From positions 140,150-204,149 of the IMG/VR virus record IMGVR_UViG_3300041402_000314: a stretch of 64,000 nucleotides of DNA; one strand, 5' to 3'. A program made the translations under genes and the position numbers. Under the pieces are notes generated by a model. The model saw nothing but the letters and a program-made list of their open reading frames with translations. It had not been told where the DNA came from and searched no databases. The number at the start of each line of letters is the position of its first letter. The stretch's first letter is position 1. This document shows, piece by piece, positions 1 to 64,000 of this stretch.

Positions 1-264
1 TGGATAATAGTTTATATATTTTCCGTTTGATGCCATAAAGGATAAATATTTCGGGTAGTGAAATCTATGAGTTACATCTTCAAAGTCCACTCCTTCAAAC
101 TGGACCTTGGTGTACTGTTTAGTTTCGTGTTTAAAGTCACTTCCTTCGAAAAACACCGAATATTTATTTTTCTTTGGAAGATATTCAACCGTAATATTAC
201 GGATGTCGCCCACCTCTATCTTTACATTTGTTGTTATATTTTCACCATCAAAAATAATCTTCAT
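1..264 (-). CDS. hypothetical protein, partial (runs off window start)
   Basis: ATG at 264 directly after the stop of the upstream ORF; frame MKIIFDGENITT... stays open to base 1. Confidence 0.6.
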   Translation of the reverse strand, partial: MKIIFDGENITTNVKIEVGDIRNITVEYLPKKNKYSVFFEGSDFKHETKQYTKVQFEGVDFEDVTHRFHYPKYLSFMASNGKYINYYP

Positions 265-265
265 T

Positions 266-586
266 TTACTGCTCCTCGTCTTCTTCGTCTATCGGATTAA
301 GAACATATTCTCTAGCCAATTCGATTTGGTTAGTGATGAGATCAGATATTTTCTTATGGGTCTCTATAGTATCATGCTCTTCTTCGACTGTCAAGTAAAT
401 ATATGAGCCGAAATGACCATTATAATCAACACTATGGATACCATCTATCTTTTCGAGAGACATATAAAGACATTTACTTGACTCATCATAAGGAATATCG
501 CCCTCGTATTTATCGATGGATAGGAACTCATCAACATCCTCTATAGCAATAGCATAGCTTTTAGAAACCATTTCAAATTTAAGCAT
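266..586 (-). CDS. hypothetical protein
   Basis: ORF 266..607; likely start at ATG 586 (MLKFE), overlapping the end of the upstream ORF. Confidence 0.65.
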   Translation of the reverse strand: MLKFEMVSKSYAIAIEDVDEFLSIDKYEGDIPYDESSKCLYMSLEKIDGIHSVDYNGHFGSYIYLTVEEEHDTIETHKKISDLITNQIELAREYVLNPIDEEDEEQ

Positions 587-785
587 CGTATTTCTCCAAG
601 AGTTCATTTTTTATTTCCATGAGCGCATCCTGCTCTCGGATGAATTCTCTGGTTTTATGGATAAGATTTGAGGTATTGTGTAATTTCGTCTTTTCGGTTT
701 CATCTTCAGTCTTACTAGCCTTATTCGAAATCATCCAATAGAATTTTTCCAGTTCCTCTAATATCTTTTCGCCTTCGAGATTCAT
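579..785 (-). CDS. hypothetical protein
   Basis: 68 aa ORF with GGAGG RBS, downstream of the promoter at 827-855. Confidence 0.7.
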   Translation of the reverse strand: MNLEGEKILEELEKFYWMISNKASKTEDETEKTKLHNTSNLIHKTREFIREQDALMEIKNELLEKYDA

Positions 786-826
786 GTCTTGCCTCCAATT
801 AAGATTATGTCTGACTTACTAAATAC

Positions 827-855
827 ATCATATCAGAACTAATCCTTCTTGTCAA
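827..855 (-). promoter_or_regulatory. sigma70-type early promoter
   Basis: TTGACA-17nt-TATGAT on minus strand. Confidence 0.8.
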
Positions 856-1498
856 GATAAATCTCAATGTTTTCGAAACCATATTTTTCTAATTCCTTGG
901 CATAGTCTTCAGCCTCATCCCTAGTCAACCCATATTTGTCTGGTCTTAGAGATATAGGATGATCACCAGTAACATACCATTTTTCTTTTCGGTCTTTGGC
1001 TTCGTGTATTACAAGATGGAAGTTCTGGGCATTAGTCTTAGCTCTTCGCTCACCATTACAGTATTTAGGGTCACAGTTACGCACAAACCAATCGGTTATC
1101 ATATCATAATCAACCATACGACTGATTGGATGCCAGAATAATACCTTGAGGTCATCTACAGTATTCCATAGAACAGAAATGTTTACAGGCATATCATTTA
1201 CTTCACCGACCTTTACCATCAGACCAGAATTATCCTGTACCCACTCATTTTTACGTTCCTGACAATCTTTCCATAGATAGAGACTTTCACAGCTATTGGC
1301 CTCAACCACAAAATCAGTTGTTTTGAATCGAGTATCTGAATGTTTAGTTAGGTCATATTCATTCACGTCTGACGGCTTTAAGGGAACTGCAATATGTCTG
1401 GGGTCTGTGTTGATATGAAACCATAGATTCCCATTATATCGAATTTTCTCTCCACAAGCAACACAAATAGCTTCTTCACCTTTTTTAGGGTCTTTCAT
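839..1498 (-). CDS. hypothetical protein with N-terminal CxxC
   Basis: 219 aa ORF in a tightly packed minus-strand operon. Confidence 0.75.
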   Translation of the reverse strand: MKDPKKGEEAICVACGEKIRYNGNLWFHINTDPRHIAVPLKPSDVNEYDLTKHSDTRFKTTDFVVEANSCESLYLWKDCQERKNEWVQDNSGLMVKVGEVNDMPVNISVLWNTVDDLKVLFWHPISRMVDYDMITDWFVRNCDPKYCNGERRAKTNAQNFHLVIHEAKDRKEKWYVTGDHPISLRPDKYGLTRDEAEDYAKELEKYGFENIEIYLDKKD

Positions 1499-1499
1499 C

Positions 1500-1715
1500 T
1501 TATTTCTCCCTCTGACTTTCTAATAGGTTTTCGAAATCGATCTGATAATTAGATAAATCAGTTAGGTCATATGGGTTTATAGGTACACCATGTCTATGAC
1601 TAGAAGTAACTCTATTTATCTTCCCTAACAATTTCTGAATACCCATCATCAACTCTTTATTTTTACAAGTATGTGTAAGGGATTCGCCTTTACAGCCTAG
1701 ACAAATTTCACTCAT
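1500..1715 (-). CDS. hypothetical protein
   Basis: 71 aa ORF, GGAGAG RBS, abuts neighbours. Confidence 0.65.
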   Translation of the reverse strand: MSEICLGCKGESLTHTCKNKELMMGIQKLLGKINRVTSSHRHGVPINPYDLTDLSNYQIDFENLLESQREK

Positions 1716-1717
1716 GA

Positions 1718-2374
1718 TTAGCTCTCCTCTCCGAGTATATTAAGGATTTCGGTCTCTTGCTCAATGAGCGTAGAGATAACTTCCTTTATCTGTTCAACAG
1801 TAAGCTCCTTATATCTGAGATATTTCGGATTCTTGCTATAATTATCATCAGAGAATTTTATTCTTTTCTCGCCATGTATGATAAAAGAATAACCTCTATA
1901 TTCGAACGTAGTCTGAAATTCTGATCTGGAATATGTTTCCAGTTCCACACCTTCGAAGTTACTGATAACGAATTTTTTGTTATCCTCTTTAATGGGTTTA
2001 TATTCTCCATCTTCTTTGAGAATCTTCGAGGCATCAGTAAGCATCTCAATGACTCTCTTATCAAGAGCGGTAACATCGACCTCGCTGAAATCCTTTCTCA
2101 GTTTATTGGCCTTGAGATCATCTAACTTACCGTTATAACCAGCTACCGCACTAACCTTTAGTCTGATAGCATGTTTATTTTCACGTATCCATGATTCTGT
2201 AAATACTCTTTCCCTGTGGATAGTGACGACAGCATTTTTTCTATAATCAATGATGTTGGTCCTGATTTCGCTACCGTCAAGCTCATAAATGTTATTGATG
2301 GCATTCAATCTTAATAGAAGGTTTTCCCATCTCAGTTGTAACGCCTCTTGTTCTGCTCTCGCTTGATCATTCAT
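1718..2374 (-). CDS. hypothetical protein
   Basis: 218 aa ORF, GGAG RBS, first gene after promoter 2415-2443. Confidence 0.75.
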   Translation of the reverse strand: MNDQARAEQEALQLRWENLLLRLNAINNIYELDGSEIRTNIIDYRKNAVVTIHRERVFTESWIRENKHAIRLKVSAVAGYNGKLDDLKANKLRKDFSEVDVTALDKRVIEMLTDASKILKEDGEYKPIKEDNKKFVISNFEGVELETYSRSEFQTTFEYRGYSFIIHGEKRIKFSDDNYSKNPKYLRYKELTVEQIKEVISTLIEQETEILNILGEES

Positions 2375-2414
2375 TTTGATTCTCCATATAAAGTTAATTC
2401 CGATTTATGAATAC

Positions 2415-2443
2415 AGCATATCAGAACATAACCTAGATGTCAA
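2415..2443 (-). promoter_or_regulatory. sigma70-type early promoter
   Basis: TTGACA-17nt-TATGCT. Confidence 0.75.
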
Positions 2444-2673
2444 GTATTATTATTTAATATTTTCTCATATTCCCTAATTGGTCTGGTAACGAGTAAATCC
2501 GCCCTGAGATTCATACCAATATTTTGTATATTATTCATAGCTTCACCAGCATATGATATATCTCCACTATCTCTCATACTACGAGCTGTACGATCAAGAT
2601 CAATCGCATAGTCTCTTAATTGGTTTGCCATACGATCAATAACTTCCGCTGTTGGTTCTACATCTATTTTCAT
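2440..2673 (-). CDS. hypothetical protein
   Basis: 77 aa ORF with GGAGG RBS. Confidence 0.7.
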   Translation of the reverse strand: MKIDVEPTAEVIDRMANQLRDYAIDLDRTARSMRDSGDISYAGEAMNNIQNIGMNLRADLLVTRPIREYEKILNNNT

Positions 2674-2819
2674 GATATTTCCTCCGCTTGTTCTATTAAA
2701 CGTTTAGCACGTTGTAATGATGATTCATAAAGAGAAATGAATCCTTCAGCATTAAACCATATAGCCATTTTCAATTCCTCTTTAGCTAGAATTAATAATA
2801 TGCGTTTTCTGGTAGACAT

Positions 2820-3092
2820 TTAAAAATGCTCCTCTGAGTCATCACCAATACAATCATATGCTTTCCTATCATAACTAGAACTAAATCCTAGAAATAAAGA
2901 ATTTAAAACAGCCGTGATGAGTATAAATGGAAATAGATAAAATAAAGATTCTAAATCTCTAACGGTAACTACATCAAAATTCATAGTTGCTAAGACAATT
3001 AAGCCTAAGATTAACCCACCGAACATTCCAAAGAAAGTGATGATAGTAAGTCTTTTAAATATCCGAGATTTATTAAGATAGTTTTCAAACAT
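2820..3092 (-). CDS. small two-TM membrane protein
   Basis: two long hydrophobic segments. Confidence 0.65.
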   Translation of the reverse strand: MFENYLNKSRIFKRLTIITFFGMFGGLILGLIVLATMNFDVVTVRDLESLFYLFPFILITAVLNSLFLGFSSSYDRKAYDCIGDDSEEHF

Positions 3093-3093
3093 T

Positions 3094-3357
3094 TTATTTC
3101 TCCTTCTTTCTTTTAGATGAATATAATACTTTTTCTTGGTCTACTGTTTTCCACCATTTATTCCAATACTTTTGAAAAATATCAAGTGAGAAAAATAAGA
3201 GAACAAAAAGAAGTGTAAAGAATCCTAACATCCCAACTTCCAATATAAATGGTATATCTTTGACTTTAATTTCTCCAGCATCATTTAATATAATAATACT
3301 ACTACCAATGATTCCAGAAAGCAACCATAAAATTGCAATTAAAATAAAATCAATCAT
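3094..3357 (-). CDS. small two-TM membrane protein
   Basis: two hydrophobic segments and a basic tail; GGAGG RBS. Confidence 0.65.
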   Translation of the reverse strand: MIDFILIAILWLLSGIIGSSIIILNDAGEIKVKDIPFILEVGMLGFFTLLFVLLFFSLDIFQKYWNKWWKTVDQEKVLYSSKRKKEK

Positions 3358-3361
3358 TGTA

Positions 3362-3748
3362 TTAATCCTCCATTAATTCAAGACATTGATTAAGTGTTAT
3401 TAAGGCAAAAGGCATATCTAATTTATATTTAGCGCAATCTCTTACTACAAGACCACGTTTAAGACAGCTCTTAGCTGGTGAACCTATTTTACAGTCATTA
3501 TCTTTGCCTCCACCTTCACAGGTATATTCTATTAATCGGTATATACCATCTGCTCTAGTCTTACCCTCTCTTATCCACCACGTAGGTATAAAAACAAGTT
3601 CTGAAGGGATTACTTCACCTGATATAAGATGAGTTGTGATACCATCTGTCAATTCGGCAAATTTAATACCAGTCAACTTACTTATCTTGATCATCTTCGT
3701 TAGTTTATCTTTCATCAGACTTCTCCTTTTCAATCGCCTGTTTGACAT
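3362..3748 (-). CDS. hypothetical protein
   Basis: ORF in operon; start may be the internal MKDKL. Confidence 0.6.
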   Translation of the reverse strand: MSNRRLKRRSLMKDKLTKMIKISKLTGIKFAELTDGITTHLISGEVIPSELVFIPTWWIREGKTRADGIYRLIEYTCEGGGKDNDCKIGSPAKSCLKRGLVVRDCAKYKLDMPFALITLNQCLELMED

Positions 3749-4232
3749 CTTCTTCCATCCCTAATACACATTCTTTAACAAACCTCTTCTTTAAATATAT
3801 TTCACCGCAAGGTTTCTTCATTGGTTGTACACCGACTATTTCATTTTTGTATAACTGAGGAAATACCCTTCTAACAGGTAACTCTATTAACTGCCAATGA
3901 TTGAATAGTTCTTTGAGTAATCTTATCGCCCTTTCTAAAGCCGATTCTTTATTATGTTTTCCTTTTGGCGGATAAGGTATTTCTTCATATGTACCATCTG
4001 GCAACACATTCCAAACTTTATCACTATCAAAATTGGTTTCTGATGCATCTGGATTAAGATGTATATGATTATGACCTCTAGGGTTTATCCAGAATACATG
4101 TTCTTTCGGATTCCTTAAACAAACATATACAGAATTTCCATCCATTACTCTACGCCAACTTTCTTGTCTTTCTATTAGACTTTGACAAATAGGGCAATGT
4201 CGCATACCTGTTATTCTGGAAGCTTCATTCAT
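3705..4232 (-). CDS. hypothetical protein with N-terminal CxxC and an embedded gp23 (Gol-like) capsid peptide
   Basis: LPVRRVFPQLYKNEIVGVQPMKKPCG matches the T4-like major capsid motif VRRxxPxLxxxxIxGVQPMxxPxG. Confidence 0.7.
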   Translation of the reverse strand: MNEASRITGMRHCPICQSLIERQESWRRVMDGNSVYVCLRNPKEHVFWINPRGHNHIHLNPDASETNFDSDKVWNVLPDGTYEEIPYPPKGKHNKESALERAIRLLKELFNHWQLIELPVRRVFPQLYKNEIVGVQPMKKPCGEIYLKKRFVKECVLGMEEDVKQAIEKEKSDER

Positions 4233-4235
4233 TTG

Positions 4236-4451
4236 TCAAGCTCCCTTAAAGATAATAGCATTGATTTCTTTAATTCGCTCCAAATACAATTCAGTCATTT
4301 TCTTTCCGTGAGCATCATCACCGAGTCCATCATGTCTCAAATCCAAAGCCATATGATTTAAAGCTGCTCTTATGGTCATGGCATGAGCATCATTTAACAC
4401 TATATTATTAACGGTGATTTTAGGTTCTTTATATATGTTACCCATTTTCAA
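4236..4451 (-). CDS. hypothetical protein
   Basis: 71 aa ORF in operon. Confidence 0.65.
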   Translation of the reverse strand: MKMGNIYKEPKITVNNIVLNDAHAMTIRAALNHMALDLRHDGLGDDAHGKKMTELYLERIKEINAIIFKGA

Positions 4452-4774
4452 ACTCCCTCTAACTTATCTATAAGTTTCTGGTTTTCAAATATTTCAATAT
4501 GTGGTGTTGTTTCATGTGGGCATACATCAGGAAGAATCAAAACCGAGTTACCATGTTGTTCAAGAACTGCAAGCAATGCCTCTTGATTCCTCTTTAGAGC
4601 CTCTAACAATTCCAATGCTACAAGAGCGAGTCTATCTTTACCACCAAAACAATTATCACAGTAACAATTTTCTCTTGCTATCGGTGTATCATCCTCATCG
4701 TATATGTCACTATACATTGGGTTACGTTTATCTTTATAACAAAGATCATCATATAGTTTACTCATCACAACCAC
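4448..4774 (-). CDS. hypothetical protein (CxCxxC motif)
   Basis: CYCDNCFGG; first gene after promoter 4807-4835. Confidence 0.7.
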   Translation of the reverse strand: MVVMSKLYDDLCYKDKRNPMYSDIYDEDDTPIARENCYCDNCFGGKDRLALVALELLEALKRNQEALLAVLEQHGNSVLILPDVCPHETTPHIEIFENQKLIDKLEGV

Positions 4775-4806
4775 CTTTAATTAGTGTTTCAATTGATTAT
4801 GAGTAC

Positions 4807-4835
4807 AGCTTATCACAGGTAAATATGAATGTCAA
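4807..4835 (-). promoter_or_regulatory. sigma70-type early promoter
   Basis: TTGACA-17nt-TAAGCT; flanks similar to those of the promoter at 6100. Confidence 0.7.
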
Positions 4836-5005
4836 GAACTATTTTAATTAAATTTATTATTTAAGGTATGAGCCTAATAAATATGCAACGGCTATTACTG
4901 CACTGAAAATACCACCAACACATAAAGACTTCATATCCATATCCATTCCGAGACCTATGACTATTCCTGAAATGATAATCCATGCTGCTAATTTTATATA
5001 TAAAT

Positions 5006-5248
5006 TCATTTTACTCTCCTTAAAGCACTCTTTTTGATTCCCAGAAATTGAGCTGTAGACGCATTTGATTTACATACTGTCCTAAAAGATGAATCGAAGT
5101 GATGACCAACCACTTCACTATTCATAACGCCAGAAATGAGACGAACTATCGTTCCTTTCTTAACGCCCGAATGACCGTTAGTTAAAACTTCATATTCATC
5201 ATCACTTAAATTATGTAATTTACCATCATATCCCTTTATCTGTTTCAT
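5006..5248 (-). CDS. hypothetical protein
   Basis: likely start MKQIKG at 5248 after GGGAGA RBS. Confidence 0.6.
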   Translation of the reverse strand: MKQIKGYDGKLHNLSDDEYEVLTNGHSGVKKGTIVRLISGVMNSEVVGHHFDSSFRTVCKSNASTAQFLGIKKSALRRVK

Positions 5249-5249
5249 T

Positions 5250-5489
5250 TTATTCTCCCTCTCTGCCGAAGTAATCAAGGCTAAACCAACTACCATTATC
5301 CACTAACTCTGTATACAGTCCGTCTATTGATGTTTCCAAGCAATAAAGACTATCTCTTTCTGAATAGAAAAACCTTTGGCCTTTAGCACCTAATCTTTTC
5401 AACATGTTATTCGCTAACTTACATTGCTCTTCAGCATGTTCTTTGTTCTCAATCTTTACCAGTTCAATCCATACTTTAGTTTTAGTCAT
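5250..5489 (-). CDS. hypothetical protein
   Basis: 79 aa ORF with AGGAG RBS. Confidence 0.65.
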   Translation of the reverse strand: MTKTKVWIELVKIENKEHAEEQCKLANNMLKRLGAKGQRFFYSERDSLYCLETSIDGLYTELVDNGSWFSLDYFGREGE

Positions 5490-5713
5490 TTGATCGCTCC
5501 TTTATATTTGATAATTTACCAACCTTAGATACCATATGTCTCGATTGCTTTATTCATTTGATCTTTAGTAATCAACCGAACCTCAAAACCAGCGTCATTC
5601 CATGCCTTTACAGTTACTAATGATATTGACACATTTTTTGGGTCTGCACTGACGATTCCTAAAATTTTCTCACCCATTAGAGGGAATGCACAATAATACA
5701 TATTATTTCTCCT

Positions 5714-6058
5714 TTATGAAGTAATTCTACCAGCTTTCGAAGCGTCTTCAGCGTATATACTGAGAGGAAAGTTAAACGATGCGTACCTATCTCTTTCGAC
5801 ACCCAGACCAAATGGTGGGAATCTCATTGCTTCGAGTTCATCCCTAGAAACGTATCCTAACTCAGGGAACCCTTGCCCAAGATCACAGAGACCGAAGAAC
5901 ATTCTGCTCTCCTCGTCATATTCCGTAATTAACCATGTACATGCTCCGCCACCGAAAAACTTAACTACTGGTATGAAGTCAGACTCCCCACCAGACTCTT
6001 GATTGATCTTAGAGTTCCTAACCAGCTTATCTTCGATTATCTTAGTCATTAGTTTCAT
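5714..6058 (-). CDS. DUF2958-family protein
   Basis: PVVKFFxxGACTWLITE...FFGLCDLGxGFPELGYVSxxEL...GLGVERD signature. Confidence 0.85.
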   Translation of the reverse strand: MKLMTKIIEDKLVRNSKINQESGGESDFIPVVKFFGGGACTWLITEYDEESRMFFGLCDLGQGFPELGYVSRDELEAMRFPPFGLGVERDRYASFNFPLSIYAEDASKAGRITS

Positions 6059-6099
6059 TTCGATCTCCTTTAATTAATGTTTCTCTTAATTATGAGTAC

Positions 6100-6128
6100 A
6101 GCTTATCATAGGTAGATGTGGAAGTCAA
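6100..6128 (-). promoter_or_regulatory. sigma70-type early promoter
   Basis: TTGACT-17nt-TAAGCT. Confidence 0.7.
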
Positions 6129-6140
6129 GAACTATTTTAT

Positions 6141-6176
6141 AAAAAAAGGTAGGCCGAATTAACGACCCACCTTTTT
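6141..6176 (-). terminator. intrinsic terminator of the PspA operon
   Basis: GC hairpin flanked by A7 and T5 tracts. Confidence 0.7.
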
Positions 6177-6197
6177 GATACCATATATTTATTATTG

Positions 6198-6959
6198 TTA
6201 CTTCTTAAGAGCAGCTAAACGATCTTGAATACTCATAGTGGAAGTATCATCTCCACCACCCATAGCAGCCGTGATATTGGGGTCTTCATCGAGTCCACCA
6301 GTAGGCTTCAGAAGACGTGCTTTCATTGTTGATGCATCGGCAGACGCTTTGGCATCATCAGTACGTTTCTGCATGGCTTCGATAGCAGTATTGATACCAC
6401 CTGTCTTGCTCCTAATACCACTGGCAAGCTCGGCACGTTTCGCCTTCTTCTTAGCACGTTCCTCTGCCAGTTGTGCTTTCTGCATACCCTGTTTTGCCTT
6501 CTTAAGTTCGGCACGAGCATCTTTGAGAGTATCAGCCGCTTCAGAAGCGGTAGCTTCGAGTTCATCCAACATTTCCTTGGCATCGATAGCTTCTTGCTTC
6601 TCACGCTCGACATCATCTCCCATTTCTTCGAGAAGACCAAGAAGGGTTCCGAGACTAGCGGATAGAGAGGCAACCTTTGTATCATCGTCTCCTGCTTCTG
6701 CTATCTGATTCTGAAGAGTCTCGGCAGCTTGTAACCTCTGATTATAGAGCTTGACGATTTCATCCGCTTCCCTCTGCTCCTTTCCATGCTCGACTCTCGC
6801 CTGACCAGCTTCTTTAAGAATCTGATTTAGGTTATCATCCATCATTTTGATGGTGGCTTCAGTAGCTCCCTCGGTATCGTATCTAACGATAGCACCAGCA
6901 AGAGCCTCACCCGCATCTTCGATTTTTGTTTTTGTAAACGCTGATAGAAATTTTAACAT
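6198..6959 (-). CDS. PspA/IM30-like coiled-coil protein
   Basis: amphipathic N-terminus, long heptad coiled coil, C-terminal QDRLAALKK; next to a DUF2491-like gene as in yjfJ-yjfK. Confidence 0.7.
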   Translation of the reverse strand: MLKFLSAFTKTKIEDAGEALAGAIVRYDTEGATEATIKMMDDNLNQILKEAGQARVEHGKEQREADEIVKLYNQRLQAAETLQNQIAEAGDDDTKVASLSASLGTLLGLLEEMGDDVEREKQEAIDAKEMLDELEATASEAADTLKDARAELKKAKQGMQKAQLAEERAKKKAKRAELASGIRSKTGGINTAIEAMQKRTDDAKASADASTMKARLLKPTGGLDEDPNITAAMGGGDDTSTMSIQDRLAALKK

Positions 6960-6978
6960 TTTATTTCTCCTTTTTATT

Positions 6979-7659
6979 TTAGATTATTGATAGTGACATA
7001 GGATGAATTGTAAATCCTTTATATATGACTATATTAGCAAATACCTCACCCATATCATCTTCCAGATCGAATTCGACTGCTACCAGTAGATATTCTGTTT
7101 CATCGCTGTTGAGAAACCTGTTGAATAGCATAGCATCACTATTATATTCGCCTTCTTCGGCTTCAGATTGTTCACCAGTTATTTCAATATCTTCCACAAT
7201 ACTGACTGGAGATGACCATTCACCGCTACCCCAAAGTCGTAAATAGGTTTCATCGTCTGGAGTCTCAATATCGGAATAGCCTATTAGACCGTCATCCGTA
7301 TCAAGCCAATCACTCCAATCTTCATCCGATTGAGGCTCAAACCCATAAGTCTGTTTGAAGAGAATAACTTCAGAACCATCCTTATTGAGTTGCATGAATA
7401 CTTCATTATCGTTTTCCGTATTCTTCATGTAGACTCTATAAGTCTTATCTCCGAATATCTTGAGTCGGGAAATTGCGAGGACGGTGTATTTACCGCCCTC
7501 GAACCATTCCAATTCAGGATTTAAGAGAGATGGGGTATCATCCAAAGTTATCAGGCTGTTTAATCTGATTCCTAGAGGAGCATCATCATGGACAATACCC
7601 TTTTTGGAATCCTTACGTTCCTTTAACTTATGTTTGAAGTAATCACCGACAAAACTCAT
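6979..7659 (-). CDS. DUF2491 (YjfK-like) protein
   Basis: PLGIRL, WxxWL..GLIG, YxRxW, AMLFxR, EYLLV motifs. Confidence 0.7.
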   Translation of the reverse strand: MSFVGDYFKHKLKERKDSKKGIVHDDAPLGIRLNSLITLDDTPSLLNPELEWFEGGKYTVLAISRLKIFGDKTYRVYMKNTENDNEVFMQLNKDGSEVILFKQTYGFEPQSDEDWSDWLDTDDGLIGYSDIETPDDETYLRLWGSGEWSSPVSIVEDIEITGEQSEAEEGEYNSDAMLFNRFLNSDETEYLLVAVEFDLEDDMGEVFANIVIYKGFTIHPMSLSII

Positions 7660-7661
7660 GA

Positions 7662-9266
7662 TTATCTCCCACTCGCCTGATTTCTGATAGAGGGTATAAC
7701 ACTATTTATCTCTTCCAGAAGGGCATCAAATACGGCTGGATTTTTATTCTTCCATTTGTTGGAAATGATCATATCCATATCAACGGTAATGGTATCGATA
7801 TCACTGCTACCAAGCCATCCAGATTGGAGTTTACCGTAAGTACCTGCCTTGATAGTACCGAACTTATAAATTGGCTTATTACCGGGGTCTTTCAGATTAT
7901 CAAGACTACCATCTTCGATATTAGCCAATTTAAGTTCACCTCTACTACCAAGTTGTACGGCATTCCTCATGCTTCTGGCATTGATACCAGTAACAGCCAG
8001 TAAACAATCGGCTTGCCCATTAGTAACCTTAAGTACATTACCGCTCATACTCTTAGAGACCTTTACATTCACATCAGCATAATCGCTATTCTCGGCAACG
8101 AAATTTGCCCATGTCAGATAAGAACCAGAGTTTTCATAACCCACGAGAACCGTATTACCTGAGTCGAGGTCATCAATAGAATTGATATCGGCTTCAGTGT
8201 TACAAATAAGATGAGCATACTCGGTATATACAGACGGTATCCTTGAATAATTTAGCTTAGAGTTGTTCTTCTGAGCATGAATCCAGTAACCGTCTCTTTG
8301 TACAAATGCAGCATCACAATGACCAGCATCTATTTTCTTGAGGTTATCCATAGTACCTTCTGTACGAAGAACCTTTCCGTCTACGCTCATAGTAGCATTA
8401 GAAATCACGTTACCTGCATAGTAATACATACCGTCTGTTCCACCTGTACAAATAGTTAGTGTAGGCTTAACGGCATTTGTTACGTCCTGAGATAGTGCAA
8501 TATCAGCATCAACGCCTTCAGGAAGATAATTGGTATCGCGTGTACCGCTCATCTGAGATACTTCACGATCAAGACGATCAAGCTTTGCTCTTAGCTCGGC
8601 ATTCTCTCTTGCTTGCATATTAGCTTCCTGTCTCCAACCCTGATAACCAGCATTGTTATATTGGTTATATGCAAAACTATTATTTGAATTATCTAGCATC
8701 ATGTAAAGGAACATCGCATCCCACATACCGTAGCTCGAAGAACCGTAATATACATATGATGGCGCATTGTAGCCACTATAATATGAAGTCCTTCTGGTAT
8801 CATAAGTTCTCGGATTATAATTAGAAGTCCTTTGGGCAATTTTATTATTACTATATTTTCTCTTCAGCTTTGAAGTACGTACTGCTTTCTGCTTAGAGGT
8901 CTGAGTCTTCTTATTCGACTTCTTGAATTTAGAAGTATACGCAGCACTACGCTTCTTCGCTACAGTCTTCGGTGCTTTATTTTTAGCCCTTTGCTTACTA
9001 ATCTTTGTCTTAGATGAGGTAGTCTTTGAGACTGCCTTCATTTTTCTCTTCGGCCTAGAAGTTGTTACGGTCTTAGACCTTGAAGAACTTCTCTTTCTTG
9101 CGTTTGAGAAAGAGCTTTTTGAACTACCCCAACTCTTTGAACTTGAGAAGCTTTTGGATGAAGAAAAACTCCTTCCGCCTCCACCCCTCCGAGCCTCTAC
9201 TTCAACATAAGTCCATGTTGATATGAGAATCAATGCCAGTGCTATAATACTCAATTTGGTTTTCAT
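7662..9266 (-). CDS. exported protein: Ser/Lys/Arg-rich low-complexity N-terminus fused to a TAXI-type TRAP solute-binding domain
   Basis: signal peptide; TGGxxGxYY, TxGTxDNL, AFVQxD, YxExxHL motifs. Confidence 0.75.
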   Translation of the reverse strand: MKTKLSIIALALILISTWTYVEVEARRGGGGRSFSSSKSFSSSKSWGSSKSSFSNARKRSSSRSKTVTTSRPKRKMKAVSKTTSSKTKISKQRAKNKAPKTVAKKRSAAYTSKFKKSNKKTQTSKQKAVRTSKLKRKYSNNKIAQRTSNYNPRTYDTRRTSYYSGYNAPSYVYYGSSSYGMWDAMFLYMMLDNSNNSFAYNQYNNAGYQGWRQEANMQARENAELRAKLDRLDREVSQMSGTRDTNYLPEGVDADIALSQDVTNAVKPTLTICTGGTDGMYYYAGNVISNATMSVDGKVLRTEGTMDNLKKIDAGHCDAAFVQRDGYWIHAQKNNSKLNYSRIPSVYTEYAHLICNTEADINSIDDLDSGNTVLVGYENSGSYLTWANFVAENSDYADVNVKVSKSMSGNVLKVTNGQADCLLAVTGINARSMRNAVQLGSRGELKLANIEDGSLDNLKDPGNKPIYKFGTIKAGTYGKLQSGWLGSSDIDTITVDMDMIISNKWKNKNPAVFDALLEEINSVIPSIRNQASGR

Positions 9267-9293
9267 GTTACTTTATCCTCCTATATTTCCTTA

Positions 9294-10328
9294 TTAGTTT
9301 AAATGTAGTTTTAAAATATTGCTCCACCTTGAACATGACGTATAATCAATTACACTCCGATTCACCTCCTCCCTCAATTTACTATTCTGTTTAAATAATA
9401 TTCCATAACTTTCTATATTGAAGTTAGCTTTATGTAAGGTAACACTATTGTTATCCTTTGTCAAGTGTTTTAATGTAGCATAGTCATAAAATACCACATC
9501 ATGTAAACCTGCCTCCAGAGATTCGAGAGCATCTTCAGCGGAATCGAGACTTGAATATTGTACTCCCAGACTAGATAAAAGTTTACTACTGGCAGTATAT
9601 GACGATGTAGCTATCTTCCCTTTATTACTTAACCACTTCACTGACTTATTGGTTTCGCTGATATTACTTAATGTAGCAGTAGCCGCCAGAGTAGCTATAA
9701 ATGAACTGACTAAGATCAGTGCAATATACATCCAGACGGTAGTAGCAAGACGGCCTTTTGCTGTTTTGGGAGCTTTATCACCTAGTCCGACAGTAGTAGC
9801 TACCACATGAGTAAACCAATATGTATTGAGCCAACCCTTAAAGCCTTTTCCAAAATCAGGATTATTACGCTCAAAATACCATATAACGGTAGCGATGAAA
9901 CCGACAATAATTAAATAATTGATACAGGCGATTATAAAATCTACAGATATTAAGTTACTGATTACCATTAAGAATGTATTATCGGATTTTGTGGCTATTC
10001 CAGACGGTGAAGAAAAGTAAGGGTGTGAGAAATCATATTCCTTTTCTCTCTCGGATGTAATTGTGATAGCGGATAGACCGACATCGACCTCACCAGTTTT
10101 GATTTGAGAAAGTATATCTGTTAAAGAAAGTTCCTTTATATCGTAAGTATAACCATTCCTAGAAGCAACTGCTTTCCAGAGGTCTATTGTGATTCCATAC
10201 CAGATACCTCTCTCATCCTTCATAGAGAAAGGTGGCATCTCATCTGTAGCCACTACCAAATGGGTTTGGGCATTAGCAGTAGATGTAATGCTTAGAATTA
10301 ATAGTATGTAAATAAGTAGTCTTTTCAT
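9294..10328 (-). CDS. GluR0-like ligand-gated K+ channel (SBP_bac_3 halves flanking a 2TM pore)
   Basis: signal peptide; PPF...GITIDLW; AITITSERE.xDFSxPYF; pore TTVGLGDKAP; C-terminal YGI...LRxxVN. Confidence 0.85.
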   Translation of the reverse strand: MKRLLIYILLILSITSTANAQTHLVVATDEMPPFSMKDERGIWYGITIDLWKAVASRNGYTYDIKELSLTDILSQIKTGEVDVGLSAITITSEREKEYDFSHPYFSSPSGIATKSDNTFLMVISNLISVDFIIACINYLIIVGFIATVIWYFERNNPDFGKGFKGWLNTYWFTHVVATTVGLGDKAPKTAKGRLATTVWMYIALILVSSFIATLAATATLSNISETNKSVKWLSNKGKIATSSYTASSKLLSSLGVQYSSLDSAEDALESLEAGLHDVVFYDYATLKHLTKDNNSVTLHKANFNIESYGILFKQNSKLREEVNRSVIDYTSCSRWSNILKLHLN

Positions 10329-10338
10329 GATTGTCTCC

Positions 10339-10367
10339 ATTATACCTAATTATAATTTATTTGTCAA
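10339..10367 (-). promoter_or_regulatory. sigma70-type promoter of the channel/TAXI/PspA operon
   Basis: perfect TTGACA-17nt-TATAAT. Confidence 0.8.
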
Positions 10368-10729
10368 GCTTTATTTTCAATTTCCCTTATGGAATGTTCC
10401 ATACTTTTAATTCCATTATTGTTTTCTTTTCTTATCTCGAAGAAATTTTCCATCGACAAATCTCTATACATTAAAAGTCTAGCATATATTGAGGTGAAGT
10501 CATTATTAATTTTGAATACATCACCTGTTGTTTTTAAGTCCTGATTAAATCTAATTACATATATAATAGCTTGGGCAGAATATTTCTTTCTACCTGCTTT
10601 CTTCATTTTATATGCTAGTTGTTTAAATTCCTTAAAGATATGTGGATTTTCTTGGTGGAATTCTTTAAACCGTTTTAAGGTCCTTTTTGAATAATGTCCA
10701 AATAACCCATTCCATTTTTCGTCTTTCAT
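10364..10729 (-). CDS. conserved phage hypothetical protein (paralog of 17183..17524)
   Basis: FHxxNPxI..F, GRKxYS, IR, FKxxNDxxxxYARL shared between the two. Confidence 0.75.
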   Translation of the reverse strand: MKDEKWNGLFGHYSKRTLKRFKEFHQENPHIFKEFKQLAYKMKKAGRKKYSAQAIIYVIRFNQDLKTTGDVFKINNDFTSIYARLLMYRDLSMENFFEIRKENNNGIKSMEHSIREIENKA

Positions 10730-10748
10730 TTTATTTCTCCCTTGGTTA

Positions 10749-10979
10749 TTAATGTTTCACATACTGATTATAATGTACTATGTCAAAATAAGGAATCCAT
10801 CTTGTAAACTCACAACCGCAATCTATTCCTATTAGTGGCAACCTCTCAGGGTCTAAACTTACAACTTTACCAATATATTCTGGCCTGTCTTGACAATCAT
10901 AAGTTTTTCTGGAAAAATGCTTTACGCTATCACCGATATTTAATTCGATGTCGTTTCTGTCTGATGTTTTCATTACCAA
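10749..10979 (-). CDS. hypothetical protein
   Basis: 76 aa ORF after promoter 11021-11049. Confidence 0.65.
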   Translation of the reverse strand: MVMKTSDRNDIELNIGDSVKHFSRKTYDCQDRPEYIGKVVSLDPERLPLIGIDCGCEFTRWIPYFDIVHYNQYVKH

Positions 10980-11020
10980 TCTCCTATCTCTATTGAAGTT
11001 AACTCCGACTTACTGATTAC

Positions 11021-11049
11021 ATCATATCAAGCCCTACTAAAAAAGTCAA
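11021..11049 (-). promoter_or_regulatory. sigma70-type early promoter
   Basis: TTGACT-17nt-TATGAT. Confidence 0.75.
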
Positions 11050-11065
11050 GAAAAAAAGTTAGGTG

Positions 11066-11073
11066 TATAAATA
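11066..11073 (+). promoter_or_regulatory. T4-type late promoter
   Basis: TATAAATA upstream of the terminase RBS. Confidence 0.8.
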
Positions 11074-11093
11074 ATTATAGATTATAGGAGAAT

Positions 11094-12719
11094 ATGGCTA
11101 AAAAAGATTATTATTTGGACGAAGAGGGAAACCCTGTTTTACCGTCCAATACAACATTACTTCCCAAAATCGCGCGATACGATGGCAAGCCTAAAATCAA
11201 ACGTGCTGGCATTAAAATGGAGCTTACTAGAGATCAGCTAGAAGAGATGGCTAAATGCTCTGCTGACGTAGAATACTTCATGTCAAGATATTGTTATATC
11301 GTTCACCCAGACAAGGGTAAACATAATATAGAGCTATATCCTTTTCAGTATGACTTTGTTAATCACCTAAGAGATAATAGATTTTCTATTGTATTGGCTC
11401 CCAGACAATGCGGTAAATCTACAATTACTGCAATGTATGTACTCCACTATATTCTTTTCAATGATGATAAGAAAGCTATTATCATGGCTAACAAGCTAAA
11501 GATAGCCAAAGAGATATTCCAGAAAGTTAGGATTGCCTATGAGTATCTACCGATTTTCCTTCAGGCTGGTGTCGTAGAATGGGCAAAGACTAGCTGTACC
11601 CTAGAGAATGGTTCTGGATGTTCTGCTGAAGCGACTAGCGCAGACGGTATGAGGGGTATATCTGGAAACCTTATTATCCTTGATGAGTTTGCTTTCCTCA
11701 AGAAGAATATAGCTGATGAATTCTTTACATCCATGTATCCGACTATATCAGCATCCAAAGAGGCGAAACTTATAATCATCTCTACTCCGAATGGTATGAA
11801 CCACTATCATTCGATATGGAATAAAGCGGTTAAAAAGAAGAATACATTTGCGCCATTCAAGGTTAAATGGAATGATGTACCTGATCGTGATGAAGATTTC
11901 AAAGAAGAAACAATTAAGAATATTGGTAAGCTTAAATGGAATCAGGAATATGAGTGTTCCTTTATAGGTAGTTCTAAAACATTAATTAAACCAGAAATTC
12001 TTGAGCAGTTAGAATCCGCAGACCCTATAGAGATTATAGATAACTGTTTTAAGATATACGAACAACCTATTGCTGGAAATACCTATGTTGTAGGTGCAGA
12101 CTCCGCTAAAGGTACTGGTGGTGATTATTCTGTTTCTCAAGTCATAGATATTACAGCCTTTCCATTTAGACAAGTTGCCGTCTATAGGAATAATGAGATA
12201 AGCACAAATAAGTATGGTGATAAAGTATATGAAATAGCTATGAAGTATAATGAAGCTTTTGTCATGTGCGAGAATAACGATGTCGGTCAAGCAGTAGTGA
12301 ATAAATTATGGCATGACTTAGAATACGAGAATCTAGTCAACTATGCTGCTACTAAAGCTGGTAGAAAAGATATAGGTATTAGAGCTACCAAGAAAACTAA
12401 ATCTATGGGATGTGATCTACTTCAGGAATTCTTTGAGGATTTCTTAATAGAGATATTTGACTTAGATACCATATATGAAATATCTAAATTCGAGGAAACA
12501 TCTACTGGTATATTCAAGGCAGAAGATGGAGAACATGACGATACTGTTATGGCTCTTCTCTGGGCATTGTTTATTATAAAGACTAATTATATTGACCGAG
12601 AAGATGATATCAGGGCTTCTAGGGATAGTGATGAAGACCAATATGATGATGAACCACTAGCACCCATCATAATCGATGGGGCTGGTGAAGAAGACGGTAA
12701 TTTTTTATTCCATAACTAA
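11094..12719 (+). CDS. terL: terminase large subunit (T4 gp17-like)
   Basis: Walker A APRQCGKST, Walker B LIILDEFAF, ISTPNG, nuclease GADSAKG...HDDTVMAL. Confidence 0.97.
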   Translation: MAKKDYYLDEEGNPVLPSNTTLLPKIARYDGKPKIKRAGIKMELTRDQLEEMAKCSADVEYFMSRYCYIVHPDKGKHNIELYPFQYDFVNHLRDNRFSIVLAPRQCGKSTITAMYVLHYILFNDDKKAIIMANKLKIAKEIFQKVRIAYEYLPIFLQAGVVEWAKTSCTLENGSGCSAEATSADGMRGISGNLIILDEFAFLKKNIADEFFTSMYPTISASKEAKLIIISTPNGMNHYHSIWNKAVKKKNTFAPFKVKWNDVPDRDEDFKEETIKNIGKLKWNQEYECSFIGSSKTLIKPEILEQLESADPIEIIDNCFKIYEQPIAGNTYVVGADSAKGTGGDYSVSQVIDITAFPFRQVAVYRNNEISTNKYGDKVYEIAMKYNEAFVMCENNDVGQAVVNKLWHDLEYENLVNYAATKAGRKDIGIRATKKTKSMGCDLLQEFFEDFLIEIFDLDTIYEISKFEETSTGIFKAEDGEHDDTVMALLWALFIIKTNYIDREDDIRASRDSDEDQYDDEPLAPIIIDGAGEEDGNFLFHN

Positions 12720-12732
12720 AAGGAGAAATAAA

Positions 12733-12831
12733 ATGTTTTATTGTAAACTATGTACAACCACTTTTAATCTGTTGGGTGACTCATCTAGTATTGCATTGAT
12801 ACTATGTGCGACTTTAACAGTATTAGGATAA
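12733..12831 (+). CDS. small peptide (32 aa, CxxC, hydrophobic tail)
   Basis: AGGAG RBS directly after the terminase stop; MFYCKLCTTT...LILCATLTVLG. Confidence 0.4.
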   Translation: MFYCKLCTTTFNLLGDSSSIALILCATLTVLG

Positions 12832-13071
12832 CGTTTTAGTTTTACTGATATGATCTTCCAATAACTCATAAGCCTTTTTTAAATTATCTAAAAGAGGCTT
12901 ATGAGATGGAGTCATAATATAGAGTTCCTTACTATCGGAAGTCTCAGGGATAACTACGTTTAACGCATTATCTGGACAGCCTTTAATTTCAGCATTAATG
13001 CTATTGGCTAGTTTCTTTAAATTAGTGATAGCTTCTAAGGCTTCACTAGCCTTTTCTTTTCCTGTTTTCAT
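12823..13071 (-). CDS. hypothetical protein
   Basis: TAATG coupling to the upstream gene. Confidence 0.65.
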   Translation of the reverse strand: MKTGKEKASEALEAITNLKKLANSINAEIKGCPDNALNVVIPETSDSKELYIMTPSHKPLLDNLKKAYELLEDHISKTKTLS

Positions 13072-13613
13072 TACTGCTCCTTTGGTATCTTGAGAATCAC
13101 TTTCATATAGGGTGTATCTCCATCTTTACATAAAAGATTTTCCACTATATAGTCCATAGTTTCTACATTACACGCGAGATAGTTTTGTATTCCGTCAAAA
13201 AGATGAGCCTGTTCTATCACTATAGTTTCTACGTTCTCATCCTCATCTTCAACTGGCGGTCTGGTTCTCTTCCATCCATTTTTCCCATGAATGATTTCTT
13301 TATCTACTTTACTGATATATCCAGTTATTCCAATTGTACGCAAACCATTAACACTATCACAGATAGTAAATAATAGTGCGCCAGATTTTTCCCATAGTTC
13401 ACCCTCATTATCAGGTCTGATTTCTCTCTCTTTATAATAAGGTCGCCAACCAGCATTGTTTATATTACTCAATCCTATAGGTTCTCTTCTGACATCACCA
13501 AATCTATCAAACCAATATACTGCATCATTATGAAAATCTTTTCTAGCATATAGATTTTCATAATCTGATAAAATTGCCTTTCCAGTTTCTTCTAAAGCGG
13601 ATTCTATATTCAT
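13071..13613 (-). CDS. paralog family A member (possible DUF2829/Tad2-like N-terminus)
   Basis: MNIESALEETGKA...WRPY...IRPDNEGELWEK...IIHGKNGW; likely start 13613 by ATGA overlap. Confidence 0.7.
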   Translation of the reverse strand: MNIESALEETGKAILSDYENLYARKDFHNDAVYWFDRFGDVRREPIGLSNINNAGWRPYYKEREIRPDNEGELWEKSGALLFTICDSVNGLRTIGITGYISKVDKEIIHGKNGWKRTRPPVEDEDENVETIVIEQAHLFDGIQNYLACNVETMDYIVENLLCKDGDTPYMKVILKIPKEQ

Positions 13614-14026
13614 GATACTAATTTTTTCCTCGTAGCGTCCCAATATGAATCGCGATAACCAGTATCACAATAATAATCATTAGATTGAACTTTGGAGAAT
13701 ATCTGACTGATTTTAATATCATTCGAACCAAGGATATTGATAAACCAATTACCTTCTTTCGTTTCAGGTAGAGCAGACTCAATCTTTTTCCAAAGTAGAT
13801 ACTTATTCACATGTATATTATACTCATCGTCACGATAAGCGTCATAGAGAGCAAGTATATTCTTAACCGAGGCATCGGGTACAGTTAGAACCGTTCGGTT
13901 CTTCTCCTGCAATCTACGGGCTTCTATTTCCTGTTCCCTCTTTTCTATTCTAGCCTGTATTTCTGCTTTTTGTTTTGCTTTCTCTTTTCTCTTCTTCTGT
14001 ACATATTTAAAGATCATCGGTTCCAT
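13610..14026 (-). CDS. hypothetical protein
   Basis: 138 aa ORF overlapping both neighbours. Confidence 0.65.
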   Translation of the reverse strand: MEPMIFKYVQKKRKEKAKQKAEIQARIEKREQEIEARRLQEKNRTVLTVPDASVKNILALYDAYRDDEYNIHVNKYLLWKKIESALPETKEGNWFINILGSNDIKISQIFSKVQSNDYYCDTGYRDSYWDATRKKLVS

Positions 14027-14670
14027 TCCTCCACTTGTCTTAAAATTTCAATAGCAATTCCTTCTTTTTCCATACAGGTTGTTGCGCCTTCATTAGTTAC
14101 GATATGAGCGACATGACAATTTTCTCTAATCATTTCCTCTTTATCATTGGTAACAACCATATCACAGCCATTTTTATCTATAGATTCATACCCAAGATTA
14201 ACTAGCTCTCTATAAGACGCTCCTACCTCAAACTTAAACCCAACAAGGTAAGCTTCTGGATTCCATTTCTTTATATAGGAAATCACCTTTGGAGTCTTTC
14301 TGATATTATCTCTCATATAATCTATGAAAGCATCAGCATCATTAGACTTCACCTTAACAGGATTCTCTCTATTGAATGTGAAATCGGATACAGCCATAGC
14401 ATGGATAATAACATCAGCTTTGGGAACATATCTTTCCATTTTCTCCATAAGGTCTTTAGTGTCTTTAACATCAATAAACCATAGTCTTTCATCGTTATAA
14501 TACGGGTTTGGTAATATGGAATTTCTACCATGTATAAAAAATACATCATGTCCGTCTTTCAAAAATGTTTCAGCTATAATAGCACCTAATTTCCCTGTAC
14601 TGATATTAGTAAGGACTCGGACATCATCGATATATTCAGTTGTCCCACCAGATGTAATTAATATTTTCAT
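14014..14670 (-). CDS. coaB: phosphopantothenate-cysteine ligase (stand-alone CoaB)
   Basis: ILITSGGTTEYIDDVRVLTNISTGKLG, HAMAVSDF, LVGFKFE motifs. Confidence 0.9.
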   Translation of the reverse strand: MKILITSGGTTEYIDDVRVLTNISTGKLGAIIAETFLKDGHDVFFIHGRNSILPNPYYNDERLWFIDVKDTKDLMEKMERYVPKADVIIHAMAVSDFTFNRENPVKVKSNDADAFIDYMRDNIRKTPKVISYIKKWNPEAYLVGFKFEVGASYRELVNLGYESIDKNGCDMVVTNDKEEMIRENCHVAHIVTNEGATTCMEKEGIAIEILRQVEEWNR

Positions 14671-15227
14671 CGTTGCCTCGCTATGTCTATTAGGATTTGT
14701 GTAGGGTCTACCAGATAATCTGGTAGATGCTCACCAAGTTTCCAAGGTATACCAGTAGTCATATAGGATTTAAGAGCTAAGTGAAGCATAGTCGTAGGCC
14801 GACCCTTATCTGTTTTCAACACTCTTCTAACGTCACCTAGATATGTTCCAGTTACAACCCTATCTCCTATCTTTAACATCCTATCTATTTTTATTTCACC
14901 ATAACAGAATATACCAGACTCCCCTCTAATGTATATTCCTTCGGTCTCTTCCCACCAAGGACAATCAGCATTGGCTCCAGTGAAAGCCTCCATCAGAACT
15001 ACTGTACCGTCTTCAATAGAATATACTGGCGTATGCTCTGGACAATATAAATCTATTCCTTTATGGATATCATGTTTTCTATCGACTCCAAATGCGCCTA
15101 CATGACTATCTACAGGAATTTCTACCTCTTTCGTTATATCGATATCTTGGAAACTCATCGAATTTCCAGTAATACCCTTATATATCATATTTAGTGGAAA
15201 TGTCTTATTCATAAAACTCATCCTCAT
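14667..15227 (-). CDS. M23-family peptidase-like protein
   Basis: HKGIDL (HxxxD), PVYSIEDGTV, GDRVxTG; the HxH motif reads MLH. Confidence 0.75.
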   Translation of the reverse strand: MRMSFMNKTFPLNMIYKGITGNSMSFQDIDITKEVEIPVDSHVGAFGVDRKHDIHKGIDLYCPEHTPVYSIEDGTVVLMEAFTGANADCPWWEETEGIYIRGESGIFCYGEIKIDRMLKIGDRVVTGTYLGDVRRVLKTDKGRPTTMLHLALKSYMTTGIPWKLGEHLPDYLVDPTQILIDIARQR

Positions 15228-15750
15228 TTTTCATAATTTCAGAGACTATAACATCTACTGGAGCCAACTTACCTCTCCCTATATCTCCACACGCAAGACG
15301 GCCTTCTACTGGACGAATTATAACAATCCCATCCTCGATAAGCCGATCTATATTTCTTTTATTAGCTGGAGCATAATACATAACTGTATTCATGGCAGGA
15401 CAGACTATAACAAATCTCTTTTTCATAGCCATATATGTCGTGCTGATCAGATCATCGGCTATACCATTTGCCATCTTACCGATAATATTGGCAGTAGCAG
15501 GAGCTATGACCATTTTATGCGCCCACTCTTGAGCGTATTGTATATGAGATATTTCACCGTTACTATCATCGAAGGTATTAGTAATGACACCCTCACCAGA
15601 CAATGCAGCCAAAGTACATTCACCTATCATATATTTGGCATTCTCCGACATCATAACTTTCACATTACAATCATTCTTTCTGAGTAGGTTAATAAGGTCA
15701 CATGCCTTGTATGCTGATATGCTACTGGTAACTGCTAAAAGTATGTTCAT
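15205..15750 (-). CDS. coaC: phosphopantothenoylcysteine decarboxylase (stand-alone CoaC, HFCD flavoprotein)
   Basis: SISAYKA, HI, APATANIIGKMANGIADD, PAMNTVMY, LACGDIGRG. Confidence 0.92.
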   Translation of the reverse strand: MNILLAVTSSISAYKACDLINLLRKNDCNVKVMMSENAKYMIGECTLAALSGEGVITNTFDDSNGEISHIQYAQEWAHKMVIAPATANIIGKMANGIADDLISTTYMAMKKRFVIVCPAMNTVMYYAPANKRNIDRLIEDGIVIIRPVEGRLACGDIGRGKLAPVDVIVSEIMKNEDEFYE

Positions 15751-15752
15751 TC

Positions 15753-16034
15753 TTACTCCTCAAATAAATTATAACATTTTGGTCTGTTAGCTAGGTCTGA
15801 TAATACATCACCATGACAACTATTTGGCTTACACCAACACCCTAATATTTTACCCTCTAGTTCTGGTAAGGAATTCATGAGGTCTGGTTGATCGAGAATC
15901 CAAGCCCTATATTTATCAATGACTTCCTTTCTGGTTCCGTCCTTACCTATGATAAATGGATTACTCCACTTAGAAGGTCGGCCTATATAAAGATCGAATC
16001 TATCCTTCTCACAATGGACTACTAAATTATCCAC
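15753..16034 (-). CDS. DUF4326-family protein
   Basis: YIGRPSKWSNPF...ELEGKILGCWCKPxxCHGDVL. Confidence 0.9.
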   Translation of the reverse strand: MDNLVVHCEKDRFDLYIGRPSKWSNPFIIGKDGTRKEVIDKYRAWILDQPDLMNSLPELEGKILGCWCKPNSCHGDVLSDLANRPKCYNLFEE

Positions 16035-16632
16035 GTTCTACTTTTTCACAATCATCGACCACTATTAAAGACACCTCATCATCTACAATATATCTATTCT
16101 TGTCTTCGAACCCCCATCCATACTCTATATCTTCTATGCCAATTATTCTATATGCTCTGCCTATTTTATCTTTATACCAAAAATTATCATTCGAACAATC
16201 TGTTATTTTTACCCAGAAAGGAAATTCAGGTTCCATATTCTCCAAAACCCTATCAGCATATTCCTTCATTGATTCCTCTACGGCTGGACAGAGACGTGTC
16301 CATCCATTTTTACCATGAATAACATCTGACCCTAACTCTTTATTATTTCCATCAACAAAGCATATGTCATCAACGCAATATTTGACAGTAAAATATTTAT
16401 TACCATCTTTCTCCCACATTTCTTCTGCATCTTCTGGCCTTATCTTTTCATCTTCGACATAAGGCAACCACTCGGTATTCATTATGGGATGTATAGATAC
16501 CCTAAACGTCTTTTCATTAGTCCCATAATTAAACCAATAAAGGTCATCTTCGAATATAGTAACATATCCACCACAATCATCATTCACTGGAATAGCTTTC
16601 CCTGTTGGTATCAGGGCATCTTTAATATTCAT
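16027..16632 (-). CDS. paralog family A member
   Basis: MNIKDALIPTGKA...WLPY...IRPEDAEEMWEK...VIHGKNGWTR. Confidence 0.75.
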   Translation of the reverse strand: MNIKDALIPTGKAIPVNDDCGGYVTIFEDDLYWFNYGTNEKTFRVSIHPIMNTEWLPYVEDEKIRPEDAEEMWEKDGNKYFTVKYCVDDICFVDGNNKELGSDVIHGKNGWTRLCPAVEESMKEYADRVLENMEPEFPFWVKITDCSNDNFWYKDKIGRAYRIIGIEDIEYGWGFEDKNRYIVDDEVSLIVVDDCEKVERG

Positions 16633-17183
16633 TTCTTCTCCTCCGCTGGTATTATGAGTATCATTTTCATAGGTGGTTTCATGGTTAATTCAGTATGTTG
16701 AAAGTAAGTCATATCACTTTTTGAATTGACTAAATCAGGATAGAAATAGACTTCATTATGGATTTCTTTTCTTTTCCATTTTACCCCTTCAATCTCTATC
16801 CTCTCCACATTCTCATCTTTTACTTTGGGATATTCACGAATCCAACCGTCTTTGCTATGAATAGCCCTTGCTATACCCGTAACGCTCTGACCACTCTCGT
16901 TAACGAACTCTAATGAAGCACCAGAAATCCGAATAGTAAAATATTTATAAGCACCTCTCTTCCATAATTCAAATGCATTCTCAGGAACTATCTCTTCGAC
17001 TTCATGGTATGGTTCCCAATCACCTTCTAAGATATCTAAGTGTCCGACTTCTCTATCACAAGCTCCTGATCTTACATCCACCCACCAAAGAGTATCATCA
17101 AACCATTTAACATATTCAACTTTTTCACCATCCAATACCAATACTACTTTCCCTGTTGGTTCTAAAGCATCTTTAATATCCAT
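16629..17183 (-). CDS. paralog family A member
   Basis: MDIKDALEPTGKV...DILEGDWEPY...PENAFELWK...IHSKDGWIREYP. Confidence 0.75.
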   Translation of the reverse strand: MDIKDALEPTGKVVLVLDGEKVEYVKWFDDTLWWVDVRSGACDREVGHLDILEGDWEPYHEVEEIVPENAFELWKRGAYKYFTIRISGASLEFVNESGQSVTGIARAIHSKDGWIREYPKVKDENVERIEIEGVKWKRKEIHNEVYFYPDLVNSKSDMTYFQHTELTMKPPMKMILIIPAEEKK

Positions 17184-17524
17184 TATTTCCCTCTCACTCT
17201 TTTCATTTTCTTAAATTTAAAGAATCCATACATTTCAGGATTTCTATATACAACCAATCTAGCATATAAGGCTATCAGATCATTAGATAGCTTGAACTCA
17301 CTACCTTGAGTCTCTATAGTCGTATACCATCTTATTCTTTGAGCAACCGCCCAATGACTATAGTGTTTCCTGCCTGTTTTAAATGCTTCTAAGGAAAACT
17401 TTTCAAATGATTTATAGATATCAGGATTCTTCTTATGATATCCCATAAAGGTTTTCATAAGCCCTTTATCTGCACCACCAAACAATTCCTGTTTTAATGT
17501 CAATCTCTCATTGGAGACTTTCAT
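17183..17524 (-). CDS. conserved phage hypothetical protein (paralog of 10364..10729)
   Basis: shared motifs; likely start 17524 by ATGA overlap. Confidence 0.75.
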   Translation of the reverse strand: MKVSNERLTLKQELFGGADKGLMKTFMGYHKKNPDIYKSFEKFSLEAFKTGRKHYSHWAVAQRIRWYTTIETQGSEFKLSNDLIALYARLVVYRNPEMYGFFKFKKMKRVRGK

Positions 17525-17910
17525 TTCTTCTCCAGAAGTTTTTGTGCGCCCATCCATATCTCTCTAGCCCAAAAACTCTTTTCTTTGGGGTCATGGGTAC
17601 GTACCCATTTCGCATAAGGAGATTTTCTATTTTCACAAGGCATTTCCACACATTCTATTTTAGGATAAGACCATAGCTCATAAAGAGAACAATAAGCTTT
17701 ACAATTCTTTTCATCCCCATCTACCATCGCCTTAGATTTTCTCCTTGTGAATTCACAGCAAGAGCAACTACAATTCATATAGTCATACTTTCTCCATTCA
17801 GGCCAACTACTTTTTTGAGCCACTGGATTTTCCTCTAACCATTTCCATAGCTCAATAGTTATTTCAATTGATTTCTTTTTCGTCAGTCTATATTTTATAA
17901 ATTCTTCCAT
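17521..17910 (-). CDS. Cys-rich hypothetical protein
   Basis: LWKWL...CSCCE...CxxxC. Confidence 0.7.
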   Translation of the reverse strand: MEEFIKYRLTKKKSIEITIELWKWLEENPVAQKSSWPEWRKYDYMNCSCSCCEFTRRKSKAMVDGDEKNCKAYCSLYELWSYPKIECVEMPCENRKSPYAKWVRTHDPKEKSFWAREIWMGAQKLLEKK

Positions 17911-18134
17911 TAGTCTACTCCTTCAAAACATCCATAATCTTCCATAGCTTCTCTTAAAAGAAGATGTACCATAGGGTCAAAACTTTTATGAAGCATACCA
18001 TAATATTTTATTATCTGTTTTGCGTCCACATCGCCTTCTTCTGCCTTTAGACCAATCTTCTTACCATGTTCTATTAATATCGGAAGCGTTGATGCATCAA
18101 ACATATCCCTGTCTATTTGCCAACTTGTATTCAT
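17910..18134 (-). CDS. hypothetical protein
   Basis: 74 aa ORF, GGGAG RBS, TAATG coupling. Confidence 0.65.
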   Translation of the reverse strand: MNTSWQIDRDMFDASTLPILIEHGKKIGLKAEEGDVDAKQIIKYYGMLHKSFDPMVHLLLREAMEDYGCFEGVD

Positions 18135-18298
18135 TTAGTCTCCCTTCAAAGCTTTCATAATTACTTCATATTCTGCTCTGGTTATACGACAACCAGAACA
18201 CTTAATTGAATTACCCGAAGTCATTTTCTGTCTAAGGCTTTCTATTACATCTTCCTTAGTCAGTTCCTTATCTATTATATCACTCATCATAACCTCAT

Positions 18299-18327
18299 AT
18301 TATATCATTAAAAGAATTCTTTGTCAA
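18299..18327 (-). promoter_or_regulatory. sigma70-type promoter
   Basis: perfect TTGACA-17nt-TATAAT. Confidence 0.75.
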
Positions 18328-18787
18328 TAACTGTTTCACCGTCTCTGATTCCCATCAAGAGTTTACCTAATAGATTCTTACCCTCAGTAAGGAGACAATT
18401 AATACACACACAATCGCCCCAGATATTATCATGCCAGTTATTCCATTCTACTATCTCACCTTCGGTCTCATCCAGACGTTTACGCCATTCAGTACCTTCA
18501 GCGAATTTATGTCTGAGAGCCATCATCATAACACCTACTTTGATGTTCTCCCAATCATCTCTTATAATCAATTTACGTCCAGCTCTTTTAGATTTAGCTG
18601 CTGACATCTCACCAACGACTGATCTTAGATAACGGTCTTTTGTTTTCATGGACTGATAGAATGCTTCGGGAGTTTTGGATACAATACCATCATAATCCAT
18701 TGGTGTTTCAAATGGTTCAAAGTTACTAAACCAATTATATACGTAGCCATTTCTATAGGATATATTACTTGGAACTTTTCTTCTCAT
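18308..18787 (-). CDS. NADAR family protein
   Basis: FSNF, EAFYQxxK, DWExxKxxxM, KF, DNIWG, GKNLLGKLLMxIR. Confidence 0.9.
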   Translation of the reverse strand: MRRKVPSNISYRNGYVYNWFSNFEPFETPMDYDGIVSKTPEAFYQSMKTKDRYLRSVVGEMSAAKSKRAGRKLIIRDDWENIKVGVMMMALRHKFAEGTEWRKRLDETEGEIVEWNNWHDNIWGDCVCINCLLTEGKNLLGKLLMGIRDGETVIDKEFF

Positions 18788-18970
18788 TCAGTCTTCTCCC
18801 ATTAACCAGCTTTTACATCTTTCCTCATCATGAATTATGACATTAAAGAAATGGTCACGATCTCTCTTATATCTCTTTTCACATTCTTCAGAACAGGCAA
18901 AGTCACCATCAACACCTAAAAGAATAGCTCCGTATTCTGGTACATCTCCTTTACATACCCAACATTTCAT
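18788..18970 (-). CDS. small Zn-finger-like protein
   Basis: CxxC...CSxxC. Confidence 0.65.
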   Translation of the reverse strand: MKCWVCKGDVPEYGAILLGVDGDFACSEECEKRYKRDRDHFFNVIIHDEERCKSWLMGED

Positions 18971-18972
18971 TA

Positions 18973-19410
18973 TTACTCCTCGATCACATGTCTTTCAGTA
19001 AACAGCTCCATTGCCTTGTCCTGATCTTCCTGATAGAATATGATGGAGTCAGTAATCAAAAATAGATTACAAAGGAATTGGCCTAGTCTTATTTGAGGAT
19101 GTTTAACAACATACTTAGTGAAATAAAGCTGGATAGCATCGGTATATTGTGTTTCATTGACTTTTGGATTCTCCATCATTATTCTCCATTCACAATCAGC
19201 ATAGTGATTTTCGACTATACCATTAATTTCTGGTGCAGACCTTTTACAATCGGCACATCGCTGATATGGATTACCGCCACCAATTGGCTCGGAAGGATAA
19301 TCAAAATTTAACTTTTTATCTTCAAACTTTTTGAATCTAACCTCGGCCTGATAATCATCAGGATTAAAATGTCGGCTTTCCATATCACCACTCATAATAC
19401 ATTCCTCCAT
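18973..19410 (-). CDS. hypothetical protein
   Basis: first ORF after promoter 19423-19451. Confidence 0.7.
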   Translation of the reverse strand: MEECIMSGDMESRHFNPDDYQAEVRFKKFEDKKLNFDYPSEPIGGGNPYQRCADCKRSAPEINGIVENHYADCEWRIMMENPKVNETQYTDAIQLYFTKYVVKHPQIRLGQFLCNLFLITDSIIFYQEDQDKAMELFTERHVIEE

Positions 19411-19422
19411 TATTTAAACCCT

Positions 19423-19451
19423 ATTATAACAGAATGGAACTCTTCTGTCAA
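19423..19451 (-). promoter_or_regulatory. sigma70-type early promoter
   Basis: TTGACA-17nt-TATAAT with extended -10 TG. Confidence 0.8.
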
Positions 19452-19466
19452 GAAAAATCCTGAAAG

Positions 19467-19474
19467 TATAAATA
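19467..19474 (+). promoter_or_regulatory. T4-type late promoter
   Basis: TATAAATA upstream of sheath. Confidence 0.8.
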
Positions 19475-19514
19475 ATTAAAACATTAAGAACTATTATTTT
19501 AAGGAGATAGATTT

Positions 19515-21155
19515 ATGCCACAATTACTTTCACCCGATGTAAACATAGTCGAAAGAGATTTAAGTGCTTTTGTTGCGTCTGTAGCTACCAGTATAGCAGT
19601 ATATGTAGGTAGGGCTACTAAAGGACCAGTATGGGAAAAGACACAGGTTTCCAATGAAAGACAGTTTGCAGAACTATTCGGTGAGCCGACATCAACTGAT
19701 TATGAGGATTTTTTTACCGCTGCTGGATTCCTTCAGTATGGTAACACCTTGTATTACACAAGAGTCGTTGATACCGCAACTGCTAAAAACTCACAATTAA
19801 ACGTAAGCACTGGTGCTGCTCCTTCTGCTGGAGATGGTGATTATGTTGCTGATTGGGAAGAATATACGCCCTCATTCGGTGCTGAGAAAATGCAAGTGTA
19901 CGCTAAGTATCCGGGAGCTTACGGTGACACTGATTTCAAAGTAGCAATGATCAGTAATACAGATTGGGCTACTATAGGTACATCACCTACTCTCTCTGGT
20001 TATGAGTCTGTCATCGATCAAGGTCCAGAGCTTGCTACAGAATTCCTTGTTATCGTATCTGCTCTACAGTCAGATGGAGAATATGAAATCCTCGAAACTT
20101 ACCTTGTTTCTGATACCGAAGGAACTAAGGACTTCGAAGGCAATAACATGTATGTCGATGAGGTCATTAATAAAGGCTCAAACTACATACTAGTATTCAA
20201 TAATACTGGCGTGTCCGCTGAACTACAGTCGTTTGCTGAGACTGCTCCTGCTAATGGTGCGGACGGTGATATAAATGAAGCCGATATCGTACTAGGATAT
20301 GATCTTTATGATAACCCTGAAGAAATCGAAATCAACTATGTGATAGGTGGTAGTCATACTACTGTTGCAACTGCAAATGCTATTCTTGCGCTATGTGTTG
20401 CAAGAGCAGACTGTTTTGCGATTCTCGATGTTCCTAAATCTGATGTTGTAGGTATTGCTAGTATTTCAACCGCTGTAAGTAATGTAGTAGACTATAGAAA
20501 GACGGAACTTAATGCTAATACTTCTTACGGTGCGCTATATGCTAACTGGCTTTATATCTATGATAAATATAACGATACAAACAGATGGGTTCCGAGTGGT
20601 GGTCATGTAGCTGGTATCTATGCCCATACTGCTAATGTAGAGGATGCATGGTTCGCTCCTGCTGGACTTAATAGAGGTATTTTGAGTAACGTTATTAAGC
20701 TGGCTATGAATCCGGGTAAATCTTATAGAGATACGCTATATAAGAATCAAATCAATCCATTGGTTAGTTTCCCCGGTCAAGGAATTAGTGTTTGGGGTCA
20801 AAAGACTCTCCAGACTAAACCTTCTGCATTCGATAGAGTTAATGTTAGATTACTCTTTCTATACATGGAAAAAGCTATTGGTAGAAGTGCAAAATATGTT
20901 GTTTTCGAACAAAATGATCAGCTTACTAGAAGTATCTTTAAGAACCAGATTGAACCATTCCTTGATGATATCAAAGGCAGAAGAGGTATATATGACTTCT
21001 TAGTATTGGTAGATGAATCCGTTAATACGCCCGAAAGAGTGGACAGAAATGAGTTTCATTGTGAAATTTTCGTAAAACCAGTTAAGAGTGCAGAATTTAT
21101 CGTACTTCGTTTCACTGCGACAAAAACTGGTGTAGACTTTAGTGAGTTAACTTAA
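19515..21155 (+). CDS. gp18: tail sheath protein (T4 gp18-like)
   Basis: LSPxVxxxExD N-terminus, WFAPAGLNRG, WGQKT...AFDRVNVRLLF, FEQND, IFVKP. Confidence 0.96.
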   Translation: MPQLLSPDVNIVERDLSAFVASVATSIAVYVGRATKGPVWEKTQVSNERQFAELFGEPTSTDYEDFFTAAGFLQYGNTLYYTRVVDTATAKNSQLNVSTGAAPSAGDGDYVADWEEYTPSFGAEKMQVYAKYPGAYGDTDFKVAMISNTDWATIGTSPTLSGYESVIDQGPELATEFLVIVSALQSDGEYEILETYLVSDTEGTKDFEGNNMYVDEVINKGSNYILVFNNTGVSAELQSFAETAPANGADGDINEADIVLGYDLYDNPEEIEINYVIGGSHTTVATANAILALCVARADCFAILDVPKSDVVGIASISTAVSNVVDYRKTELNANTSYGALYANWLYIYDKYNDTNRWVPSGGHVAGIYAHTANVEDAWFAPAGLNRGILSNVIKLAMNPGKSYRDTLYKNQINPLVSFPGQGISVWGQKTLQTKPSAFDRVNVRLLFLYMEKAIGRSAKYVVFEQNDQLTRSIFKNQIEPFLDDIKGRRGIYDFLVLVDESVNTPERVDRNEFHCEIFVKPVKSAEFIVLRFTATKTGVDFSELT

Positions 21156-21157
21156 GA

Positions 21158-21165
21158 TATAAATA
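21158..21165 (+). promoter_or_regulatory. T4-type late promoter
   Basis: TATAAATA. Confidence 0.7.
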
Positions 21166-21170
21166 TTTAA

Positions 21171-21228
21171 GGAAGGACAGTGGGTAGCTCCCATTGATGA
21201 TGTGTTTACTCCATATCATCTTACTTCC
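21171..21228 (+). promoter_or_regulatory. structured 5' leader (three-way junction)
   Basis: GGAAG/CTTCC closing CAGTGGG-TAGCT-CCCATTG and ATGATGTG/CATATCAT hairpins. Confidence 0.55.
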
Positions 21229-21258
21229 ATACATAACTTAAATAATGGAGTAAACATT

Positions 21259-22239
21259 ATGAAAGAAAAAATAATTTGTCATATTTGCTATAAAGAATTT
21301 AATTCTATTCTTAGTTTATCGAGACACATCAAACCCGCTCACAGTATATCAAGTAAAGATTATTTTGATAAATTTATCAAAAAAGAGAAAAGTGGTTTAT
21401 GCTCAGTATGTTCAAATCCTACTCGTTTTGTTAATTTCGGTATAGGATACAAAAAATATTGTTCAAATAGCTGTCATAACAGAGATAAGAAAGCTCTGAC
21501 AGATATAAGAGATGCACTTATCTATGAAGAAAAAATAAAAACCGAAACGATAGTTTTTGACTGTGAGATTTGCGGATATAAAATTTTTAATAACTATCAT
21601 GGTATTGGTTCTCATCTAAAACATAAACATAACTTATCTATACAAGAATATTATGATAAATATTATTTAGAAAATATATTAGATAAGAAATGTAACATTT
21701 GTGACCGAGAAACATCATTTCGCTCTTTAGAAGTTGGGTATACTAAATATTGCTCTATTTCTTGTAGTAACAAGGAAGAGGTTAACATATTAGCAAGAAA
21801 GAAAGGTATAAATAAGAAAGAAGTAAAGGAGAGACAGTCTCGTAATTTATCACAGAGAATTTTAAATGGGACTTTTAATCCATTCGCTAAAAAATTTAAA
21901 ACTGGATATTTTTATTCTGAGAAAAATCAGAAAGATTTGTATTACCGTTCATCATATGAATTAAAAGCATATCAAATGTTGGAACAGATGTCTTTAGTTA
22001 ACATATATGAAACTGAACCATTTAGAATACCTTATAAGGATATGAAAGGTGTAACTAGAAATTATATACCTGATATTTTGATTATCTATGAAGATGGTAT
22101 GAGAGAATTGGTAGAAGTGAAACCAGAAAATTTATTAAAGGATGAAACCATTCAAATAAAAACAGAATCTGCCAAACAGTATTGTAAAGCCAATAACATG
22201 TCCTTTAATATATGGACTGAAAAATTCCTAGAACTATAA
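21259..22239 (+). CDS. TnsA-like PD-(D/E)xK endonuclease with two tandem Zn-binding repeats (free-standing endonuclease or gp4-like)
   Basis: RSSYE, EPxxIPY, YIPD, LVEVKP, WTE; duplicated CxxC..H...H / CxxC...GYxKYCSxSC; ATG 21259 has a GGAG RBS. Confidence 0.8.
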   Translation: MKEKIICHICYKEFNSILSLSRHIKPAHSISSKDYFDKFIKKEKSGLCSVCSNPTRFVNFGIGYKKYCSNSCHNRDKKALTDIRDALIYEEKIKTETIVFDCEICGYKIFNNYHGIGSHLKHKHNLSIQEYYDKYYLENILDKKCNICDRETSFRSLEVGYTKYCSISCSNKEEVNILARKKGINKKEVKERQSRNLSQRILNGTFNPFAKKFKTGYFYSEKNQKDLYYRSSYELKAYQMLEQMSLVNIYETEPFRIPYKDMKGVTRNYIPDILIIYEDGMRELVEVKPENLLKDETIQIKTESAKQYCKANNMSFNIWTEKFLEL

Positions 22240-22242
22240 ATA
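22235..22242 (+). promoter_or_regulatory. T4-type late promoter
   Basis: TATAAATA. Confidence 0.7.
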
Positions 22243-22257
22243 ATTAAAAAGGATAAT

Positions 22258-22512
22258 ATGAGTACCATAGATAAGATAGATAGTCTATTAGAAGCGAAGA
22301 AACCTCTAAAAGGAAAAGTGGTGGACTTAGCTAAAAAATTCAAGAAAGGTGATATTGTCAAAAGGAAAGATGGTAAGCCCTTTCTTGATACAGGAAGCCA
22401 TGAATTAAATCCAGCATATCGACTAAAAGTACGTGATGTTGAAGAAGGTAAAATATGGATTGAATATTCAATCGGGTGGATTAACCCAGAAAAATTAATA
22501 AAAACCAAATAG
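22258..22512 (+). CDS. small late protein, possible internal head protein
   Basis: own late promoter; N-terminal IDSLLEA resembles T4-like prohead-protease-cleaved leaders. Confidence 0.55.
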   Translation: MSTIDKIDSLLEAKKPLKGKVVDLAKKFKKGDIVKRKDGKPFLDTGSHELNPAYRLKVRDVEEGKIWIEYSIGWINPEKLIKTK

Positions 22513-22554
22513 AGTTAACATAAAAATATATAGATAAATAAGGAGAAATAAAAC

Positions 22555-23064
22555 ATGCCTTTCAATGTTTCAGAATTTAGAGCAAAAGTAAGGGATTTTG
22601 CTAGACAATACCTATTCGAGATGGAGATTCTTTTTCCACAACCAGTAGGTAAAGGCGAAATCGCTAACTGGACGGTAGAAGCGTCCGCAATACCCGGAAG
22701 AATCATCGAGCCAATTGATGTTCCTTTCATGGGACAGCAATATAAAATAGCTGGAATGGTGTCATATGACCCTTGGAATATAACCTTTAGAATGGATGAT
22801 GGCTATGAAGTATATAAGCTTTTCAGAGCATGGTCTGAGTTAGTTCATGGTACTGAGTCTAATATCGCTGCGTTCCCTGCACAATACAAGTCTAACCCGA
22901 TTGTATACCAATTGGATTCTGCTGGAAATAGACTGAATGCAATCACTCTTAACGGTGCGTGGCCTTCAACTGTTAGTGAAATCGCCATTACTCAAGGTGA
23001 TTCTGCTGTACAGACATTTGATGTAACATTCGATTATGACTTCAGTAAATTTGAAGTCCTTTAA
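22555..23064 (+). CDS. gp19: tail tube protein (T4 gp19-like)
   Basis: FAR.YLF, ASAIPG..I..I.VPFMG, YDPWNITF, GAWP..VSEI, FDVTFDY. Confidence 0.92.
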   Translation: MPFNVSEFRAKVRDFARQYLFEMEILFPQPVGKGEIANWTVEASAIPGRIIEPIDVPFMGQQYKIAGMVSYDPWNITFRMDDGYEVYKLFRAWSELVHGTESNIAAFPAQYKSNPIVYQLDSAGNRLNAITLNGAWPSTVSEIAITQGDSAVQTFDVTFDYDFSKFEVL

Positions 23065-23080
23065 TATCAACTAATAATTA

Positions 23081-23112
23081 CCTGTGAGGGTAGGCAATCT
23101 TACCCTCACAGG
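23081..23112 (+). terminator. strong hairpin after the tail tube gene (terminator or stability element)
   Basis: CCTGTGAGGGTA/TACCCTCACAGG inverted repeat; no clear U-tract. Confidence 0.55.
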
Positions 23113-23178
23113 AATATTCTCTTCCCCCCATTACTTCCAGCTACACCCTCTGACGTAAATCTCTGCGTCCACTACCTA

Positions 23179-23204
23179 TATAAATAATTGAAAAACTATA
23201 AATA
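23179..23204 (+). promoter_or_regulatory. two tandem T4-type late promoters
   Basis: TATAAATA at 23179 and 23197. Confidence 0.7.
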
Positions 23205-23225
23205 CTTAAAATGGGAGAACTGTAA

Positions 23226-23981
23226 ATGAGTAAACTTGATGATGTGTTAAATCATATGGAGGAAACCACCTATTCTTTTAATGTACCGCTACTTAGTAAC
23301 AAGAAAGAAAAGGTAGAGTTTAGACCTCTTAAAACTAAAGATCAGAAATTATTGGCGGTAGAAGGTGCTGATGGAACGAGTAAATTTGATAATTTCACAA
23401 TAATGCTCAAACTTCTCGATAGCTGTCTCCGTAAAAACAAAACATCTCTAGGTAGTATGCTACTGGAAGATTTTTATTGGTTGATTATAAATCTAAGAAT
23501 AAAGTCTTTGGGTAACACACTGGAATTATATGGTACTTGCGAACAATGTAATACTAATAAAATTCCTTTCGTATTAGATTTGGAAAAGGATATGGAGATA
23601 ACTTATTTAGACGGTATCAAGAATAACGAATTAAAAATATCCGATAAATTAACTTTATTCCTTAAGCACATATGCCTTGAAGACATGTTAGAAATTCTTA
23701 AAAGAGAAGAAGATACTGATGGCGGTGGTATGGAATTATCACTGGCTTACATGATTGATTATATAGAATTTAATGAAGAGATAATCGATGTAGATAATAC
23801 CGATAGTAGAATAGCATTGATGGATGAATTATCTGCTGATCAATTAAAGTATTTTAAAACATTCCTCGAAGAAAATGCTTTTGGTATGAAAGTAAAAAAG
23901 AGTTTCAAATGTACTAATGAAAAATGTGGAGAGGAAACTAAAGTAGAATTAGAAGGTTTTGATATAATTGATTTTTTTTAA
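23226..23981 (+). CDS. gp26: baseplate hub assembly protein (T4 gp26-like)
   Basis: FRPL..KDQK.L, D..W..I.LR.KSLG, CxxC, C-terminal Cys motif and LEG..DFF. Confidence 0.85.
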   Translation: MSKLDDVLNHMEETTYSFNVPLLSNKKEKVEFRPLKTKDQKLLAVEGADGTSKFDNFTIMLKLLDSCLRKNKTSLGSMLLEDFYWLIINLRIKSLGNTLELYGTCEQCNTNKIPFVLDLEKDMEITYLDGIKNNELKISDKLTLFLKHICLEDMLEILKREEDTDGGGMELSLAYMIDYIEFNEEIIDVDNTDSRIALMDELSADQLKYFKTFLEENAFGMKVKKSFKCTNEKCGEETKVELEGFDIIDFF

Positions 23982-24160
23982 TAACTGTTCAAGGCGAAGT
24001 GACATTTGAAGACCTCTTATATGAAATACACTATCTAAGTACCCATTGTAATATGGATTCGAGGTATGTAGAGAATCTACCTATATTCGAAAGAGAATTC
24101 CATATACACACACTAATAGCTAGATTAAAGAAGGAAGCTGATGCCAACGAAGGAAAGTAA
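23972..24160 (+). CDS. gp51-like hub chaperone ORF in the -1 frame, probably reached by frameshift
   Basis: FFLITVQGEVTFEDLLYEIHYLSTHCNMDSRYVENLPIFEREFHIHTLIARLKKE...; ExLPxxER motif; opens at the T8 run. Confidence 0.7.
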   Translation, partial: FFLITVQGEVTFEDLLYEIHYLSTHCNMDSRYVENLPIFEREFHIHTLIARLKKEADANEGK

Positions 24161-25796
24161 AGAAATAGGGAAAGAAATTAAGAATGCCTTTAAAGTGCCG
24201 TCTGAAGAGATGGTTAAAGTCATTACTGAAATCAATAGGACTACAGAGAATAAAATTGCCGATCTATCGAAATCGCAAAAAACGTTCTTAAAGGGTTTTG
24301 TTGAAAAAGAATCTCCTCTATTAGACAAAACATTCAAATTCTTCAAAGAAGGTAAGAAGCGAGAAAAAATAAAGGCGATTCTACAGGCTAAGACTATGGG
24401 ACCAGTAATGGTGAAAGGTCTTTCTCTCGGTCTACTTAAATTCGGAATTGGTGGTGCTTTAGGCGCAGCTAAAATATTTGACGTAACTGAAAAATATCAG
24501 GATTATGTTAAAGATGCGGATGCCGAGAAAAAACAAGAAATGGTTAACCTTGTCGATGAATTGAGAAGTGGTGAAAATCCTAAGACTATGGAAGAGATCG
24601 AAAAGACCTTGAAGAAGCAAGGTGTTAAGGGCTTCGAGTTAACTGCTATCATGAAGGATTATTCTAAGATACTCGATGATCGCATGAGGGAAGTAGTTAC
24701 TCAGGGTCTTGAATCTAAAAAAGAAACAAATTCGATTCTTTCCGAACTAGTAGAAAAAGGCGTTATAAGTAAAGGAGATTTAAAAGCTCAAGAAGATGTT
24801 AAGCTAAAAGTTCAAAAGGCTAAGAAGAAACAAATACCTGCTACTAAAGTAGAACAGAAGACTTCCGATACTCTCCAGAAATTAACCAATGTAACTGGTG
24901 TTGTTGGTGACGAGAATAAAGAAAAATTAGTCGAGATAGCTCAAGCCATAGATAAGAATCGTTATGAGATTGTTAATGTACAGGAATATCTTAATTTGAT
25001 GGTCGATACTCAAAAAGATAGTAATAAAGTAGCTATCGAGAGAGCGACCATTGACGATAAGAGATTAAATCTCGAAAAGCAAGTAGAACAGAATGATCAA
25101 CTAAGACATCTCGAACTTATGAAAGCTGGTGAAGATGGTGGAGATGGTAAGGGTGGTCTATTTGAAGGCTTCAAGGGATTTAAAACAGCCTTATCAAGTG
25201 CTATTCCTCTTATAAAGGGTTTGGGTACTGCTGGTCTAGTTGCTGGTGCTGCATTTGCTGGATTTAAAATTGGTGGGGAAATCAATAAAGGTATTAATAG
25301 TATGGTCTCTTTCCTAACTGGTAAAGAAGGTGATACATTTGGTGGATGGTTATATGATATAACTCATCCTAGCGAAGATAGAGTTGAAGTAGAAGCAAAA
25401 GCTGGAAAAAAGACTACTGGTGTTATAGCTGAAATGAATGAACTTAGAAAGACATTTGGTTCTGGGTTTCAGAGAAAATTAAAGGCTCGTGGATATACAG
25501 GACCGATGACTCGCAAATCAGTTACCGAGTTCTTTGAATCTCAAAAGAAACCTTCCCTTCAGAAAGAAGTGGAGAAAGCTGAAGCAACAAAGATTAAAAT
25601 GGAAAAGGAACGCAAACAAAAGGAAATGGCTATATTTGAGAGAATGTCAGATGAAGATGCCATTAGTGCAATAACAGCAAAAGCATTGGCTGAGATGAAT
25701 ATTAATGTGGGCGGTGGCGTTAGTAAATTGGATAAGATACCTTCCAATTCTGATGATCTACCACTAGCATATGCAGCTAAAGGAGGAACTTCTTAA
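24141..25796 (+). CDS. putative tape measure / hub protein
   Basis: long helical K/E-rich protein with Gly/Ala hydrophobic patches, between gp26/gp51 and the gp48-like gene. Confidence 0.7.
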   Translation: MPTKESKEIGKEIKNAFKVPSEEMVKVITEINRTTENKIADLSKSQKTFLKGFVEKESPLLDKTFKFFKEGKKREKIKAILQAKTMGPVMVKGLSLGLLKFGIGGALGAAKIFDVTEKYQDYVKDADAEKKQEMVNLVDELRSGENPKTMEEIEKTLKKQGVKGFELTAIMKDYSKILDDRMREVVTQGLESKKETNSILSELVEKGVISKGDLKAQEDVKLKVQKAKKKQIPATKVEQKTSDTLQKLTNVTGVVGDENKEKLVEIAQAIDKNRYEIVNVQEYLNLMVDTQKDSNKVAIERATIDDKRLNLEKQVEQNDQLRHLELMKAGEDGGDGKGGLFEGFKGFKTALSSAIPLIKGLGTAGLVAGAAFAGFKIGGEINKGINSMVSFLTGKEGDTFGGWLYDITHPSEDRVEVEAKAGKKTTGVIAEMNELRKTFGSGFQRKLKARGYTGPMTRKSVTEFFESQKKPSLQKEVEKAEATKIKMEKERKQKEMAIFERMSDEDAISAITAKALAEMNINVGGGVSKLDKIPSNSDDLPLAYAAKGGTS

Positions 25797-26854
25797 TGGC
25801 AACAGCGAATAATCCTAATGAAAATAGAATAGCTACAGTTCCTAGAAATTGGAAAACCATGTTCGGAAACAAGAACGATGGTGACATTAATAATATGTTT
25901 CTGGTTATTGAAGCATGGTCCCCGCCGTCAATTAAGGTTCTCACTACCGATCTGACTAATATATATAATTATGCGTCCTCAGAGTTCCTAGAAGGCTTTA
26001 GATTCTTTTATCCGAGGGATAACATACAAGAACAGATTAAACACTCCTATAGCGAATCCTCGTCCACCTACAGCGAAGCTATAGCTGGATTCAGAGGCGG
26101 ACTTACTAAAAATCTTACTGCGGTAGTAGAAGCTAGTACAGGTGCAACAGGCGGAGCATTAACTGAAGAACCTCATATTTTTACTAAATCAGAAAGAAGA
26201 TCATTCTCTATTAATATACCACTAATAGCTTATGATGATTTGGAAAAGGATATATATGCGATAACTAAGTTTTTTAGAAAAAATTCTTATCCGAGAAGAT
26301 CAAATGATTCTGGGGGAAAAGCTCTTCTTAATACAATTCAATATCCTAGCGTATTTAAAATAAGAGGTGGTTTGTTCGATACAAACCAACCCGCGAAAGG
26401 TAGCACATTTGTATTAGAAGATTGTACGTTCGACTATAATCCAAATGTCAAGTCATTTATAAAAGGATTACCAACAGAAGTTGTTTTAACATTAGGCTTT
26501 ACTGAGTTGAATCTTTTATTTGGTGAAGATTTTGACGCTACTCCAGTGAATGTAAATATTGGAGAATCTGGTGGTGCATCTACACTACCATCCAAGAACA
26601 AATTCAATGAAGGGGCGATTGGTATGAGAGGGGAAACTGCTCTTATAACTGATGTTAGTGAATATCTCAGAAAGTCTAAATTAGCTAAGAGAATTACTAA
26701 TTTACCAGAAACAATAGAAGGTAAATTAAAGGACGAGGCAAGAAGTATAGTTCAAGAAAGTTCGTTGTATAAAAAAGTTACGGCACTGACTGATAATGAC
26801 CCTGTACATCTTGCCGAAGTAAAGGCAATATTGGGTAAGATAAGAGGATTATAA
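25796..26854 (+). CDS. baseplate-tube junction protein (gp48-like)
   Basis: RSFS, FFR..SYP, YP..F.I, L.DC..DY.P, P.EV.LTL.F.EL; synteny. Confidence 0.7.
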   Translation: MATANNPNENRIATVPRNWKTMFGNKNDGDINNMFLVIEAWSPPSIKVLTTDLTNIYNYASSEFLEGFRFFYPRDNIQEQIKHSYSESSSTYSEAIAGFRGGLTKNLTAVVEASTGATGGALTEEPHIFTKSERRSFSINIPLIAYDDLEKDIYAITKFFRKNSYPRRSNDSGGKALLNTIQYPSVFKIRGGLFDTNQPAKGSTFVLEDCTFDYNPNVKSFIKGLPTEVVLTLGFTELNLLFGEDFDATPVNVNIGESGGASTLPSKNKFNEGAIGMRGETALITDVSEYLRKSKLAKRITNLPETIEGKLKDEARSIVQESSLYKKVTALTDNDPVHLAEVKAILGKIRGL

Positions 26855-26855
26855 T

Positions 26856-27191
26856 ATGGCTAAAAAAATAAGAAGCGGTACAAAGTCAATTATAAATATT
26901 TTAGGGTATACGGAATATAACGGCGAGACCATTACTAATATATTCCAAAAATTTAGCATCAAGCAAAGTAATTTACTTAACGTTAACTTCTATGATGAAT
27001 ATATCGTACAAAGTAGCGATAGATGGGACAGTATTTCATATAAGTTTTACAATACTACAACTCTTTGGTGGATGATAGCTAATTATAATGGAATATTTGA
27101 CCCTTTCGAAGAATTGGTAGTAGGTGAAAAAATTAAAATAGTTAAACCAGAATTGGTATCAAGTCTAATTCTAGGATTGAGAAATAGATAA
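26856..27191 (+). CDS. gp53: baseplate wedge LysM protein (gp53-like)
   Basis: Y.VQ.SDRWDSISYKFY....WWMIA..N.I.DP. Confidence 0.85.
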   Translation: MAKKIRSGTKSIINILGYTEYNGETITNIFQKFSIKQSNLLNVNFYDEYIVQSSDRWDSISYKFYNTTTLWWMIANYNGIFDPFEELVVGEKIKIVKPELVSSLILGLRNR

Positions 27192-27193
27192 AA

Positions 27194-28438
27194 ATGGCAG
27201 AACATAAAATAACATATAAATTAAAGGGCATTAAACCGCCTTATGTTGGTGGAGAAATAGAAATTAATCCAACTGCGGTTGTTCAATTTTACTTCATAGA
27301 AAGTATAGAAAACATGTTTCTAACTGGTAAGATAGAAATAGAAGATATTGGAGGTCTCTTAGAAAAACTCCCATTGACAGGAGAAGAAACACTAGAAGTT
27401 ATTATAGAGCAAGACTTAAAAGGCGATACCGAAATAATTTCTCTAAAGACACTGGAATTTGAATTCTATAATATTGAATTGGGAATTACTGATAGAATTA
27501 AAACAACTAAGTATATATGTCATCTAGTGGAAAAAGGTTTTTTTGATTTTGTTAATAAGAGTTATAGTAAGTCGTATAAAGAGAAACACGTAAGCGATAT
27601 AGTTGAAGATATATGTAAAAATCAACTCGGTTTAGAAAGCGATCAATATGATGTAGAAGATACTTCAGATAAAGTAAATTTTATAATTCCGTATTGGAAA
27701 CCTCTTACTTCATTGAAATATTTTACGAGGATTGCAAGGAGAAAACAAAGCCCAACTGAAAGCGGTTATCTTTTTTACTCTACTACAGGCGATGAGGATA
27801 CTGAGAATCCTATCAAAAAATTCGTTTCTTTCGCTACTCTATTAGAAGTAAAACCAGATACAAGTGCAGAAAAAAAATATTACTTTAAGAAGAATAGTAT
27901 CAATCCTAATTTTATCAATAACTTTCAAGATGTTAAAAATCCTAATTTTAAGAATAGAAAGATACTGAAAGATGGTGTTTCTGGAAAGAAATATTACGGT
28001 GTGGATTTTGTAACTGATAAGACACTCTATACCGTTGAAAAGAAATATAGTGAATTTGTAGCCAGTGCTAAAATGTCTGGGAATGTATCATATCTTTCTA
28101 TTGGATTAGATGACGTGGATAGCGAAGTAGAATTTATGGGCTATCCAGATAGAAAATTAATAGAGGCACGACAAGATTTTAGATTTAGAATGTCTTTAGA
28201 GAGCTTTAATAAAAGAGAAGTTCTTGTTGATGGAGCATTGAATAGAAATTGCGGAAAGACCATATATGTCGAACAGGCAACCGATAATCCAGATGAGCTA
28301 CATAATGTCGAACATTCTGGTACATGGTTAATAAAAACTATTACTCATAGCTTCATGATAAAATCTTATGATCAGAAACTTGTAATATTAAAGGACGCTT
28401 ACGAGTCCACTGAAGTAGAAGGTCATGATAGTGTATAA
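27194..28438 (+). CDS. baseplate hub protein (gp27-like)
   Basis: ESI...FLTG.I...D, LPLTGEE, IPYW.P, YLFY, SG.WLI..ITH. Confidence 0.8.
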   Translation: MAEHKITYKLKGIKPPYVGGEIEINPTAVVQFYFIESIENMFLTGKIEIEDIGGLLEKLPLTGEETLEVIIEQDLKGDTEIISLKTLEFEFYNIELGITDRIKTTKYICHLVEKGFFDFVNKSYSKSYKEKHVSDIVEDICKNQLGLESDQYDVEDTSDKVNFIIPYWKPLTSLKYFTRIARRKQSPTESGYLFYSTTGDEDTENPIKKFVSFATLLEVKPDTSAEKKYYFKKNSINPNFINNFQDVKNPNFKNRKILKDGVSGKKYYGVDFVTDKTLYTVEKKYSEFVASAKMSGNVSYLSIGLDDVDSEVEFMGYPDRKLIEARQDFRFRMSLESFNKREVLVDGALNRNCGKTIYVEQATDNPDELHNVEHSGTWLIKTITHSFMIKSYDQKLVILKDAYESTEVEGHDSV

Positions 28439-28441
28439 ATA
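28434..28441 (+). promoter_or_regulatory. T4-type late promoter
   Basis: TATAAATA upstream of the gp5-like gene. Confidence 0.7.
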
Positions 28442-28460
28442 TTCATAAGGAGAAAAAATA

Positions 28461-29444
28461 ATGTTTAGTCATGAAACTTTCAATCAGACAGAAACTAATT
28501 TCAATCATATTTATTTAGGTGTTGTAGAAGATAATAACGACCCTGATAAAGCAGGAAAGGTACAGGTAAGAATAGCTGGTTTACATACACCTAAGAAATC
28601 TCAGTCAAATACTGAGGGTATTCCAACAGAAGAATTACCTTGGGCTTTGCCGATGATGCCAATTACAAGTGGTGCGGTAAGCGGTCTAGGATATAATGGT
28701 GTTCCTGTACAGGGTGATTGGGTAGCTCTTTTCTTTATCGGTGGTAATCACAATAATCCTGTTTATTTTGGAACATTAAAAAGTAAACCTGTTACTCCTG
28801 TAGATAGTAGCAAGGGATTTAATGACCCTAAAGGTAAATATCCTCTGGAAACAGATAAAGCCGATTGGAATAAAGAGGCTAGATATGATGGCTCAGAAGA
28901 ACTAAAATCATTAAAGGATGGAAATGTTGAAACCTTTGAACCTTCATCACCAGCGGAACCAGTTTATCCGAACAACACTGTATTTGAGACTCCAGATGGC
29001 GGTATTGTTGTTGAATATGATTCAACTCCTACTAAAGAAAGATGGCATGTTTTTCATAAGGCTTCAAAGTCATATATTGAGATTGGTCCGAATGGTGATA
29101 TGGTAATGAAAAGCACTGGTGATAAATATGAGATATCAGCAAAAGGTAGAAAAATATTTGTAAAGGACAATGATGTTCAACAGATAGATGGTAATCTCAC
29201 TATAACTGTTGCTGGTGATGCTACATTAGAAGCGACTAATATTAAGCTTGATGTATCAACAGTTATAGATGCATTAGCAGCTACTATAAATTTAGGTTCG
29301 GGTGCTGAAAAGGCTGTTTTAGGTGATACCCTTGCAATTTTATATGCAGCACATACGCATTTAACAACATCACCCGGAAACCCGACAAGTATACCGAGCA
29401 ACGTCTTAACTACAGCATTATCAAACAAGGTAAATTTAGATTAA
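28461..29444 (+). CDS. gp5: baseplate spike (gp5 OB domain plus beta-helix, no lysozyme)
   Basis: GVVEDNNDP...GKVQVRIAGLH, LPWA, YPNN, EYD.TP..ER; C-terminal HTH...PT..P. Confidence 0.9.
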   Translation: MFSHETFNQTETNFNHIYLGVVEDNNDPDKAGKVQVRIAGLHTPKKSQSNTEGIPTEELPWALPMMPITSGAVSGLGYNGVPVQGDWVALFFIGGNHNNPVYFGTLKSKPVTPVDSSKGFNDPKGKYPLETDKADWNKEARYDGSEELKSLKDGNVETFEPSSPAEPVYPNNTVFETPDGGIVVEYDSTPTKERWHVFHKASKSYIEIGPNGDMVMKSTGDKYEISAKGRKIFVKDNDVQQIDGNLTITVAGDATLEATNIKLDVSTVIDALAATINLGSGAEKAVLGDTLAILYAAHTHLTTSPGNPTSIPSNVLTTALSNKVNLD

Positions 29445-29459
29445 AAAGGTATATAAGAT

Positions 29460-29954
29460 ATGACAACTAATATTTCAACAGCACATCCAACTAAATTTAG
29501 ATTAGTATTTCCTTTTCTTCCTTTCTTAGGAGAGAACGAGAAAGGAGATGCCTTAATATTATATTGTAGTGAAGTAACACTACCCGATTTAAGTATGGAA
29601 CCAGATATTATACCTAATCAAATGTATGATAGTAAATTCGCTACAAAAAATCTAAGTTATGGTGATATGGAGGTAGTATATACTATCGATGAGAAATTCA
29701 CCAACTATAAATTGCTATTTGAGTGGATGATGTATCTTAAAGACCCTGAAAGATTTGAAGTTAGAAATGAAAAGATAGATGCCAGTCTTATGATCTATAC
29801 TAATAATGATAACCCTACATTCAAGTTTAATTTGAAAAGTATATTCCCCATTAATCTTAGTGGAATTAACTTCAGCAAGAAAACTGCTGATACTGAGGAT
29901 ATGGAAAATAATGTAACATTCGCAATGGAATATTACTTAATAGAGGAAGTATAA
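29460..29954 (+). CDS. tail-tube-fold protein (gp3/gp54-like)
   Basis: VTLP, Y..L/M.V...IDE...NY..L..W, FP..LS.I.F. Confidence 0.75.
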   Translation: MTTNISTAHPTKFRLVFPFLPFLGENEKGDALILYCSEVTLPDLSMEPDIIPNQMYDSKFATKNLSYGDMEVVYTIDEKFTNYKLLFEWMMYLKDPERFEVRNEKIDASLMIYTNNDNPTFKFNLKSIFPINLSGINFSKKTADTEDMENNVTFAMEYYLIEEV

Positions 29955-29955
29955 T

Positions 29956-30342
29956 ATGGCTAATGGAGATAGTATATATTCTGATTTAGACATGAAATGG
30001 AGAAAGTTGACCAGCGGTGATGTTTATAAGGTGTTTGATGAGACAGCTATAAACCAAGCACTTCTTTCCCTTTTTAGTACCTTTAAGGGTGAAAGATATT
30101 TCAACCCTACATATGGCTCACGGATACCTTTTCTTCTCTTCGAACCTTTTGATTCGTTGACGGCACAGCTTATTGTAGAGGACATTCAGGAATCCGTAAG
30201 AGTATGGGAACCTAGAGTAGAAATAACAGATTTGGATATTGATATGGATTTCGATAAACAAGTTTATAACGTAACAATGGTTTATAGAATAAAATCAACT
30301 ACAGAAACAGGTCTTTTCGAAACCATACTAAAAACAAAATAA
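29956..30342 (+). CDS. gp25: baseplate wedge protein (gp25-like)
   Basis: YSDLD, AI.QAL..L..T.KGERYFNP.YG, LFEP, EPRV. Confidence 0.92.
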   Translation: MANGDSIYSDLDMKWRKLTSGDVYKVFDETAINQALLSLFSTFKGERYFNPTYGSRIPFLLFEPFDSLTAQLIVEDIQESVRVWEPRVEITDLDIDMDFDKQVYNVTMVYRIKSTTETGLFETILKTK

Positions 30343-30350
30343 TATAAACA

Positions 30351-30358
30351 TATAAATA
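30351..30358 (+). promoter_or_regulatory. T4-type late promoter
   Basis: TATAAATA. Confidence 0.75.
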
Positions 30359-30394
30359 ATTACATAGATTCCAAACTATTATAAAGGATTATAC

Positions 30395-31927
30395 ATGGCA
30401 TTACAACTAAACTATTCGTCTTTCGATTTCAACACTATCAAACAAAATTTGATTACCTTACTCGAAAATGACCCTGTTTTCAAAGACTATAATTTTGGAG
30501 GGAGTAATATCAATACCTTCATCGAATTGATTTCTGGTATTGGAGACCTATTCAATTTTTACATCAATGCGATGGCTGATGAATCATACATCCAATCTTC
30601 TGAATTATATGAAACTGTGAATAAATTGGTAAACCTTATAGGTTACAATCCTAGTGGCTATACGGCTTCTTCTCTTACTGTAGATTTATCGGCATCTATA
30701 GATTTTTCTAATGATGATGACTACTTTGAGATACCCAAATGGACTGGTTTTAGTGTTTTCTCGACTTCTCCAGAAGGTGAAGATATAAAATATACCAATC
30801 CTTCTAAGGTAATATCCGTAGGTGTTGCCGGAACTAATATATTTGATGATAGTGTTTTTCTAATTCAGGGTATAAAGGAAGTATCAGACCCTTATATAGG
30901 TACAGGTAATGCCTTTCAGACTATAGAAATAGAAGAAGATAAAGCTATTGAGGGATATATAGAAGTAACTATAGATGATGTAGTATGGACTTATGTTGAA
31001 AACTTACATAGAAATGTAGATAGTACCTCGAAAGTATTCACCACTAGATATAACAAAAACAAGAAAGTCGAACTCTCTTTTGGAGATGGAGTTTTTGGCG
31101 TTATTCCTCCAATGAGTTCGGAAATTATTGTTACCTATATCAAAACATTGGGCGTGGATGGACAGATAGGAGCCAATGAAGTAACTGAAATGGACACTCC
31201 TATAGTAATTACTTTAGCTAACGGTACACCTACTGAAACAGAAATAGATTTTATTATTACTCAAACAGACGCTTCAGATGGAGGTAGGATACCTCTTAGT
31301 ATTGAAGAAGTGAGAGAGTATGGTCCTAAATCATTCAGAACTCAAGATAGAGTAGTTACATCTCAAGATCATGAAGATATATTAATTTCGGAGTTTAGTG
31401 AATATGTCTTACAGGCAATAGTATTAAGCAGTGATGATTATTTTGATTTATCGGGCGAATCTCCATCTACTAGCGGTAATTATTATAACAATGCTTATCT
31501 ATATGTTTTACCTATAACAGGAAACACCATTACAGGTAACTTACAACAAGAGATGTTAGACTTCTTAGAAGATTATAAAATGGCTACCCTACATTATAAT
31601 CTAAAGAATGTGGATTTTAGGGATATAGATACTGATATCAGCTTTAAGAGACAGCCAGAAACCGTTAGAACTGTATTGGAAGTTAGCACCGATATCGAAA
31701 CCACAGTAAAGGGATATTTTAGTAGATCAGAAAGAAAAATAAGTGAGGATTTGAAATATTCAGACCTTCTCAGTCAATTACAGAGTATAGAGGGAATATC
31801 TAGTTTAACTCTTTCACTCAGTTCTGATTTAGAAGCTGGCCTTAAGTATGAAAACATAGAGATGGGATTAGTACAATTCCCTATATTAAACAATTTAACT
31901 ATAGCCTCCGCTGGAACAGGAGAATAA
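30395..31927 (+). CDS. gp6: baseplate wedge protein (gp6-like)
   Basis: DF..IK..L, FKDYNF.GS, IGY.P, FGDGVFG..P, Q.RVVT..D. Confidence 0.92.
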   Translation: MALQLNYSSFDFNTIKQNLITLLENDPVFKDYNFGGSNINTFIELISGIGDLFNFYINAMADESYIQSSELYETVNKLVNLIGYNPSGYTASSLTVDLSASIDFSNDDDYFEIPKWTGFSVFSTSPEGEDIKYTNPSKVISVGVAGTNIFDDSVFLIQGIKEVSDPYIGTGNAFQTIEIEEDKAIEGYIEVTIDDVVWTYVENLHRNVDSTSKVFTTRYNKNKKVELSFGDGVFGVIPPMSSEIIVTYIKTLGVDGQIGANEVTEMDTPIVITLANGTPTETEIDFIITQTDASDGGRIPLSIEEVREYGPKSFRTQDRVVTSQDHEDILISEFSEYVLQAIVLSSDDYFDLSGESPSTSGNYYNNAYLYVLPITGNTITGNLQQEMLDFLEDYKMATLHYNLKNVDFRDIDTDISFKRQPETVRTVLEVSTDIETTVKGYFSRSERKISEDLKYSDLLSQLQSIEGISSLTLSLSSDLEAGLKYENIEMGLVQFPILNNLTIASAGTGE

Positions 31928-31937
31928 TAAATAAGAC

Positions 31938-33941
31938 ATGGCATTTAATCCTATTACAACAGGTTCACCTTTTGATGGTTTTTTCGAAGAACATCTTCCC
32001 AAATTCTTCTTCGAAAAATTCAAAGGAAATGACTTAATTAGAATTCAGAGTATCCTATCTAATTTGGAAATAGCTTTCGATAATATTTATCAGAAAACAA
32101 AAGAATTTCCAGATAATTTGGATATTGATATTGCTGAAGTAAAATATCTTTTTCATCTAGGGTCATTATTGGGCATTCCCGATATTGAGGATTTAAGTAA
32201 ATATTTCGATAGTGATGGAAATTTAGATACCGCATTAATAAATCAGAGTCAGTATGATAAGTTATATGTCCATCAAAGAACTCAAATTGCGGATGCTGTT
32301 GCTGGCTATCTATTAAAAGGAACTAAAGAAAGCATCATAAGATTATTACAAAGTTATGGAATAATTACAGATGTTAGGGAGCTATGGGCGGAGAATATCA
32401 TAGAAGGACCGTATTTTGAATATGAAAATTCATTAATAACTAGATATGGAAGTGCTATAACTGGTTCAGTATCGGGAGACGTATATACTGAAGACGAGCC
32501 TATTGATATAATTTCGGAGATTTCGGCTACGGTTCCATCGATAACAGGAATAGGCGATATTGAACAATTCGAAATGAATAACTATGGGTACAAATATTTA
32601 TTGGATGATAATAATACGCTTTATTATAAAACATCTACAGTAGCCGAAATATCTGGAAGTACAGAAGACACATGGTACGAATATGATTCATCCACATTGA
32701 CTATAAGTGGGGATATTATAGAGTTTAAATTATTAAACGATAAAATTTATCTAAGAACAGATGCCTATGATCTAGCGGTTTTAGATTATCATCTTGACGA
32801 TCTAACCATTACCCCAGATTTCAGCATTGATAATAATGATCTAATATTCTTTGATTTCATCGAAAATGGAACATATATCTTCTTGGATAGGGACTCTAAA
32901 CTAGAAGTAAGAAACGTTGATGATTATCAGCGTCTAGCTAATAGTATTGATAAGCCTGTAAGCAATACCGAAGATATCAATCAAATATTATTAAAAGAAG
33001 ATAAAGAGTATCTGATTATAAATACTAACAAGAAAGGATATATTTTAAACGTTGATACGAACGGAGGAACTTATAATCTAAATTCTCCTGCTACCGTATA
33101 TGATTTATTAATAGACTCGGACGAAATCAACTATAAAGGTTTTCGTATTGAAGACAACTCTTTCACTATTTTAAAATACAATACTTCTGATATTGCTTTA
33201 ACTGGTAGTTATTTTAGTTTTGATGACGATGATAATATGTCGATCACAACCCCAACCGTTTCAATTGCTTTCACTGAAGTAAATGATTACCACCAACATT
33301 TGGAACGTGTTTTGGTATTAGGTGACACTAATTTTGGAATTTTTAACTTAAAAGATAAATCTATAGTTGTTTATAATTATGTGACAACAGGCTACGATTA
33401 TAAAAAAGTTTTTGATTTGGATTTGTTTTACTTCTTAAGATTTAGTGGGTCTGATTTAGACCTAACAAAAATAACTGGATGGAACTCTTTTAAAGAATTT
33501 CTATACAAAACACATTATTTTGATTTAACCGTTGGTGAAGATATTTTAGATGGAGTTATCGATTTTACCATTACTACCTCTTCATTAAGAACATTTGTAG
33601 AAGATTTACTATTATTAGTTAAACCCATTCATACTGAATTAAGAGCGTTAACTACGATATTTGCTAATTATTTAGAAGATAGTATTACTGTTACTAATAA
33701 TGATTTATTATCGGAAGTTCCTGTCGTTTCGGGCGGCCCTGAATTCTCATTAATAATGTTAGCGAAATATAATGGTATACATCCTTGGAAACGAACAAAT
33801 GCACAACCTCTTAAATATAATAACGATGGGATTGGCGGAAATCCGACATTCAAATATGGTGATACCACCTTCAATTTTGAAATTGATACCGATAATACCG
33901 ATTTAGATAATTTAGTGTATTATAACACATCTTTACCATAA
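31938..33941 (+). CDS. baseplate wedge protein (gp7 / P2 gpI-like)
   Basis: YL..L..LLG, Y..KGT..SI, C-terminal VKPIHT. Confidence 0.75.
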   Translation: MAFNPITTGSPFDGFFEEHLPKFFFEKFKGNDLIRIQSILSNLEIAFDNIYQKTKEFPDNLDIDIAEVKYLFHLGSLLGIPDIEDLSKYFDSDGNLDTALINQSQYDKLYVHQRTQIADAVAGYLLKGTKESIIRLLQSYGIITDVRELWAENIIEGPYFEYENSLITRYGSAITGSVSGDVYTEDEPIDIISEISATVPSITGIGDIEQFEMNNYGYKYLLDDNNTLYYKTSTVAEISGSTEDTWYEYDSSTLTISGDIIEFKLLNDKIYLRTDAYDLAVLDYHLDDLTITPDFSIDNNDLIFFDFIENGTYIFLDRDSKLEVRNVDDYQRLANSIDKPVSNTEDINQILLKEDKEYLIINTNKKGYILNVDTNGGTYNLNSPATVYDLLIDSDEINYKGFRIEDNSFTILKYNTSDIALTGSYFSFDDDDNMSITTPTVSIAFTEVNDYHQHLERVLVLGDTNFGIFNLKDKSIVVYNYVTTGYDYKKVFDLDLFYFLRFSGSDLDLTKITGWNSFKEFLYKTHYFDLTVGEDILDGVIDFTITTSSLRTFVEDLLLLVKPIHTELRALTTIFANYLEDSITVTNNDLLSEVPVVSGGPEFSLIMLAKYNGIHPWKRTNAQPLKYNNDGIGGNPTFKYGDTTFNFEIDTDNTDLDNLVYYNTSLP

Positions 33942-33953
33942 CAGGAGATTAAA

Positions 33954-34478
33954 ATGATAGAAATTAAAGATGAAAGCAGTTCAATATTAAAAGGCGAACT
34001 CCATATTAAAATGTTTGACCGCGATGAACTAATTTTTGAAGGCTCGGAAAGAAATTTGGTAGTGGATAATAGTCAAATAATAGTAACTGGTTTGATTGCT
34101 TCAGATTTTGCGAATTATACTATATCACAAATAGGATTCGGTGATGGTACAACTCCTGCTATATCAGGCGATGCTATACTTCAAGGAGATTATACTAGAA
34201 AGAAAGATGCTGATATAGGCGATAATGTAATATTTGGAGCTAATATAGCACAGGTTTATTGGAATGTTGACTATGATAATGATATAGGTGGAAAAACATT
34301 CGAGGGCGGTATAGGCGGTACTTGGACTGATGGCGACCCATTTACAATAAAGGAATTTGGATTATTTTCTACTAATAATAATATATTCAATAGAATTGTT
34401 TGGACAGGACCAGATTTAGTTATGGATGTGGGTATACAAATCGAAGGGCATTTCGCAATAACAGTAAACATAACTTAA
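33954..34478 (+). CDS. tail-collar / fibre attachment protein
   Basis: NLVV, IGFGDGT, I.EFGLF, FNR pattern. Confidence 0.7.
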   Translation: MIEIKDESSSILKGELHIKMFDRDELIFEGSERNLVVDNSQIIVTGLIASDFANYTISQIGFGDGTTPAISGDAILQGDYTRKKDADIGDNVIFGANIAQVYWNVDYDNDIGGKTFEGGIGGTWTDGDPFTIKEFGLFSTNNNIFNRIVWTGPDLVMDVGIQIEGHFAITVNIT

Positions 34479-34494
34479 AAATAAGGATTATAAC

Positions 34495-35637
34495 ATGGCG
34501 ATAATTAGCGATACTTCAATAACACCAATATTGAGTTCAGACGATGTAACCGCTGAGACTGCGAATACTGCTCACGATGAATTGAAAGTCCATATAGAAA
34601 CTTTAAATACTTATCTTTCTGCACAAGTCGAGGATTGGATTGTTATCGATTCCGAAGGCGATTATGCAACATTAACGGCTTATCTTGCAGATGCACCAGC
34701 GGCAGGAGATAGAATACTTGTTAAGGAAGATCAAACCGTTACCGTCCAGACGGGTATCCCTTCAGATGTAACTATAAAGTTTCTGGATGGCGCGAACCTT
34801 TTAAGCTCGACCGCAATTGCTACATCATTATTGAAGATGGGAAGCAACGTTATAATTGAAGGCGTATTAAATATTGTTATGAATCAAGCCGGAACAACTG
34901 CAAAAGCAGTTGAGTTTGATGGAGACAATGTAGTTGGTAAAATAAATGTTTCTAATGTATCGTCAGGTATAGTGACAACTGCTTATCACATCAATGGTAA
35001 TAAAACAGGAAATAGAATTGATGGGTTTGTTCAAAATACAGGAGGCGGTACATTAACAAATTACTTTATTGATAATTCTACTGAGGATTCAAACCTATTG
35101 ATACTTGTGGACGCTGCAAATAATATAATTAGAACTAACGGAACTGCTTTTGTTGATTTATTGAATCCACAAGATATTGCAGGAGAAAAAACATTGCTTT
35201 CTAGCCCCATATTAAAAGGCACGGCTCCATCTTTGAGACTTGAAGAAACTGGCGTAGCTGCGGATAATGGAAAATGGGCTATCGCTGCCAACGGTGAAAT
35301 ATTAACTTTAGCTGTGGTCAATGATGCTGAATCGAGTTCGTCTACCGCGTTAGCTATAAGCAGAACTGATACAACAGTTGATACAATTAATTTATTACCA
35401 ACTAATTTACAACACAATGGAACAAAAATACCTACTGTCAGCAGTACAGATACATTGTCAAATAAATCCTTTTCCGATTTGCCTGTATGCGATGTTGGAA
35501 TAACTCTAGTTCCGGGAGGCACTACTACCCCAACGCATAGTGCGCCGCTAGGGACTTTATGGGTTGGTTCTAATGCTACTTTATGGATAAATGAAAACGG
35601 TGCTACACAGTGGATAATTGTTGGACTTCAAAATTAA
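34495..35637 (+). CDS. tail fibre / receptor-binding protein
   Basis: beta-rich; Q.I.G.KT and T.TL.NK fibre motifs, AP.GTLW. Confidence 0.7.
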   Translation: MAIISDTSITPILSSDDVTAETANTAHDELKVHIETLNTYLSAQVEDWIVIDSEGDYATLTAYLADAPAAGDRILVKEDQTVTVQTGIPSDVTIKFLDGANLLSSTAIATSLLKMGSNVIIEGVLNIVMNQAGTTAKAVEFDGDNVVGKINVSNVSSGIVTTAYHINGNKTGNRIDGFVQNTGGGTLTNYFIDNSTEDSNLLILVDAANNIIRTNGTAFVDLLNPQDIAGEKTLLSSPILKGTAPSLRLEETGVAADNGKWAIAANGEILTLAVVNDAESSSSTALAISRTDTTVDTINLLPTNLQHNGTKIPTVSSTDTLSNKSFSDLPVCDVGITLVPGGTTTPTHSAPLGTLWVGSNATLWINENGATQWIIVGLQN

Positions 35638-35776
35638 TATTTCGATTTAATGGCTGTTAAAAGTGAAGATGAGAGTATAGCACATATAAATTGGCAATGT
35701 CCTAATTATATTTGTCAAGATATTCCTGCAAAATTAGTAGTGGAAACTTTTAATCAAGAAATTTTTAAATGAGTGT

Positions 35777-35816
35777 AAAACATGAGAAGTTATCCCTAGA
35801 ACTTCTCATGTTTTTT
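35777..35816. terminator. bidirectional intrinsic terminator
   Basis: AAAACATGAGAAGTT/AACTTCTCATGTTTT between convergent genes. Confidence 0.8.
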
Positions 35817-35827
35817 GATTTATCTTT

Positions 35828-36214
35828 TTAAAAGTTTAATCTTCCTTCAAGTATATTAAATTTACCTGCATTATTACTTGCGTACCTACCATCTACAGCG
35901 TGTTGGCATTCATGCCTAAACTTTATCTCAAAGTTACCAACTTCTTTTTTAATCCCTAAAGCATAGTTAATTTGCTTAGGGTATGCTCCACGCTCATCTA
36001 TATCTCTCATTAATGTTGTCTCTTTAATAAAGAGTGTAGGCCACTTCTTAGATTTGATCTCTATATATATTCCTGCGTAGTAAGATATGTCTCTACCCTC
36101 TAAACCGATTTTCCCATAATTAAGATACTTTCCTAAAAACAAATATCCCGATGTTTCAGCAAAACATGTAGACGGAAATAGTAGTAATAATAAAAGTAAG
36201 ATCATTTTTTTCAT
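35828..36214 (-). CDS. secreted, probable small outer-membrane beta-barrel protein
   Basis: SPI signal peptide (CFA-E), alternating beta-strands, terminal Phe (EGRLNF). Confidence 0.65.
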   Translation of the reverse strand: MKKMILLLLLLLFPSTCFAETSGYLFLGKYLNYGKIGLEGRDISYYAGIYIEIKSKKWPTLFIKETTLMRDIDERGAYPKQINYALGIKKEVGNFEIKFRHECQHAVDGRYASNNAGKFNILEGRLNF

Positions 36215-36259
36215 TTTATCCTCTCCTCCATTAAAGTTATCTCACTCACTTATAATTAC

Positions 36260-36288
36260 ATCATACCACAACCATTCAGTAAAGTCAA
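36260..36288 (-). promoter_or_regulatory. sigma70-type early promoter
   Basis: TTGACT-17nt-TATGAT. Confidence 0.75.
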
Positions 36289-36314
36289 TCATTTTTTCAA
36301 TAAAAAGTAAAAGA

Positions 36315-36322
36315 TATAAATA
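36315..36322 (+). promoter_or_regulatory. T4-type late promoter (lysis operon)
   Basis: TATAAATA. Confidence 0.75.
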
Positions 36323-36364
36323 ATTGAAAGTAATTTTATTTCATTTAAGGACAAATTATAAACC

Positions 36365-36739
36365 ATGACTGAAGAAGAAAAATTAGAAAGGAGAGAGTCA
36401 TTGAGTGAAGATGCTATCGAAGACGTAGTTAGAAAAACTTTACAGCGGATGAACGGCGAGAAAGACATCATTGCTAATAGAGCCACTGATAGAATTGTCA
36501 AGGAAATGAGTAAAAAATTCCATCTTGACTTCGAGGACGAAGAAGAAAAGAAGCAATTTAAAGCATCTATACCACAATTAATTGAACTAAATAAATATCT
36601 TAATACTACCAAAAAAAGTGCTAGATGGATAGTCCTGCTTTTATTAGCATGGGCGTTACAAGATGTTTTCGCATGGGTTTGGGAAACTTCCAAAGCTTTA
36701 TACGATTGGATAGAAGTATTAAAAATTAGCGGGAAATAA
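36365..36739 (+). CDS. single-TM lysis-module membrane protein (holin/antiholin candidate)
   Basis: C-terminal hydrophobic segment; directly precedes the endolysin. Confidence 0.55.
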   Translation: MTEEEKLERRESLSEDAIEDVVRKTLQRMNGEKDIIANRATDRIVKEMSKKFHLDFEDEEEKKQFKASIPQLIELNKYLNTTKKSARWIVLLLLAWALQDVFAWVWETSKALYDWIEVLKISGK

Positions 36740-36741
36740 TT

Positions 36742-37299
36742 ATGATAGTTTATTGGAGCGTAGGACATGACGCAAAGCGAAAAGGCGCATATAATGAGAA
36801 ATATAACATATATGAATATGATGTATGTGTTGAACTAACTCAATATTGCATCGAGGAAGCACTAGGATTGGATATAGACAGCGAAAAAGTTTATTCCGAC
36901 TGTCTGGGTGCAGCAATAAAAGAAATCAATCAGAAGGCAAATACGGACGATATAGCTATAGAGGTTCATGTTAACTCCATCTCTGCTCAACATGCGGATA
37001 GAATTCATGGTTGTGAAGTCGAATACTATAAAGGCAGTAAGCGAGGAAAAAAATTAGCATATTATGTCCAGAACTCAATAAAGGCTTTTCATAAATTGAG
37101 AGATTGTAAGAACGATGCTAGAGACGATCTTGGATTTTTAGAGAAGACTAAATGTACTGCTATCATCCCAGAACCTTTCTTTCTTTCGAGTGATCAAAAT
37201 GTACAGCGATTTCTAATAGGCGATAGAGAAGCAAAATTACGAGGTCTTGCATATACGATAGCTTTAGGCGTAAAACAATTTATAGATCAGGAGACGTAA
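36742..37299 (+). CDS. endolysin, N-acetylmuramoyl-L-alanine amidase (Amidase_3)
   Basis: GH...E...HVN...G.E...L.FL..T...AII.E..F. Confidence 0.9.
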   Translation: MIVYWSVGHDAKRKGAYNEKYNIYEYDVCVELTQYCIEEALGLDIDSEKVYSDCLGAAIKEINQKANTDDIAIEVHVNSISAQHADRIHGCEVEYYKGSKRGKKLAYYVQNSIKAFHKLRDCKNDARDDLGFLEKTKCTAIIPEPFFLSSDQNVQRFLIGDREAKLRGLAYTIALGVKQFIDQET

Positions 37300-37592
37300 T
37301 GGCTGAAGAAAAGAAATTAGGATTTTGGGGATACTTTAAACCATTGGTTTGTGATAATGATAGTGGATTGTCATTAGGGAGGATATCTTTCTGGATAGTT
37401 CTTTATAAGGCTCTAAGCATATGGGAAGTTATCGTAAGCACTAAGGGAGAGGTGTCTATAGTAGATATACCACCATATTTATTTTATCTATTAGGCGCAT
37501 TACTAGCTTATGGATGTTATAAAAAATTAACAGACCCGAAATCCATCATATTAATTAAAGCGTGGAAAGGAACGGATAAAGAAAATGTTTAG
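37299..37592 (+). CDS. putative holin
   Basis: two TM segments, SLGRI motif, IP...L..LL.Y...KK. Confidence 0.7.
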   Translation: MAEEKKLGFWGYFKPLVCDNDSGLSLGRISFWIVLYKALSIWEVIVSTKGEVSIVDIPPYLFYLLGALLAYGCYKKLTDPKSIILIKAWKGTDKENV

Positions 37593-38007
37593 TGCAATAA
37601 TAGATATTTTTAAGAACTTAACAGCCATTATAAAGAATCTGAATCTAACTAGAGAACAGACTATTATAGCCTTATGTGTCTTTGCGTTAGCGGGGAGCTT
37701 ATGGGCAGTCAGTCATTATAAAGGTGAGGCCAATAAATTTGAAATAGATTTACTTTCTACTCAAAAAGAATTGTTCATCGAAAGAAATAATCCGACAATC
37801 GATACTAATATCAAAGAGAAGAAACAGCTACAGTCTGAATTGAATAATAAGAACAAAGAATTAGTAATGCTTTATAAAAAATATAACGATCTTCTGAGTA
37901 GTGGAATCACATACACAGAAGCAATGGAGGGATTAGGTGATATCAACAATACGCAAGACATCTGTGATGCTTGGGTTCGTCTTGGTTTCTATATTTGTGA
38001 CGAATAG
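37585..38007 (+). CDS. putative i-spanin (Rz-like)
   Basis: N-proximal TM, coiled coil, two C-terminal Cys. Confidence 0.6.
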   Translation: MFSAIIDIFKNLTAIIKNLNLTREQTIIALCVFALAGSLWAVSHYKGEANKFEIDLLSTQKELFIERNNPTIDTNIKEKKQLQSELNNKNKELVMLYKKYNDLLSSGITYTEAMEGLGDINNTQDICDAWVRLGFYICDE

Positions 38008-38359
38008 CGCATTTGCCGAAGAAGATAAAAAAGTACATTTAAACGTTCCACATTCTATGAATGCTCTCATAACTTTTCAACATTGTAAAGTAAATTCAAA
38101 AGTCAAAGATGAAAAGATAATTGTCCTCAGTGATATTATAGCAAAGGAAGAAGAAAAAGTCAAGAATCTTTTTGATCAGAATAGATTATCTATTGAGAAT
38201 AGTGATATGCATAAGAAGCAAGCTAAAGAATGGAAGAAAGAATATAAACAATGTACAAAGGAATTGATAGATGCTAAAGACTGGCCTATATGGAAATTCG
38301 ATTTTAAAAGTATAAGTGTAGGTTCAATATTAACATTACTTGCAATATTAGTAATTTAG
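37937..38359 (+). CDS. putative spanin partner, overlapping the Rz-like gene
   Basis: signal peptide AFA-EE, coiled coil, C-terminal hydrophobic tail. Confidence 0.55.
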   Translation: MISTIRKTSVMLGFVLVSIFVTNSAFAEEDKKVHLNVPHSMNALITFQHCKVNSKVKDEKIIVLSDIIAKEEEKVKNLFDQNRLSIENSDMHKKQAKEWKKEYKQCTKELIDAKDWPIWKFDFKSISVGSILTLLAILVI

Positions 38360-38370
38360 GAGATAAATAA

Positions 38371-38874
38371 ATGCTTAAAAAATCAAATGTAGAAATAGTA
38401 TATCAAATTGAAAGATATACACCAGATATCAAAACAAAGACCGTTAATGTAGAGATAGCAACGGGTACTATTTTAGATGGTATTTTCGTGTCAGATAACA
38501 GAGGACTAACTTTTCTTTCAATATCTAATATCCCCGATAAAACTATACAAAAATCAGAATCTTTGATTGTTGATGTAAATGGTCAAGTAACCCTATCAGA
38601 AACGCCAATCGATAATAATGACATAGAAGTCGGTGGAGTAGCACAAGAACCCATTACAGGCCAATTAGTAACTTGTTCTGGTTATGTAGAAAATGATATT
38701 GTGGCTGTTAGTTATTACCATATTGTGGCAGGTAGAAATTGGTTTAATGAAGCAGCTAATTTTGTTAAAGAAGATAATCCTGAATACGCAGGATTAGATG
38801 ATTATCAATATAACGCTAAAAGATTATGGTCTATACTTATTGAAATGGGATTAATATCAGGAGCGATTGTATAA
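38371..38874 (+). CDS. putative virion structural protein
   Basis: beta-rich late ORF. Confidence 0.6.
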   Translation: MLKKSNVEIVYQIERYTPDIKTKTVNVEIATGTILDGIFVSDNRGLTFLSISNIPDKTIQKSESLIVDVNGQVTLSETPIDNNDIEVGGVAQEPITGQLVTCSGYVENDIVAVSYYHIVAGRNWFNEAANFVKEDNPEYAGLDDYQYNAKRLWSILIEMGLISGAIV

Positions 38875-39516
38875 ATGGCAATAACTTACGCCACATGGAA
38901 TCCTGCTGATAAAGGACCGAGGATAGGTACTAGCGGGGGTGATCTTACTGCATATAAAACTGCAACTGTCCCATGGAACGCAATCAGGGCGACACAAGGG
39001 AAGTCTTCAGGAAAATGGTATTTTGAGGTAACATTAGGGGCAGGGGCTTTAGATGATGTAGTTTTGGGATTTGGGACTATTGATTCATACCTTGGTGATG
39101 CTGCTGCCATCCATGGCCTTCCGGGTTTTGATACTTCTCCTGATTATAGTTGGGGATGGTTTGCTGGAGATGGTAAGCAAAGATATTATAATAGAGTTAC
39201 CGGAGCATTAATATTTACTGCTGTAGGTAGTGATATTATTCGTTTAAAAGTTGATTTAGATAGTGGGTATGCTTATATAGCAAAAAATGGAGGAGCGTTT
39301 AGCGCAACAACACTTAACAATACGAGCATGGCAGGATTAGATATATACCCTATGGCTGGATTATATACCCAGAACCACTATTGTATCGCTAATTTCGGGG
39401 CATCATCTTTTACCTATTCTGTCCCTGATGGATATAATTCAGGATGGTATGAAGGCGAAGAACCTGCTGGAAATAGGCGAAGAAAAGTAATACAAACAAG
39501 ACAATTAGGAAATTAA
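38875..39516 (+). CDS. SPRY/concanavalin-like domain virion protein
   Basis: TWNP.DK, SSGKWYFEV, GD.I...DLD.G, ANFGAS.F.YSVP.GY. Confidence 0.85.
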   Translation: MAITYATWNPADKGPRIGTSGGDLTAYKTATVPWNAIRATQGKSSGKWYFEVTLGAGALDDVVLGFGTIDSYLGDAAAIHGLPGFDTSPDYSWGWFAGDGKQRYYNRVTGALIFTAVGSDIIRLKVDLDSGYAYIAKNGGAFSATTLNNTSMAGLDIYPMAGLYTQNHYCIANFGASSFTYSVPDGYNSGWYEGEEPAGNRRRKVIQTRQLGN

Positions 39517-39517
39517 T

Positions 39518-40027
39518 ATGTGGAAATTACAAGCAACCGCAACAATAAATCTAAAAATTCCATTAATTAATAGTGATGGTACACAAGCTATAGGGGAGAC
39601 TTCTGGCCTATTCACTAAAATTATAGCTCCAGACGGAAGCGTTATAAGCGGATACACAGAAGCAACTTTTAGTGAGCCGAATAGCGATGGTGTATATAAT
39701 GTGTCTTTTCCTTCTAATGCTCCTACGAAAGCGTTTTTACTTGAAGATCAAGCCAATCCATATAGTGTAACTCTCGATAGTTCAACCGCAGATGTTGAAT
39801 CTATGACTATTAATGTATGGATAACCTCTGTATATCCTTGGGAAACATCTTTAGAATCTACACTAGAAAGTATTAGTGGAGATATCCAAGATATAGAATT
39901 TGATACTACTGGTTTAGCCTTAGAATCTACCTTAGAATCTGTCAGTGGTGATATAAATAGTATTAAGGGTACAGGTTATGATGAAAATATACACAGTCTT
40001 AAAGAAATTAAAAATAGAATAGGATAA
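39518..40027 (+). CDS. putative virion structural protein
   Basis: GVY motif; duplicated LESTLES(I/V)SGDI. Confidence 0.6.
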   Translation: MWKLQATATINLKIPLINSDGTQAIGETSGLFTKIIAPDGSVISGYTEATFSEPNSDGVYNVSFPSNAPTKAFLLEDQANPYSVTLDSSTADVESMTINVWITSVYPWETSLESTLESISGDIQDIEFDTTGLALESTLESVSGDINSIKGTGYDENIHSLKEIKNRIG

Positions 40028-40030
40028 TAC

Positions 40031-40588
40031 ATGGCTGGAATAAATATAGTAGATAGTGTAAAAATATTAGGCAATGATGATGCTTCTGAAGCTATCGTAG
40101 ACCAATACAATAAAGCTTTAGCTGTTATTACTACCGAACATGAAAAAATCCATGAAGGAAAGGGATATACAGTTAGTTTAGATTTTATAGTTCCTGAAAA
40201 CGGATTTGTTGATATTTTAATGGTTAATCCTGCTCTAAATTGGCCTCACTTAAGATATTATGCTAGTGAAACAACTGGTGCGCCATGTCAAATATGTTTT
40301 TTTAGAGAGCCAACTGTAAATGATAATGGTTCATTGGCATCTAGTAGAAATAATAATTTTAATTCCGACAATATATCCAATATGCAAGTGTATTCCGCTC
40401 CTGATATTGCTGATGTTGGCGATGAACAAGATTGTGATTATATTGTAGGCGGAAAGTTTGAAGGTGGGTCAGTATCACCAGCAATAAATGAATGGGTATT
40501 AGTTCCTTCAGAAAAATATTTGCTACGATTTGAAAATAAATCAGGAATACCAGTAGACTTAAATATACACCTATTTTATTATGAATAA
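40031..40588 (+). CDS. putative virion structural protein
   Basis: HEKIHEG...EWVL.P..KYL...YE; late operon. Confidence 0.6.
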   Translation: MAGINIVDSVKILGNDDASEAIVDQYNKALAVITTEHEKIHEGKGYTVSLDFIVPENGFVDILMVNPALNWPHLRYYASETTGAPCQICFFREPTVNDNGSLASSRNNNFNSDNISNMQVYSAPDIADVGDEQDCDYIVGGKFEGGSVSPAINEWVLVPSEKYLLRFENKSGIPVDLNIHLFYYE

Positions 40589-40600
40589 AAGGAGAATTAA

Positions 40601-41329
40601 ATGAGAGGTTGGTCAAATATACAAGCTATAGGAGAAAGAGATAGTATAGCTGTAGTTTCTCAAGGTAGTGATTTATGGCATCATCCCACTATAACTTCTA
40701 TAACTACTCCGCCTAGTGGTGGAGAGCAGATGGAAATATACAGCACTGATGATGAAGATAATATTATAGGTACTGGTATCAGACAAATTTATCTTCATTA
40801 TTTAGATTCTGCTGGTGATGCTGCTTATGAAATATTAGATATGGATGGGACTACGCCTGTTGCTACCAGTGCTGATGATATACGATTTATACAAGACATA
40901 CATTCTATATCTAATGGCGATAATGGAGTAGCAGTAGGGAATATATTTATAAGAAGCATAGCCAATCCAACAACAAACATATATGACTTTATAGAATTGG
41001 GTGGAAATATGTCATTAACTATTCAAAAAATGGTTCCTGCTAATAAGACTTTATATATAACTCATTGGCATGGTTCGGCATCTGGAAAAAATTCTGTAGC
41101 TATGAGGCTTAGAAGTACCGATCATCATGGCGAATTATTTGAAAATACATTTATATTTAAAGATACTGTCGCTCTTGAAAACTCGTCTTTTAGTAGAACT
41201 TGGAGCAAAGAAGAATGGGTTCCTATTCCAGAATTCTCTATTGTAAAGATTTCTGTTTGGACTTCTGGAGCTGGAGCAAATGTAGCTGGCGGTTGGAATG
41301 GTGTCTTAATAGATAAAACAAGCACATAA
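40601..41329 (+). CDS. putative virion structural protein
   Basis: D...GTG.R....YLD, GN........VPA.KT.YI. Confidence 0.65.
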   Translation: MRGWSNIQAIGERDSIAVVSQGSDLWHHPTITSITTPPSGGEQMEIYSTDDEDNIIGTGIRQIYLHYLDSAGDAAYEILDMDGTTPVATSADDIRFIQDIHSISNGDNGVAVGNIFIRSIANPTTNIYDFIELGGNMSLTIQKMVPANKTLYITHWHGSASGKNSVAMRLRSTDHHGELFENTFIFKDTVALENSSFSRTWSKEEWVPIPEFSIVKISVWTSGAGANVAGGWNGVLIDKTST

Positions 41330-41341
41330 AGGATATTATAA

Positions 41342-42274
41342 ATGCAATCATATTTTAAACATGGCATGGGTGATGCCTTAACACTATATTTCGAAATCTT
41401 CAGAAATAATGTTGGTCAAACTGGCGAGACACCTACTGTAGCCATCCAGAAAAAATCTAATGATGAATGGCTAAATGATACTCTCGATGGATGGCAAGCA
41501 GAATATAATGATATTGCTTTATCTGAAGCCTCTTCTGCTGATCTACCCGGTATATACAATATTAATATTTCCCATATAGATGCTACTGCCGAAACATACA
41601 ATTGCTATTTCAAAAATACTGGCGATAATGCTGGAAGTGATTTTGAAGCTCATGTATTCACTGGAGCAGTTTATGTTCCTTCAAGTTCTGCATATGCGTC
41701 TGAAACTGTTCTAGGCCACTTGGATGATATCAAACACAAAGATGGTAATAAGACCTTTGACAATACTACAGATTCCTTAGAGGCTATTGTTGATAATGGT
41801 GTGAGTTCTGCCGACTTAGACTTGATCGCTAAAGAGGCTACTCTACTTGGCGTATCTGGAGACATAGAAGATATTAATTCTGGATTATTTGATGTAGGCG
41901 GAGACATAGCCAAAGTTATCGTTCAACCAGTACAAGGTAATTTCGATTATACTAGCATCAAGAATCAGAGAGTTGAGATCAAACGTGGTTCTAGTGCCGA
42001 TATACCTTATTCTCTAAGTCAAAATATCAGTGGTTATGACGTATATTTCGGAGTTAAGAAGGACTTTAGAAGCGATACCTTTGATATCCTAGAGAAAGAC
42101 ATTACGGCATATGTATCAGACTTCGAGACTGGTACAGGAACTATAAACTTAACTGTTGCCGAAACTGACCTAGAAGATGGTGACTACATAGGTGAAATGA
42201 GACTAGAGCAAGGCGATGAAGTAGTTAAGCCTGTCGAATTCAGACTACGAATACTACCGACTATTTTCACATAA
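41342..42274 (+). CDS. virion structural protein with BppU-like C-terminal domain
   Basis: FD.TTDSLEAI; C-terminal RG...., G.I.L...ET.L..G.Y..E. Confidence 0.65.
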   Translation: MQSYFKHGMGDALTLYFEIFRNNVGQTGETPTVAIQKKSNDEWLNDTLDGWQAEYNDIALSEASSADLPGIYNINISHIDATAETYNCYFKNTGDNAGSDFEAHVFTGAVYVPSSSAYASETVLGHLDDIKHKDGNKTFDNTTDSLEAIVDNGVSSADLDLIAKEATLLGVSGDIEDINSGLFDVGGDIAKVIVQPVQGNFDYTSIKNQRVEIKRGSSADIPYSLSQNISGYDVYFGVKKDFRSDTFDILEKDITAYVSDFETGTGTINLTVAETDLEDGDYIGEMRLEQGDEVVKPVEFRLRILPTIFT

Positions 42275-42279
42275 CTACC

Positions 42280-42322
42280 GACTCCTTTGTGATATAAATA
42301 ATTAAAATATCACAAAGGAGTC
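42280..42322 (+). promoter_or_regulatory. RBS-sequestering hairpin containing a late promoter
   Basis: perfect 16-bp inverted repeat GACTCCTTTGTGATAT/ATATCACAAAGGAGTC; TATAAATA 42293-42300; AAGGAG in the 3' arm. Confidence 0.85.
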
Positions 42323-42324
42323 TT

Positions 42325-43080
42325 ATGTCTGATCAAAGAGTTTCCATTATTATCCCGAATAAAAATAGTTATGAAATGTTAAAGGATTGCATTGATTCTA
42401 TTTTCCTTACCACCTCTTATCCCAACTACGAGATAGTCATTGTAGAAAATGGGTCAACAGAGGAAGATATATTTGAGTATTATGAAATCTTGAAAAAGAA
42501 TCATAGTAATCTCAGAGTATTCACCTATAAAGAACCTTTCAATTTTTCCGCTATAAACAATTTTGCTGTCCGACAAACAAACAGTGAATTCCTGTTATTT
42601 CTCAATAATGATACCAAAATAATCAATGAAGATTGGCTAATCGCTATGGTTCGCATTCTTAAGAATAAAAAGAATGGCGTAGCTGGTGCTACTCTCCTTT
42701 ACGATGATGATACTGTCCAACATGCAGGAATAGCAACAGACCCTAAATGGATAGCATACCACATCAACCATAAAATTACAAGAGAAAACATTCCGACTAA
42801 ATCAATGACGGTTGATGCTGTTACTGGCGCATGTTTATTAACTACAACCGATATATTCAATAAGGTGGGTGGCTTCGATGAGAACCTTCCTATTGCATAT
42901 AATGATGTCGATTTCTGTCTAAAGGTAAGAGATAGAGGCTACAAGATTAAATGGACTCCGAATTCTCTACTATATCATTACGAATCTAAGACAAGAGGAT
43001 TGGATGACGGAACAGAGAAGAGAGCTAGACTTAAACGTGAATCTGAATACATGAGGTCAAAATGGAAGACAAAACTTTAG
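42325..43080 (+). CDS. GT2 glycosyltransferase
   Basis: VSIIIP, VENGS, FNFSAINN, FLNND, AVTGACL, GGFDE, DVDFC, HYESKTRG. Confidence 0.92.
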   Translation: MSDQRVSIIIPNKNSYEMLKDCIDSIFLTTSYPNYEIVIVENGSTEEDIFEYYEILKKNHSNLRVFTYKEPFNFSAINNFAVRQTNSEFLLFLNNDTKIINEDWLIAMVRILKNKKNGVAGATLLYDDDTVQHAGIATDPKWIAYHINHKITRENIPTKSMTVDAVTGACLLTTTDIFNKVGGFDENLPIAYNDVDFCLKVRDRGYKIKWTPNSLLYHYESKTRGLDDGTEKRARLKRESEYMRSKWKTKL

Positions 43081-43847
43081 TCAATTTAGTAATAGTCACA
43101 TTTAATCGTTGGGAATATACCGAACAGTGTATACCGAGTATAAGAGAAACCGCTTCTGATAATATTCCATACATAATAACCGTTGTCGATAATGGCTCGA
43201 CTGATGGGACTCCAGACAAATTAAAGGAAATGTATAATGCTGGTCTCATAGATCATCTTATATTACTCAAAGAGAATATCGGTATCTCTAAGGCTCAAAA
43301 TCTAGGGTGGAAATGTCATGAAGAAGTTCCTTTCTATGCTAAGATAGATAATGATATTATATTCAATAAAAATGGCTGGTTAAATGGCATTATAAATACT
43401 TTTGAGAAGACCACCAATATCGGTGCTTTAGGTTATCAATGCTCTGATGACGGTGCTGAATACCCTGCTGTTATAGATAACGGAGTCGAGTATAGAGTTA
43501 AGAATGGCAATATTGGCGGAGCCTGTTTCTTCGTACCGAAACATATCAATGAGGAACTAGGATATTGGTGTGAGGAATATGGCAAGTATGGTGAAGAGGA
43601 TGCCGACTATGGGATGCGTATTACCGTCTCAGGCCACTTAAATTGTTATATGATGGATAGGTCTACCATTACCCATTTACCAGACGAGAAAGGCGATTAT
43701 AGGTCTTTCAAGGATAATGAGAGAGAAGAGAACTTGAAGGGAAATTTCTGGAATCTGATCAAGGAATATAGAGCTGGAAAAAGACCTTTGAAAATAGAGA
43801 CAAATATTTTAGATGAAGCTGATATCGAAGGAGAATATATAAGATGA
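43062..43847 (+). CDS. GT2 glycosyltransferase
   Basis: IVTFNR, VVDNGSTDGT, N.G...A.N, IDND, G.EDAD. Confidence 0.9.
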   Translation: MEDKTLVNLVIVTFNRWEYTEQCIPSIRETASDNIPYIITVVDNGSTDGTPDKLKEMYNAGLIDHLILLKENIGISKAQNLGWKCHEEVPFYAKIDNDIIFNKNGWLNGIINTFEKTTNIGALGYQCSDDGAEYPAVIDNGVEYRVKNGNIGGACFFVPKHINEELGYWCEEYGKYGEEDADYGMRITVSGHLNCYMMDRSTITHLPDEKGDYRSFKDNEREENLKGNFWNLIKEYRAGKRPLKIETNILDEADIEGEYIR

Positions 43848-44281
43848 AAATACCTGAATTGATAGACGAATATTTTGAAATTCTTGATAGATTGATTGAA
43901 ATTAATAAATTAAGAAGAGAGGAAATCCATGTTAACATAAAAAATATGATAGGTTCCCAATATTACATTGATGAATACTGTACAATTAAATGTGATATTG
44001 GGAGACAAACTGGAAAGTCTGAATATGTTAGGAGAAGAGGTAATAAAAATACATTAGTAATTGTAACTAAGTCCGCATATAAGGCACATTATAAAGATTT
44101 TGAGGGAACGGTAATGTCACCAATAGAGATTATGAACGGTAAGATACGTGGAATTGAAAGATTCGAAACCATATTTATAGAGGAACCTTCTTTTACTCTT
44201 AAGAATGTTTCTAAAGATCAATTATATAATGAGTTGGTGGATAATACGAAAGAACAAACCTTTATTATATTAGGAATGTAA
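43844..44281 (+). CDS. small protein with terminase-ATPase-like Walker motifs
   Basis: GRQTGKS and RG...TIFIEE in only 145 aa. Confidence 0.65.
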   Translation: MKIPELIDEYFEILDRLIEINKLRREEIHVNIKNMIGSQYYIDEYCTIKCDIGRQTGKSEYVRRRGNKNTLVIVTKSAYKAHYKDFEGTVMSPIEIMNGKIRGIERFETIFIEEPSFTLKNVSKDQLYNELVDNTKEQTFIILGM

Positions 44282-44282
44282 G

Positions 44283-44660
44283 ATGAAGAAAGAATATGCT
44301 CATGAAATTGATATGACTCACCTAGTACCACCATATAAGGCAAAAGAAAGCGATCTTATTTTTAATAATAGACCTACTCAGGAAGATGTTATTAAAGCTG
44401 AAAGGGATGATAAACTTATTATTATATTATTAGAAGTTCCTGAATTGACTTGTGATGAGCTGATTGCGTTTACAAAGGGATATCTAAATTGTTTAGGAAT
44501 TGAAGAATCTAGCCTTAACATACAAACATATGTGGTATCTGAAATAATAGATTATGATGGTTGGAAAGAGAGTTTTCTTAAAAATTATTTACTGATTAAC
44601 GAAATGCATGAGCCTTGGTTTGCTCCTGCTGGATTTAATAGAGGTATGATAAAAAAATGA
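44283..44660 (+). CDS. small protein ending in a tail-sheath signature motif
   Basis: PWFAPAGFNRG at the C-terminus. Confidence 0.65.
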   Translation: MKKEYAHEIDMTHLVPPYKAKESDLIFNNRPTQEDVIKAERDDKLIIILLEVPELTCDELIAFTKGYLNCLGIEESSLNIQTYVVSEIIDYDGWKESFLKNYLLINEMHEPWFAPAGFNRGMIKK

Positions 44661-44696
44661 AAATTGGACTTGTAGATTAAGGCGACAAACTAACGA

Positions 44697-44704
44697 TATA
44701 AATA
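44697..44704 (+). promoter_or_regulatory. T4-type late promoter
   Basis: TATAAATA upstream of the methyltransferase/GT operon. Confidence 0.75.
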
Positions 44705-44736
44705 CTTAAAATAATAGCTTATAGGAGAAAGAAAAA

Positions 44737-45294
44737 ATGGAATACGAATTAGGTGAACCAGCTAAAATTATATTGAAGGAACTGACTGATAGAGGACATT
44801 TAGATAAAGATAATTTACCTAAAATATGGATAGAAACAGGTACGTATAAAGGTCATAGTACAAAAAGTTTCGCAGAAGTATTTGACCATGTTTATACTAT
44901 TGAAATCAAACCAGAATTAACCGAAGAGGCTAAAGAATATTGTAAAGACTTTGATAACATTACATATTTGAATGGTCCTTCTCCCACAGTATTGAATGAG
45001 CTATTACCTACCTTAAAAGAAACTTATGCTATATTCTTAGATGCTCATCATAGTGGTGGTGATACTGGTCTTGATGAGAAATACGGAGCGCATGGAACGC
45101 CTCTTGAAGAGGAACTAGCCATTATAGGGAAATACAGTAAAGACGGTCTTATCGTAATCGATGATTGTGTAGACCTTGGCTCTTATAATTACCCAACTCC
45201 TCAAAAATTAGAAACTGTTATGAAGGGTATTAATGGTAACTATAAGGTGGAGTTCATGGAAATACTTAGACGTATAGGCGTATGCTACACGTAA
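44737..45294 (+). CDS. class I SAM-dependent methyltransferase
   Basis: IETGTYKG, VYTIE, FLDAH.SGG.T, PL.EEL, VIDD. Confidence 0.85.
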   Translation: MEYELGEPAKIILKELTDRGHLDKDNLPKIWIETGTYKGHSTKSFAEVFDHVYTIEIKPELTEEAKEYCKDFDNITYLNGPSPTVLNELLPTLKETYAIFLDAHHSGGDTGLDEKYGAHGTPLEEELAIIGKYSKDGLIVIDDCVDLGSYNYPTPQKLETVMKGINGNYKVEFMEILRRIGVCYT

Positions 45295-45312
45295 GATAAA
45301 ATCTTAGGAGAA

Positions 45313-46047
45313 TTGAAAATGAAATTAGCTTTATTGTGTCCGACAAGAGAAAGAGTAGGGAGTGTTAGAAGATTAGTCGATTCTATTTTAGCGACAACTA
45401 CCGATACCAACAACATAATTCTTTATCTAGGAATAGATGATGACGACCCTACTAAAGGGGAAGTGGAAGAAATGGTTTCAGAATATTCTTTTGTTAAAGT
45501 AATCACTGTTCCTAGTGACGGCACAGGAGAATTCATAGGGTTGGGAAAAATATGGAATCATATGGTAACAGAAGTACCCGATGAAATATTTGCTATGATA
45601 GGCGATGATATGGTTTTCGAAACCAAAAATTGGGATGTCGAGATACTAGGGGAATTTGAAAGAAGTGCAGATAAGATAATTCTCGTCCATTGTAATGACG
45701 GTATGAGAGGTATCAATGAGCCTTTGGCTGTCAATTCGTTTATATCCAGAATATATTATGAAACATTTGGACAATATGTGAGAGAAGAATGGAAACATGA
45801 GTATCATGATACATGGTTACATGATGTTTTCACTAGGTTAGGAAGAAGAATCTATAGACATGATATAGTTTTATTCCATCACCATCCATGCAATCCAAAT
45901 TCAGAGGCAGTTGGTGATAAAACCACCGAAAGATTGGATTCTTCAAGAACTCATAATAATGATGCGAACCCACATAAATCGTTCGAAGACTTAATTCCAT
46001 TAAGAGTAGCAGAAGTGGCTAAATTACAGGAGATTATCAATGGTTAA
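45313..46047 (+). CDS. GT-A fold glycosyltransferase
   Basis: PTR.R, IDDDD, GDD..F....WD, D.W. Confidence 0.8.
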   Translation: MKMKLALLCPTRERVGSVRRLVDSILATTTDTNNIILYLGIDDDDPTKGEVEEMVSEYSFVKVITVPSDGTGEFIGLGKIWNHMVTEVPDEIFAMIGDDMVFETKNWDVEILGEFERSADKIILVHCNDGMRGINEPLAVNSFISRIYYETFGQYVREEWKHEYHDTWLHDVFTRLGRRIYRHDIVLFHHHPCNPNSEAVGDKTTERLDSSRTHNNDANPHKSFEDLIPLRVAEVAKLQEIING

Positions 46048-46606
46048 ATTATCCTTATTAATATGTACATTGGAAAATCGAAAAGACTTTCTAGCTAAAT
46101 TAATGGCTTGTATTGATAAGCAAAAGACAGATGAAGTGGAGGTGCTATTTTCTCTTGATAATGGGGATAAGACAACAGGGCAGAAAAGAAACGAATTGTT
46201 AGAGCAAGCTCAAGGCGAATATACGGCTTTCTTGGACGATGATGATATGATATCAGATGACTATGTTTCGTTAGTCTTGGATGCTATCAATAAAAGCAAT
46301 CCTGATGTAATAGGTATGCATCTCTTAATGACCGTAGATGGTGAGAACGAAGAACGTACATATCATGCCCTGAAGTATGATCATTGGTGGGATGAACCAG
46401 ACCCAGAAAGACCGGGTAGAACCAGATATTTTAGAAATCCAAATCATCTCAATCCAGTAAAAAAAGAATTAGCTTTAAAAACAAAATTCATAGATACTGA
46501 TTGGGGCGAAGACCTTGAATATAGTAAAGGATTGCTCCAGTATCTCAAAACCGAAGAATATATCGAATCTCCGATATACTACTATCTCTGTAGGAGCAAT
46601 AAATGA
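46040..46606 (+). CDS. GT2 glycosyltransferase
   Basis: LSLLICT, G.KRN.L...A.GEY..F.DDDD, GED. Confidence 0.88.
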   Translation: MVKLSLLICTLENRKDFLAKLMACIDKQKTDEVEVLFSLDNGDKTTGQKRNELLEQAQGEYTAFLDDDDMISDDYVSLVLDAINKSNPDVIGMHLLMTVDGENEERTYHALKYDHWWDEPDPERPGRTRYFRNPNHLNPVKKELALKTKFIDTDWGEDLEYSKGLLQYLKTEEYIESPIYYYLCRSNK

Positions 46607-47283
46607 ACATAAGAATTGACCAGTCCGCAGGTTTTGGCGATATCTTTTTCTGTCAAAAAATAGGAAGGAGATTGATCGAGCTTGGACATACGGTATATTG
46701 GCCTATTTTTCATGGATATAGTTATGTATCCCAATATATACCTGAATTCCGTTGGTGTGAACCACCAGCGAACGAAGGTTTTGAAAATTTAAACCTCGGA
46801 CAGGCAAGCATTTTAATCGGATGGGATGACCCTAGTGATATCGATGATAAGGTCATGGAATCCAAATACGATTACGCTAATACTCTTTATGATATTGGCG
46901 ACTATTCGGATTGGCCTGATTATCTCAAAATAAACAGATATCACGACAAAGAGAAATTATTATCTGATAAGGTTCTTAAAAATGTTCCCGATGAATTTTG
47001 TGTCATAAATAGACATTTCGCAACTGAATGTTTATTTCTTGAAGAAGAGATAAAATCAGATTTGCCTATAGTAGAGATAAACAAACTACCCGGATTTACC
47101 TTATTTGATTGGTGTGGAGTCTTGGAGAAGGCGACTGAGATTAGGATTCCCGATTCCAGCTTTCCATATCTCGTAGAAATGTTAGATACTACCGATGACC
47201 TTTACATGTATAATCGTACAGGGGAACCCTATATAAGAACTAAAAAGATTTGGAAGAAAAAATGGAGGTTTATGGATTCATGA
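46603..47283 (+). CDS. putative GT-B-type glycosyltransferase
   Basis: Q..GFGDI.F, LFDW..VLE.A.EI...DSS. Confidence 0.6.
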   Translation: MNIRIDQSAGFGDIFFCQKIGRRLIELGHTVYWPIFHGYSYVSQYIPEFRWCEPPANEGFENLNLGQASILIGWDDPSDIDDKVMESKYDYANTLYDIGDYSDWPDYLKINRYHDKEKLLSDKVLKNVPDEFCVINRHFATECLFLEEEIKSDLPIVEINKLPGFTLFDWCGVLEKATEIRIPDSSFPYLVEMLDTTDDLYMYNRTGEPYIRTKKIWKKKWRFMDS

Positions 47284-48224
47284 AATTTTTAATAACAGGC
47301 GTAGACGGATTTGTAGGTAAACATTTAGCTGATGTCCTTCTCGGAAAGGGTTGTGAAGTATATGGTCTCACCAGAAGAACGAAACACGATGAATCGAACA
47401 TAACGTATTTATTCGAAGATATAAACGATAAGGTGGGAATATATAAGCTATTCAAAGAACATTCTTTTGATGGTGTATTCCATCTAGCAGGATTAACCCA
47501 TCCACCGACATCATTTAAAGAACCAGTACAATATTTTGAGACCAATGCTTTAGGGTCTATAAATATATGTGATGCTATACAGAAGACAAATAAAGAATGT
47601 GTGTTGATGCAATGTTCTACTCCAGAAGTTTATGGTATATGTCCTAGTGATAAAGAGATAGATGAATCCTTTCCACTTAGACCTATGAACCCTTATGGAG
47701 TTTCTAAAGCAGGAGCAGATTTATATATTTTAGAAAGAGCTAGAAATAACGAGATAAAGGCATTCCTTACCAGAAGTGGTTCGCATACTGGTCCGGGTAG
47801 ACCTGCTAATTATTCAATATCTTCAGATGCTATTCAGATAGCTAAAATATTGAAAGGCGAGCAAGAGCCTAAAATAAGAGTGGGCAACTTATCATCTCAA
47901 AGAGCCGTATTGGACGTAAGAGATATAGCGGATGCTTATTACGAATTAATGGTAAGCTTTTTAGCTGGTGATATACCCAATGGAGAGATTTTCCATGTCA
48001 GCGGTAAGAATCTTCAAGAGATAGGATATTACCTAAATATCATGTTAGATGCTTATGGTCTGGAAGTTGAAAAGGTAAAAGATAGCAGACTATATAGAAA
48101 AATAGATATACCTATACAAATCTTAAATAGCGACAAGTTAACAAAATATATCGACTGGACTCCTAACATACCTATAGAGGATACCTTAAGAGATTTAGTT
48201 GAATACTGGATGGAGAGAATATAA
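47280..48224 (+). CDS. GDP-mannose 4,6-dehydratase / GDP-4-keto-6-deoxymannose reductase family SDR
   Basis: LITG.DGFVG, HLAG, ST.EVYG, PYGVSK, H.GP.R, VGNL...R...DVRD; start ATG 47280. Confidence 0.88.
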   Translation: MKFLITGVDGFVGKHLADVLLGKGCEVYGLTRRTKHDESNITYLFEDINDKVGIYKLFKEHSFDGVFHLAGLTHPPTSFKEPVQYFETNALGSINICDAIQKTNKECVLMQCSTPEVYGICPSDKEIDESFPLRPMNPYGVSKAGADLYILERARNNEIKAFLTRSGSHTGPGRPANYSISSDAIQIAKILKGEQEPKIRVGNLSSQRAVLDVRDIADAYYELMVSFLAGDIPNGEIFHVSGKNLQEIGYYLNIMLDAYGLEVEKVKDSRLYRKIDIPIQILNSDKLTKYIDWTPNIPIEDTLRDLVEYWMERI

Positions 48225-49273
48225 TGAGTGTTAAAGATGTAGATTCACATAAATTAGGTTATCATCCAGAAAGAGTTGTCGAATGGAAACAAAACGGTAT
48301 TTGTTTTCCTCTTCATATCGAAGTAGGTTTAACCAATAAATGTAATCATGCTTGTATACAATGTACATTGGATTGGATTAATCATAAAAGTGATATCATA
48401 GAGACTGAAGTATTTCTGAAGACGCTTGAAGATGCTGCTAAGATGGGTGTCAAGTCAATTTATTTTGCTGGAGAAGGTGAGCCAACATTACATAAGGACT
48501 TACCTTTATTCGTTAAAAAGGCTTATGATCTTGGTATGAAAATTTCATTGGCTACCAATGGCTCTAAATTGGATAGGGAAATGTCTGAGAAGATCATGCC
48601 TTATTTATCTTGGATAAGATTCAGCGTAGATGCTGCAACTAAAGAGACCTTCAGTAAGATACATAGAGTAGGCATCAACGAATTCGATAAGGTAGTTGAT
48701 AATATAAAGACTTGTATCGAAGTTAATGGTTCTGGGTGTCAAGTAGGTATCCAGACTTTACTTATGCCTGAGAATGTCCACGAAATAGAAGATTTGGCTA
48801 AGATGTCTAAAGAGTGGGGAGCGCATAATATTCAGGTTAAACCAGCTCATACACATCCAAAAAGCTCATATCAAGCTGGTATTTATCTTTATTCTCAAGA
48901 AGAATTACAGACACGTTTAGAAACGTTAAGTGATGAGAATTTCACTGCCATCGTAAGACTGAAGAGCATGGAGAGATTATTAGAGCCTAGAACGTATCGA
49001 GAATGCCACGCATTCCACTTTTATTGCCTAATTGATGCATATGGTCAAGTTACACCTTGTAATATCTTCTACAGCGACCCTGAGTTCATATTCGGTAATA
49101 TACATGAAGAATCTCTAACCGATATTTGGATGGGCGATAAGAAGAAAGAAGTTATAGAGAAAATAACCGAGACCAACCATTCAAGATGTGATGAATATAG
49201 ATGTAGACAAGACGTTATGAATAGGTATCTCGAAAGAGTAAAGAATCCAGAACTTAATGACGAGTTTATTTAA
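48224..49273 (+). CDS. radical SAM protein with SPASM/twitch domain
   Basis: CNHACIQC, GEGEPTLH, TNG, C-terminal C...G.V.PC...GNI....L..IW. Confidence 0.92.
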   Translation: MSVKDVDSHKLGYHPERVVEWKQNGICFPLHIEVGLTNKCNHACIQCTLDWINHKSDIIETEVFLKTLEDAAKMGVKSIYFAGEGEPTLHKDLPLFVKKAYDLGMKISLATNGSKLDREMSEKIMPYLSWIRFSVDAATKETFSKIHRVGINEFDKVVDNIKTCIEVNGSGCQVGIQTLLMPENVHEIEDLAKMSKEWGAHNIQVKPAHTHPKSSYQAGIYLYSQEELQTRLETLSDENFTAIVRLKSMERLLEPRTYRECHAFHFYCLIDAYGQVTPCNIFYSDPEFIFGNIHEESLTDIWMGDKKKEVIEKITETNHSRCDEYRCRQDVMNRYLERVKNPELNDEFI

Positions 49274-49892
49274 TATGAAATTACCTGATATCATAGAAGA
49301 ATATAGAGCTGAAGAGGGCAACAAACATTTCTATAAAATAGACGATGTTTGGGTTTGGCCTATGCAGAACAACCAGATATTTCCGCTTTTCGAAAAGTTA
49401 TTTAAGGATAATAAATTTGAAAGGATTGTAGAGATAGGTACTGCATATGGTGGACTTCCGATTCTATTAAGAGCTATGGGATTCGAAGGCGATATAATCA
49501 CTTATAATATTCATGATGAATTGAAAAATGATGTAGCAACATTGTTTAATAAATTCGTCATATATCGAATAATACAAGATGTGTTTGCTAATGAGAAAGA
49601 ATTAGGTGAAAGGATTTCAGCCAAAGGCGGAACCTTGATTATCTGTGATGGTGGCGATAAACCTAGAGAGGTTAATATATTTTCAAAATATTTGAAAACA
49701 GGTGATGTCATCATAACCCATGATTATTTCGATAGCGAAGAGAAATTTGAATCAGGTGAGTTAAGTGAATATTGGGGTGTATGTGAAATCACCTATAAAG
49801 ATATTGAGCAAGCTTGTGTTGATAACGGAATAGAACAAATAGAATCAACTTTATCAGAACGTGCAGCGATGTATGTAGGGAGGAAGAAATGA
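49257..49892 (+). CDS. SAM-dependent methyltransferase (CmcI-like)
   Basis: IVEIGTA.GG, CDGG.K..E, LK.GD.I..HD. Confidence 0.78.
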   Translation: MTSLFNMKLPDIIEEYRAEEGNKHFYKIDDVWVWPMQNNQIFPLFEKLFKDNKFERIVEIGTAYGGLPILLRAMGFEGDIITYNIHDELKNDVATLFNKFVIYRIIQDVFANEKELGERISAKGGTLIICDGGDKPREVNIFSKYLKTGDVIITHDYFDSEEKFESGELSEYWGVCEITYKDIEQACVDNGIEQIESTLSERAAMYVGRKK

Positions 49893-50317
49893 AAATAAAA
49901 GAAGCATTAAAGTTAGGAAATGGTAAAGCACAACTGTCTGAGTATGCAGAAGGAATATATGCAGAATTGGGTGTCAATGAGACTTTATTTTGTGGTGTCG
50001 TACCAATACCATTTAAAGATATTATCGGTGAAGATTGGCTACCCTTCTATGACGGAATTGTAGTGATTCCTAAAAATGGCGGAGAGGTCTGGAAACGCGA
50101 CTCTGGGGAAAAGCTTTTCATTTTAGAAGGAAAGGCGCAGAAAGAACCTTTCATAGCTAGTGAAGCCGTAGATTCATCTGGAAGAATTCATTGTTTAACT
50201 TCTATAAATACCTATGACGATGATGTTAGAATACTTGGTCGTGGAGGTATTCTTTTAGTTCACGGCTATGACGGTTGGACTAGAGAATACCCCATAATAG
50301 ATGAGAAGGAGCAATAA
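49889..50317 (+). CDS. paralog family A member inside the glycosylation island
   Basis: MKIKEALKLGNGKA...DIIGEDWLPF...PKNGGEVWK...VHG.DGWTREYP. Confidence 0.7.
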   Translation: MKIKEALKLGNGKAQLSEYAEGIYAELGVNETLFCGVVPIPFKDIIGEDWLPFYDGIVVIPKNGGEVWKRDSGEKLFILEGKAQKEPFIASEAVDSSGRIHCLTSINTYDDDVRILGRGGILLVHGYDGWTREYPIIDEKEQ

Positions 50318-51328
50318 ATGAAAAGAGCATTAGTATGTGGTGCTGGTGGATTCATCGGTAGCCATCTAGTAAAAAGACTTAAGAATGAAGGATATTGGGT
50401 TAGGGGTGTTGACCTCAAACAACCAGAATTCTCGGAGACTGAAGCAGATGATTTTTATGTCGGTGATCTTAGAAATCCTAATGTCTGTAGCACTGTTCTA
50501 CATTATAATACAACTCATGAGAAGGACTTCGATGAGGTCTATCAATTAGCTGCTGATATGGGCGGAGCTGGTTTCGTATTCTCTGGAGAAAATGATGCTG
50601 ATATCATGCATAACTCAGCACTGATCAATCTCAATATACTTAATCTGCACCATAAGTTTAAAAAGATTTTCTATAGTAGCTCGGCTTGTATGTATCCAGA
50701 ACATAATCAGCTCGACCCAGACAATCCTAATTGTACTGAGGATTCGGCATATCCAGCTAATCCAGATAGTGAATATGGATGGGAAAAACTATTCAGCGAA
50801 AGACTCTTCCTCGCATATGCTAGAAATAAAGGTGTAGATGTTAGAATAGCGAGATTCCATAATATCTTCGGTGAAGAGGGTACATGGGATGGTGGACGTG
50901 AGAAAGCTCCTGCTGCTCTATGTAGAAAGATCATAAAAACATATGGCGGAATCGAGATGTGGGGAGATGGTAAACAGACACGCTCATTCCTATATATCGA
51001 TGAGTGTGTTGAAGGAATAAGACGTTTAATGGAATCTGATTTCAAAGAACCTGTTAATATTGGTTCTGAGGAAATGGTATCTATTAAGGATTTTGCTATA
51101 CTGATAGCAACTATCGAGGATAAAGATATTGTGATTACTCATATAGACGGACCGATTGGTGTTGCTGGAAGGAATTCTGATAATACACTGATTCAGGAGA
51201 AGCTAGGTTGGAAGCCATCATTCCCATTGTTGTATGGAATTACGAAAACCTATTTCTGGATAAAAGAACAGGTACGTTTATCGGACATGGCGAAGGTAGA
51301 GATAGCTAGTGTGGATGAGAACGTATAA
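50318..51328 (+). CDS. GDP-mannose 3,5-epimerase-like NAD-dependent epimerase
   Basis: GAGGFIG, LAADMGG.GF, SSSACMYP, YGWEK, RFHNI.G, GGREKAPAA.CRK, WGDG.QTRSF. Confidence 0.9.
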   Translation: MKRALVCGAGGFIGSHLVKRLKNEGYWVRGVDLKQPEFSETEADDFYVGDLRNPNVCSTVLHYNTTHEKDFDEVYQLAADMGGAGFVFSGENDADIMHNSALINLNILNLHHKFKKIFYSSSACMYPEHNQLDPDNPNCTEDSAYPANPDSEYGWEKLFSERLFLAYARNKGVDVRIARFHNIFGEEGTWDGGREKAPAALCRKIIKTYGGIEMWGDGKQTRSFLYIDECVEGIRRLMESDFKEPVNIGSEEMVSIKDFAILIATIEDKDIVITHIDGPIGVAGRNSDNTLIQEKLGWKPSFPLLYGITKTYFWIKEQVRLSDMAKVEIASVDENV

Positions 51329-51389
51329 TATGATACCATCACAAAGGTTGTACTATTAAGATCGCTTAAAAGCGAAATATGAGCGTCAA

Positions 51390-51397
51390 TATAAATA
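51390..51397 (+). promoter_or_regulatory. T4-type late promoter
   Basis: TATAAATA. Confidence 0.65.
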
Positions 51398-51413
51398 TTT
51401 AAAAGGAGAAAAT

Positions 51414-51581
51414 ATGACAGAAAAAGAAAAAGAAATATCTGAGCTATTATTAGAAGATATTGAAAAATCTGATATGAAAGTGATAAGAGATAGTTCAACA
51501 GTTAGATATGGTCGAACGACTAGATCAATAGCTATTGAAAACTATGTATATTTTATGGAGGCCACTAAAAATACAGATTAA
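51414..51581 (+). CDS. small late protein (55 aa)
   Basis: AAGGAG RBS after the late promoter; MTEKEKEISELLLEDIEK... Confidence 0.6.
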   Translation: MTEKEKEISELLLEDIEKSDMKVIRDSSTVRYGRTTRSIAIENYVYFMEATKNTD

Positions 51582-51583
51582 TG

Positions 51584-51618
51584 AAAAAGGAGAGCTAAGA
51601 TAATTTAGCTCTCCTTTT
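51584..51618. terminator. bidirectional intrinsic terminator
   Basis: AAAAGGAGAGCTAA/TTAGCTCTCCTTTT at the convergence of late and early blocks. Confidence 0.85.
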
Positions 51619-51620
51619 GT

Positions 51621-51803
51621 TTATTCTTCTGGGAGAAAATGTATTGTCAAGTTCGTCAACTGCCCATCATTTTGTTTCTGCCAACTAATAGCGTCAACTG
51701 AGCATAAATTTATACCCATATGATTCGGTATTACTTCAAGTGGGAGTGGACATTTTTCTTCGCTTTCAATCAAGTCCTTTACTTTTTTGAAATAAGTTTC
51801 CAT
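51621..51803 (-). CDS. hypothetical protein
   Basis: 60 aa ORF, GGGAG RBS. Confidence 0.65.
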   Translation of the reverse strand: METYFKKVKDLIESEEKCPLPLEVIPNHMGINLCSVDAISWQKQNDGQLTNLTIHFLPEE

Positions 51804-51816
51804 AATATTACTCCCT

Positions 51817-52152
51817 TTATCCTTCTTCCTGTTCTTCTTCGTAATCCTCTTCTACTGGAGTTTCTTCGTTCTCGTCTGGGTCTTCTATAATCTCGGTAGA
51901 AGGCTCTTCCATAATCTCGTCATTCTGTTGCGCTGCTGTCGCTTTCTCTACTTCCAAGGTAATTCTCTCATCAATTTCTTCATTAGTCATAATACCTTTC
52001 TCGACTAGTAGATTTTTAACTGCATTGAAAGAGATTACGAGTGTATTGAAATGATTTGAGGATTCATGAGCAAACTTATTTAATGCCATATTCCCCATGA
52101 TTGTCTTTCTTTCTAATTCTCCGAACATCTGAAATATTTTCTGATCTGTCAT
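51817..52152 (-). CDS. hypothetical protein with acidic tail
   Basis: AGGAG RBS; LLVEKGI.T.EE motif. Confidence 0.7.
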   Translation of the reverse strand: MTDQKIFQMFGELERKTIMGNMALNKFAHESSNHFNTLVISFNAVKNLLVEKGIMTNEEIDERITLEVEKATAAQQNDEIMEEPSTEIIEDPDENEETPVEEDYEEEQEEG

Positions 52153-52188
52153 ATTTTTCTCCTTTTGTTTTATAAAATTTTATTTTGC

Positions 52189-52440
52189 CTACATCCACTT
52201 GTCCTTTAGTTTACCCACTATAACCGAACCGTTTGTTTTATAGAAATTTATAGTATCTAATAACGTAAAATATTCTTCACAACCACAACATTTTTCACAA
52301 TCAACTAAATCGTTTATATTATCACATTCTTTTTTAAGATCGGTTATAAATTTACCTATCGCTCGATTCAATTCCTTACGATTTTCGATTTGATAAATAT
52401 CACCAAATTCTAACTTTCTACCACATAGAATATTTTCCAT
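52189..52440 (-). CDS. hypothetical protein
   Basis: TAATG coupling. Confidence 0.6.
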   Translation of the reverse strand: MENILCGRKLEFGDIYQIENRKELNRAIGKFITDLKKECDNINDLVDCEKCCGCEEYFTLLDTINFYKTNGSVIVGKLKDKWM

Positions 52441-52925
52441 TAAAGTAATTCCTGACCTAAATCAGTATTCTCCTCTACGACAACCTGTCCTTTAAGCATA
52501 TCAACCGTATTATCAAATGCTTTCTTCAGGACTTCAGGTTTTATATCCAATGGGTAAACTTCACCAGTCCTTCCCATTCCAGCCATAACACAATCCACAA
52601 TCATTTCCATTACATCAACTAGGTTTACATCTGCTGGTACTCCATCATCTTGTAATAAGTGATGACGATTTACAATCCTGTGATTATCCCACCATATTGT
52701 CTGTTTGAATCCTGTCTTGAAGTCTTCATGGAATTGATCAATATCGGTTAGCTTATCGAAATCATGCTTCTCTGCTGCTTCATCAAGCATATCTTTGAAA
52801 AGTATCATAGCTTTTTTCACATCGTTAATATGCTGTACGCTACTCTCAAATAATTGCTCTTTCGATACCTTGGAAAAATCACAGGAACGAGTATCGGCTG
52901 TCTTACTTTTTTGAATCGTTATCAT
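52440..52925 (-). CDS. HD-like protein (DUF5662-like)
   Basis: H...V, HD.DK, H...NRHH, D..EM..D. Confidence 0.7.
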   Translation of the reverse strand: MITIQKSKTADTRSCDFSKVSKEQLFESSVQHINDVKKAMILFKDMLDEAAEKHDFDKLTDIDQFHEDFKTGFKQTIWWDNHRIVNRHHLLQDDGVPADVNLVDVMEMIVDCVMAGMGRTGEVYPLDIKPEVLKKAFDNTVDMLKGQVVVEENTDLGQELL

Positions 52926-52936
52926 ATCTCTTCTCC

Positions 52937-54004
52937 TTAAAATCCGAATATTTCGCGATATTTCTTAACGCCTGCTGTTTCAAGCCAATATTTATCTAGC
53001 CATTTCCTTTGCTTTTGAATTATCTCTTCTTTCTTTTGCTTATTCTGGAAGATATCAATAATAGTATCTCTATCAGTTTTCCAATCTCCACTAAAGAATA
53101 ATTGCGATTCTTTATAAGGTGTAAGTTTAGAACTTATAGATATAATATCAGCACTGGCATAGTCCAAATTTTTTATATTCGATTTGCATTGATTAAATGC
53201 ATTATTAAGTAATGGAGCTACACCAAAATCACAATTAAGTTCTTTTAATACCGTAGGGTATTGATACATGCTACCTATCCAGCCGGGCATTTCTATTTTG
53301 TCCTCGTATGGTTTTAACCAAGTTGGACATTCACGAATACCTAATATCACCCACTCGAATTCGTCTATGGTATTTTTTATTAGATCAAAAATAATACCAA
53401 AATCACCTTTATCATATTGATTAAAATGCGTGGGCGAACCAGCGTAAAGGATTCTAGGCTTTTTATTCTCTTTCTTTATGAAATCATACGGCCTATACAT
53501 ATACTTAGCTAAATAGTTAGGCACTATTTTAACCTTACAGGAACCGCCGAATGCCTCTATTTTCTTCTTTAATGGATATGTGGAGACAGTAAAGATATCA
53601 ACTAAATTAGTTACTTTCTTCAAATTCTCTACTGAATGAGGGTCATTGTAAGTCTTTGACGCAAAGTTATAATTAGGTACTTCTCCGATAAGATCATCCA
53701 GATCATATATTATTTTATAATCTACTTGAGGTGATTTCTCTTTAATTTCACGAACTAATTCAATAAATTGTAAATGATGATCGGTAGTCTGTCTTTGGAA
53801 ATGGATAACCTTTATTTTTGGAAAAAGTCTATCTGGTATATACATCCTACTAGATACTATACCTTCATATAATTTCTTTCTGGAATGGGCAAATTGTGAA
53901 TTTAACTCGTTGTTAGGAATAATCGTTCTAAGTTGTCCGCAACCTGCGAAATCGGATTGGAATTGATATGTTAAACATGGGTCTTCGACTTTCTCTTTAT
54001 TCAT
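52937..54004 (-). CDS. GT-B glycosyltransferase
   Basis: GCG..R...P, FQR, YDLDD, TVST..L, VPN, GS.TH, APL..N.FN.CKS.IK. Confidence 0.85.
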   Translation of the reverse strand: MNKEKVEDPCLTYQFQSDFAGCGQLRTIIPNNELNSQFAHSRKKLYEGIVSSRMYIPDRLFPKIKVIHFQRQTTDHHLQFIELVREIKEKSPQVDYKIIYDLDDLIGEVPNYNFASKTYNDPHSVENLKKVTNLVDIFTVSTYPLKKKIEAFGGSCKVKIVPNYLAKYMYRPYDFIKKENKKPRILYAGSPTHFNQYDKGDFGIIFDLIKNTIDEFEWVILGIRECPTWLKPYEDKIEMPGWIGSMYQYPTVLKELNCDFGVAPLLNNAFNQCKSNIKNLDYASADIISISSKLTPYKESQLFFSGDWKTDRDTIIDIFQNKQKKEEIIQKQRKWLDKYWLETAGVKKYREIFGF

Positions 54005-54028
54005 ATATTTCTCCTGAACTCTTTCAAT

Positions 54029-54036
54029 TACTTATA
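54029..54036 (-). promoter_or_regulatory. late promoter variant
   Basis: TATAAGTA between a terminator and the GT RBS. Confidence 0.5.
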
Positions 54037-54041
54037 CCAAT

Positions 54042-54081
54042 AAAAAAAAAGGCTCGATCAGCAAATAAGCCAATCGAGCCT
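54042..54081 (-). terminator. intrinsic terminator
   Basis: AGGCTCGAT/ATCGAGCCT hairpin followed by a U-run on the minus strand. Confidence 0.8.
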
Positions 54082-54153
54082 ATAAAAGTACGTCTGAGAT
54101 ATTTTAACTTATGGAGGAAAAATTCTCAATCAGACGTAACGGAAACGGACTTT

Positions 54154-54471
54154 CTAAGAATATTTATTTTCTCCCCAAGCATTCCAATCAAAATCACATT
54201 CACAAAGCTGAGAGTCCATGTCGCAGTTAGGACAAAGAGGAATACTTAAAACCACCCTAGTACCTGCTGGAAATGCTTCAGGATTGAATTCTAAAGATTC
54301 CTTAAAATTTAATTGATCACTATCATGATCACCATCCACGTAAACAGACCAATATGGTTCTTTTTCGTTACACTTATCACCTTGATAGCAATCTAATTTA
54401 TTTTCAGCCCATATTATTTCTCTTAAACTATCTTTAGACAATTTCATCTCCTTCTTCAGCAAAATAAGCAA
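54154..54471 (-). CDS. hypothetical protein with C-terminal Cys cluster
   Basis: CPNC...CECDFDW..W...YS; start probably MKLSK. Confidence 0.65.
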   Translation of the reverse strand: MLILLKKEMKLSKDSLREIIWAENKLDCYQGDKCNEKEPYWSVYVDGDHDSDQLNFKESLEFNPEAFPAGTRVVLSIPLCPNCDMDSQLCECDFDWNAWGENKYS

Positions 54472-54670
54472 AATGTATTATTTTCGTGGTCTCGTTATAT
54501 CCGTAAATACTACGAGGTTGATCTTCTGGAGTTTCTTCGGCTATTGCTGAAACAGCATCTAGTTTCTTAAAAGAAAGACCTAGAAGCTTAAATTGTTCAT
54601 TAGATTTTAAACTTTCGAAAAATTCACATGCTCCATATTCTTCTAGGTATGAACTGTTATCAATTTTCAT
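54434..54670 (-). CDS. hypothetical protein
   Basis: 78 aa ORF in operon. Confidence 0.55.
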   Translation of the reverse strand: MKIDNSSYLEEYGACEFFESLKSNEQFKLLGLSFKKLDAVSAIAEETPEDQPRSIYGYNETTKIIHFAYFAEEGDEIV

Positions 54671-55016
54671 TCTTTATCCTTATGTTATCATAGGCATGGT
54701 CTATTGCTTCACCGAAACCACAGCCGCCATTATAATACTTGACTTCGAATTCAATAGTTCCATCTGAATATAAAACAGCTTTAAATAGGCTACTATCAGG
54801 GTCTAATTCCTTTTTCTCCACTTCATAAATTTTATCATCTAGGACAACATATCCCTGATAATAATTATCCTGAAGACATTCGAGATAATCATCATAACAA
54901 TCGTCAAATTCTATGTTGTGGTGATCTAAAATTCTTTTAGCGATGTCTTGTATTGTCTCACCTTCATTCGGCAAGACCCTAGTTAAGATGCCTTTATAAT
55001 GTACTGTTTCACTCAT
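54660..55016 (-). CDS. conserved phage hypothetical protein
   Basis: MSETVHYKG...F.V.YYNGG.GF.EA. Confidence 0.75.
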   Translation of the reverse strand: MSETVHYKGILTRVLPNEGETIQDIAKRILDHHNIEFDDCYDDYLECLQDNYYQGYVVLDDKIYEVEKKELDPDSSLFKAVLYSDGTIEFEVKYYNGGCGFGEAIDHAYDNIRIKNEN

Positions 55017-55193
55017 TTTTACTTGCCTATCAAATATTCAGGTTTAACCATTTCACGGATAGTCTGCTCTACCATGCCTTCATAGAAGATGGCATAACTT
55101 ACTGATTTTGCTATCCAATAACAACCATAAACGGCAGATATGGCTAAAAGGACTGCGCCGATTATAAGTCCTGCTGTTTTCAAGTTTTTCATG

Positions 55194-55379
55194 TTATATC
55201 TCCTTCAATTCAGTAATTTGTAGTTCCTTCATTTCAATATAAAGGTCAGTTCGTTCTCTATCAATCTCAGCTCTTCTTTCATCGAATCTGGTCTGAGCAT
55301 CAAATTCTTCTTTATTAAGCTGTGTTTCTTTTATATCAAGCTCTAATCCTCTTATCTCAATCTGTTTCATTGCTGCCAT
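55194..55379 (-). CDS. small coiled-coil protein
   Basis: 61 aa ORF. Confidence 0.55.
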   Translation of the reverse strand: MAAMKQIEIRGLELDIKETQLNKEEFDAQTRFDERRAEIDRERTDLYIEMKELQITELKEI

Positions 55380-55419
55380 AATATTATTTCCTTATGTTAT
55401 TTTGGTAATATCCTCCAAT

Positions 55420-55456
55420 AAAAAGGCGGTGGGATAAGTGACTAGCCTATCCCACC
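55420..55456 (-). terminator. intrinsic terminator
   Basis: GGTGGGATA/TATCCCACC hairpin and U-tract. Confidence 0.7.
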
Positions 55457-55523
55457 AATAATAAAGGAGGTGTTACACTATGAACTAAGAATATCACTGA
55501 CATTCTCAGGAATAGCCTTATTG

Positions 55524-55913
55524 TTACAGACTTTCTGCCATTTTAGTAAGCTCGTCAACACTCTTACCTTGAAGTTCCTCATTCTGCTTGGTATTGATGA
55601 TACTCAAGATTGTCGCTTTCTTGGTTTTGTTTTCCGCAGCCTTTTCAGCTACATCGGCCTCATCCATCTTGACCTTGATGATATGCTTAACAATATCAAA
55701 CTTTAGTTCAAGAACAGCATTTTTGGCGGTTCTCTTCTGAACAAAGCTTTCCTCGCCACTTTCCTTAACAGCCTTACTTAAACTCTTGGCTACGGTATCG
55801 AGGTCAAAACCATTTCTACTTGTGAGCTTTAAGTCCCACAAATCCTCTACAGTAATCAATCCTTTTGTGGTATCGAACCTTAATTGTAACCTACTCGCTT
55901 TTTCAAAATTCAT
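55524..55913 (-). CDS. conserved large-phage hypothetical protein
   Basis: FEKA.R..LRF....G..TVEDLWDL.L, ESF, LKF.IV..II..K. Confidence 0.8.
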   Translation of the reverse strand: MNFEKASRLQLRFDTTKGLITVEDLWDLKLTSRNGFDLDTVAKSLSKAVKESGEESFVQKRTAKNAVLELKFDIVKHIIKVKMDEADVAEKAAENKTKKATILSIINTKQNEELQGKSVDELTKMAESL

Positions 55914-55939
55914 AATATATCTCCTTTATTTTTAATGTT

Positions 55940-56374
55940 TTATATATTTTTCCACGTTATATTTCTAACTACTTTATGTATTAAATTGAGACTAACCCCA
56001 TACTTTTTTGCTATATCTAATTGCGGTTCTCCATCAGAAAATAATTTTCTTATTTGTATGACTTTTTCTTCATTTAATTTTGTTGACCTTTTATTACGTG
56101 CCTGATTATTAACAGAAGCCCAAATACAATTTTCTGGAGAATAACCAAGTGAGTTATCAATACGATCTACGGAATGTTTTATTGTAGGTCTTCGACCCAT
56201 ATCTCACAAAAATGATGTATATGAATTTCGCCATCTATCACATACCTTTATACCTCTTTCTCCATAATATGAGTACATAGGATTATTGGGATTATTACAT
56301 CTCTGAATCATTCCAGCCCACGATCTATATTCAATCGTTTGTGGCCTTTTAGCCTCTCCATGCCTCTCAAACAT
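55940..56374 (-). pseudogene. HNH homing endonuclease with an in-frame TGA
   Basis: W..M..RC.NP...Y..YG.RGI.VC.RW..S...FL*DMG.RP...S.DRIDN..GY.P.NC.WA...Q..N; TGA at 56204-56206. Confidence 0.85.
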
Positions 56375-56388
56375 TATTTGTGTTATTT

Positions 56389-58398
56389 TTAAAAGTTAAT
56401 TTTTATTGTACGGTTGAAACTTCCACCTACCTTACATAAAACATGACTCTTTTGTGTAGATGAGAATCCCAAACCGCTTAGTTGATCGTCTGATTTCTCG
56501 GTTTTCATCTTAGAACCAAGTACCTCAAATACTTTCCTGTGGTCTCTCAGTCCTTCATCAAGGAATTCATTAAAGAATCCTCTGGCCTTACTATCGTTTT
56601 TACATCCATCGAGGATAAAGAACCAGTGTTTGTTACCTGTCTTTTTTCCGTCCCAATGATTAGGTGAATTCATAATCATGGAAACTTTCCTGAATTTCTG
56701 GGTTGGTATATCCCATACTTCCTTAGATGCCTGAGTCGATGGTAATGACTTGATGAATTTGATTCCTGTCTTATGGGAATACTCGAAGGTAGCTACCGCC
56801 ACATTACTACGATTTGCTACTCTCTTATCGTAATGGAATGTATGGATAACACCATCAAATTCAATTTCGACATCAAAACCAACATCCTTTGTTTCTCTTT
56901 GAGAGTAGTTATTGACATAGATTTCATATTTACCCTCTTCCATCTTGGCTTTATTAGCCCATGTGATGTTTTCTACAGCACTTCTTGATGTACCAGAACC
57001 AGCATTCATATCAACATCTAGTTTTCCGCCTGTTGAATGTGAATGTTTACTACCATAATAAATGTGATTCCCATTAGGCTCTTTGCAGTGAATATCAAGG
57101 TCATCATGATTAAACCATGACAATGAAGCCCTGAGATCGCCAGTTACGTTTCCACCAGCTCTCTTCACACGTTCCTTGATGGAATCTGCGACTTCTCCAG
57201 TATAAGCCCATGAGAAGTTATTATCCCATTTGAAGATATGTTTAGAATCTTCATGTGCTGGAGCTATAAGACTCATCAAGTTATTAACTTGACTGTTTTC
57301 AAACATCAACTCGATACTATCAGCCTTTGGTAGTATTTTTTCAAAGAAAGTATCGGCATCAACCTCATCAACCTTCTTTAGACTCGCTGTTTTTACAGGC
57401 GCATCTTCTACCATTTCATCAAAGACATTCATTGCCTTTTTGACAGACCGATCAGCGAAGAGAACATTGGTAATTGAAATATCTTTTGCTACAGCATAAC
57501 GTCTCTGTAATGAATCACCGATACCAAGCTCTTCAACCTTCTTCTGAGCGTTTCTAATCATGGACTGAGTAACAAGAGCGGTAGTACGCTTATAATTGGT
57601 TGGAGCAACCTTTGATTCGAAGCTCTTCACTGCTTTATCAAGCTCCACACCGTCAGATATATCAGTCATCAATGTTCCGATTACAGAATTTCTCATCCTA
57701 GATGCGCCACCAAGAGTAGCAGAAGCAAGCCAACAATAGTTGTCCTTCTCTTCTTCATCTTCAATGGCATCGAATTTAGCCTTGTGAGTCTGGAGCAATT
57801 CTACAGTTGATTTATGCTCCTCTCCTCTATATATTGACTTCTGTTCAATAAGCTCAAGAACAGTTTCGATAGCTTCAGAAGAAATCTCTACTAAGCCACG
57901 CTTAAATACCTCTTTACCGCTGAAAGCTTTTGAAGTGGCTGTTCCGATATCAACTCCGCTCTTTACGAACTCCATTGGAAGTTCGATATAGAAATGTTCC
58001 CACTTTTTCAAACCGTTATCATTCATTTCATGGTTGAAGTCAGTTCCGACTTTTGACTCTCTATGAATGAAAATATTGCGTATTTTCGCAGATGTTACCA
58101 GTTCCGCCATCGCATCGGCAACAACTTGATAATGTCCACCTATCATAACATCCCAGATAGACACTTTCCTGTTATCGACAATAGCTACCATACTACCACA
58201 AGCCCTAATGAACTGCTTGCAACACTGGCAATCATGTTCGGTACGCTCACGTAAGATAGGATTACTACCTTCTGGAAAGCTATTAAGATAAGTATCCCAG
58301 ATAACATCTTTATCGATGTCAGTCTTGAATAACTTACCTCCTTTCATAGTTTTGAATTGTGCTTGTAGTGCTGTTTTGAACTTGTTAAAATCAGTCAT
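56389..58398 (-). CDS. conserved large-phage protein with YfaP/DUF2135-like domain
   Basis: HDCQCC..F; SLSW.N.DDLD.H..EP.G..IY...G.LDVD.N...VENI.W...G.Y...V.NY. Confidence 0.8.
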   Translation of the reverse strand: MTDFNKFKTALQAQFKTMKGGKLFKTDIDKDVIWDTYLNSFPEGSNPILRERTEHDCQCCKQFIRACGSMVAIVDNRKVSIWDVMIGGHYQVVADAMAELVTSAKIRNIFIHRESKVGTDFNHEMNDNGLKKWEHFYIELPMEFVKSGVDIGTATSKAFSGKEVFKRGLVEISSEAIETVLELIEQKSIYRGEEHKSTVELLQTHKAKFDAIEDEEEKDNYCWLASATLGGASRMRNSVIGTLMTDISDGVELDKAVKSFESKVAPTNYKRTTALVTQSMIRNAQKKVEELGIGDSLQRRYAVAKDISITNVLFADRSVKKAMNVFDEMVEDAPVKTASLKKVDEVDADTFFEKILPKADSIELMFENSQVNNLMSLIAPAHEDSKHIFKWDNNFSWAYTGEVADSIKERVKRAGGNVTGDLRASLSWFNHDDLDIHCKEPNGNHIYYGSKHSHSTGGKLDVDMNAGSGTSRSAVENITWANKAKMEEGKYEIYVNNYSQRETKDVGFDVEIEFDGVIHTFHYDKRVANRSNVAVATFEYSHKTGIKFIKSLPSTQASKEVWDIPTQKFRKVSMIMNSPNHWDGKKTGNKHWFFILDGCKNDSKARGFFNEFLDEGLRDHRKVFEVLGSKMKTEKSDDQLSGLGFSSTQKSHVLCKVGGSFNRTIKINF

Positions 58399-58429
58399 TT
58401 TTACTCCTCCCTTATACTTTATTCAAAAA

Positions 58430-58504
58430 TGGTGTAGTGAACTGGATTTGATACCAATATCGCCCAAGCTGGTGCAAGGGAGTTCTAACTTAAACTACCA
58501 CTAC
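58430..58504 (-). ncRNA. tRNA-like RNA 1 (degenerate anticodon arm)
   Basis: GUAGUGG/UCACUAC-A-CCA acceptor, GUUU/GAAC D stem, AUUGG-UAUCAAAU-CCAGU T arm. Confidence 0.75.
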
Positions 58505-58511
58505 AAATTTG

Positions 58512-58658
58512 TTTAACTGCTTATTGTGAGAGAGGGCTTCAACAACTGGTTACTAATCGAGGCTTTCACCAGTGAATCCTATTTGCACAAAGCCTCTATA
58601 GCGACTAAGACTTCAAGTGTTATATTCGTCTAACACTCTCTCCCAATAAATAGTTAAA
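58512..58658 (-). ncRNA. structured RNA A (long terminal stem, possible pseudoknot)
   Basis: ~23-bp imperfect terminal stem; AGUGUUA/UAACACU and GAGGCUUU/AAAGCCUC hairpins; ACUGGU/ACCAGU pairing. Confidence 0.6.
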
Positions 58659-58730
58659 TGGTGTGGGAAGTTGGACTTGATACCAACATCGCTCGGTATT
58701 CTCCGACATCTTAACTTAGACGACTCCCAC
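58659..58730 (-). ncRNA. tRNA-like RNA 2 (short anticodon arm)
   Basis: GUGGGAG/UUCCCAC-A-CCA acceptor, GUCU/AGAU D stem, UCGG-AGAAUA-CCGA, GUUGG-UAUCAAGU-CCAAC T arm. Confidence 0.75.
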
Positions 58731-58740
58731 ATAAAACTAA

Positions 58741-58872
58741 TGGATAGTTGGTTCGGAAGCTTTTTTGAATTATAATCCTCGCCAATAAACTCGGATTCGG
58801 CTTTCATTAATCACTTGGTATTCTACAGTCGTAACCGATTGAACCCTAAGTGTTTCCTCTTCCAACTACCCA
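58741..58872 (-). ncRNA. structured RNA B
   Basis: UGGGUAGUUGG/CCAACUAUCCA terminal stem; CACUU/AAGUG and AAUCC/GGAUU stems; follows promoter and boxA. Confidence 0.6.
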
Positions 58873-58881
58873 AATCAAATT

Positions 58882-58937
58882 TTTAAAGAACTTTTACTTT
58901 ATGATACTATTATAACAAATTCAGTTTCGTATGTCAA
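58882..58937 (-). promoter_or_regulatory. sigma70 promoter with boxA-like element
   Basis: TTGACA-17-TATAAT (58909-58937) then GTTCTTTAAA. Confidence 0.85.
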
Positions 58938-58951
58938 GCTTTATTTTAAAA

Positions 58952-59120
58952 TAATTAGTGGTGTGCTATTACGCCAAAGGGAACAGGGAACAGTAACCCA
59001 AATTTACGCCTCTATACTGTTTCTTCCTTGGAGGTTCGCTGTTACGGTACGCTTCTTAATACAACATAAGAACCCACTCTTTAAAAGATGGCTGCTTCCA
59101 AGCCAACCTCCCACTAATCA
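58952..59120 (-). ncRNA. 23S rRNA L11-binding domain (H43-H44) mimic with ~100-nt insertion
   Basis: GGAGGUUGGCUUGGAAGCAGCCAUCUUUUAAAGAGU ... GCGUAAUAGCACAC closed by AUUAGUGG/CCACUAAU. Confidence 0.85.
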
Positions 59121-59121
59121 A

Positions 59122-59186
59122 TTCAAAGAACTTTTATTACTTTTACTTTATGATACTATTATAACAAATTCGATTCTGGTTGTCAA
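59122..59186 (-). promoter_or_regulatory. sigma70 promoter with boxA-like element
   Basis: TTGACA-17-TATAAT (59158-59186) then GTTCTTTGAA; 32 nt identical to 58891-58922. Confidence 0.85.
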
Positions 59187-59194
59187 GTAAAATC

Positions 59195-60127
59195 TTATAA
59201 TAATTTTTCTATAGTTAATTTTCTATATTCATAGTAAGGAATTCGTATTAACCGTATATTATTATTTTTACAATATTCATCTTTTAATTTATCATTTTCT
59301 AGTTGTTTCAAAAATCTTTTTTGCCCACCAAAATATTTTATTGGTTTGTAATGCTGCTGTCCATCATACTCTATCATATGTGATATAGTATTACTACCAA
59401 AGATAGCAAAATCAAACATTAATTTCTTTTTATTTTTTAAATCTCCAAAAGAATATTGCGTTTCATATCTAATTTTATTTTCATCGAGAAGTTTTTTAAT
59501 CTTTTTTTCGCCCTTACTAAAATTACAATATATACACCCACGACTACGTAATGATCTTGCTTCCTTCTTCTCTCCACAATTTCCACATATGACACACTTA
59601 TACGCGATTGGCATGTTACCACTAATATATTCAGATGTCAATTCTATAGTATTGTTGTGTTCTATATTTATTTCTTCAAGAAACTGAGGATGCTTTTTTC
59701 TAACTTTTTTTGTCTGTGCTTCTCTACCACACTTAGAACAACCAAACCCCTGTTTTAAATATGTTGGCTTTGCTCTCCACGTGTGACGGCATATTTTACA
59801 CTTAATCTTTATATATTCATTACACCCCGTATAATCATCTATAAATTCTATCTTACTTTTTATATTATCGCCAAGTCTATCCATATATTTTTCGGTATCA
59901 AGATTCCATTTTACAGTATCTTTTGCTTTTTTTAATCCGCAAGCGGGACACCCACATCCTTTACTCTTGGTTAAAGTTGATGCAATAGGATTCCAAACAG
60001 TAGTACATTTGGTACACTTAACTTTTATTCTATCTCTACCTGTTACATATATTGTTAAAAACTTATAGATATTTCCATGAATTCTTATTACTTTTTGTTT
60101 AAATTCTTTATGTGTTAGCTTTCGCAT
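59195..60127 (-). CDS. free-standing endonuclease: three Zn-ribbon repeats plus Vsr/DUF559-like domain
   Basis: repeated Y......I..KCxxC...W.......GCxxC; SKGE, FDF, IEYDG.QHY, D..K..YC, LIRIPY. Confidence 0.85.
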   Translation of the reverse strand: MRKLTHKEFKQKVIRIHGNIYKFLTIYVTGRDRIKVKCTKCTTVWNPIASTLTKSKGCGCPACGLKKAKDTVKWNLDTEKYMDRLGDNIKSKIEFIDDYTGCNEYIKIKCKICRHTWRAKPTYLKQGFGCSKCGREAQTKKVRKKHPQFLEEINIEHNNTIELTSEYISGNMPIAYKCVICGNCGEKKEARSLRSRGCIYCNFSKGEKKIKKLLDENKIRYETQYSFGDLKNKKKLMFDFAIFGSNTISHMIEYDGQQHYKPIKYFGGQKRFLKQLENDKLKDEYCKNNNIRLIRIPYYEYRKLTIEKLL

Positions 60128-60181
60128 AGTTTAGATATCACAATCCATATTTTATTCTCTCCCTATCATTAACGGTTATTC

Positions 60182-60212
60182 TGAACAGTAACCTCCGACA
60201 CGTTACTGTTCA
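60182..60212. repeat. 11-bp inverted repeat upstream of the endonuclease gene
   Basis: TGAACAGTAAC-9nt-GTTACTGTTCA. Confidence 0.7.
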
Positions 60213-60258
60213 TTTTCTTTGTTAATTATGTATCTATAATGACATATGAGGTTTCTCC

Positions 60259-61242
60259 TTAAAATATTTTATCAATGAGTGTAGTAAGATAAGAGTCATC
60301 CAATTTCCAATCAGGCTCATCAGTTCTTTTCTTATCTATCGCACTAATCACTTCCGCAAAATATGCAGAATCGACACCCACTAGCTGATCTCTCAGAACT
60401 TCGACACTCTCTAAATCGAGTTTGCTTACTTGAAAACACATTTTAAAATACTGTCCAGCATTTATCTTCCATCCTCGTTGGATGAACTTTCTAGTTCGGA
60501 TGATAGAGGCTAGTGGGTATTTAGAACCGTTATATTTCAATTCCTTAGTGAGAGTACATTCCAAGGCATCTGCATTCACATGAACTTCCCTATCACTAGA
60601 CAACCAATAATTAGTACAATGAACGAAGTCATAGTTCTCATGTATCTCTTCAGGTTCACCATAAAAGCGTATAACGAGCTGTATATCATTACTTAAGGTG
60701 ATAGCATTGCTGGACAAGAATACTGGCCTGTATGCGTCTTCTGAGCCGTCTAACTGGTCTAATTCTTTAGCTCCAATATCATCTGCTTCAGAAATCATTA
60801 AGTCTGGAGTGGTTGCTAGAGTTTTCACTTTAGTATCTTCCAATACTTCAGTGGCAGCATCCAGATAATCGGTTCCTTTTTGTTGATCTAAGGTTTCGAA
60901 ATATCGATAAGTTCCTTCTTTATCGCCTTCACTAACCACACCAGCCGATTGAACTTTAATGGCTATTCTGCCGTTAGTATCCGTTACAAGAGCGGTCAAT
61001 TTATTGGGGTGTCTTTTAGCAAAATCTTTAGCATAATATTTCGCCACCTCTAAACATGTTTCTTTATTGGTGAAGTAATAATCATAGTCATTTACCTGTT
61101 CTCCCTGAAACATAGATACTATGGCTCCACCAGTGATGATAGAATTCTCATTTACGAGTCTTCTTACCTTCTCATCAGTAATCGAGGCTATAAATTCCTT
61201 ATGTTTTGCGAGAAGATTTTTCTCAATTCTTTTTCTATTCAT
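60259..61242 (-). CDS. Pol-beta-superfamily nucleotidyltransferase-like protein
   Basis: ITGGAI......VNDYDYYF, NAITL, QL, YDFVHC, R..KF..RG. Confidence 0.75.
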   Translation of the reverse strand: MNRKRIEKNLLAKHKEFIASITDEKVRRLVNENSIITGGAIVSMFQGEQVNDYDYYFTNKETCLEVAKYYAKDFAKRHPNKLTALVTDTNGRIAIKVQSAGVVSEGDKEGTYRYFETLDQQKGTDYLDAATEVLEDTKVKTLATTPDLMISEADDIGAKELDQLDGSEDAYRPVFLSSNAITLSNDIQLVIRFYGEPEEIHENYDFVHCTNYWLSSDREVHVNADALECTLTKELKYNGSKYPLASIIRTRKFIQRGWKINAGQYFKMCFQVSKLDLESVEVLRDQLVGVDSAYFAEVISAIDKKRTDEPDWKLDDSYLTTLIDKIF

Positions 61243-61254
61243 TCGTTAAACTCC

Positions 61255-62145
61255 TTAACTGTTATAATTTTCAATGACGTTTTGAATATCCTTCAGTGCT
61301 TGAGTAGCCTTATCAGGATTAACCACACATTTATCTAAAGAACCATAATACTCTTCAAGGCAGTTTAGAAGTAAATTCTTGATAGCTCCCTCATCAGGAG
61401 AATGGGGCAGCTTAGAATTAAGATACAAAGTTTCTAATTCAGCTTCTTTCTTTTGAAAATAATTTTTAATATCATCAATAGACCATTCGCCCTTTCTGAT
61501 GGCTTTCAACTGTTCTCGATTCCTTTCTAAATCTAAATCCCCTTCCATCATAATTTGTTCCACTTCTCCGAGAAGACGTGGAACGTGATAAGCAAATTTA
61601 GTGTCAAATCCATGACGGTCTACTAAATCCTTTCGCTTTCCTGCTTTGGGTTTTTTAATTTCCATTTTATGTAATTGACTATAACTATAACCTTTGAAGC
61701 GATGCCACGCTCCTTTATGAAGAAAATCCTTTCGTTTCTCTCTAATCATATTACCTATTTTAGTTGAATGTGTAATACATCTAATAGGGACGAAGAGAGC
61801 ATCTATAACATTAGGATTATTATCCATACAAAGTTGAAAGAACTTAATAATGGAAAAAACTTGAAAATCGTATTCCTTTTCTCCGTCTTGCGACTTCACA
61901 TGATGTTCTTGATAGGTGTCAAATCTTTTTATCTGCCTTCCGAAACCTTGAATTTCTCCATTGAGATGTGGAAAAATCATATCTTTATGTGGGATACATA
62001 CTCCGTATACATCTACATCAGAGGTATCATTAGAAACCCCATACGCAAAACTACCCATAATAACTTCATATACCATGCTATTAGGCAACCATTTAGGAGG
62101 ACTAATTAGTTTTTGTTTATCCAACTTTTGTACATAACTACTCAT
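61255..62145 (-). CDS. predicted nucleotidyltransferase (YcgL/RlaP-like)
   Basis: GS.AYG....SD.D..G, NNPN...L, GY...Q, G.DTK..YH..RL. Confidence 0.88.
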   Translation of the reverse strand: MSSYVQKLDKQKLISPPKWLPNSMVYEVIMGSFAYGVSNDTSDVDVYGVCIPHKDMIFPHLNGEIQGFGRQIKRFDTYQEHHVKSQDGEKEYDFQVFSIIKFFQLCMDNNPNVIDALFVPIRCITHSTKIGNMIREKRKDFLHKGAWHRFKGYSYSQLHKMEIKKPKAGKRKDLVDRHGFDTKFAYHVPRLLGEVEQIMMEGDLDLERNREQLKAIRKGEWSIDDIKNYFQKKEAELETLYLNSKLPHSPDEGAIKNLLLNCLEEYYGSLDKCVVNPDKATQALKDIQNVIENYNS

Positions 62146-62531
62146 TTGCTCACCACCCTCTCATAAATTATTTCATTTCCGTTTTGTTCCTTCAGCACTC
62201 TAACATATTCCCAATATTTCTTTTCGGAAATAGTAGGAGCTTCATCATTATTGAAAATTTTATATCCTACACCCCAACCCTCTTCCGCTTGACCGCATAG
62301 GCGACAAACCTTAATAGGCGGTCTCGAATAACATACAGCCGTTTCGGGAGAATAAGCCTTCTCCATAACCTCTTCTTCTGGATGGTCACATTCGTCTATA
62401 ATGGCTTTTATTAATTCGATTCTCTGTTCTTTCAGCTTATCGATTTCCTCTGAGCATTCAAATATTTTTTCTAACAACATTCGGTTAGCTGTATATTTAA
62501 TATCACTCATATTCTCACTTCTCCCAACCAA
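62142..62531 (-). CDS. hypothetical protein with Zn-ribbon motif
   Basis: CDH...CRLCG. Confidence 0.65.
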   Translation of the reverse strand: MVGRSENMSDIKYTANRMLLEKIFECSEEIDKLKEQRIELIKAIIDECDHPEEEVMEKAYSPETAVCYSRPPIKVCRLCGQAEEGWGVGYKIFNNDEAPTISEKKYWEYVRVLKEQNGNEIIYERVVSK

Positions 62532-62881
62532 TTATTGGTTTCACGTTGTAATATTTCCCTGATTGACCCATTCCCAACGGCCTTTTTAGCTCTTAAAAAT
62601 CCATACTGGTCGTTAGGTTGGGAACCAGCATTATCCCATTCTTCGCCAGTTATGATAATTCCTTTACCGCAACTTTTATTGTTATAATCGCAAACAAATT
62701 CACCCTCTTCGATATGACCTTCCCATGCACCATTAATCACCCACCAAGAATTATCGCTCTGCTCTCTAGCTACTATATCATCTTCGATATATAGATGTCT
62801 AGGTGTTTTATCTGGTTCGGTGTGATAACCTTCTTCATAGTCATCATATTCAAATGAATCAAACGATACTAAACTACTCAT
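62507..62881 (-). CDS. hypothetical protein
   Basis: WVINGAW motif; ATGA coupling. Confidence 0.65.
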   Translation of the reverse strand: MSSLVSFDSFEYDDYEEGYHTEPDKTPRHLYIEDDIVAREQSDNSWWVINGAWEGHIEEGEFVCDYNNKSCGKGIIITGEEWDNAGSQPNDQYGFLRAKKAVGNGSIREILQRETNNWLGEVRI

Positions 62882-63210
62882 CTTCTCATGATCTCTTCTT
62901 CAAATTCTTCATGCTCTCGCCAGATACGCCTTGAAACCGCATCATAGTATAATATCTTCCTCTCAGACCTGAAGAATCTTTTTATTCTAGGAATACTAAA
63001 CAATGAAGATACCTTTAACCTATCTGTACCAAAATCTTGACGGTGAATAGCAGCTCGTTCTTTCATCAGACTTGCTATTTTATCCGCTACTTCCCTATCA
63101 GCACGAAGAATATATTCACATAATTCTTCTCTCTCATCCGTCCAAGGGAAGACTATGTAGCCGTCTATAATTTTATATTTAGGCTCACAATACCCATCAA
63201 TTAAAGCCAT
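62878..63210 (-). CDS. hypothetical protein
   Basis: 110 aa, TAATG coupling. Confidence 0.65.
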   Translation of the reverse strand: MALIDGYCEPKYKIIDGYIVFPWTDEREELCEYILRADREVADKIASLMKERAAIHRQDFGTDRLKVSSLFSIPRIKRFFRSERKILYYDAVSRRIWREHEEFEEEIMRR

Positions 63211-63348
63211 TATAACATCACTCCCATATCCACGCCTATTCCAGCTAATAAGGGTATTAATAATCCCTTACAATGTAGAAAAATACCAACCACAATAATC
63301 CAAAATATTAGTGATATATTTAAAGCCCATAAATCCATTATAACACTC

Positions 63349-63534
63349 CTAGTCTTGTTTATTAGCCCACGCTCTAAACCTGATATAAAAATCATCGAAT
63401 TTATTTCTAGCATCTTCGAAGTCCTCCGAAGCTTCACTTGGTAATTTTTCATCCACATATAACCCTATTTCATCCAAGAGGTTCTTCACTATTTCACTAT
63501 GCGTATCAATATAAGTGGCTACATCTAATTTCAT
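63349..63534 (-). CDS. hypothetical protein
   Basis: 61 aa, GAGG RBS. Confidence 0.55.
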   Translation of the reverse strand: MKLDVATYIDTHSEIVKNLLDEIGLYVDEKLPSEASEDFEDARNKFDDFYIRFRAWANKQD

Positions 63535-63566
63535 AATCTTATCCTCATCTCATTTTTAACACGATA

Positions 63567-64000
63567 TTAGAAGAACTCTCCCATATCGTCTTTATTGGTT
63601 TTGACACCCATCAATGGTTTCAAAGACTCGTGAATCATGGTACAATCTTCGCCTAATTTCCGAAGCTTATGTCTCATGAGAAACCTCATTAAATCCATTC
63701 CGCCTATCTGGTTTATTTCACAGTCATTATAGCGGTCTAATATCCGTTGCTGTATCTTCTTAGGGATACAACCCATGTCTATCAGTCGCTTGTTTCTGTT
63801 GTAGTTTTTCCTTACAGAATGTATTTTTCCCACCATCTCGCATTTTTCACAAGTAGCAACATCGGAATCAACACACTCATCGATTTCCCAATCATGCTTA
63901 CATTTAGTTTTCTCTTTTGGTACTACATAGAAAGAATCCAATAGTTCCTCTAGGGCTTTCTCATCATCCAGAAGCTTTATAGCGGTCTTCTCACCTATAA
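63567..64000 (-). CDS. rnh: T4-like RNase H (5'-3' exonuclease), C-terminal part; runs off window end
   Basis: frame open to the window end: IGEKTA.KLL (H3TH) ... NY.RN..LID...IP..I...I...Y. Confidence 0.8.
   Translation of the reverse strand, partial: IGEKTAIKLLDDEKALEELLDSFYVVPKEKTKCKHDWEIDECVDSDVATCEKCEMVGKIHSVRKNYNRNKRLIDMGCIPKKIQQRILDRYNDCEINQIGGMDLMRFLMRHKLRKLGEDCTMIHESLKPLMGVKTNKDDMGEFF

What the first reader, a model, noticed from the sequence alone, without database searches (positions are those of the whole stretch)
42325..54036. Late-expressed glycan island: six GTs, two methyltransferases, radical SAM, two GDP-sugar enzymes
Seen: the cluster directly follows virion genes on the late strand, with TATAAATA at 42293 and 44697; a further GT on the minus strand has TATAAGTA. 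No flippase or polymerase is seen. Inference: late timing favours virion protein glycosylation with methylated or unusual sugars over DNA or host-LPS modification.
Basis: partly seen in the sequence, partly recalled or inferred. Interest (0 to 1): 0.62.

Follow-up and report, generated by a model that had tools for sequence, protein, structure and literature searches.

The report
Late-operon glycan cassette of a phage
A T4-like phage carries, at the end of its late tail-gene operon, a sugar-building and sugar-transferring gene cassette that also sits inside the head/tail operons of unrelated phages and most likely coats the virus particle with unusual methylated sugars, although no experiment shows this yet.

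Summary
Window 42325-51328 (+) encodes five glycosyltransferases: three Pfam GT2, one GT-A found by PHROG, and one compact GT9-like GT-B found by fold. It also encodes a COMT-type O-methyltransferase, a weaker second methyltransferase-like protein, a radical SAM enzyme with a twitch/partial-SPASM domain, a GDP-mannose 3,5-epimerase (E 6e-98, catalytic residues kept) and a GDP-heptose/mannose 4,6-dehydratase/Rmd-like SDR. A sixth GT (GT-B) lies at 52937-54004 (-).

Both TATAAATA sites match a 15-nt extended motif, TATAAATA-N-TTA-N-AA. The window has 6 such sites against 0.03 expected; the genome has 33. Elsewhere the motif precedes the portal, scaffold, major head, tail sheath and baseplate hub genes. 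The genome has a gp55 homologue.

No island protein has a membrane segment. The genome has no priming transferase, no flippase/polymerase-like protein and no hydroxymethylase.

The core cassette recurs at 50-65% identity in unrelated siphovirus-like phages, between capsid and tail genes or between terminase and portal genes. Its 188-aa GT2 matches, among cultured phages, only actinobacteriophage GTs, including Che8 gp108, which is adjacent to gp110, a GT reported essential for capsid glycosylation.

Virion glycosylation is the best-supported reading (about 0.55) but is unproven. Related islands in cyanophages and one other T4-like phage lie outside structural modules.

The parts
42293..42307 (+). 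Late promoter-like site, TATAAATAATTAAAA, 17 nt before the ATG at 42325
   Evidence: Exact match to the extended motif TATAAATA-N-TTA-N-AA (6 in the window against 0.03 expected). The same motif precedes the tail sheath, portal and major head genes. It is conserved before the orthologous GT2 in L004.
42325..43080 (+). GT2 glycosyltransferase no. 1 (251 aa)
   Evidence: Pfam PF00535 at E 2.6e-17, above the cut-off. 59% identical in L004. No membrane segment.
43062..43847 (+). GT2 glycosyltransferase no. 2 (261 aa)
   Evidence: Pfam PF00535 at E 5.7e-14. 65% identical in L004.
43844..44660 (+). Two small ORFs of unknown function (145 and 125 aa). Probably an insertion and not part of the pathway
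   Evidence: Only phrog_2586 (unknown function) for the first. No counterpart in syntenic L004, where GT2 no. 2 is followed directly by the O-methyltransferase.
44697..44711 (+). Second late promoter-like site, TATAAATACTTAAAA, 25 nt before the ATG at 44737
   Evidence: Exact extended-motif match. L004 has the 8-nt core at the equivalent place (8086, before the start at 8133).
44737..45294 (+). Cation-dependent class I O-methyltransferase (185 aa), likely a sugar O-methyltransferase
   Evidence: Pfam Methyltransf_24 at E 7e-5, just below the cut-off. The AlphaFold model on a 36-sequence alignment (pLDDT 91) matches TrmR/COMT/CCoAOMT folds at Foldseek E 2e-10. Its family accompanies the GT9-like family in 55 of 87 clustered loci.
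45313..46047 (+). GT-A type glycosyltransferase (about 242 aa), first gene of the conserved core cassette
   Evidence: PHROG 14945 glycosyltransferase at E 1e-22. DDDD and GDD motifs. 30-31% identical orthologues sit at the same place in L001, L002, L005 and L006. Among cultured phages, homologues occur only in Streptomyces phages and pelagiphage HTVC008M.
46040..46606 (+). Short GT2 glycosyltransferase (188 aa), core cassette; homologue of the N-terminal domain of Che8 gp108
   Evidence: Pfam PF00535 at E 1.5e-9. 60% identical in L001, L002, L005 and L006. Among 50,697 cultured-phage records the only homologues are 63 actinobacteriophage records, including Che8 gp108 (34% identity, 95% coverage, E 4e-16) and LittleE gp15, which lies next to the major head gene.
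46603..47283 (+). Compact GT-B glycosyltransferase of a GT9-like, virus-restricted family (226 aa)
   Evidence: No Pfam or PDB sequence hit. The AlphaFold model (pLDDT 93.6) matches WaaC, WaaF, 3tov, TibC and NodZ. 188 relatives in IMG/VR against 2 in 185,579 cellular species genomes. Fused to the SDR in L002. Co-occurs with the epimerase in 64 of 82 viral loci.
47280..48224 (+). Extended SDR acting on a GDP-sugar: 4,6-dehydratase and/or 4-reductase (GDP-heptose dehydratase / Rmd-like). The ORF as listed starts at TTG 47250; the likely start is ATG 47280
   Evidence: PDB 7us5 (GDP-D-glycero-D-manno-heptose 4,6-dehydratase) at E 8e-51, and 2pk3 and 6x3b (Rmd) at E 8e-45 and 1e-31. The Thr..Glu and YxxxK motifs are present. 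A GGAGG Shine-Dalgarno sequence and an ATGA overlap with the upstream stop mark the start.
48224..49273 (+). Radical SAM enzyme with a C-terminal twitch/partial-SPASM auxiliary-cluster domain (349 aa), likely a nucleotide-sugar tailoring enzyme
   Evidence: Pfam Radical_SAM at E 5e-21 and SPASM at E 1e-10. CNHACIQC plus Cx12Gx4C and CDEYRC motifs. The weak best PDB hits are the sugar-modifying BlsE and BtrN. Always preceded by the SDR. Cellular relatives lie in NDP-sugar clusters.
49257..49892 (+). Putative second methyltransferase-like Rossmann protein (211 aa); weak assignment
   Evidence: Pfam Methyltransf_23 at E 0.004, below the cut-off. A VEIGTAYGG motif. hhalign probability 75%, E 2.6e-5 to the 44737 family. 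68% identical in L004.
49889..50317 (+). Small ORF of unknown function (142 aa), probably an insertion
   Evidence: No family hit. Absent from L004, where the 204-aa protein is followed directly by the epimerase.
50318..51328 (+). GDP-mannose 3,5-epimerase (336 aa); product GDP-L-galactose / GDP-L-gulose
   Evidence: PDB 2c59 at E 6e-98. Equivalents of Cys145, Tyr174, Lys178 and Lys217 are conserved. 57-64% identical homologues occur in 37 cyanophage and marine virus records.
51390..51581 (+). Third extended late motif (51390-51404) followed by a 55-aa ORF (51414-51581)
   Evidence: Its function is unknown. It is the last gene before the terminator.
51585..51618 (.). 15-bp-stem hairpin with T tracts, at the point where the + and - strand blocks converge; likely a bidirectional terminator closing the late unit
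   Evidence: The strand and GC-skew switch here.
52937..54004 (-). GT-B (GT1/GT4-like) glycosyltransferase (355 aa) on the opposite strand
   Evidence: PHROG 7162 glycosyltransferase at E 9e-24. Atlas feature and structure neighbours are virus-dominated 'glycosyl transferases group 1' clusters, TM 0.8-0.9. 73% identical in L004.
54029..54081 (-). TATAAGTA (54036-54029) preceded by a 13-bp-stem terminator hairpin (54081-54050)
   Evidence: The site reads TATAAGTAATTGAAA, matching 11 of the 13 specified positions of the extended late motif. It is absent before the L004 orthologue.

Best explanation
The island is a late-expressed, cytoplasmic pathway that makes unusual GDP-activated sugars from the host's GDP-mannose and transfers them, with O-methylation, onto proteins of the assembling virion.

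Shown from sequence:
- The epimerase is a bona fide GDP-mannose 3,5-epimerase.
- The SDR belongs to the GDP-heptose/mannose 4,6-dehydratase/Rmd subgroup.
- A radical SAM enzyme with an auxiliary-cluster domain is always paired with that SDR.
- There are five soluble GTs on the + strand and one on the - strand, plus a COMT-type O-methyltransferase.
- Transcription signals are identical to those of the head and tail genes.

Inferred:
- GDP-mannose is converted to GDP-L-galactose (or GDP-L-gulose) by the epimerase.
- GDP-mannose is also converted to a 4-keto-6-deoxy or 6-deoxy sugar by the SDR, which the radical SAM enzyme then tailors further.
- The compact GT9-like GT-B enzyme, which co-occurs with the epimerase in 78% of viral loci, uses one of these GDP-L-sugars.
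- The GT-A enzymes, including the Che8 gp108-like one, start and extend an O-linked glycan on capsid, tail or fibre proteins in the cytoplasm.
- The O-methyltransferase caps it.

The likely benefit is a glycan coat on the particle, serving for shielding, stability or adsorption.
For: (1) Timing. TATAAATA is a real signal in this genome: 52 of 85 copies are intergenic although only 13% of the genome is non-coding (P = 6e-25), and there is an orientation bias of 33 to 14. The 33 well-placed copies share the extension N-TTA-N-AA. The 15-nt motif occurs 6 times in the window against 0.03 expected. It precedes the DNA end protector, portal, scaffold, major head, head closure, tail sheath and baseplate hub genes. 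Both island promoters are exact matches. A gp55 homologue is present. The first promoter is conserved in L004.

(2) Position. The island is co-oriented with the sheath, tube, baseplate and fibre-like genes and directly follows them. It ends at a strong terminator.

(3) Comparative context. The core set (GT-A, short GT2, GT9-like, SDR, rSAM, epimerase) is 50-65% identical in phages with unrelated morphogenesis genes, and there it lies inside the structural operon. It sits between the major head gene and the neck/tail genes in L002, in the GCA_044344285.1 contig and in the widespread P0040 phage. It sits between the large terminase and portal genes in L005 and L006.

(4) Link to a proven system. 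The short GT2 has homologues among cultured phages only in actinobacteriophages. These include Che8 gp108, which lies in the gp108-110 block; gp110 of that block is reported as essential for capsid glycosylation. They also include LittleE gp15, immediately after the major head gene.

(5) Exclusions. The island has no membrane segment and the genome has no polytopic membrane protein. The genome has no PF02397 priming transferase, no PF00303 hydroxymethylase/thymidylate synthase family member and no T4 alpha-glucosyltransferase homologue.

(6) The GT9-like family is about 1000 times more frequent per contig in viral than in cellular collections.
Against: - No direct evidence exists of a glycoprotein, and no acceptor was identified. 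A scan for Ser/Thr-rich tracts gave nothing decisive.
- More distant islands that share the epimerase, the GT9-like GT and the O-methyltransferase lie among nrd, hli and ferredoxin genes in cyanophage S-T4 and next to UvsY and a helicase in a T4-like contig. Linkage to structural genes is therefore not universal.
- T4-type late promoters also drive non-structural genes.
- Soluble GT2 enzymes commonly act on undecaprenyl-linked acceptors at the inner face of the membrane, and host flippases could finish such a pathway.
- Only one of the three Che8 GTs has a homologue here.
- The genome is estimated 89% complete, so absences are not absolute.
Confidence: 0.55

Rival explanations
1. The island remodels the host cell envelope (LPS, capsule or S-layer glycan). 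This is the usual reading of the 'LPS gene clusters' of marine cyanomyoviruses. Phage GTs would add L-galactose, 6-deoxy or methylated sugars to lipid-linked host intermediates. Host flippases and ligases would export them, changing receptors so that superinfecting phages or released progeny are not adsorbed.
For: Related islands in cyanophages are described in the literature as cell-wall/LPS modification genes (PMC12801897). In S-T4 the island lies among auxiliary metabolic genes and includes heptose-pathway genes. The GT2 and GT9 families are typical of LPS and polysaccharide assembly. Cellular relatives of the rSAM lie in polysaccharide-type clusters.
Against: The genome has no priming phosphoglycosyl transferase, flippase, polymerase or ligase, and no island protein has a membrane anchor. 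The promoters are those of the head and tail genes, so expression is inferred to start only shortly before lysis. The core cassette is embedded inside capsid-to-tail or terminase-to-portal operons of unrelated phages. The GT9-like family is almost absent from cellular genomes.
Confidence: 0.2
2. The island glycosylates phage DNA (hypermodified bases carrying sugars) to evade restriction, as in T4 glucosyl-hmC and the diverse DNA glycans described for other phages.
For: The phage is T4-like. Phage GTs that decorate DNA with varied glycans are known (Pyle et al. 2024, cited in PMC12619734). All enzymes are cytoplasmic.
Against: The 204-kb genome has no member of the thymidylate synthase/dCMP-dUMP hydroxymethylase family and no T4 alpha-glucosyltransferase homologue. 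DNA modification must act during replication, whereas the promoters are of the late structural class. The same cassette lies within morphogenesis operons of small siphovirus-like phages. GDP-L-sugars and O-methylation are not known in DNA glycans (own knowledge).
Confidence: 0.05
3. The pathway modifies some other cytoplasmic target. Candidates are a non-virion phage or host protein, or a small molecule or soluble glycoconjugate made late in infection. The link to structural genes would then reflect only shared late regulation.
For: No acceptor has been identified. The nearest NCBIfam hits of the first GT2 include small-molecule GTs such as MftF. The rSAM family is functionally uncharacterised.
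Against: It is hard to explain why independent phage lineages insert the cassette between capsid and tail genes and why its GT2 is related to a GT adjacent to the virion-glycosylation GT of Che8.
Confidence: 0.15

Closest known systems
Mycobacteriophage virion glycosylation (Che8 gp108-110; Corndog gp38; Myrna), Freeman et al. 2023 as cited in PMC12363180 and PMC11256854
   Same: Phage-encoded soluble GTs that decorate capsid and tail-tube proteins. The window's 188-aa GT2 is 34% identical over 95% of its length to the N-terminal domain of Che8 gp108. In LittleE the homologue follows the major head gene and precedes further GTs and the head-tail connector. The cassette occupies the same slot in L002 and in the P0040 phage.
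   Different: No homologues of Che8 gp109 or gp110 are present. The host is not an actinobacterium (35% GC, T4-like aquatic phage). The island adds its own GDP-sugar synthesis (epimerase, SDR), a radical SAM enzyme, a GT9-like GT-B and O-methyltransferases. I could not read the primary paper, so the specific role of gp108 is not verified here.
'LPS / cell-wall modification' gene islands of marine cyanomyoviruses (P-SSM2, S-SCSM1, S-SCSM2R, S-T4, S-SM2)
   Same: They share the GDP-mannose 3,5-epimerase homologue (57-64% identity in 37 records), the GT9-like family (27-30% identity in S-T4, S-SM2, Sf-CH5/8 and Mel-JY01, where it is annotated hypothetical) and the COMT-type O-methyltransferase family.
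   Different: The cyanophage islands carry GT10/GT11 fucosyltransferase-like GTs, FkbM methyltransferases, PfkB kinase and heptose-pathway genes, and lie among metabolic genes. The window's island has no GT10 or GT11. It has the SDR-rSAM pair and the Che8 gp108-like GT2, and it is part of the late tail operon. The rSAM has no close homologue in any cultured phage (at most 27% identity).
Virus-encoded capsid glycosylation in giant viruses (chlorovirus PBCV-1 Vp54 glycans with methylated sugars; Mimivirus fibrils); own knowledge
   Same: A virus-encoded, cytoplasmic, host-independent glycosylation machinery with nucleotide-sugar enzymes, GTs and sugar methyltransferases that decorates structural proteins.
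   Different: Those viruses infect eukaryotes and have unrelated enzymes. No homology was tested here, so this is a functional analogy only.
GDP-mannose 3,5-epimerase (plant GME, PDB 2c59) and GDP-heptose 4,6-dehydratase (7us5) / Rmd (2pk3, 6x3b)
   Same: The epimerase matches at E 6e-98 with all four catalytic residues. The SDR matches at E 8e-51 and 8e-45 with Thr/Glu/Tyr/Lys motifs.
   Different: The SDR cannot be assigned to dehydratase or reductase, or to hexose or heptose, from sequence alone. Both genes are phage-borne and paired with a radical SAM enzyme of unknown reaction.

Membership tests
T4-type late regulon (gp55-dependent TATAAATA promoters) | TATAAATA element placed shortly upstream of late (structural) genes and enriched there | tested here: met
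   52 of 85 copies are intergenic (P = 6e-25). The extended motif precedes the portal, scaffold, major head, sheath and baseplate hub genes, and both island promoters match it exactly.
T4-type late regulon (gp55-dependent TATAAATA promoters) | Phage-encoded late sigma factor gp55 (with gp33 and the gp45 clamp as co-activators) | tested here: inconclusive
   A gp55 homologue lies at G000:C1:53031-53393 (-), E 5e-12, 29% identity. T4 gp45 gave no hit by single-sequence search. gp33 was not tested.
T4-type late regulon (gp55-dependent TATAAATA promoters) | Transcripts appear late in infection | not testable with these tools
Phage virion glycosylation system (Che8 gp108-110 type) | Homologues of the GTs of the proven system | tested here: inconclusive
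   The 46040 GT2 matches the Che8 gp108 N-domain (34% identity, E 4e-16). No island protein matches gp109 or gp110.
Phage virion glycosylation system (Che8 gp108-110 type) | Glycans covalently attached to capsid or tail proteins | not testable with these tools
   This needs glycoproteomics of virions.
Phage virion glycosylation system (Che8 gp108-110 type) | GT genes placed in or beside the morphogenesis operon (as in LittleE) | tested here: met
   In the window and L004 the island follows the tail module under late promoters. In L002, GCA_044344285.1 and the P0040 phage the cassette lies between the capsid and tail genes. In L005 and L006 it lies between the terminase and portal genes.
Wzx/Wzy- or ABC-dependent O-antigen/capsule cluster | Priming phosphoglycosyl transferase, flippase or ABC transporter, polymerase, ligase | tested here: not met
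   PF02397 is absent. The 204-kb genome has no protein with more than 4 hydrophobic segments, and the island has none at all.
DNA base glycosylation (T4 hmC glucosylation type) | dCMP/dUMP hydroxymethylase plus a DNA glucosyltransferase | tested here: not met
   PF00303 is absent. There is no T4 a-gt homologue. b-gt was not tested. The genome is estimated 89% complete.
GDP-mannose 3,5-epimerase | Close similarity to solved GME, with Cys145, Tyr174, Lys178 and Lys217 equivalents | tested here: met
   E 6e-98 to 2c59. The SSAC, YGxEK and GGREKAPAA motifs are conserved.
Radical SAM / SPASM | CX3CX2C cluster motif and the full seven-Cys SPASM motif | tested here: inconclusive
   CNHACIQC is present, and Pfam SPASM scores E 1e-10. 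Only Cx12Gx4C plus one CX4C follows, not CX2CX5CX3C, which suggests a single auxiliary cluster (twitch-like).
GT9 (heptosyltransferase) family | Sequence membership in PF01075 and a full-size two-domain GT-B of about 320-350 aa | tested here: not met
   No Pfam hit. The protein is 226 aa. The resemblance is by fold only (TM about 0.5, Foldseek E 1e-5). It works like a GT-B GT but is a separate, virus-restricted family.
Cyanomyovirus 'LPS' island type | GT10/GT11 fucosyltransferase-like GTs with GME, the GT9-like GT, and FkbM/Methyltransf_23 methyltransferases | tested here: not met
   GME, the GT9-like GT and the COMT-type methyltransferase are shared. No GT10, GT11 or FkbM is present in the window.

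The most novel reading that the evidence does not exclude
The core set (Che8 gp108-like short GT2, GT-A, compact virus-only GT9-like GT-B, GDP-sugar SDR, twitch radical SAM enzyme, GDP-mannose 3,5-epimerase, with or without a COMT-type O-methyltransferase) is a mobile, phage-specific virion-glycan cassette. It moves between unrelated tailed-phage lineages of aquatic, non-actinobacterial hosts and lands in their morphogenesis operons. It coats capsids or tails with methylated L-galactose/6-deoxy sugars, including a radical-SAM-tailored GDP-sugar not yet described. This would make particle glycosylation a widespread trait of environmental phages and would re-interpret at least part of the 'LPS islands' of marine phages.
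Probability: 0.35. Interest if true: 0.8.

Novelty: new variant of a known kind. Interest (0 to 1): 0.62.

Why it matters
Glycosylated virions have been demonstrated only for a few actinobacteriophages. The large sugar-gene islands of marine phages have been labelled 'LPS modification' for twenty years without a test.

This locus gives a concrete, testable link between the two. One of its GTs is related to a GT in Che8's glycosyltransferase gene block, next to a GT reported essential for capsid glycosylation. Its promoters are those of the head and tail genes. The same cassette sits between capsid and tail genes in unrelated phages.

If virions of such phages carry glycans, that bears on phage adsorption, on stability and grazing in water, on immune recognition of therapeutic phages, and on how viral 'auxiliary metabolic genes' are interpreted.

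The locus also points to three enzyme families worth biochemical study: a compact virus-only GT-B, an SDR-radical SAM pair acting on GDP-sugars, and phage GDP-mannose 3,5-epimerases.

Tried and rejected
- The megablast of the island against cultured phages found only a 132-nt stretch of the epimerase in S-T4.
- PDB sequence searches for 46603 and 45313 found nothing. For the two methyltransferase candidates they found only noise.
- BLASTP between the two methyltransferase candidates was negative. Only profile comparison linked them weakly.
- A Ser/Thr-rich tract scan of all predicted proteins gave no convincing acceptor.
- The Atlas search for the upstream 310-aa protein gave only a weak tail-fibre/BppU-like C-terminal resemblance on a poor model.
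- T4 gp45 and alpha-glucosyltransferase found nothing in the genome. These are single-sequence searches with no positive control.
- Rfam and tRNA scans of the region were empty.
- The sigma-70 scan was at background (49 sites against 55 expected).
- TATAAGTA as a late promoter for the minus-strand GT is plausible by near-match to the extended motif but is not conserved in L004, so I do not rely on it.
- Freeman et al. 2023 is not held. Literature searches for a radical SAM acting on GDP-sugars in phages found nothing relevant.
- I considered calling the SDR a heptose enzyme and the GT9-like protein a heptosyltransferase. S-T4 has heptose genes nearby, but the window has none, and the stronger co-occurrence is with the epimerase. 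The donor is left open.
- Complex prediction was not used, because no acceptor candidate was strong enough.

Full report
**Setting.** The window is the last 64 kb of a single 204,149-bp viral contig (35% GC, CheckV completeness 89%). The phage is a distant T4-like myovirus. Its tail sheath is about 38-39% identical to those of pelagiphage HTVC008M, Campylobacter CP81-type phages and Vibrio phages. The + strand block from 19.5 to 42.3 kb encodes the tail sheath, tail tube, baseplate hub, hub/lysozyme, wedge and other tail proteins. The island follows directly on the same strand. The strand and the GC skew switch at about 51.6 kb.

**Gene content.** On the + strand:
- 42325 and 43062 are GT2 enzymes above the Pfam cut-off.
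- 44737 is a class I O-methyltransferase. Pfam Methyltransf_24 is just below the cut-off. A model built on 36 family members (pLDDT 91) matches the TrmR/COMT/caffeoyl-CoA O-methyltransferase folds at Foldseek E 2e-10. The invariant Asp/His/Asp-Asp positions are typical of cation-dependent O-methyltransferases.
- 45313 is a GT-A type GT (PHROG 14945, E 1e-22; acidic DxD-like motifs).
- 46040 is a short GT2.
- 46603 had no sequence-level annotation, but a confident model (pLDDT 93.6) is a compact GT-B fold. It is closest to GT9 heptosyltransferases, to the protein heptosyltransferase TibC and to the fucosyltransferase NodZ.
- 47250 is an extended SDR closest to GDP-D-glycero-D-manno-heptose 4,6-dehydratase (E 8e-51) and to the GDP-6-deoxy-4-hexulose reductases (Rmd). 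It has the Thr/Glu and YxxxK motifs. Its real start is probably ATG 47280, behind a GGAGG sequence and overlapping the upstream stop.
- 48224 is a radical SAM enzyme with CX3CX2C and a C-terminal partial SPASM (twitch-like) cysteine pattern. Its weak best structural relatives are the sugar-modifying BlsE and BtrN.
- 49257 is only weakly methyltransferase-like.
- 50318 is a GDP-mannose 3,5-epimerase (E 6e-98 to the Arabidopsis enzyme, all four catalytic residues conserved).

On the - strand, 52937-54004 is a GT-B GT1/GT4-like enzyme.

The second methyltransferase is the weakest item. Three small ORFs (43844, 44283, 49889) are absent from the nearest relative and look like insertions.

**Promoters.** TATAAATA occurs 85 times in the genome, and 52 copies are intergenic although only 13% of the genome is non-coding (P = 6e-25). 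Thirty-three copies lie within 60 nt upstream of a same-strand start, against 14 in the wrong orientation. Those 33 share a downstream extension, giving the consensus TATAAATA-N-TTA-N-AA. This 15-nt motif occurs 33 times in the genome and 6 times in the window against 0.03 expected.

Its targets include the DNA end protector, portal, scaffold, major head protein, a virion structural protein, head closure, tail sheath and baseplate hub genes. The sites at 42293 and 44697 are exact matches, 17 and 25 nt before their start codons. The genome encodes a homologue of the T4 late sigma factor gp55. In relative L004 (a 163.6-kb contig, 59-84% protein identity, same gene order) the extended motif again precedes the first GT2, and the 8-nt core precedes the O-methyltransferase. 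A 15-bp-stem hairpin at 51585-51618 closes the + strand unit.

I conclude that the + strand island is co-regulated with the head and tail genes. This is an inference from sequence, not from RNA data. The TATAAGTA site before the minus-strand GT resembles the motif (11 of its 13 specified positions) but is not conserved in L004. That gene's timing is left open.

**What the island lacks.** No island protein has a hydrophobic segment typical of membrane proteins, and no polytopic membrane protein exists anywhere in the genome. There is no priming phosphoglycosyl transferase and no sugar-1-phosphate nucleotidyltransferase, so the pathway must draw on host GDP-mannose. The genome has no member of the thymidylate synthase/hydroxymethylase family and no T4 alpha-glucosyltransferase homologue. 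All GT2 and SDR genes of the genome are in this island.

**Comparative evidence.** The genes from 45313 to 50318 form a conserved core: GT-A, short GT2, GT9-like GT, SDR, rSAM, (methyltransferase), epimerase. Besides L004, this core occurs at 50-65% identity in phages whose structural genes are unrelated to T4.
- In L002 it lies between the major head gene and the neck, major tail and tape-measure genes. There the GT9-like gene is fused to the SDR.
- In an NCBI contig, and in a very widespread ~67-kb phage (P0040), it lies between the capsid gene and the tail terminator. In the P0040 phage it sits with an APS kinase and a faint sulfotransferase.
- In L005 and L006 it lies between the large terminase and the portal, protease and capsid genes.

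The same cassette is thus embedded in the morphogenesis operon in at least three different genome architectures. The picture is not uniform. One T4-like contig has the SDR-rSAM pair in a large island beside UvsY and a helicase, and two other contexts are unclear.

**The GT9-like family.** This family has 188 relatives in IMG/VR but only 2 in one genome each of 185,579 cellular species, and one of those two is a phage contig binned into a MAG. That is about a thousand-fold difference per contig, with the caveat that both scans are pattern-seeded. In 82 viral loci it co-occurs with the epimerase in 64, with the COMT-type methyltransferase family in 30 by BLAST (55 of 87 loci by clustering), with the SDR in 22 and with the rSAM in 4. 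The more distant loci are of the cyanophage island type, with GT10, GT11, FkbM, PfkB kinase and DegT. Among cultured phages the family occurs only in cyanomyoviruses, where it is annotated hypothetical. In S-T4 the island sits among nrd, hli and ferredoxin genes, with heptose-pathway genes.

**Link to a proven system.** The short GT2 (46040) finds only 63 records among 50,697 cultured-phage records, all of them actinobacteriophages. They include Che8 gp108 (N-terminal domain, 34% identity, 95% coverage) and LittleE gp15. In LittleE this gene follows the major head gene and precedes a kinase, three more GTs and the head-tail connector. Che8, Corndog and Myrna are the phages in which glycans on capsid and tail-tube proteins were shown, and Che8 gp110 is reported as essential (PMC12363180, PMC11256854). 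I could not read the primary paper. No island protein matches gp109 or gp110. The GT-A 45313 has cultured homologues only in Streptomyces phages and pelagiphage HTVC008M.

**The radical SAM enzyme.** At least 204 relatives (42-82% identity) exist in metagenomes, and none is named beyond generic terms. No cultured phage has a close homologue. In phages the gene always follows the SDR. In cellular contigs, relatives lie in clusters with GT2, further radical SAM enzymes, split transketolase-like proteins and GDP-mannose-dehydratase-type SDRs. This points to tailoring of a nucleotide sugar, but the reaction is unknown.

**Mechanism proposed.** Host GDP-mannose is converted by the epimerase to GDP-L-galactose or GDP-L-gulose. 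The SDR converts it to a 4-keto-6-deoxy or 6-deoxy sugar, which the radical SAM enzyme modifies. The GTs build a short glycan on a cytoplasmic acceptor, and the O-methyltransferase(s) methylate it.

The enzyme families, their solubility, the promoter class and the cross-lineage placement are shown. The substrates, the order of steps and the acceptor are inferred. Because of timing, placement, the Che8 link and the missing export and DNA-modification functions, I rate virion proteins as the most likely acceptor (0.55). Host envelope glycans come next (0.2), then another cytoplasmic target (0.15), then DNA (0.05).

**Novelty.** Phage GT islands and virion glycosylation are both known, so this is a new variant of a known kind. 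Four things are new here:
- the extended late-promoter evidence;
- a conserved cassette shared by unrelated phages inside their structural operons;
- a virus-restricted compact GT-B family tied to GDP-mannose 3,5-epimerase;
- an SDR-radical SAM pair in phage glycan synthesis.

Noticed in passing
whole genome G000; window 19467, 22235, 23197, 42293, 44697, 51390: The phage's late promoters have an extended consensus, TATAAATA-N-TTA-N-AA. There are 33 sites genome-wide and 6 in the window against 0.03 expected. This is longer than the classical T4 8-mer.
   Followed up: yes
window 43844-44660 and 49889-50317: Three small ORFs (145, 125 and 142 aa) sit inside the island but are absent from the syntenic relative L004. 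They look like recent insertions into a late operon. The first hits only phrog_2586 (unknown function).
   Followed up: partly
L002:6761-8416: In this siphovirus-like contig the GT9-like glycosyltransferase and the GDP-sugar SDR are fused into one 551-aa ORF. This argues that the two act on the same sugar nucleotide.
   Followed up: partly
window 51390-51618: A 55-aa ORF (51414-51581) with its own extended late motif lies between the epimerase gene and a 15-bp-stem bidirectional terminator hairpin (51585-51618).
   Followed up: partly
window 21202-22239: A 345-aa ORF has a head-closure-like C-terminal part and endonuclease/homing-endonuclease-like hits further upstream. It may be a fusion or an endonuclease insertion next to the tail sheath gene.
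   Followed up: no
G000:C1:112187-113266 (L105:6188-7267): A homing/HNH endonuclease-like gene (359 aa) lies directly after the major head protein gene and has its own late motif.
   Followed up: no
contig of P0040 (ENA ERZ1426691): In a very widespread ~67-kb phage the same cassette is followed by an APS kinase and a faint sulfotransferase hit, which suggests a sulfated glycan.
   Followed up: no
L006:13975-15264; L103:5564-6811; L102: Some versions of the cassette add a B12-binding radical SAM enzyme, a class that includes C-methyltransferases. This hints at C-methylated sugars.
   Followed up: no
L100, L101: Cellular relatives of the radical SAM enzyme sit in a conserved set: GT2, rSAM, rSAM/SPASM, split transketolase-like E1_dh + Transket_pyr, rSAM/SPASM, SDRs. 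This is an uncharacterised sugar pathway, possibly for branched or chain-extended sugars.
   Followed up: no
window 52440-52925 (-) and L103:20695-21059: A DUF5662-like protein flanks the glycan island both in the window and in an unrelated large island (L103). Its function is unknown.
   Followed up: no
Wolbachia phage WO records MN180251.1 and MW788655.1: A gene annotated as a group 1 glycosyltransferase / MoaA-NifB-PqqE family protein shares 25-30% identity with the island's radical SAM enzyme. This suggests GT-rSAM coupling in another phage group.
   Followed up: no

What the first reader, a model, noticed from the sequence alone, without database searches (positions are those of the whole stretch)
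44283..44660. Small protein carrying the tail-sheath signature, adjacent to the terminase mimic
Seen: C-terminal PWFAPAGFNRG versus AWFAPAGLNRG in gp18; DNA 44616-44647 matches 20649-20680 at 30/32 nt. Upstream RDDKLIIILLEVP loosely echoes sheath RADCFAILDVP. Inference: a condensed sheath-derived module. Its tandem position with the terminase-like ORF, inserted among glycosyltransferases, suggests a two-gene cassette of structural-protein mimics.
Basis: partly seen in the sequence, partly recalled or inferred. Interest (0 to 1): 0.7.

Follow-up and report, generated by a model that had tools for sequence, protein, structure and literature searches.

The report
Small phage protein with sheath-copy tails
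A real, conserved but unannotated 125-residue protein of an uncultured T4-like phage has an unrelated folded core and a flexible end that copies the most conserved motif of the phage's own tail sheath, so it probably acts by imitating sheath, though its partner and role are untested.

Summary
ORF 44283..44660 (+) ends in PWFAPAGFNRG. Its DNA at 44616-44647 matches the sheath gene at 20649-20680 in 30 of 32 bases. In the whole 204-kb genome, all six frames, this motif occurs only in these two genes.

The ORF is a real gene. It has five close homologues under purifying selection (dN/dS 0.08-0.63). A profile search finds about 20 more distant small proteins, and 17 of the 25 aligned members keep the C-terminal motif.

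It is not a condensed sheath. AlphaFold gives a confident generic alpha/beta core (residues 21-110) with two flexible tails. With the motif removed, the core shows no similarity to the sheath region upstream of the motif, and no sheath structure is matched.

A second, weaker sheath echo lies in the N-terminal tail (EIDLSHxVPP versus the sheath's N-terminal arm). The T4 gp18 equivalents of both segments were disordered in the crystal of a gp18 fragment that lacks the C-terminal domain.

The neighbouring ORF145 is a generic small P-loop protein, not a terminase mimic, and is not an obligate partner. Both genes are accessory indels in a late-transcribed glycosyltransferase cluster.

Best guess, unproven: a sheath-subunit mimic that docks on sheath assembly surfaces. 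An immune-sensor decoy remains possible.

The parts
44283..44660 (+). ORF125: the 125-aa small protein, a member of an undescribed family of T4-like-phage proteins
   Evidence: ORF. Homologues at 57-86% identity. dN/dS 0.08-0.63. Profile search finds 20 representatives. No Pfam, PHROG or NCBIfam family for it.
44304..44333 (+). N-terminal tail motif E8-I-D-M-T-H-L-V-P-P17 (family consensus E-I-D-L-S-H-x-V-P-P), which echoes the sheath's N-terminal arm
   Evidence: hhalign without the C-terminal motif pairs family 6-18 with sheath 11-23: score 22.9, P 0.014. None of 200 column permutations reach it. Controls score 8.9-14.4. pLDDT is about 55.
44343..44612 (+). Folded alpha/beta core (residues 21-110; strand-helix x3), with the conserved D-x-I-F-x-x-x-P-T-x-x-D-x-x-x-A-E block
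   Evidence: AlphaFold2 with the 25-sequence alignment: blocks of ten residues average pLDDT 90-96 over 21-100 and 83 over 101-110. Only generic Rossmann-like matches, best Z 5.5, and no sheath.
44613..44645 (+). C-terminal tail motif P111-W-F-A-P-A-G-F-N-R-G121, a copy of the sheath signature; the ORF stops 4 residues later
   Evidence: hhalign of family versus sheath profile: probability 91%, E 9e-7, 23 columns only. pLDDT is about 52-55.
19515..21155 (+). Tail sheath gene (gp18-like, 546 aa), source of the copied motifs
   Evidence: PF04984, PF17482 and phrog_23. T4 gp18 structures matched at 3e-89.
20649..20680 (+). Sheath motif W379-F-A-P-A-G-L-N-R-G388, the DNA twin of 44616-44647; it aligns with T4 gp18 W488-G497
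   Evidence: W379, A383 and G384 are invariant in 69 sheath sequences, and A381, P382 and R387 nearly invariant. T4 residues 481-496 were disordered in the gp18M crystal (PMC3004832).
19545..19583 (+). Sheath N-terminal arm segment, residues 11-23 (IVERDLSAFVASV; clade consensus V-x-E-x-D-L-S-T-x-I-P-A-V)
   Evidence: The 24 N-terminal residues of T4 gp18 were disordered in gp18M.
43844..44281 (+). ORF145: neighbouring small P-loop (RecA/ResIII-like) protein, phrog_2586; not an obligate partner
   Evidence: Absent next to the ORF125 homologues in L001 and L006.
42293..42300 (+). T4-type late promoter box TATAAATA ahead of the GT-GT-ORF145-ORF125 gene string
   Evidence: The same box precedes the sheath gene (19467) and the next gene (44697). 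No terminator-like site follows ORF125.
43817..44720 (+). Indel: the segment carrying ORF145+ORF125 that is missing from the syntenic locus L027
   Evidence: blastn: L027 matches window 42335-43816 and then 44721-45398. Gene order of L027.

Best explanation
ORF125 belongs to an undescribed family of small accessory proteins of T4-like phages. Each has a compact alpha/beta core carrying two flexible tails. The C-terminal tail is a near-exact copy of the most conserved sheath motif (W-F/Y-A-P-A-G-x-N/K-R-G). The N-terminal tail resembles part of the sheath's N-terminal arm.

My best reading is mimicry of a sheath subunit. The tails occupy the surface that normally receives these two sheath segments, most likely the sheath C-terminal ('handshake') domain or a partner of it. 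ORF125 has no acceptor domain of its own, so it would cap or shield sheath subunits. It could hold free subunits back from off-pathway polymerisation, or modulate sheath growth, much as tail terminators cap the last ring with a short terminal strand.

Shown: the gene is real and under selection; the motif is conserved in the family; the core is folded and the tails are flexible; late-promoter boxes lie upstream; the gene is accessory. Inferred: that the tails bind anything, what they bind, and the effect on assembly.
For: The motif is unique to the sheath and ORF125 in the genome.

The motif is kept in 17 of 25 family members, including members only 25-33% identical to ORF125 overall. So it is selected, not a recent copy.

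The family prefers F/Y at the position where this sheath clade has L. That argues for independent selection rather than gene conversion.

Both tails are low-confidence in a model whose core is confident.

The N-tail match to the sheath N-terminus scores 22.9, against 8.9-14.4 for the controls and at most 20.2 in 200 permutations.

The T4 equivalents of the two copied segments are the N-terminal 24 residues and W488-G497. The N-terminal 24 residues and residues 481-496 were the parts left disordered in gp18M, the fragment lacking the C-terminal domain. This suggests both segments need that domain, or assembly, to become ordered.

There is a precedent. Terminator proteins cap the sheath by adding a short terminal strand to the sheet of the sheath C-terminal domain; in some phages 13 residues suffice (PMC12929629; handshake described in PMC10457771).

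A TATAAATA box lies at 42293, and the same box precedes the sheath gene.
Against: There is no direct evidence of binding.

The family is sporadic. A relative with an 82% identical sheath lacks the gene precisely. No homologue was found from the contig of the 92%-identical relative. An assembly factor of any importance should be more constant.

Distant members sit among small early-type ORFs. That setting is more typical of host-takeover or anti-defence genes.

I could not inspect coordinates, so I do not know what the W-x-A-P-A-G loop touches in an assembled sheath. The loop may be intramolecular.

The N-tail similarity is only P about 0.01. It matches the linker after the first strand of the arm, not clearly the handshake strand itself.
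Confidence: 0.33

Rival explanations
1. Immune decoy. The two tails display the most conserved sheath epitopes on a small stable scaffold. They soak up, or block without activating, a host sensor that recognises unassembled tail sheath.
For: The gene is accessory and patchy, and sits in indel hot spots. Distant members lie among small early-type ORFs. Bacterial STAND/Avs sensors are reported to bind conserved assembly interfaces of many core virion proteins; the same preprint names tail sheath only as a possible further target (bioRxiv 10.64898/2026.01.04.697583). The copied motif is the most invariant part of the sheath.
Against: I found no sheath-sensing defence system in the literature I searched. 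An epitope copy could as easily trigger a sensor as block it. The host is unknown (marine sediment and cold-seep metagenomes). Nothing here tests binding.
Confidence: 0.2
2. Inherited or structural motif without mimicry. The family descends from an ancient sheath fragment, or the motif simply serves the small protein's own folding, oligomerisation or some unrelated ligand. The likeness to sheath then has no functional meaning.
For: Relaxed or global alignments lay the whole ORF collinearly on sheath 264-392, with weak recurring echoes such as L-x-I-E-x-S-x-Y versus L-N-x-N-T-S-Y. Eight of 25 family members lack the motif, so the core can exist without it.
Against: Without the motif there is no significant similarity to the collinear sheath region. 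No sheath structure is matched. The motif lies in a flexible tail outside the fold, yet it is among the best conserved parts of the family. That points to an external partner.
Confidence: 0.17
3. Accessory of the glycosylation cluster. ORF125 guides or regulates the neighbouring glycosyltransferases towards the sheath or other virion proteins, using the sheath-like tails to join the assembling tail.
For: In the window and in L001, L002, L003 and L006 (four of the five close-homologue contexts) the gene sits in the same GT2 / epimerase / radical-SAM-SPASM cluster, downstream of fibre-like genes and behind late-promoter boxes.
Against: These contexts are all close relatives, so they amount to one inherited arrangement. 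The same cluster works without the gene in L027 and L029. The distant members whose surroundings could be read are not near glycosyltransferases.
Confidence: 0.08
4. DNA-level feature. The 32-bp twin is a recombination or gene-conversion tract between the two loci and has no meaning at protein level.
For: Seven of 8 synonymous codons are identical, P about 0.009. A metagenomic scaffold (L001) joins an ORF125 homologue to a sheath gene exactly at the motif.
Against: The F/L difference is fixed between the family and the sheath clade. All shared codons are the genome's commonest or second-commonest. AGAGG inside the N-R-G codons also looks like the ribosome-binding site of the downstream gene. 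L001 is a three-part chimera with a GC jump, and its sheath part matches none of the related sheath genes. Both copies lie on the same strand 24 kb apart, so recombination between them would delete essential tail genes.
Confidence: 0.03

Closest known systems
Tail sheath protein (T4 gp18 family; Pfam PF04984 Phage_sheath_1 plus PF17482 Phage_sheath_1C)
   Same: It carries the family's most conserved motif W-x-A-P-A-G-x-N-R-G almost letter for letter, plus a weaker echo of the N-terminal arm. It is encoded in the same genome, and the same late-promoter box precedes both genes.
   Different: It is 125 aa rather than 546. No Pfam match. The core is unrelated by sequence and fold. It has no C-terminal handshake domain, since the ORF ends 4 residues after the motif. 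It is accessory rather than universal.
Tail terminator / sheath-capping proteins (T4 gp15 and orthologues), which cap the last sheath ring by adding a short terminal strand to the sheet of the sheath C-terminal domain (PMC12929629)
   Same: A small globular protein with a short flexible terminal peptide that could dock on a sheath assembly surface. This is the mechanism I propose by analogy.
   Different: No sequence or fold relation: terminators have a tube-like fold, and ORF125 has an alpha/beta core. Here the peptides copy sheath sequence itself. Binding is not shown.
Phage anti-defence proteins that mimic or compete with the triggering molecule
   Same: A small accessory protein in variable genome regions that presents a copy of a conserved viral feature.
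   Different: No sheath sensor was found in the papers I searched. No such decoy with sequence-level copies of a structural protein's motifs is known to me (my own knowledge, not tested). Untested here.
HAD-like / Rossmann-like small alpha/beta domains (best structural neighbours)
   Same: A three-layer alpha/beta arrangement. The motif after strand 1 (h-h-h-N/T-x-x-P-T) is placed like HAD motif I.
   Different: Best Z is only 5.5. There are three strands only. The catalytic Asp-x-Asp is absent (N or T in the family), so no enzyme activity is implied.

Membership tests
Tail sheath protein (PF04984 / PF17482) | Match to the Pfam sheath domain models | tested here: not met
   ORF125 has no Pfam family at E <= 0.1. 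None of the 25 family members hits PF04984 or PF17482 at E <= 10. The window's true sheath hits both.
Tail sheath protein (PF04984 / PF17482) | Conserved W-x-A-P-A-G-x-N/K-R-G signature | tested here: met
   PWFAPAGFNRG versus AWFAPAGLNRG. hhalign probability 91% over 23 columns.
Tail sheath protein (PF04984 / PF17482) | Homology of the body to sheath domain III beyond the motif | tested here: not met
   The motif-less profile scores 11.2 against sheath 255-377; permuted profiles score 10.6 +/- 2.0. No sheath chain is listed among the best 50 Foldseek PDB matches or the best 50 VIA-align entries.
Tail sheath protein (PF04984 / PF17482) | C-terminal handshake domain that accepts neighbours' strands | tested here: not met
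   The ORF ends 4 residues after the motif. The apparent sheath continuation in P0004 is an assembly chimera.
Tail terminator / sheath cap (gp15-like) | Tube-protein-like fold | tested here: not met
   The model is strand-helix x3, a Rossmann-like alpha/beta fold. Its structural neighbours are HAD- and USP-like.
Tail terminator / sheath cap (gp15-like) | Terminal peptide that docks on the sheath C-terminal domain | not testable with these tools
   This needs a binding assay or a structure of the complex. Only the analogy is available.
Anti-defence decoy | Binds and neutralises a host immune sensor | not testable with these tools
   The host and its defence systems are unknown. No sheath sensor is described in the papers searched.
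HAD-like phosphatase | Catalytic D-x-D-x-T after strand 1 | tested here: not met
   The family has h-h-h-[N/T]-x-x-P-T, with no conserved Asp at the nucleophile position. Best Z is 5.5.
Large terminase (for the neighbouring ORF145) | Similarity to the terminase ATPase beyond the Walker A | tested here: not met
   BLASTP against the window's TerL gives a best E of 0.23. No Pfam family at E <= 0.1. Only IGRQTGKSE versus APRQCGKST is shared. The fold is RecA/ResIII-like.

The most novel reading that the evidence does not exclude
ORF125 and its family are decoys, or 'assembly-interface mimics'. A phage copies two short, invariant assembly peptides of its own tail sheath onto an unrelated scaffold to engage whatever recognises unassembled sheath, such as a still undiscovered host immune sensor of tail sheath. 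That would be the first sequence-level self-mimic of a virion protein used in phage-host conflict.
Probability: 0.18. Interest if true: 0.85.

Novelty: new variant of a known kind. Interest (0 to 1): 0.55.

Why it matters
Short-motif mimicry is well known in viruses of eukaryotes, but I know of few examples in phages. Here a phage keeps, under selection, a small protein whose disordered ends reproduce the most invariant peptide of its own tail sheath, and probably part of the sheath's N-terminal arm.

If the tails bind the sheath's assembly platform, the family would be a new class of regulators of contractile-tail assembly. It would also be a ready-made peptide tool to block sheath polymerisation.

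If the tails bind a host sensor, the family would point directly to an undiscovered sheath-sensing immune system and its counter-measure.

Either way the family is unannotated: it has no Pfam, PHROG or NCBIfam model. The finding also flags a database artefact, the fused protein P0004, which comes from a scaffold mis-joined at the shared motif.

Tried and rejected
Complex prediction of sheath plus ORF125. Score 0.00, no verdict. This is not evidence for or against binding.

Sequence homology of the ORF body to sheath. hhalign without the motif, the permutation tests and the global modes give no support for the region upstream of the motif.

Fold searches with both models (PDB by Foldseek, VIA-align wide, BFVD, AFDB clusters, ESM Atlas). 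Only generic Rossmann-like neighbours, and no sheath.

Family libraries (Pfam, PHROGs, NCBIfam) for ORF125 and family members. Nothing useful.

Cultured phages. blastn of the locus, and tblastn of ORF125, P0008, P0010 and P0013 against 50,697 phage records, found only sheath genes through the motif, or nothing.

IMG/VR and JGI metagenome scans with the family. No relatives were confirmed. The IMG/VR hits of P0008 are all sheath genes sharing APWFAPAGFKRG.

The 197-aa 'fusion' P0004, an ORF125 N-part joined to a sheath C-part. Rejected as a three-piece chimeric scaffold. GC jumps from about 0.33 to 0.47 at the motif, a bacterial PEP-utilising-enzyme fragment follows, and the sheath part matches none of the related sheath genes.

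Co-variation of the tail motif with the cognate sheath motif. Not possible, because all other family members lie on short contigs or on a contig without DNA, and whole metagenome records could not be searched.

Expression. No RNA run was listed; the DNA runs are marine-sediment and cold-seep metagenomes.

RiPP or sulfatase-maturase idea, with ORF125 as substrate of the nearby radical-SAM/SPASM enzyme. Dropped, because the same enzyme cluster exists without ORF125 in L027 and lies among sugar-nucleotide enzymes.

Sigma-70 promoter and terminator scan of 42000-45400. Nothing above background.

Full report
**1. What is there.** The window is the last 64 kb of a 204,149-bp virus record. It has 35% G+C. 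It carries T4-type tail genes: a gp18-like sheath at 19515..21155, a gp19-like tube, TerL and others. Its nearest cultured relatives have sheath proteins only about 38-39% identical. The DNA comes from marine-sediment or cold-seep metagenomes.

ORF 44283..44660 (+) encodes 125 residues ending in EPWFAPAGFNRGMIKK. In the whole genome, in six frames, W.[AS]PAG and PAG..RG occur only in the sheath and in this ORF. No third 32-mer lies within 7 mismatches.

**2. Is the DNA identity more than the shared peptide?** Ten of 11 residues agree, and 7 of 8 degenerate codons are identical. From the window's own codon usage the chance of 7 or more is about 0.009. All shared codons are the commonest or second-commonest. 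AGAGG inside the N-R-G codons lies 12 nt before the ATG of what was originally the next gene, so it probably doubles as a ribosome-binding site.

The ORF family has F or Y at the position where this sheath clade has L. Related sheath genes drift at synonymous sites in the motif (L012). I therefore see no sign of continuing gene conversion. The two copies are kept alike by selection on the peptide.

**3. It is a real gene with a family.** Five close homologues (57-86% identity) exist in metagenomes. Pairwise dN/dS is 0.08-0.63. A profile search of 1.84 billion representatives finds 20 small proteins of 100-181 aa at E <= 0.001, and no sheath proteins among them.

In the 25-sequence alignment the conserved blocks are:
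- an N-terminal E-I-D-L-S-H-x-V-P-P;
- D-x-I-F-x-x-x-P-T-x-x-D-x-x-x-A-E;
- L-G-I-x-x-S;
- the C-terminal P-W-F/Y-x-P-A-G-F/Y-N/K-R-G.

The last block is recognisable in 17 of 25 members, including members only 25-33% identical to ORF125. The motif is therefore old and selected in this family, not a recent duplication from the sheath gene. No Pfam, PHROG or NCBIfam model covers the family, and tblastn found no cultured phage that carries it.

**4. It is not a condensed sheath.** AlphaFold2 with the 25-sequence alignment gives mean pLDDT 83. The confident core spans residues 21-110 (strand-helix three times). Blocks of ten residues average 90-96 over 21-100 and 83 over 101-110. Both ends are at about 52-55.

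Foldseek and VIA-align find only generic Rossmann-like neighbours such as HAD- and USP-like proteins, with best Z 5.5. No sheath chain is listed among their best matches.

Profile-profile comparison with a 111-sequence sheath alignment gives 91% probability (E 9e-7), but over 23 columns only, namely the motif. With the motif removed, the score against sheath 255-377 is 11.2, inside the permutation distribution of 10.6 +/- 2.0. The 'RDDKLIIILLEVP / RADCFAILDVP' echo is therefore unsupported.

**5. A second sheath echo.** With the C-terminal motif removed, the best match anywhere in the sheath profile is family 6-18 (EIDLSHxVPP) against sheath 11-23 (V-x-E-x-D-L-S-T-x-I-P-A-V). That segment lies at the N-terminus of both proteins. 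The score is 22.9 (P 0.014). None of 200 column permutations reach it; their maximum is 20.2. Controls score lower: reversed sheath 14.1, a glycosyltransferase profile 11.9, and the other sheath segments 8.9-14.4. This is suggestive, not proven.

**6. Why these two segments are interesting.** By alignment, the C-terminal motif corresponds to T4 gp18 W488-G497. [quoted passage not shown] So the N-terminal arm and most of the motif (W488-R496) fall in the two parts of gp18 that were disordered without the C-terminal domain.

The sheath N- and C-terminal strands form the 'handshake' sheet that is added to the C-terminal domain of a subunit in the next ring (PMC10457771). Tail terminators cap the last ring by donating a short terminal strand to that same domain; in some phages 13 residues suffice (PMC12929629). 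By analogy, ORF125 looks like the docking face of a sheath subunit grafted onto a small unrelated core that has no acceptor domain. That is the basis of my preferred mechanism, capping or shielding of sheath subunits. I could not inspect coordinates, so what the W-x-A-P-A-G loop contacts in the assembled sheath remains unknown to me.

**7. Genomic setting.** The gene is the last of a string GT2-GT2-ORF145-ORF125 (42325..44660) with overlapping or abutting stops and starts. The string is preceded by the T4-type late-promoter box TATAAATA at 42293. The same box precedes the sheath gene (19467) and the following gene (44697). TATAAATA is not significantly enriched over the window as a whole (22 matches against 13.7 expected), so late transcription is inferred from where the boxes sit. 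No terminator-like site follows ORF125. The surrounding 42-51 kb encodes GT2 enzymes, methyltransferases, NAD-dependent epimerases/dehydratases and a radical-SAM/SPASM protein, downstream of what look like fibre genes.

The region is an indel hot spot:
- Window 43817-44720 (ORF145+ORF125) is absent from the syntenic locus L027, in a relative whose sheath is 82% identical.
- ORF145 alone is absent in L001 and L006.
- The methyltransferase-like gene 44737..45294, with its own promoter box, is absent in L002, L003 and L006. The window keeps a 7-codon relic of the next gene's start at 44657-44680.
- No ORF125 homologue was returned from the 204,679-bp contig of the closest relative, whose sheath is 92% identical.
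- The distant family members whose surroundings could be read lie among small ORFs near topoisomerase, GIY-YIG, radical-SAM, Cpn10 and similar genes. They are not near glycosyltransferases or ORF145.

So ORF125 is an accessory, mobile gene and not part of a fixed pair.

**8. The neighbour.** ORF145 (43844..44281) matches phrog_2586, of unknown function. It has homologues in Stenotrophomonas, Xanthomonas and Aeromonas phages. The ESM Atlas places it in large clusters of about 140-176-aa phage proteins whose models resemble the first RecA-like domain of ResIII/DEAD helicases (TM 0.60-0.65). It shares a Walker A of the form RQxGKS with TerL but nothing else (best BLASTP E 0.23). 'Terminase mimic' is not supported.

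**9. An artefact worth flagging.** Database protein P0004 (197 aa) seems to continue an ORF125 homologue into a sheath C-terminal part. Its scaffold L001 is a three-piece chimera: phage locus, then a foreign, GC-richer sheath fragment joined exactly at the motif, then a bacterial PEP-utilising-enzyme fragment. It is not evidence for a natural fusion.

**10. Verdict.** The finding is a real and unusual feature. It is an unannotated family of small T4-like-phage proteins. Their flexible C-terminal end, and probably also the N-terminal end, reproduce conserved assembly peptides of the tail sheath.

How it works is inferred only. I favour sheath-subunit mimicry acting on tail assembly (about one in three). 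An immune-sensor decoy is the most interesting alternative (about one in five). The patchy distribution fits the decoy idea better than the assembly idea. The structural logic of the two copied segments fits the assembly idea better. Binding and polysheath assays would settle it quickly.

Noticed in passing
window 21202..22239 (+): A 345-aa ORF with a TnsA-like endonuclease N domain and a ROS/MucR zinc finger sits between the sheath and tube genes. It is absent in relative L010, where sheath is followed directly by tube. L012 has a different 523-aa ORF in that slot. It looks like a mobile endonuclease slot.
   Followed up: partly
window 44657..45300; L002, L003, L006: The methyltransferase-like gene 44737..45294, with its own TATAAATA box, is an insertion. 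In three relatives the ORF125 stop overlaps the ATG of the next glycosyltransferase. The window keeps a 7-codon relic of that start (ATGAAAATTGGACTTGTAGATTAA, 44657-44680).
   Followed up: yes
L001 (ENA scaffold_400494), 1..1321: A three-part chimeric scaffold. It joins a phage GT/ORF125 locus, a foreign GC-richer sheath fragment (joined exactly at the shared sheath motif) and a bacterial PEP-utilising-enzyme fragment. It yields the spurious 197-aa fusion protein P0004 in the protein collection.
   Followed up: yes
window 42325..51328 (+): A large cluster of GT2 glycosyltransferases, methyltransferases, two NAD-dependent epimerases/dehydratases and a radical-SAM/SPASM enzyme lies downstream of what look like fibre genes, with T4-type late-promoter boxes. 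It may serve virion glycosylation or sugar modification. It is syntenic in L027 and L029.
   Followed up: partly
window 43844..44281 (+): ORF145 has a Walker A IGRQTGKSE close to TerL's APRQCGKST (window 11094..12719). Its predicted fold is RecA/ResIII-like. It belongs to a widespread family of small phage proteins of unknown function (phrog_2586).
   Followed up: partly
window 44640..44644: AGAGG inside the N-R-G codons of the sheath-like motif lies 12 nt upstream of the ATG at 44657. It may be the Shine-Dalgarno site of the (ancestrally) overlapping downstream gene, which would add constraint on these codons.
   Followed up: no
IMG/VR loci L014-L026: Many uncultured myophage sheath proteins carry the variant APWFAPAGFKRG, identical to the tail of distant family member P0008. 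This hints that tail variants may track sheath variants, but the cognate genome of P0008 could not be read.
   Followed up: partly

Follow-up and report, generated by a model that had tools for sequence, protein, structure and literature searches.

Imitation of rRNA by the leaders of ribosomal protein operons and the carriage of tRNA genes by phages are both textbook phenomena. The rRNA domain of interest here, the GTPase-associated centre (GAC) of 23S rRNA, belongs to the uL11/stalk region, which controls the GTPase activation of elongation factors as well as RelA signalling and the action of thiopeptides; within it, A1067 matters for contacts with factors and thiopeptides. Phage tRNA arrays also hold non-coding RNAs such as T4 species 1/2, GOLLD and ROOL, which are probably matured by the tRNA machinery and whose functions are obscure or recently explored. 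The RlaP family of nucleotidyltransferases (NTases) owes its name to adjacency to an RNA ligase gene.

Three further precedents come from the literature on RNA repair and bacterial conflict. RlaP-family proteins are RNA 3′-end repair enzymes (PMC12776372), and bacterial Y RNA/YrlA–Rsr, in which a structured RNA bears a tRNA-like module, has been tied to RNA-repair genes (PMC7824862). The toxin Tre23, which ADP-ribosylates 23S H44 (target nucleotides 1095–1098; minimal fragment C1043–C1123), is a precedent for attack on the GAC in bacterial conflicts (PMC8661411).

The locus described here lies in a stretch of 64,000 nucleotides (hereafter the window; positions 140,150–204,149 of IMG/VR record IMGVR_UViG_3300041402_000314). 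Judged by its sequence and its relatives, one of its RNAs, RNA1, is a free-standing version of the 23S rRNA domain that binds uL11 and thiostrepton, comprising all of its 58 nt (approximately 1051–1108; closing helix, H43 and H44).

Layout and transcription of the segment

The region is a mosaic accessory segment of an approximately 204-kb marine-sediment jumbo phage, with its features on the minus strand. A sequence-only reading had placed two NTases, several RNAs and genes for proteins of 669 and 129 residues in this segment; these were confirmed, on the minus strand, with the following coordinates.

61255–62145, minus: RlaP-family Pol-beta nucleotidyltransferase, 296 aa (Pfam PF10127, phrog_388)
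60259–61242, minus: Gad2-family NTase-fold protein, 327 aa, candidate anti-defence protein (ESM Atlas, BLASTP, phrog_4400)
59195–60127, minus: HNH/treble-clef homing endonuclease, 310 aa, intact (phrog_559, Pfam DUF4379)
58399–59194, minus: non-coding gap of about 800 nt with two promoters
59158–59186, minus: promoter P1, upstream of RNA1 (TTGACA, 17-nt spacer, TG.TATAAT)
58953–59119, minus: RNA1, split mimic of the 23S GTPase-associated centre (blastn, Rfam LSU model, covariation)
58909–58937, minus: promoter P2, nearly the same as P1 (12/12 consensus)
58741–58872, minus: RNA2, orphan structured RNA (fold)
58659–58730, minus: tRNA-like 2, tl2 (fold, compensatory change)
58520–58650, minus: RNA3, orphan structured RNA (fold)
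58430–58504, minus: tRNA-like 1, tl1 (fold, compensatory change)
56389–58398, minus: 669-aa DUF8224/phrog_1735 protein (phrog_1735, Atlas PF26675)
55940–56374, minus: broken HNH homing endonuclease in two ORFs (phrog_3377)
55524–55913, minus: 129-aa phrog_2018 protein (phrog_2018, E = 2e-43)
55427–55457, minus: intrinsic terminator (12-bp stem followed by a T-run)

P1 and P2 each match the sigma70 consensus at 12/12 positions with an extended −10 element; 23 promoters of the P1 type (12/12, extended −10) were counted across the phage genome. The sequence-only reading had noted no terminator after tl1, and indeed no terminator-like site lies between tl1 and the start codon of the 669-aa gene; downstream of P2 the first terminator is at 55457, past the 129-aa gene. 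P2 probably drives RNA2, tl2, RNA3, tl1 and the 669-aa/129-aa genes as a single transcript, as read from these signals. The sequencing runs that contain this DNA are DNA metagenomes only. A translation-related theme for the region is plausible, RNA1 mimicking a ribosomal centre and the phage encoding 28 tRNAs, RtcB and an Rnl2-like ligase.

Two homing-endonuclease insertions, both missing from the sequence-only reading, interrupt the segment. The intact HNH gene at 59195–60127 (phrog_559, E = 2e-64; treble-clef zinc finger, Pfam DUF4379) is a selfish insertion between the NTases and the RNAs. The other is broken, with phrog_3377 positions 11–55 and 58–101 falling on consecutive ORFs, and parts the 669-aa from the 129-aa gene (55940–56374); in relatives these two genes mostly lie 10–100 nt apart.

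RNA1 and its phage RNA family

RNA1 comprises a closing helix (59119–59111/58961–58953), H43 (59109–59085), H44 (58974–58965) and an extra arm (59078–58976) that includes a 91-nt insert, the extra helix being inserted after A1088. A blastn search of 5,426 E. coli genomes returned 23S rRNA alone (38 nt, 89.5% identity), and 14 nt of the 3′ half match 23S rRNA in collinear order. The Rfam LSU model finds window positions 59067–59110 (E = 2.6e-7), the match spanning model positions 1097–1144 only, at 26.6 bits and thus below the cut-off of 50. Contiguous rRNA beyond the 58-nt domain is absent, the flanks of RNA1 being unrelated to rRNA. The RefSeq 23S annotation used is 18 nt short, and annotated 1043–1080 equals canonical positions of about 1051–1088; we take the canonical numbering of the match to be that anchored on the A1067 loop. 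The window copy has a G at the A1067 position, a substitution that counts against a uL11/GTPase-centre reading.

RNA1 is a member of a large phage-specific RNA family, which normally lies inside tRNA arrays and shares the strand of the tRNAs. Its 3′ motif occurs in at least 118 IMG/VR phage stretches, and the H43 half was found in 78 of those matches listed, with inserts of 43–510 nt. The window carries both the family 5′ half (closing strand and H43, with the loop GGCUURGAAGCAGCC; 59119–59085) and the 3′ half (YUUWRGCGUANNAGCACAC, followed by a strand that complements the 5′ end; 58981–58953). About ten cultured phages have an RNA of this type: complete copies, with both halves, are present in pf16, Astolliot, 4_4572, XacN1 and GAP32, and the 5′ half was detected by BLAST in Milchi, UNO-G1W1, Pd_22F, RSP15, ME3 and Vibrio 2.275.O. 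tRNAs are present in 85/127 family loci, within 300 nt of the RNA in 57/127; without exception, the nearest tRNA shares the strand of the RNA. In the window, the two tRNA-like units lie 220–460 nt downstream of RNA1, with the 28 true tRNAs approximately 10 kb off if the contig ends join. No protein neighbour of the family RNA recurs, the largest cluster covering 7/128 loci. There are 14 matches in bacterial genomes; all nine that were checked lie outside rRNA genes, and five of the nine are associated with tRNA arrays. Rfam 15 has no entry for the family. No account of a GAC mimic in phages emerged from a literature search of incomplete coverage, and an earlier description is possible.

The family alignment has 92.9% of its cells paired, versus 76% in shuffles, and a covariation score of 0.451, versus 0.125 in shuffles (0/500 reach the observed value) and at most 0.153 in slid controls. 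Compensatory double changes occur at 12 of the 23 family pairs, and were also counted in a separate 67-member tally. Three of the four helices covary, and the tertiary-contact and loop nucleotides of the rRNA domain, those of H43 and the GUAAUA of H44 included, are almost invariant; the invariance of H44 is partly imposed by the search, because the search patterns fixed parts of it. In more than 60 phages taken together, the closing helix shows all four Watson–Crick pair types. The insert of 29/78 members contains a conserved sub-motif, which the window copy lacks and which suggests a second ligand for many family members.

These data bear on the idea that RNA1 is a non-functional scrap of 23S rRNA or an rRNA intervening sequence or intron, acquired for example via a homing endonuclease. 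High rRNA identity over the core, an rRNA-like sequence split by an insertion, and the homing endonuclease genes that adjoin RNA1 would all fit such an origin. However, it is only the autonomous 58-nt domain that is present, RNA1 has its own consensus promoter, the family recurs in the tRNA arrays of unrelated phages, and the bacterial matches checked are not in rRNA genes. The idea is contradicted by the covariation of the new closing helix in the more than 60 phages, and we consider it extremely improbable.

The likeliest putative role for RNA1 is that of a trans-acting decoy or sponge for a GTPase-centre ligand, host uL11 being the best-supported candidate. We favour uL11 as the primary ligand because all RNA determinants of its binding domain are kept and no conserved phage protein partner adjoins the RNA. 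Genes for uL11 or bL12 are absent from the phage genome. RNA1 would be made at tRNA-like levels and act in trans, titrating something that recognises the GAC. Capture of uL11 would disturb RelA activation or factor recruitment, or would shield ribosomes from GTPase-centre agents. The extra arm at the H43/H44 junction might alter or block uL11 binding.

Alternatively, RNA1 could be a substrate decoy that spares the ribosomes by drawing off an effector, from host immunity or from a competitor, whose action is to modify or cleave the GAC. Phage tRNAs that stand in for, or outcompete, the tRNAs targeted by defence nucleases would be a parallel. Such an effector might be a Tre23-like RNA ADP-ribosyltransferase, an RNase or a methyltransferase. 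The minimal Tre23 fragment C1043–C1123 is essentially the part copied by the phage RNA, and a decoy would be consistent with the near-invariant H43 and H44 (GUAAUA) loops, with the lack of a conserved phage protein partner, and with the setting of the RNA in tRNA arrays, near Gad2-like and RlaP genes here and a 2′-5′ RNA ligase gene in XacN1. Such a decoy must, however, beat about 10^4 ribosomes, and positions 1067/1068 and 1096/1097 vary among family members, which is odd for a strict substrate mimic. Moreover, no anti-phage system is known to target this rRNA domain, and a literature search brought up none. We regard the effector decoy as unlikely.

Taking both routes together, we tentatively propose, with more doubt than confidence, that the tRNA arrays of large phages carry apparently undescribed trans-acting GAC-copy RNAs which serve counter-defence by rRNA mimicry, via uL11/stalk capture or as effector decoys. 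If this is true, host translation would be reprogrammed or shielded by a GAC-copy RNA during infection, which might dampen the stringent response that depends on RelA, or an immune toxin aimed at ribosomes; the non-decoding tRNA-like RNAs, RNA2 and RNA3 would likewise mimic translation components or serve as decoys for them. The family offers a handle both on the role of unexplained RNAs in phage tRNA islands and on phage manipulation of the uL11/stalk region, and its cultured carriers, pf16 (Pseudomonas putida), Aeromonas phage 4_4572, XacN1 and GAP32, permit experiments.

Neighbouring RNAs and protein genes

RNA2 is predicted to fold into a multibranch core closed by an 11-bp helix (MFE −38.5 kcal/mol, z −3.2, 1/200 shuffles as stable), and RNA3 with a long closing helix (MFE −35.7 kcal/mol, z −2.0, 5/200 shuffles as stable). 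In RNA2, the substitutions listed for cold-seep relatives fall at predicted unpaired positions, and RNA3 is present in the relatives' contigs, from cold-seep metagenomes. Rfam and BLAST gave no relatives of either RNA; because homologues are lacking, both structures rest on single-sequence folding and the variants listed. An nhmmer search of all the loci collected, with RNA2, RNA3, tl1 and tl2 as queries, brought up no relatives outside the phage's own genome, and in a blastn search of the whole cluster against GenBank phages the RNA1 core alone was matched. Rfam at gathering thresholds and ARAGORN returned nothing in the window; when Rfam was relaxed to E ≤ 10 and applied to the cluster, it matched U7 and snoR35 alone, both at chance level. 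Mimicry of other rRNA centres, such as the sarcin–ricin loop, by RNA2, RNA3 or the family inserts was rejected, because word-7 blastn of the two RNAs and 70-odd inserts against an E. coli rrn operon gave scattered matches at chance level.

The tRNA-like character of tl1 and tl2 is supported by a 7-bp acceptor stem, a T arm, a 3′ ACCA and evolutionary evidence. tl2 is predicted to form a cloverleaf in which the acceptor stem has 7 bp, the T loop 8 nt and the ‘anticodon’ loop 6 nt, and its ACCA end is encoded; tl1 has a similar architecture, also with an ACCA end, in which the anticodon arm is replaced by a hairpin with a 4-nt loop. In relatives, compensatory changes convert G58726–C58667 of tl2 to U–A and A58502–U58436 of tl1 to G–C. 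Among three tRNA-like paralogues, which all keep the 8-nt T loop and ACCA end, 5/7 acceptor pairs covary and 8 pairs show compensatory changes. The description as tRNA-like thus stands as regards cloverleaf folds and compensatory changes, but neither ARAGORN (0 in the window) nor the Rfam tRNA model (no RF00005 match at E ≤ 10) makes a call. Canonical tRNAs were rejected on loop sizes, the T loop being of 8 nt and the anticodon loops of 6 and 4 nt rather than 7. We consider tl1 and tl2 to be probable processing punctuation. P2 would give a polycistronic precursor, RNA2–tl2–RNA3–tl1–669/129 mRNA, in which the non-decoding tl1 and tl2 would act as marks for RNase P and 3′-end processing, freeing RNA2 and RNA3 and trimming the mRNA leader.

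The 296-aa protein had been called a YcgL/RlaP-like NTase, of which the RlaP assignment holds: it matches PF10127 (E = 6e-20; 72.4 bits versus a cut-off of 23) and has the Pol-beta motif GSFAYG...SDVDV (GS.AYG...SD.D). Homologues occur in 753 phage records. The RlaP gene is not adjacent to an RNA ligase gene; on the phage genome it lies at 201.4–202.3 kb, with RtcB at 65.4–66.5 kb and the Rnl2-like ligase at 27.8–28.4 kb.

For the 327-aa protein, the designation as a second Pol-beta NTase survives in its NTase fold and GGAI motif (GGAI...NDYDYYF), but the protein is related to Gad2 and not to a known RNA-end enzyme. ESM Atlas gives a score of 0.99 (237/256 features), with all top clusters being PF26128 Gad2, and BLASTP against the annotated SPbetaL6 Gad2 finds collinear homology over residues 19–63 (E = 9e-8) and 187–290 (E = 3e-10), covering the N-terminal half of Gad2 alone; no match was found in the Pfam set searched, a set without PF26128. 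We assign it to the Gad2 (anti-Gabija) family, as a candidate anti-defence protein. It shares with the Gad2 of SPbeta-like phages a homologous N-terminal NTase domain, including the GGAI...ND.D.YF motif, but has 327 rather than 400 residues, with an insert of approximately 120 residues and without the C-terminal approximately 200 residues.

The 669-aa protein belongs to phrog_1735 (E = 2e-279; DUF8224, PF26675, in the Atlas), with homologues in 543 phage records. Its AlphaFold2 model (pLDDT 82.5) contains a TerD-like β-sandwich at residues 420–553 (2qz7, Z 8.9), and a fold search gave no clear match for the remainder. The earlier label ‘YfaP-like’ was dropped, the DUF2135 (PF09906) match being sub-threshold (18 residues aligned; E = 0.019, with 15.5 bits where the cut-off is 22) and the Atlas giving DUF8224. 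One GenBank record labels a 669-aa homologue COG4676. Profile and fold searches detected no RNA-binding domain in the 669-aa or 129-aa protein, and nothing useful came from searching the proteins against PADLOC, NCBIfam and PDB sequences. The 669-aa and 129-aa genes are a real conserved pair, as had been claimed: the 129-aa homologue lies directly downstream of the 669-aa homologue in 36/38 IMG/VR loci, and the pair is also present in pf16, Kashira and Vibrio phage 1.101.O. The predicted complex of the two proteins scored 0.00, which argues neither for nor against binding.

According to the sequence-only reading, RlaP, the second NTase and the 669-aa and 129-aa proteins may form a translation-protecting ribonucleoprotein with the cluster RNAs, which they would process, repair or bind. 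A Ro/Y-RNA particle was rejected, as no TROVE domain is present in the 669-aa or any other protein scanned and the Y RNA/YrlA Rfam models gave no match. As for the proposal in general, all of the genes and RNAs share one orientation, and P2 probably co-transcribes the RNAs with the 669-aa/129-aa genes. Elsewhere, a Gad2-like gene is immediately upstream of the pair in Vibrio phage 1.101.O, one locus (L096) has the pair, 20 tRNAs and a GAC RNA in series, and RlaP-like genes lie a few kb from a GAC RNA in three others (L092, L147, L169); RlaP enzymes are, moreover, active on RNA 3′ ends (PMC12776372). The co-occurrence check, however, shows the pair, the NTases and the RNAs to be largely independent. 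A Gad2-like gene, an HNH gene or a GAC RNA was found within 6 kb of the pair in 0/38 loci, and a weak RlaP match, on the opposite strand, in 1/38; 36/38 pair loci have neither an NTase nor a GAC RNA inside that distance. The 669-aa homologue is absent from 5/5 GAC-RNA phage genomes examined (three of them 100% complete), and only one of five large phages bearing the pair has a GAC RNA, 12 kb off. More than 100 kb separates the RNA from the NTase homologues in XacN1 and GAP32. In the window itself both junctions are broken by homing endonucleases, and the 669-aa and 129-aa proteins have no detected RNA-binding domain. We therefore hold the ribonucleoprotein to be improbable, and gene adjacency in this window is no evidence for a shared complex.

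RlaP, the Gad2-family protein, the DUF8224/phrog_2018 pair and the RNAs have separate distributions across phages. RlaP and the Gad2-like protein would be independent counter-defence or RNA-repair genes, upstream by chance. For the region as a whole, we lean, if only slightly, towards a set of independent modules rather than one dedicated ribonucleoprotein operon, in which RNA1 would be a trans-acting mimic titrating uL11 and P2 would yield a precursor with cloverleaf punctuation.

Comparison with known systems

The RNA family resembles the companions of phage tRNAs (T4 species 1/2, GOLLD and ROOL) in consisting of non-coding RNAs in or next to tRNA clusters, but the RNAs of the window have no Rfam match to GOLLD or ROOL, nor to other families. 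Like Y RNA/YrlA–Rsr (Ro) ribonucleoproteins, the cluster combines structured RNA with a tRNA-like module; here the tRNA-like units follow closed RNAs and are not nested in a Ro-binding stem. tl1 and tl2 are closest to mascRNA-type tRNA-like signals, with which they share an acceptor stem, a T arm, an encoded CCA, the lack of a decoding loop and a position 3′ of another RNA. Unlike those signals, they have an 8-nt T loop, UAUCAARU, and belong to a set of three paralogues specific to this phage lineage, and their processing role is putative.

RNA1 keeps the closing helix, H43 and H44 of the 23S centre, with the same H44 loop, the same H43 loop except for A1067G, and the tertiary-contact nucleotides U1060, G1071, C1072, A1088, G1091–C1100 and C1092–G1099. 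It differs in being free-standing with its own promoter, in its extended closing helix, whose sequence is not rRNA-like, and in the extra helix (43–510 nt in the family) after A1088, which turns the three-way junction of 23S into a four-way junction. The ribosomal protein leaders, such as the L10(L12)4 leader of rplJL, are likewise extra-ribosomal RNAs that imitate a stalk-base ribosomal protein site. Those leaders are cis-regulatory parts of cellular mRNAs and usually loose structural mimics, whereas RNA1 stands alone, is near-identical to the rRNA domain and is followed by no ribosomal protein gene. What goes beyond the textbook is that a phage encodes a copy of a ribosomal functional centre as a separate unit, behind a strong promoter.

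Layout and transcription of the locus

The window forms the final 64 kb of a 204,149-bp IMG/VR virus record (35% G+C; CheckV completeness 89%) from a marine-sediment metagenome, with partial relatives in cold-seep metagenomes; the sequencing runs containing this sequence are DNA runs only. The elements of the locus, all on the minus strand, are as follows.

Features of the locus (window coordinates)
61255-62145, minus: RlaP nucleotidyltransferase, 296 aa (Pfam PF10127, E 6e-20; GS...D.D motif)
60259-61242, minus: 327-aa protein (GGAI...NDYDYYF motif)
59195-60127, minus: intact HNH/treble-clef homing endonuclease, 310 aa (phrog_559, E 2e-64)
58399-59194, minus: non-coding gap, 796 nt
59186-59158 and 58937-58909, minus: two near-identical promoters in the gap, P1 and P2 (each 12/12 sigma70 match, extended -10)
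58953-59119, minus: RNA1
58872-58741, minus: RNA2, predicted long closing helix and branched core (z -3.2)
58730-58659, minus: tRNA-like unit tl2, predicted cloverleaf
58650-58520, minus: RNA3, predicted long closing helix and branched core (z -2.0)
58504-58430, minus: tRNA-like unit tl1, predicted cloverleaf
56389-58398, minus: 669-aa gene, strong Shine-Dalgarno sequence upstream
55940-56374, minus: broken HNH endonuclease, two consecutive ORFs (phrog_3377 positions 11-55 and 58-101)
55524-55913, minus: 129-aa gene
55457-55427, minus: intrinsic terminator

P1 precedes RNA1 and P2 precedes RNA2; promoters of this class number 23 in the phage genome, several of them within the tRNA region. No terminator-like site was found between the gap RNAs and the 669-aa gene. 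The gene positions, motifs, gap promoters and terminator survey therefore confirm the arrangement of genes and RNAs described in the sequence-only reading, including its coordinates, strand and lack of a terminator before the 669-aa gene. That reading did not mention the intact HNH/treble-clef endonuclease, which separates the gene for the 327-aa (Gad2-like) protein from P1. The broken HNH gene separates the 669-aa from the 129-aa gene, a spacing that is mostly 10-100 nt in relatives. Just downstream of the island lie a nucleotide-sugar epimerase (50318-51328, plus) and a glycosyltransferase (52937-54004, minus).

RNA1 and the GTPase-associated centre

When RNA1 was compared with 5,426 E. coli genomes (blastn), 23S rRNA was the sole match (38 nt, 89.5% identity); ~100 nt further along RNA1, in collinear order, 14 nt match the neighbouring rRNA segment. 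The Rfam LSU model matches window positions 59067-59110 at E 2.6e-7, a score below the model's cut-off. The RefSeq 23S annotation used for coordinates is 18 nt short; in canonical numbering, anchored on the A1067 loop, the 5′ half of RNA1 corresponds to ~1051-1088 and the 3′ half to ~1090-1108. Judged from sequence, the two halves together make up the complete 58-nt uL11/thiostrepton-binding domain, with its closing helix, H43 and H44. An extra helix with a 91-nt insert stands between A1088 and the H44 strand, and the flanks pair as a 9-10-bp closing helix, the sequence of which is unrelated to rRNA helix 42. At window position 59099 (minus) RNA1 has a G at the equivalent of A1067, where rRNA and ~90% of the family have an A; A1067 is a thiostrepton-resistance and factor-contact nucleotide. 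Positions 1067/1068 also vary in some other family members.

The same split arrangement was first met within the tRNA clusters of the phages pf16, Astolliot and Aeromonas 4_4572. Both halves were verified in these three and in XacN1 and GAP32 among GenBank phages, and the 5′ half was matched by BLAST in Milchi, UNO-G1W1, Pd_22F, RSP15, ME3 and Vibrio 2.275.O. In IMG/VR, the 5′-half pattern retrieved 10 and then 19 contigs and the 3′-half pattern at least 118, with a recognisable upstream H43 half in 78 of the latter (inserts 43-510 nt); of the matches made by pattern only, a few are probably false. A search with a comparable pattern through 185,579 species-representative prokaryote genomes gave just 14 contigs, mostly from metagenome-assembled genomes (MAGs); none of the nine examined carries an rRNA gene, and five have tRNA arrays, one with tmRNA. 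The MAG copies in phage-like tRNA arrays include L183 (4017-4040 and 5225-5248) and L191 (982-1005); one such array holds two copies of the RNA and another adjoins a tmRNA gene.

Covariation supports the structure of the family. In the closing helix, each of the four Watson-Crick pair types occurs among 67 distinct members: pair 1051:1108 is GC in 18, UA in 17, AU in 13 and CG in 11, and the H43 pair 1058:1080 is UA in 22, GC in 17, AU in 10 and CG in 2. In a 24-member alignment, 92.9% of cells are paired in the named structure (76% in shuffles), 12 pairs show double changes, and the covariation score is 0.451, compared with 0.125 in shuffles (0/500 reach the observed value) and at most 0.153 with slid partners. 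Across the family, little or no variation is seen in the H43 loop or at U1060, G1071, C1072 and A1088; the pairs of H44 and the greater part of its loop are also near-invariant, in part fixed by the search pattern, and loop positions 1096/1097 vary.

tRNAs are present in 85 of 127 RNA loci, the nearest lying within 1 kb in 70 and within 300 nt in 57, and on the same strand as the RNA in every case. An insert sub-motif, CACCCCG-NNNN-YGGUAAGG, is found in 29 of 78 members (for example L013, L005, L008 and L085) and is lacking in the window copy, a distribution that points to sub-families of inserts and, perhaps, to a second ligand. In G004, a 208-kb relative, the RNA is followed by ~470 nt of apparently non-coding sequence (L176 reverse complement, ~1530-2000), which ends in a tRNA-/tmRNA-like T arm and acceptor strand and is called as neither tRNA nor tmRNA by ARAGORN.

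The tRNA-like units, RNA2 and RNA3

For tl1 and tl2, ARAGORN and the Rfam tRNA model made no call. Each unit combines a 7-bp acceptor stem with a D arm and a T arm, the loop of which is an unusual 8 nt long (UAUCAARU), and has an encoded ACCA end; the loops of their 'anticodon' arms have 6 nt (tl2) and 4 nt (tl1). A third paralogue with the same T loop and ACCA lies in the true tRNA region of the phage record (14862-14932, minus; L193:63-133). Among the three, pairing is kept through double changes at five of the seven acceptor pairs and at two T-stem pairs, and the anticodon region is unconserved. Contigs of the cold-seep relatives span tl1, RNA3, tl2 and RNA2 at ~86-90% identity, with compensatory changes in tl2 (G58726-C58667 to U-A) and tl1 (A58502-U58436 to G-C) and two further G.U to G-C changes. 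Most plausibly, tl1 and tl2 serve as processing punctuation, at which RNase P and 3′-end processing would cut free RNA2, RNA3 and the 669/129 mRNA; their acceptor/T-arm mimicry could alternatively provide a decoy, which we consider possible.

For RNA2 and RNA3, no relatives turned up in Rfam, among GenBank phages or in the compared loci, and neither resembles rRNA. The RNA2 substitutions listed for the relatives all fall at predicted unpaired positions. The 28-tRNA array of the phage record also contains an amber-suppressor-like tRNA with anticodon CUA, labelled 'tRNA-Pyl' by ARAGORN (5928-6001, minus), a possible sign of TAG read-through or recoding.

Neighbouring genes and candidate ligands

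Membership of the 296-aa protein in the RlaP family, as the sequence-only reading had it from the GS...D.D motif, is solid. RlaP proteins extend damaged RNA 3′ ends by one or two nucleotides (PMC12776372) and are frequent in large phages (PMC7824862); we found homologues in 753 phage records. No RNA ligase gene adjoins RlaP at the locus; elsewhere in the record, the phage encodes RtcB at 65 kb (65441-66469, plus) and, at 28 kb (27768-28361, minus), an Rnl2-like ligase situated at the front of the tRNA region. PF26128 is absent from the local Pfam copy, in which the 327-aa protein found no match; the ESM Atlas places this protein with very high confidence among Gad2-family clusters. A BLASTP comparison with the annotated SPbetaL6 Gad2 yields two collinear stretches (E 9e-8 and 3e-10) spanning the nucleotidyltransferase motif and the next domain; unlike Gad2, the 327-aa protein has an extra insert of ~120 residues and lacks the C-terminal half. 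Gad2 is a nucleotidyltransferase-fold inhibitor of Gabija defence (bioRxiv 10.1101/2023.05.01.538930). RlaP and the Gad2-like 327-aa protein are most readily taken as unconnected genes, one for repair and one for counter-defence.

The 669-aa protein (phrog_1735; DUF8224 per the ESM Atlas) had been called YfaP-like; its DUF2135/YfaP match is under threshold. In its AlphaFold2 model (pLDDT 82.5) the only recognisable fold, spanning residues 420-553, is a TerD-like beta-sandwich (2qz7, Z 8.9). Neither it nor the 129-aa protein (phrog_2018) has a recognisable RNA-binding domain. The pair they form is real, as had been proposed: of 38 IMG/VR loci retrieved through the 669-aa protein (40-65% identity), 36 have a 129-aa homologue immediately downstream of it, and pf16, Kashira and Vibrio phage 1.101.O keep this order too.

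The pair, the nucleotidyltransferases and the RNA are scattered differently across genomes. Within 6 kb of the pair, the Gad2-like gene, the HNH gene and the RNA1 motif occur in none of the 38 loci and RlaP in one (a weak match, on the opposite strand); the sole close parallel is Vibrio phage 1.101.O, with a Gad2-like gene directly before the pair and without the RNAs. Five phage genomes carrying the RNA1 family lack any 669-aa homologue, and among five large phages that have the pair, only one has the RNA, at 12 kb distance. Among 127 loci with the RNA 3′ motif, three have the 669-aa protein, three RlaP and none the Gad2-like gene; in XacN1 and GAP32 the RNA lies more than 100 kb from the nucleotidyltransferase homologues. 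Clustering of ORFs within ~3 kb of the RNA, all-against-all, gave no family above 7 of 128 loci. These distributions thus indicate largely independent occurrence, and the proposal that the four genes co-occur with the RNAs and form a single ribonucleoprotein protecting translation is not borne out. Despite this independence, the modules tend toward the same kind of neighbourhood: L096 has the pair, 20 tRNAs and the RNA in series, and L169 has RlaP within a tRNA array that also contains the RNA. In XacN1 (L194, record 150.2-150.6 kb) the RNA stands immediately downstream of an annotated 2′-5′ RNA ligase (LigT-type) gene, an RNA-repair context.

RNA1 may be produced abundantly and imitate the GTPase-associated centre in trans. 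Since all RNA determinants of the uL11-binding domain are kept and no phage protein is conserved beside RNA1, host uL11, possibly with stalk proteins, would be the simplest candidate ligand. A close rival is that RNA1 serves as a decoy for effectors attacking the GTPase-associated centre; such an effector is known, Tre23, which ADP-ribosylates H44 within the C1043-C1123 fragment (PMC8661411).

The family is absent from Rfam 15, and we found no description of a phage mimic of this kind in the literature, our coverage of which was incomplete, such that an earlier description is possible. The nearest known systems are the 23S rRNA domain itself, the rRNA-mimicking leaders of ribosomal-protein mRNAs, and the stable RNAs encoded in the tRNA regions of phages, which are poorly understood.
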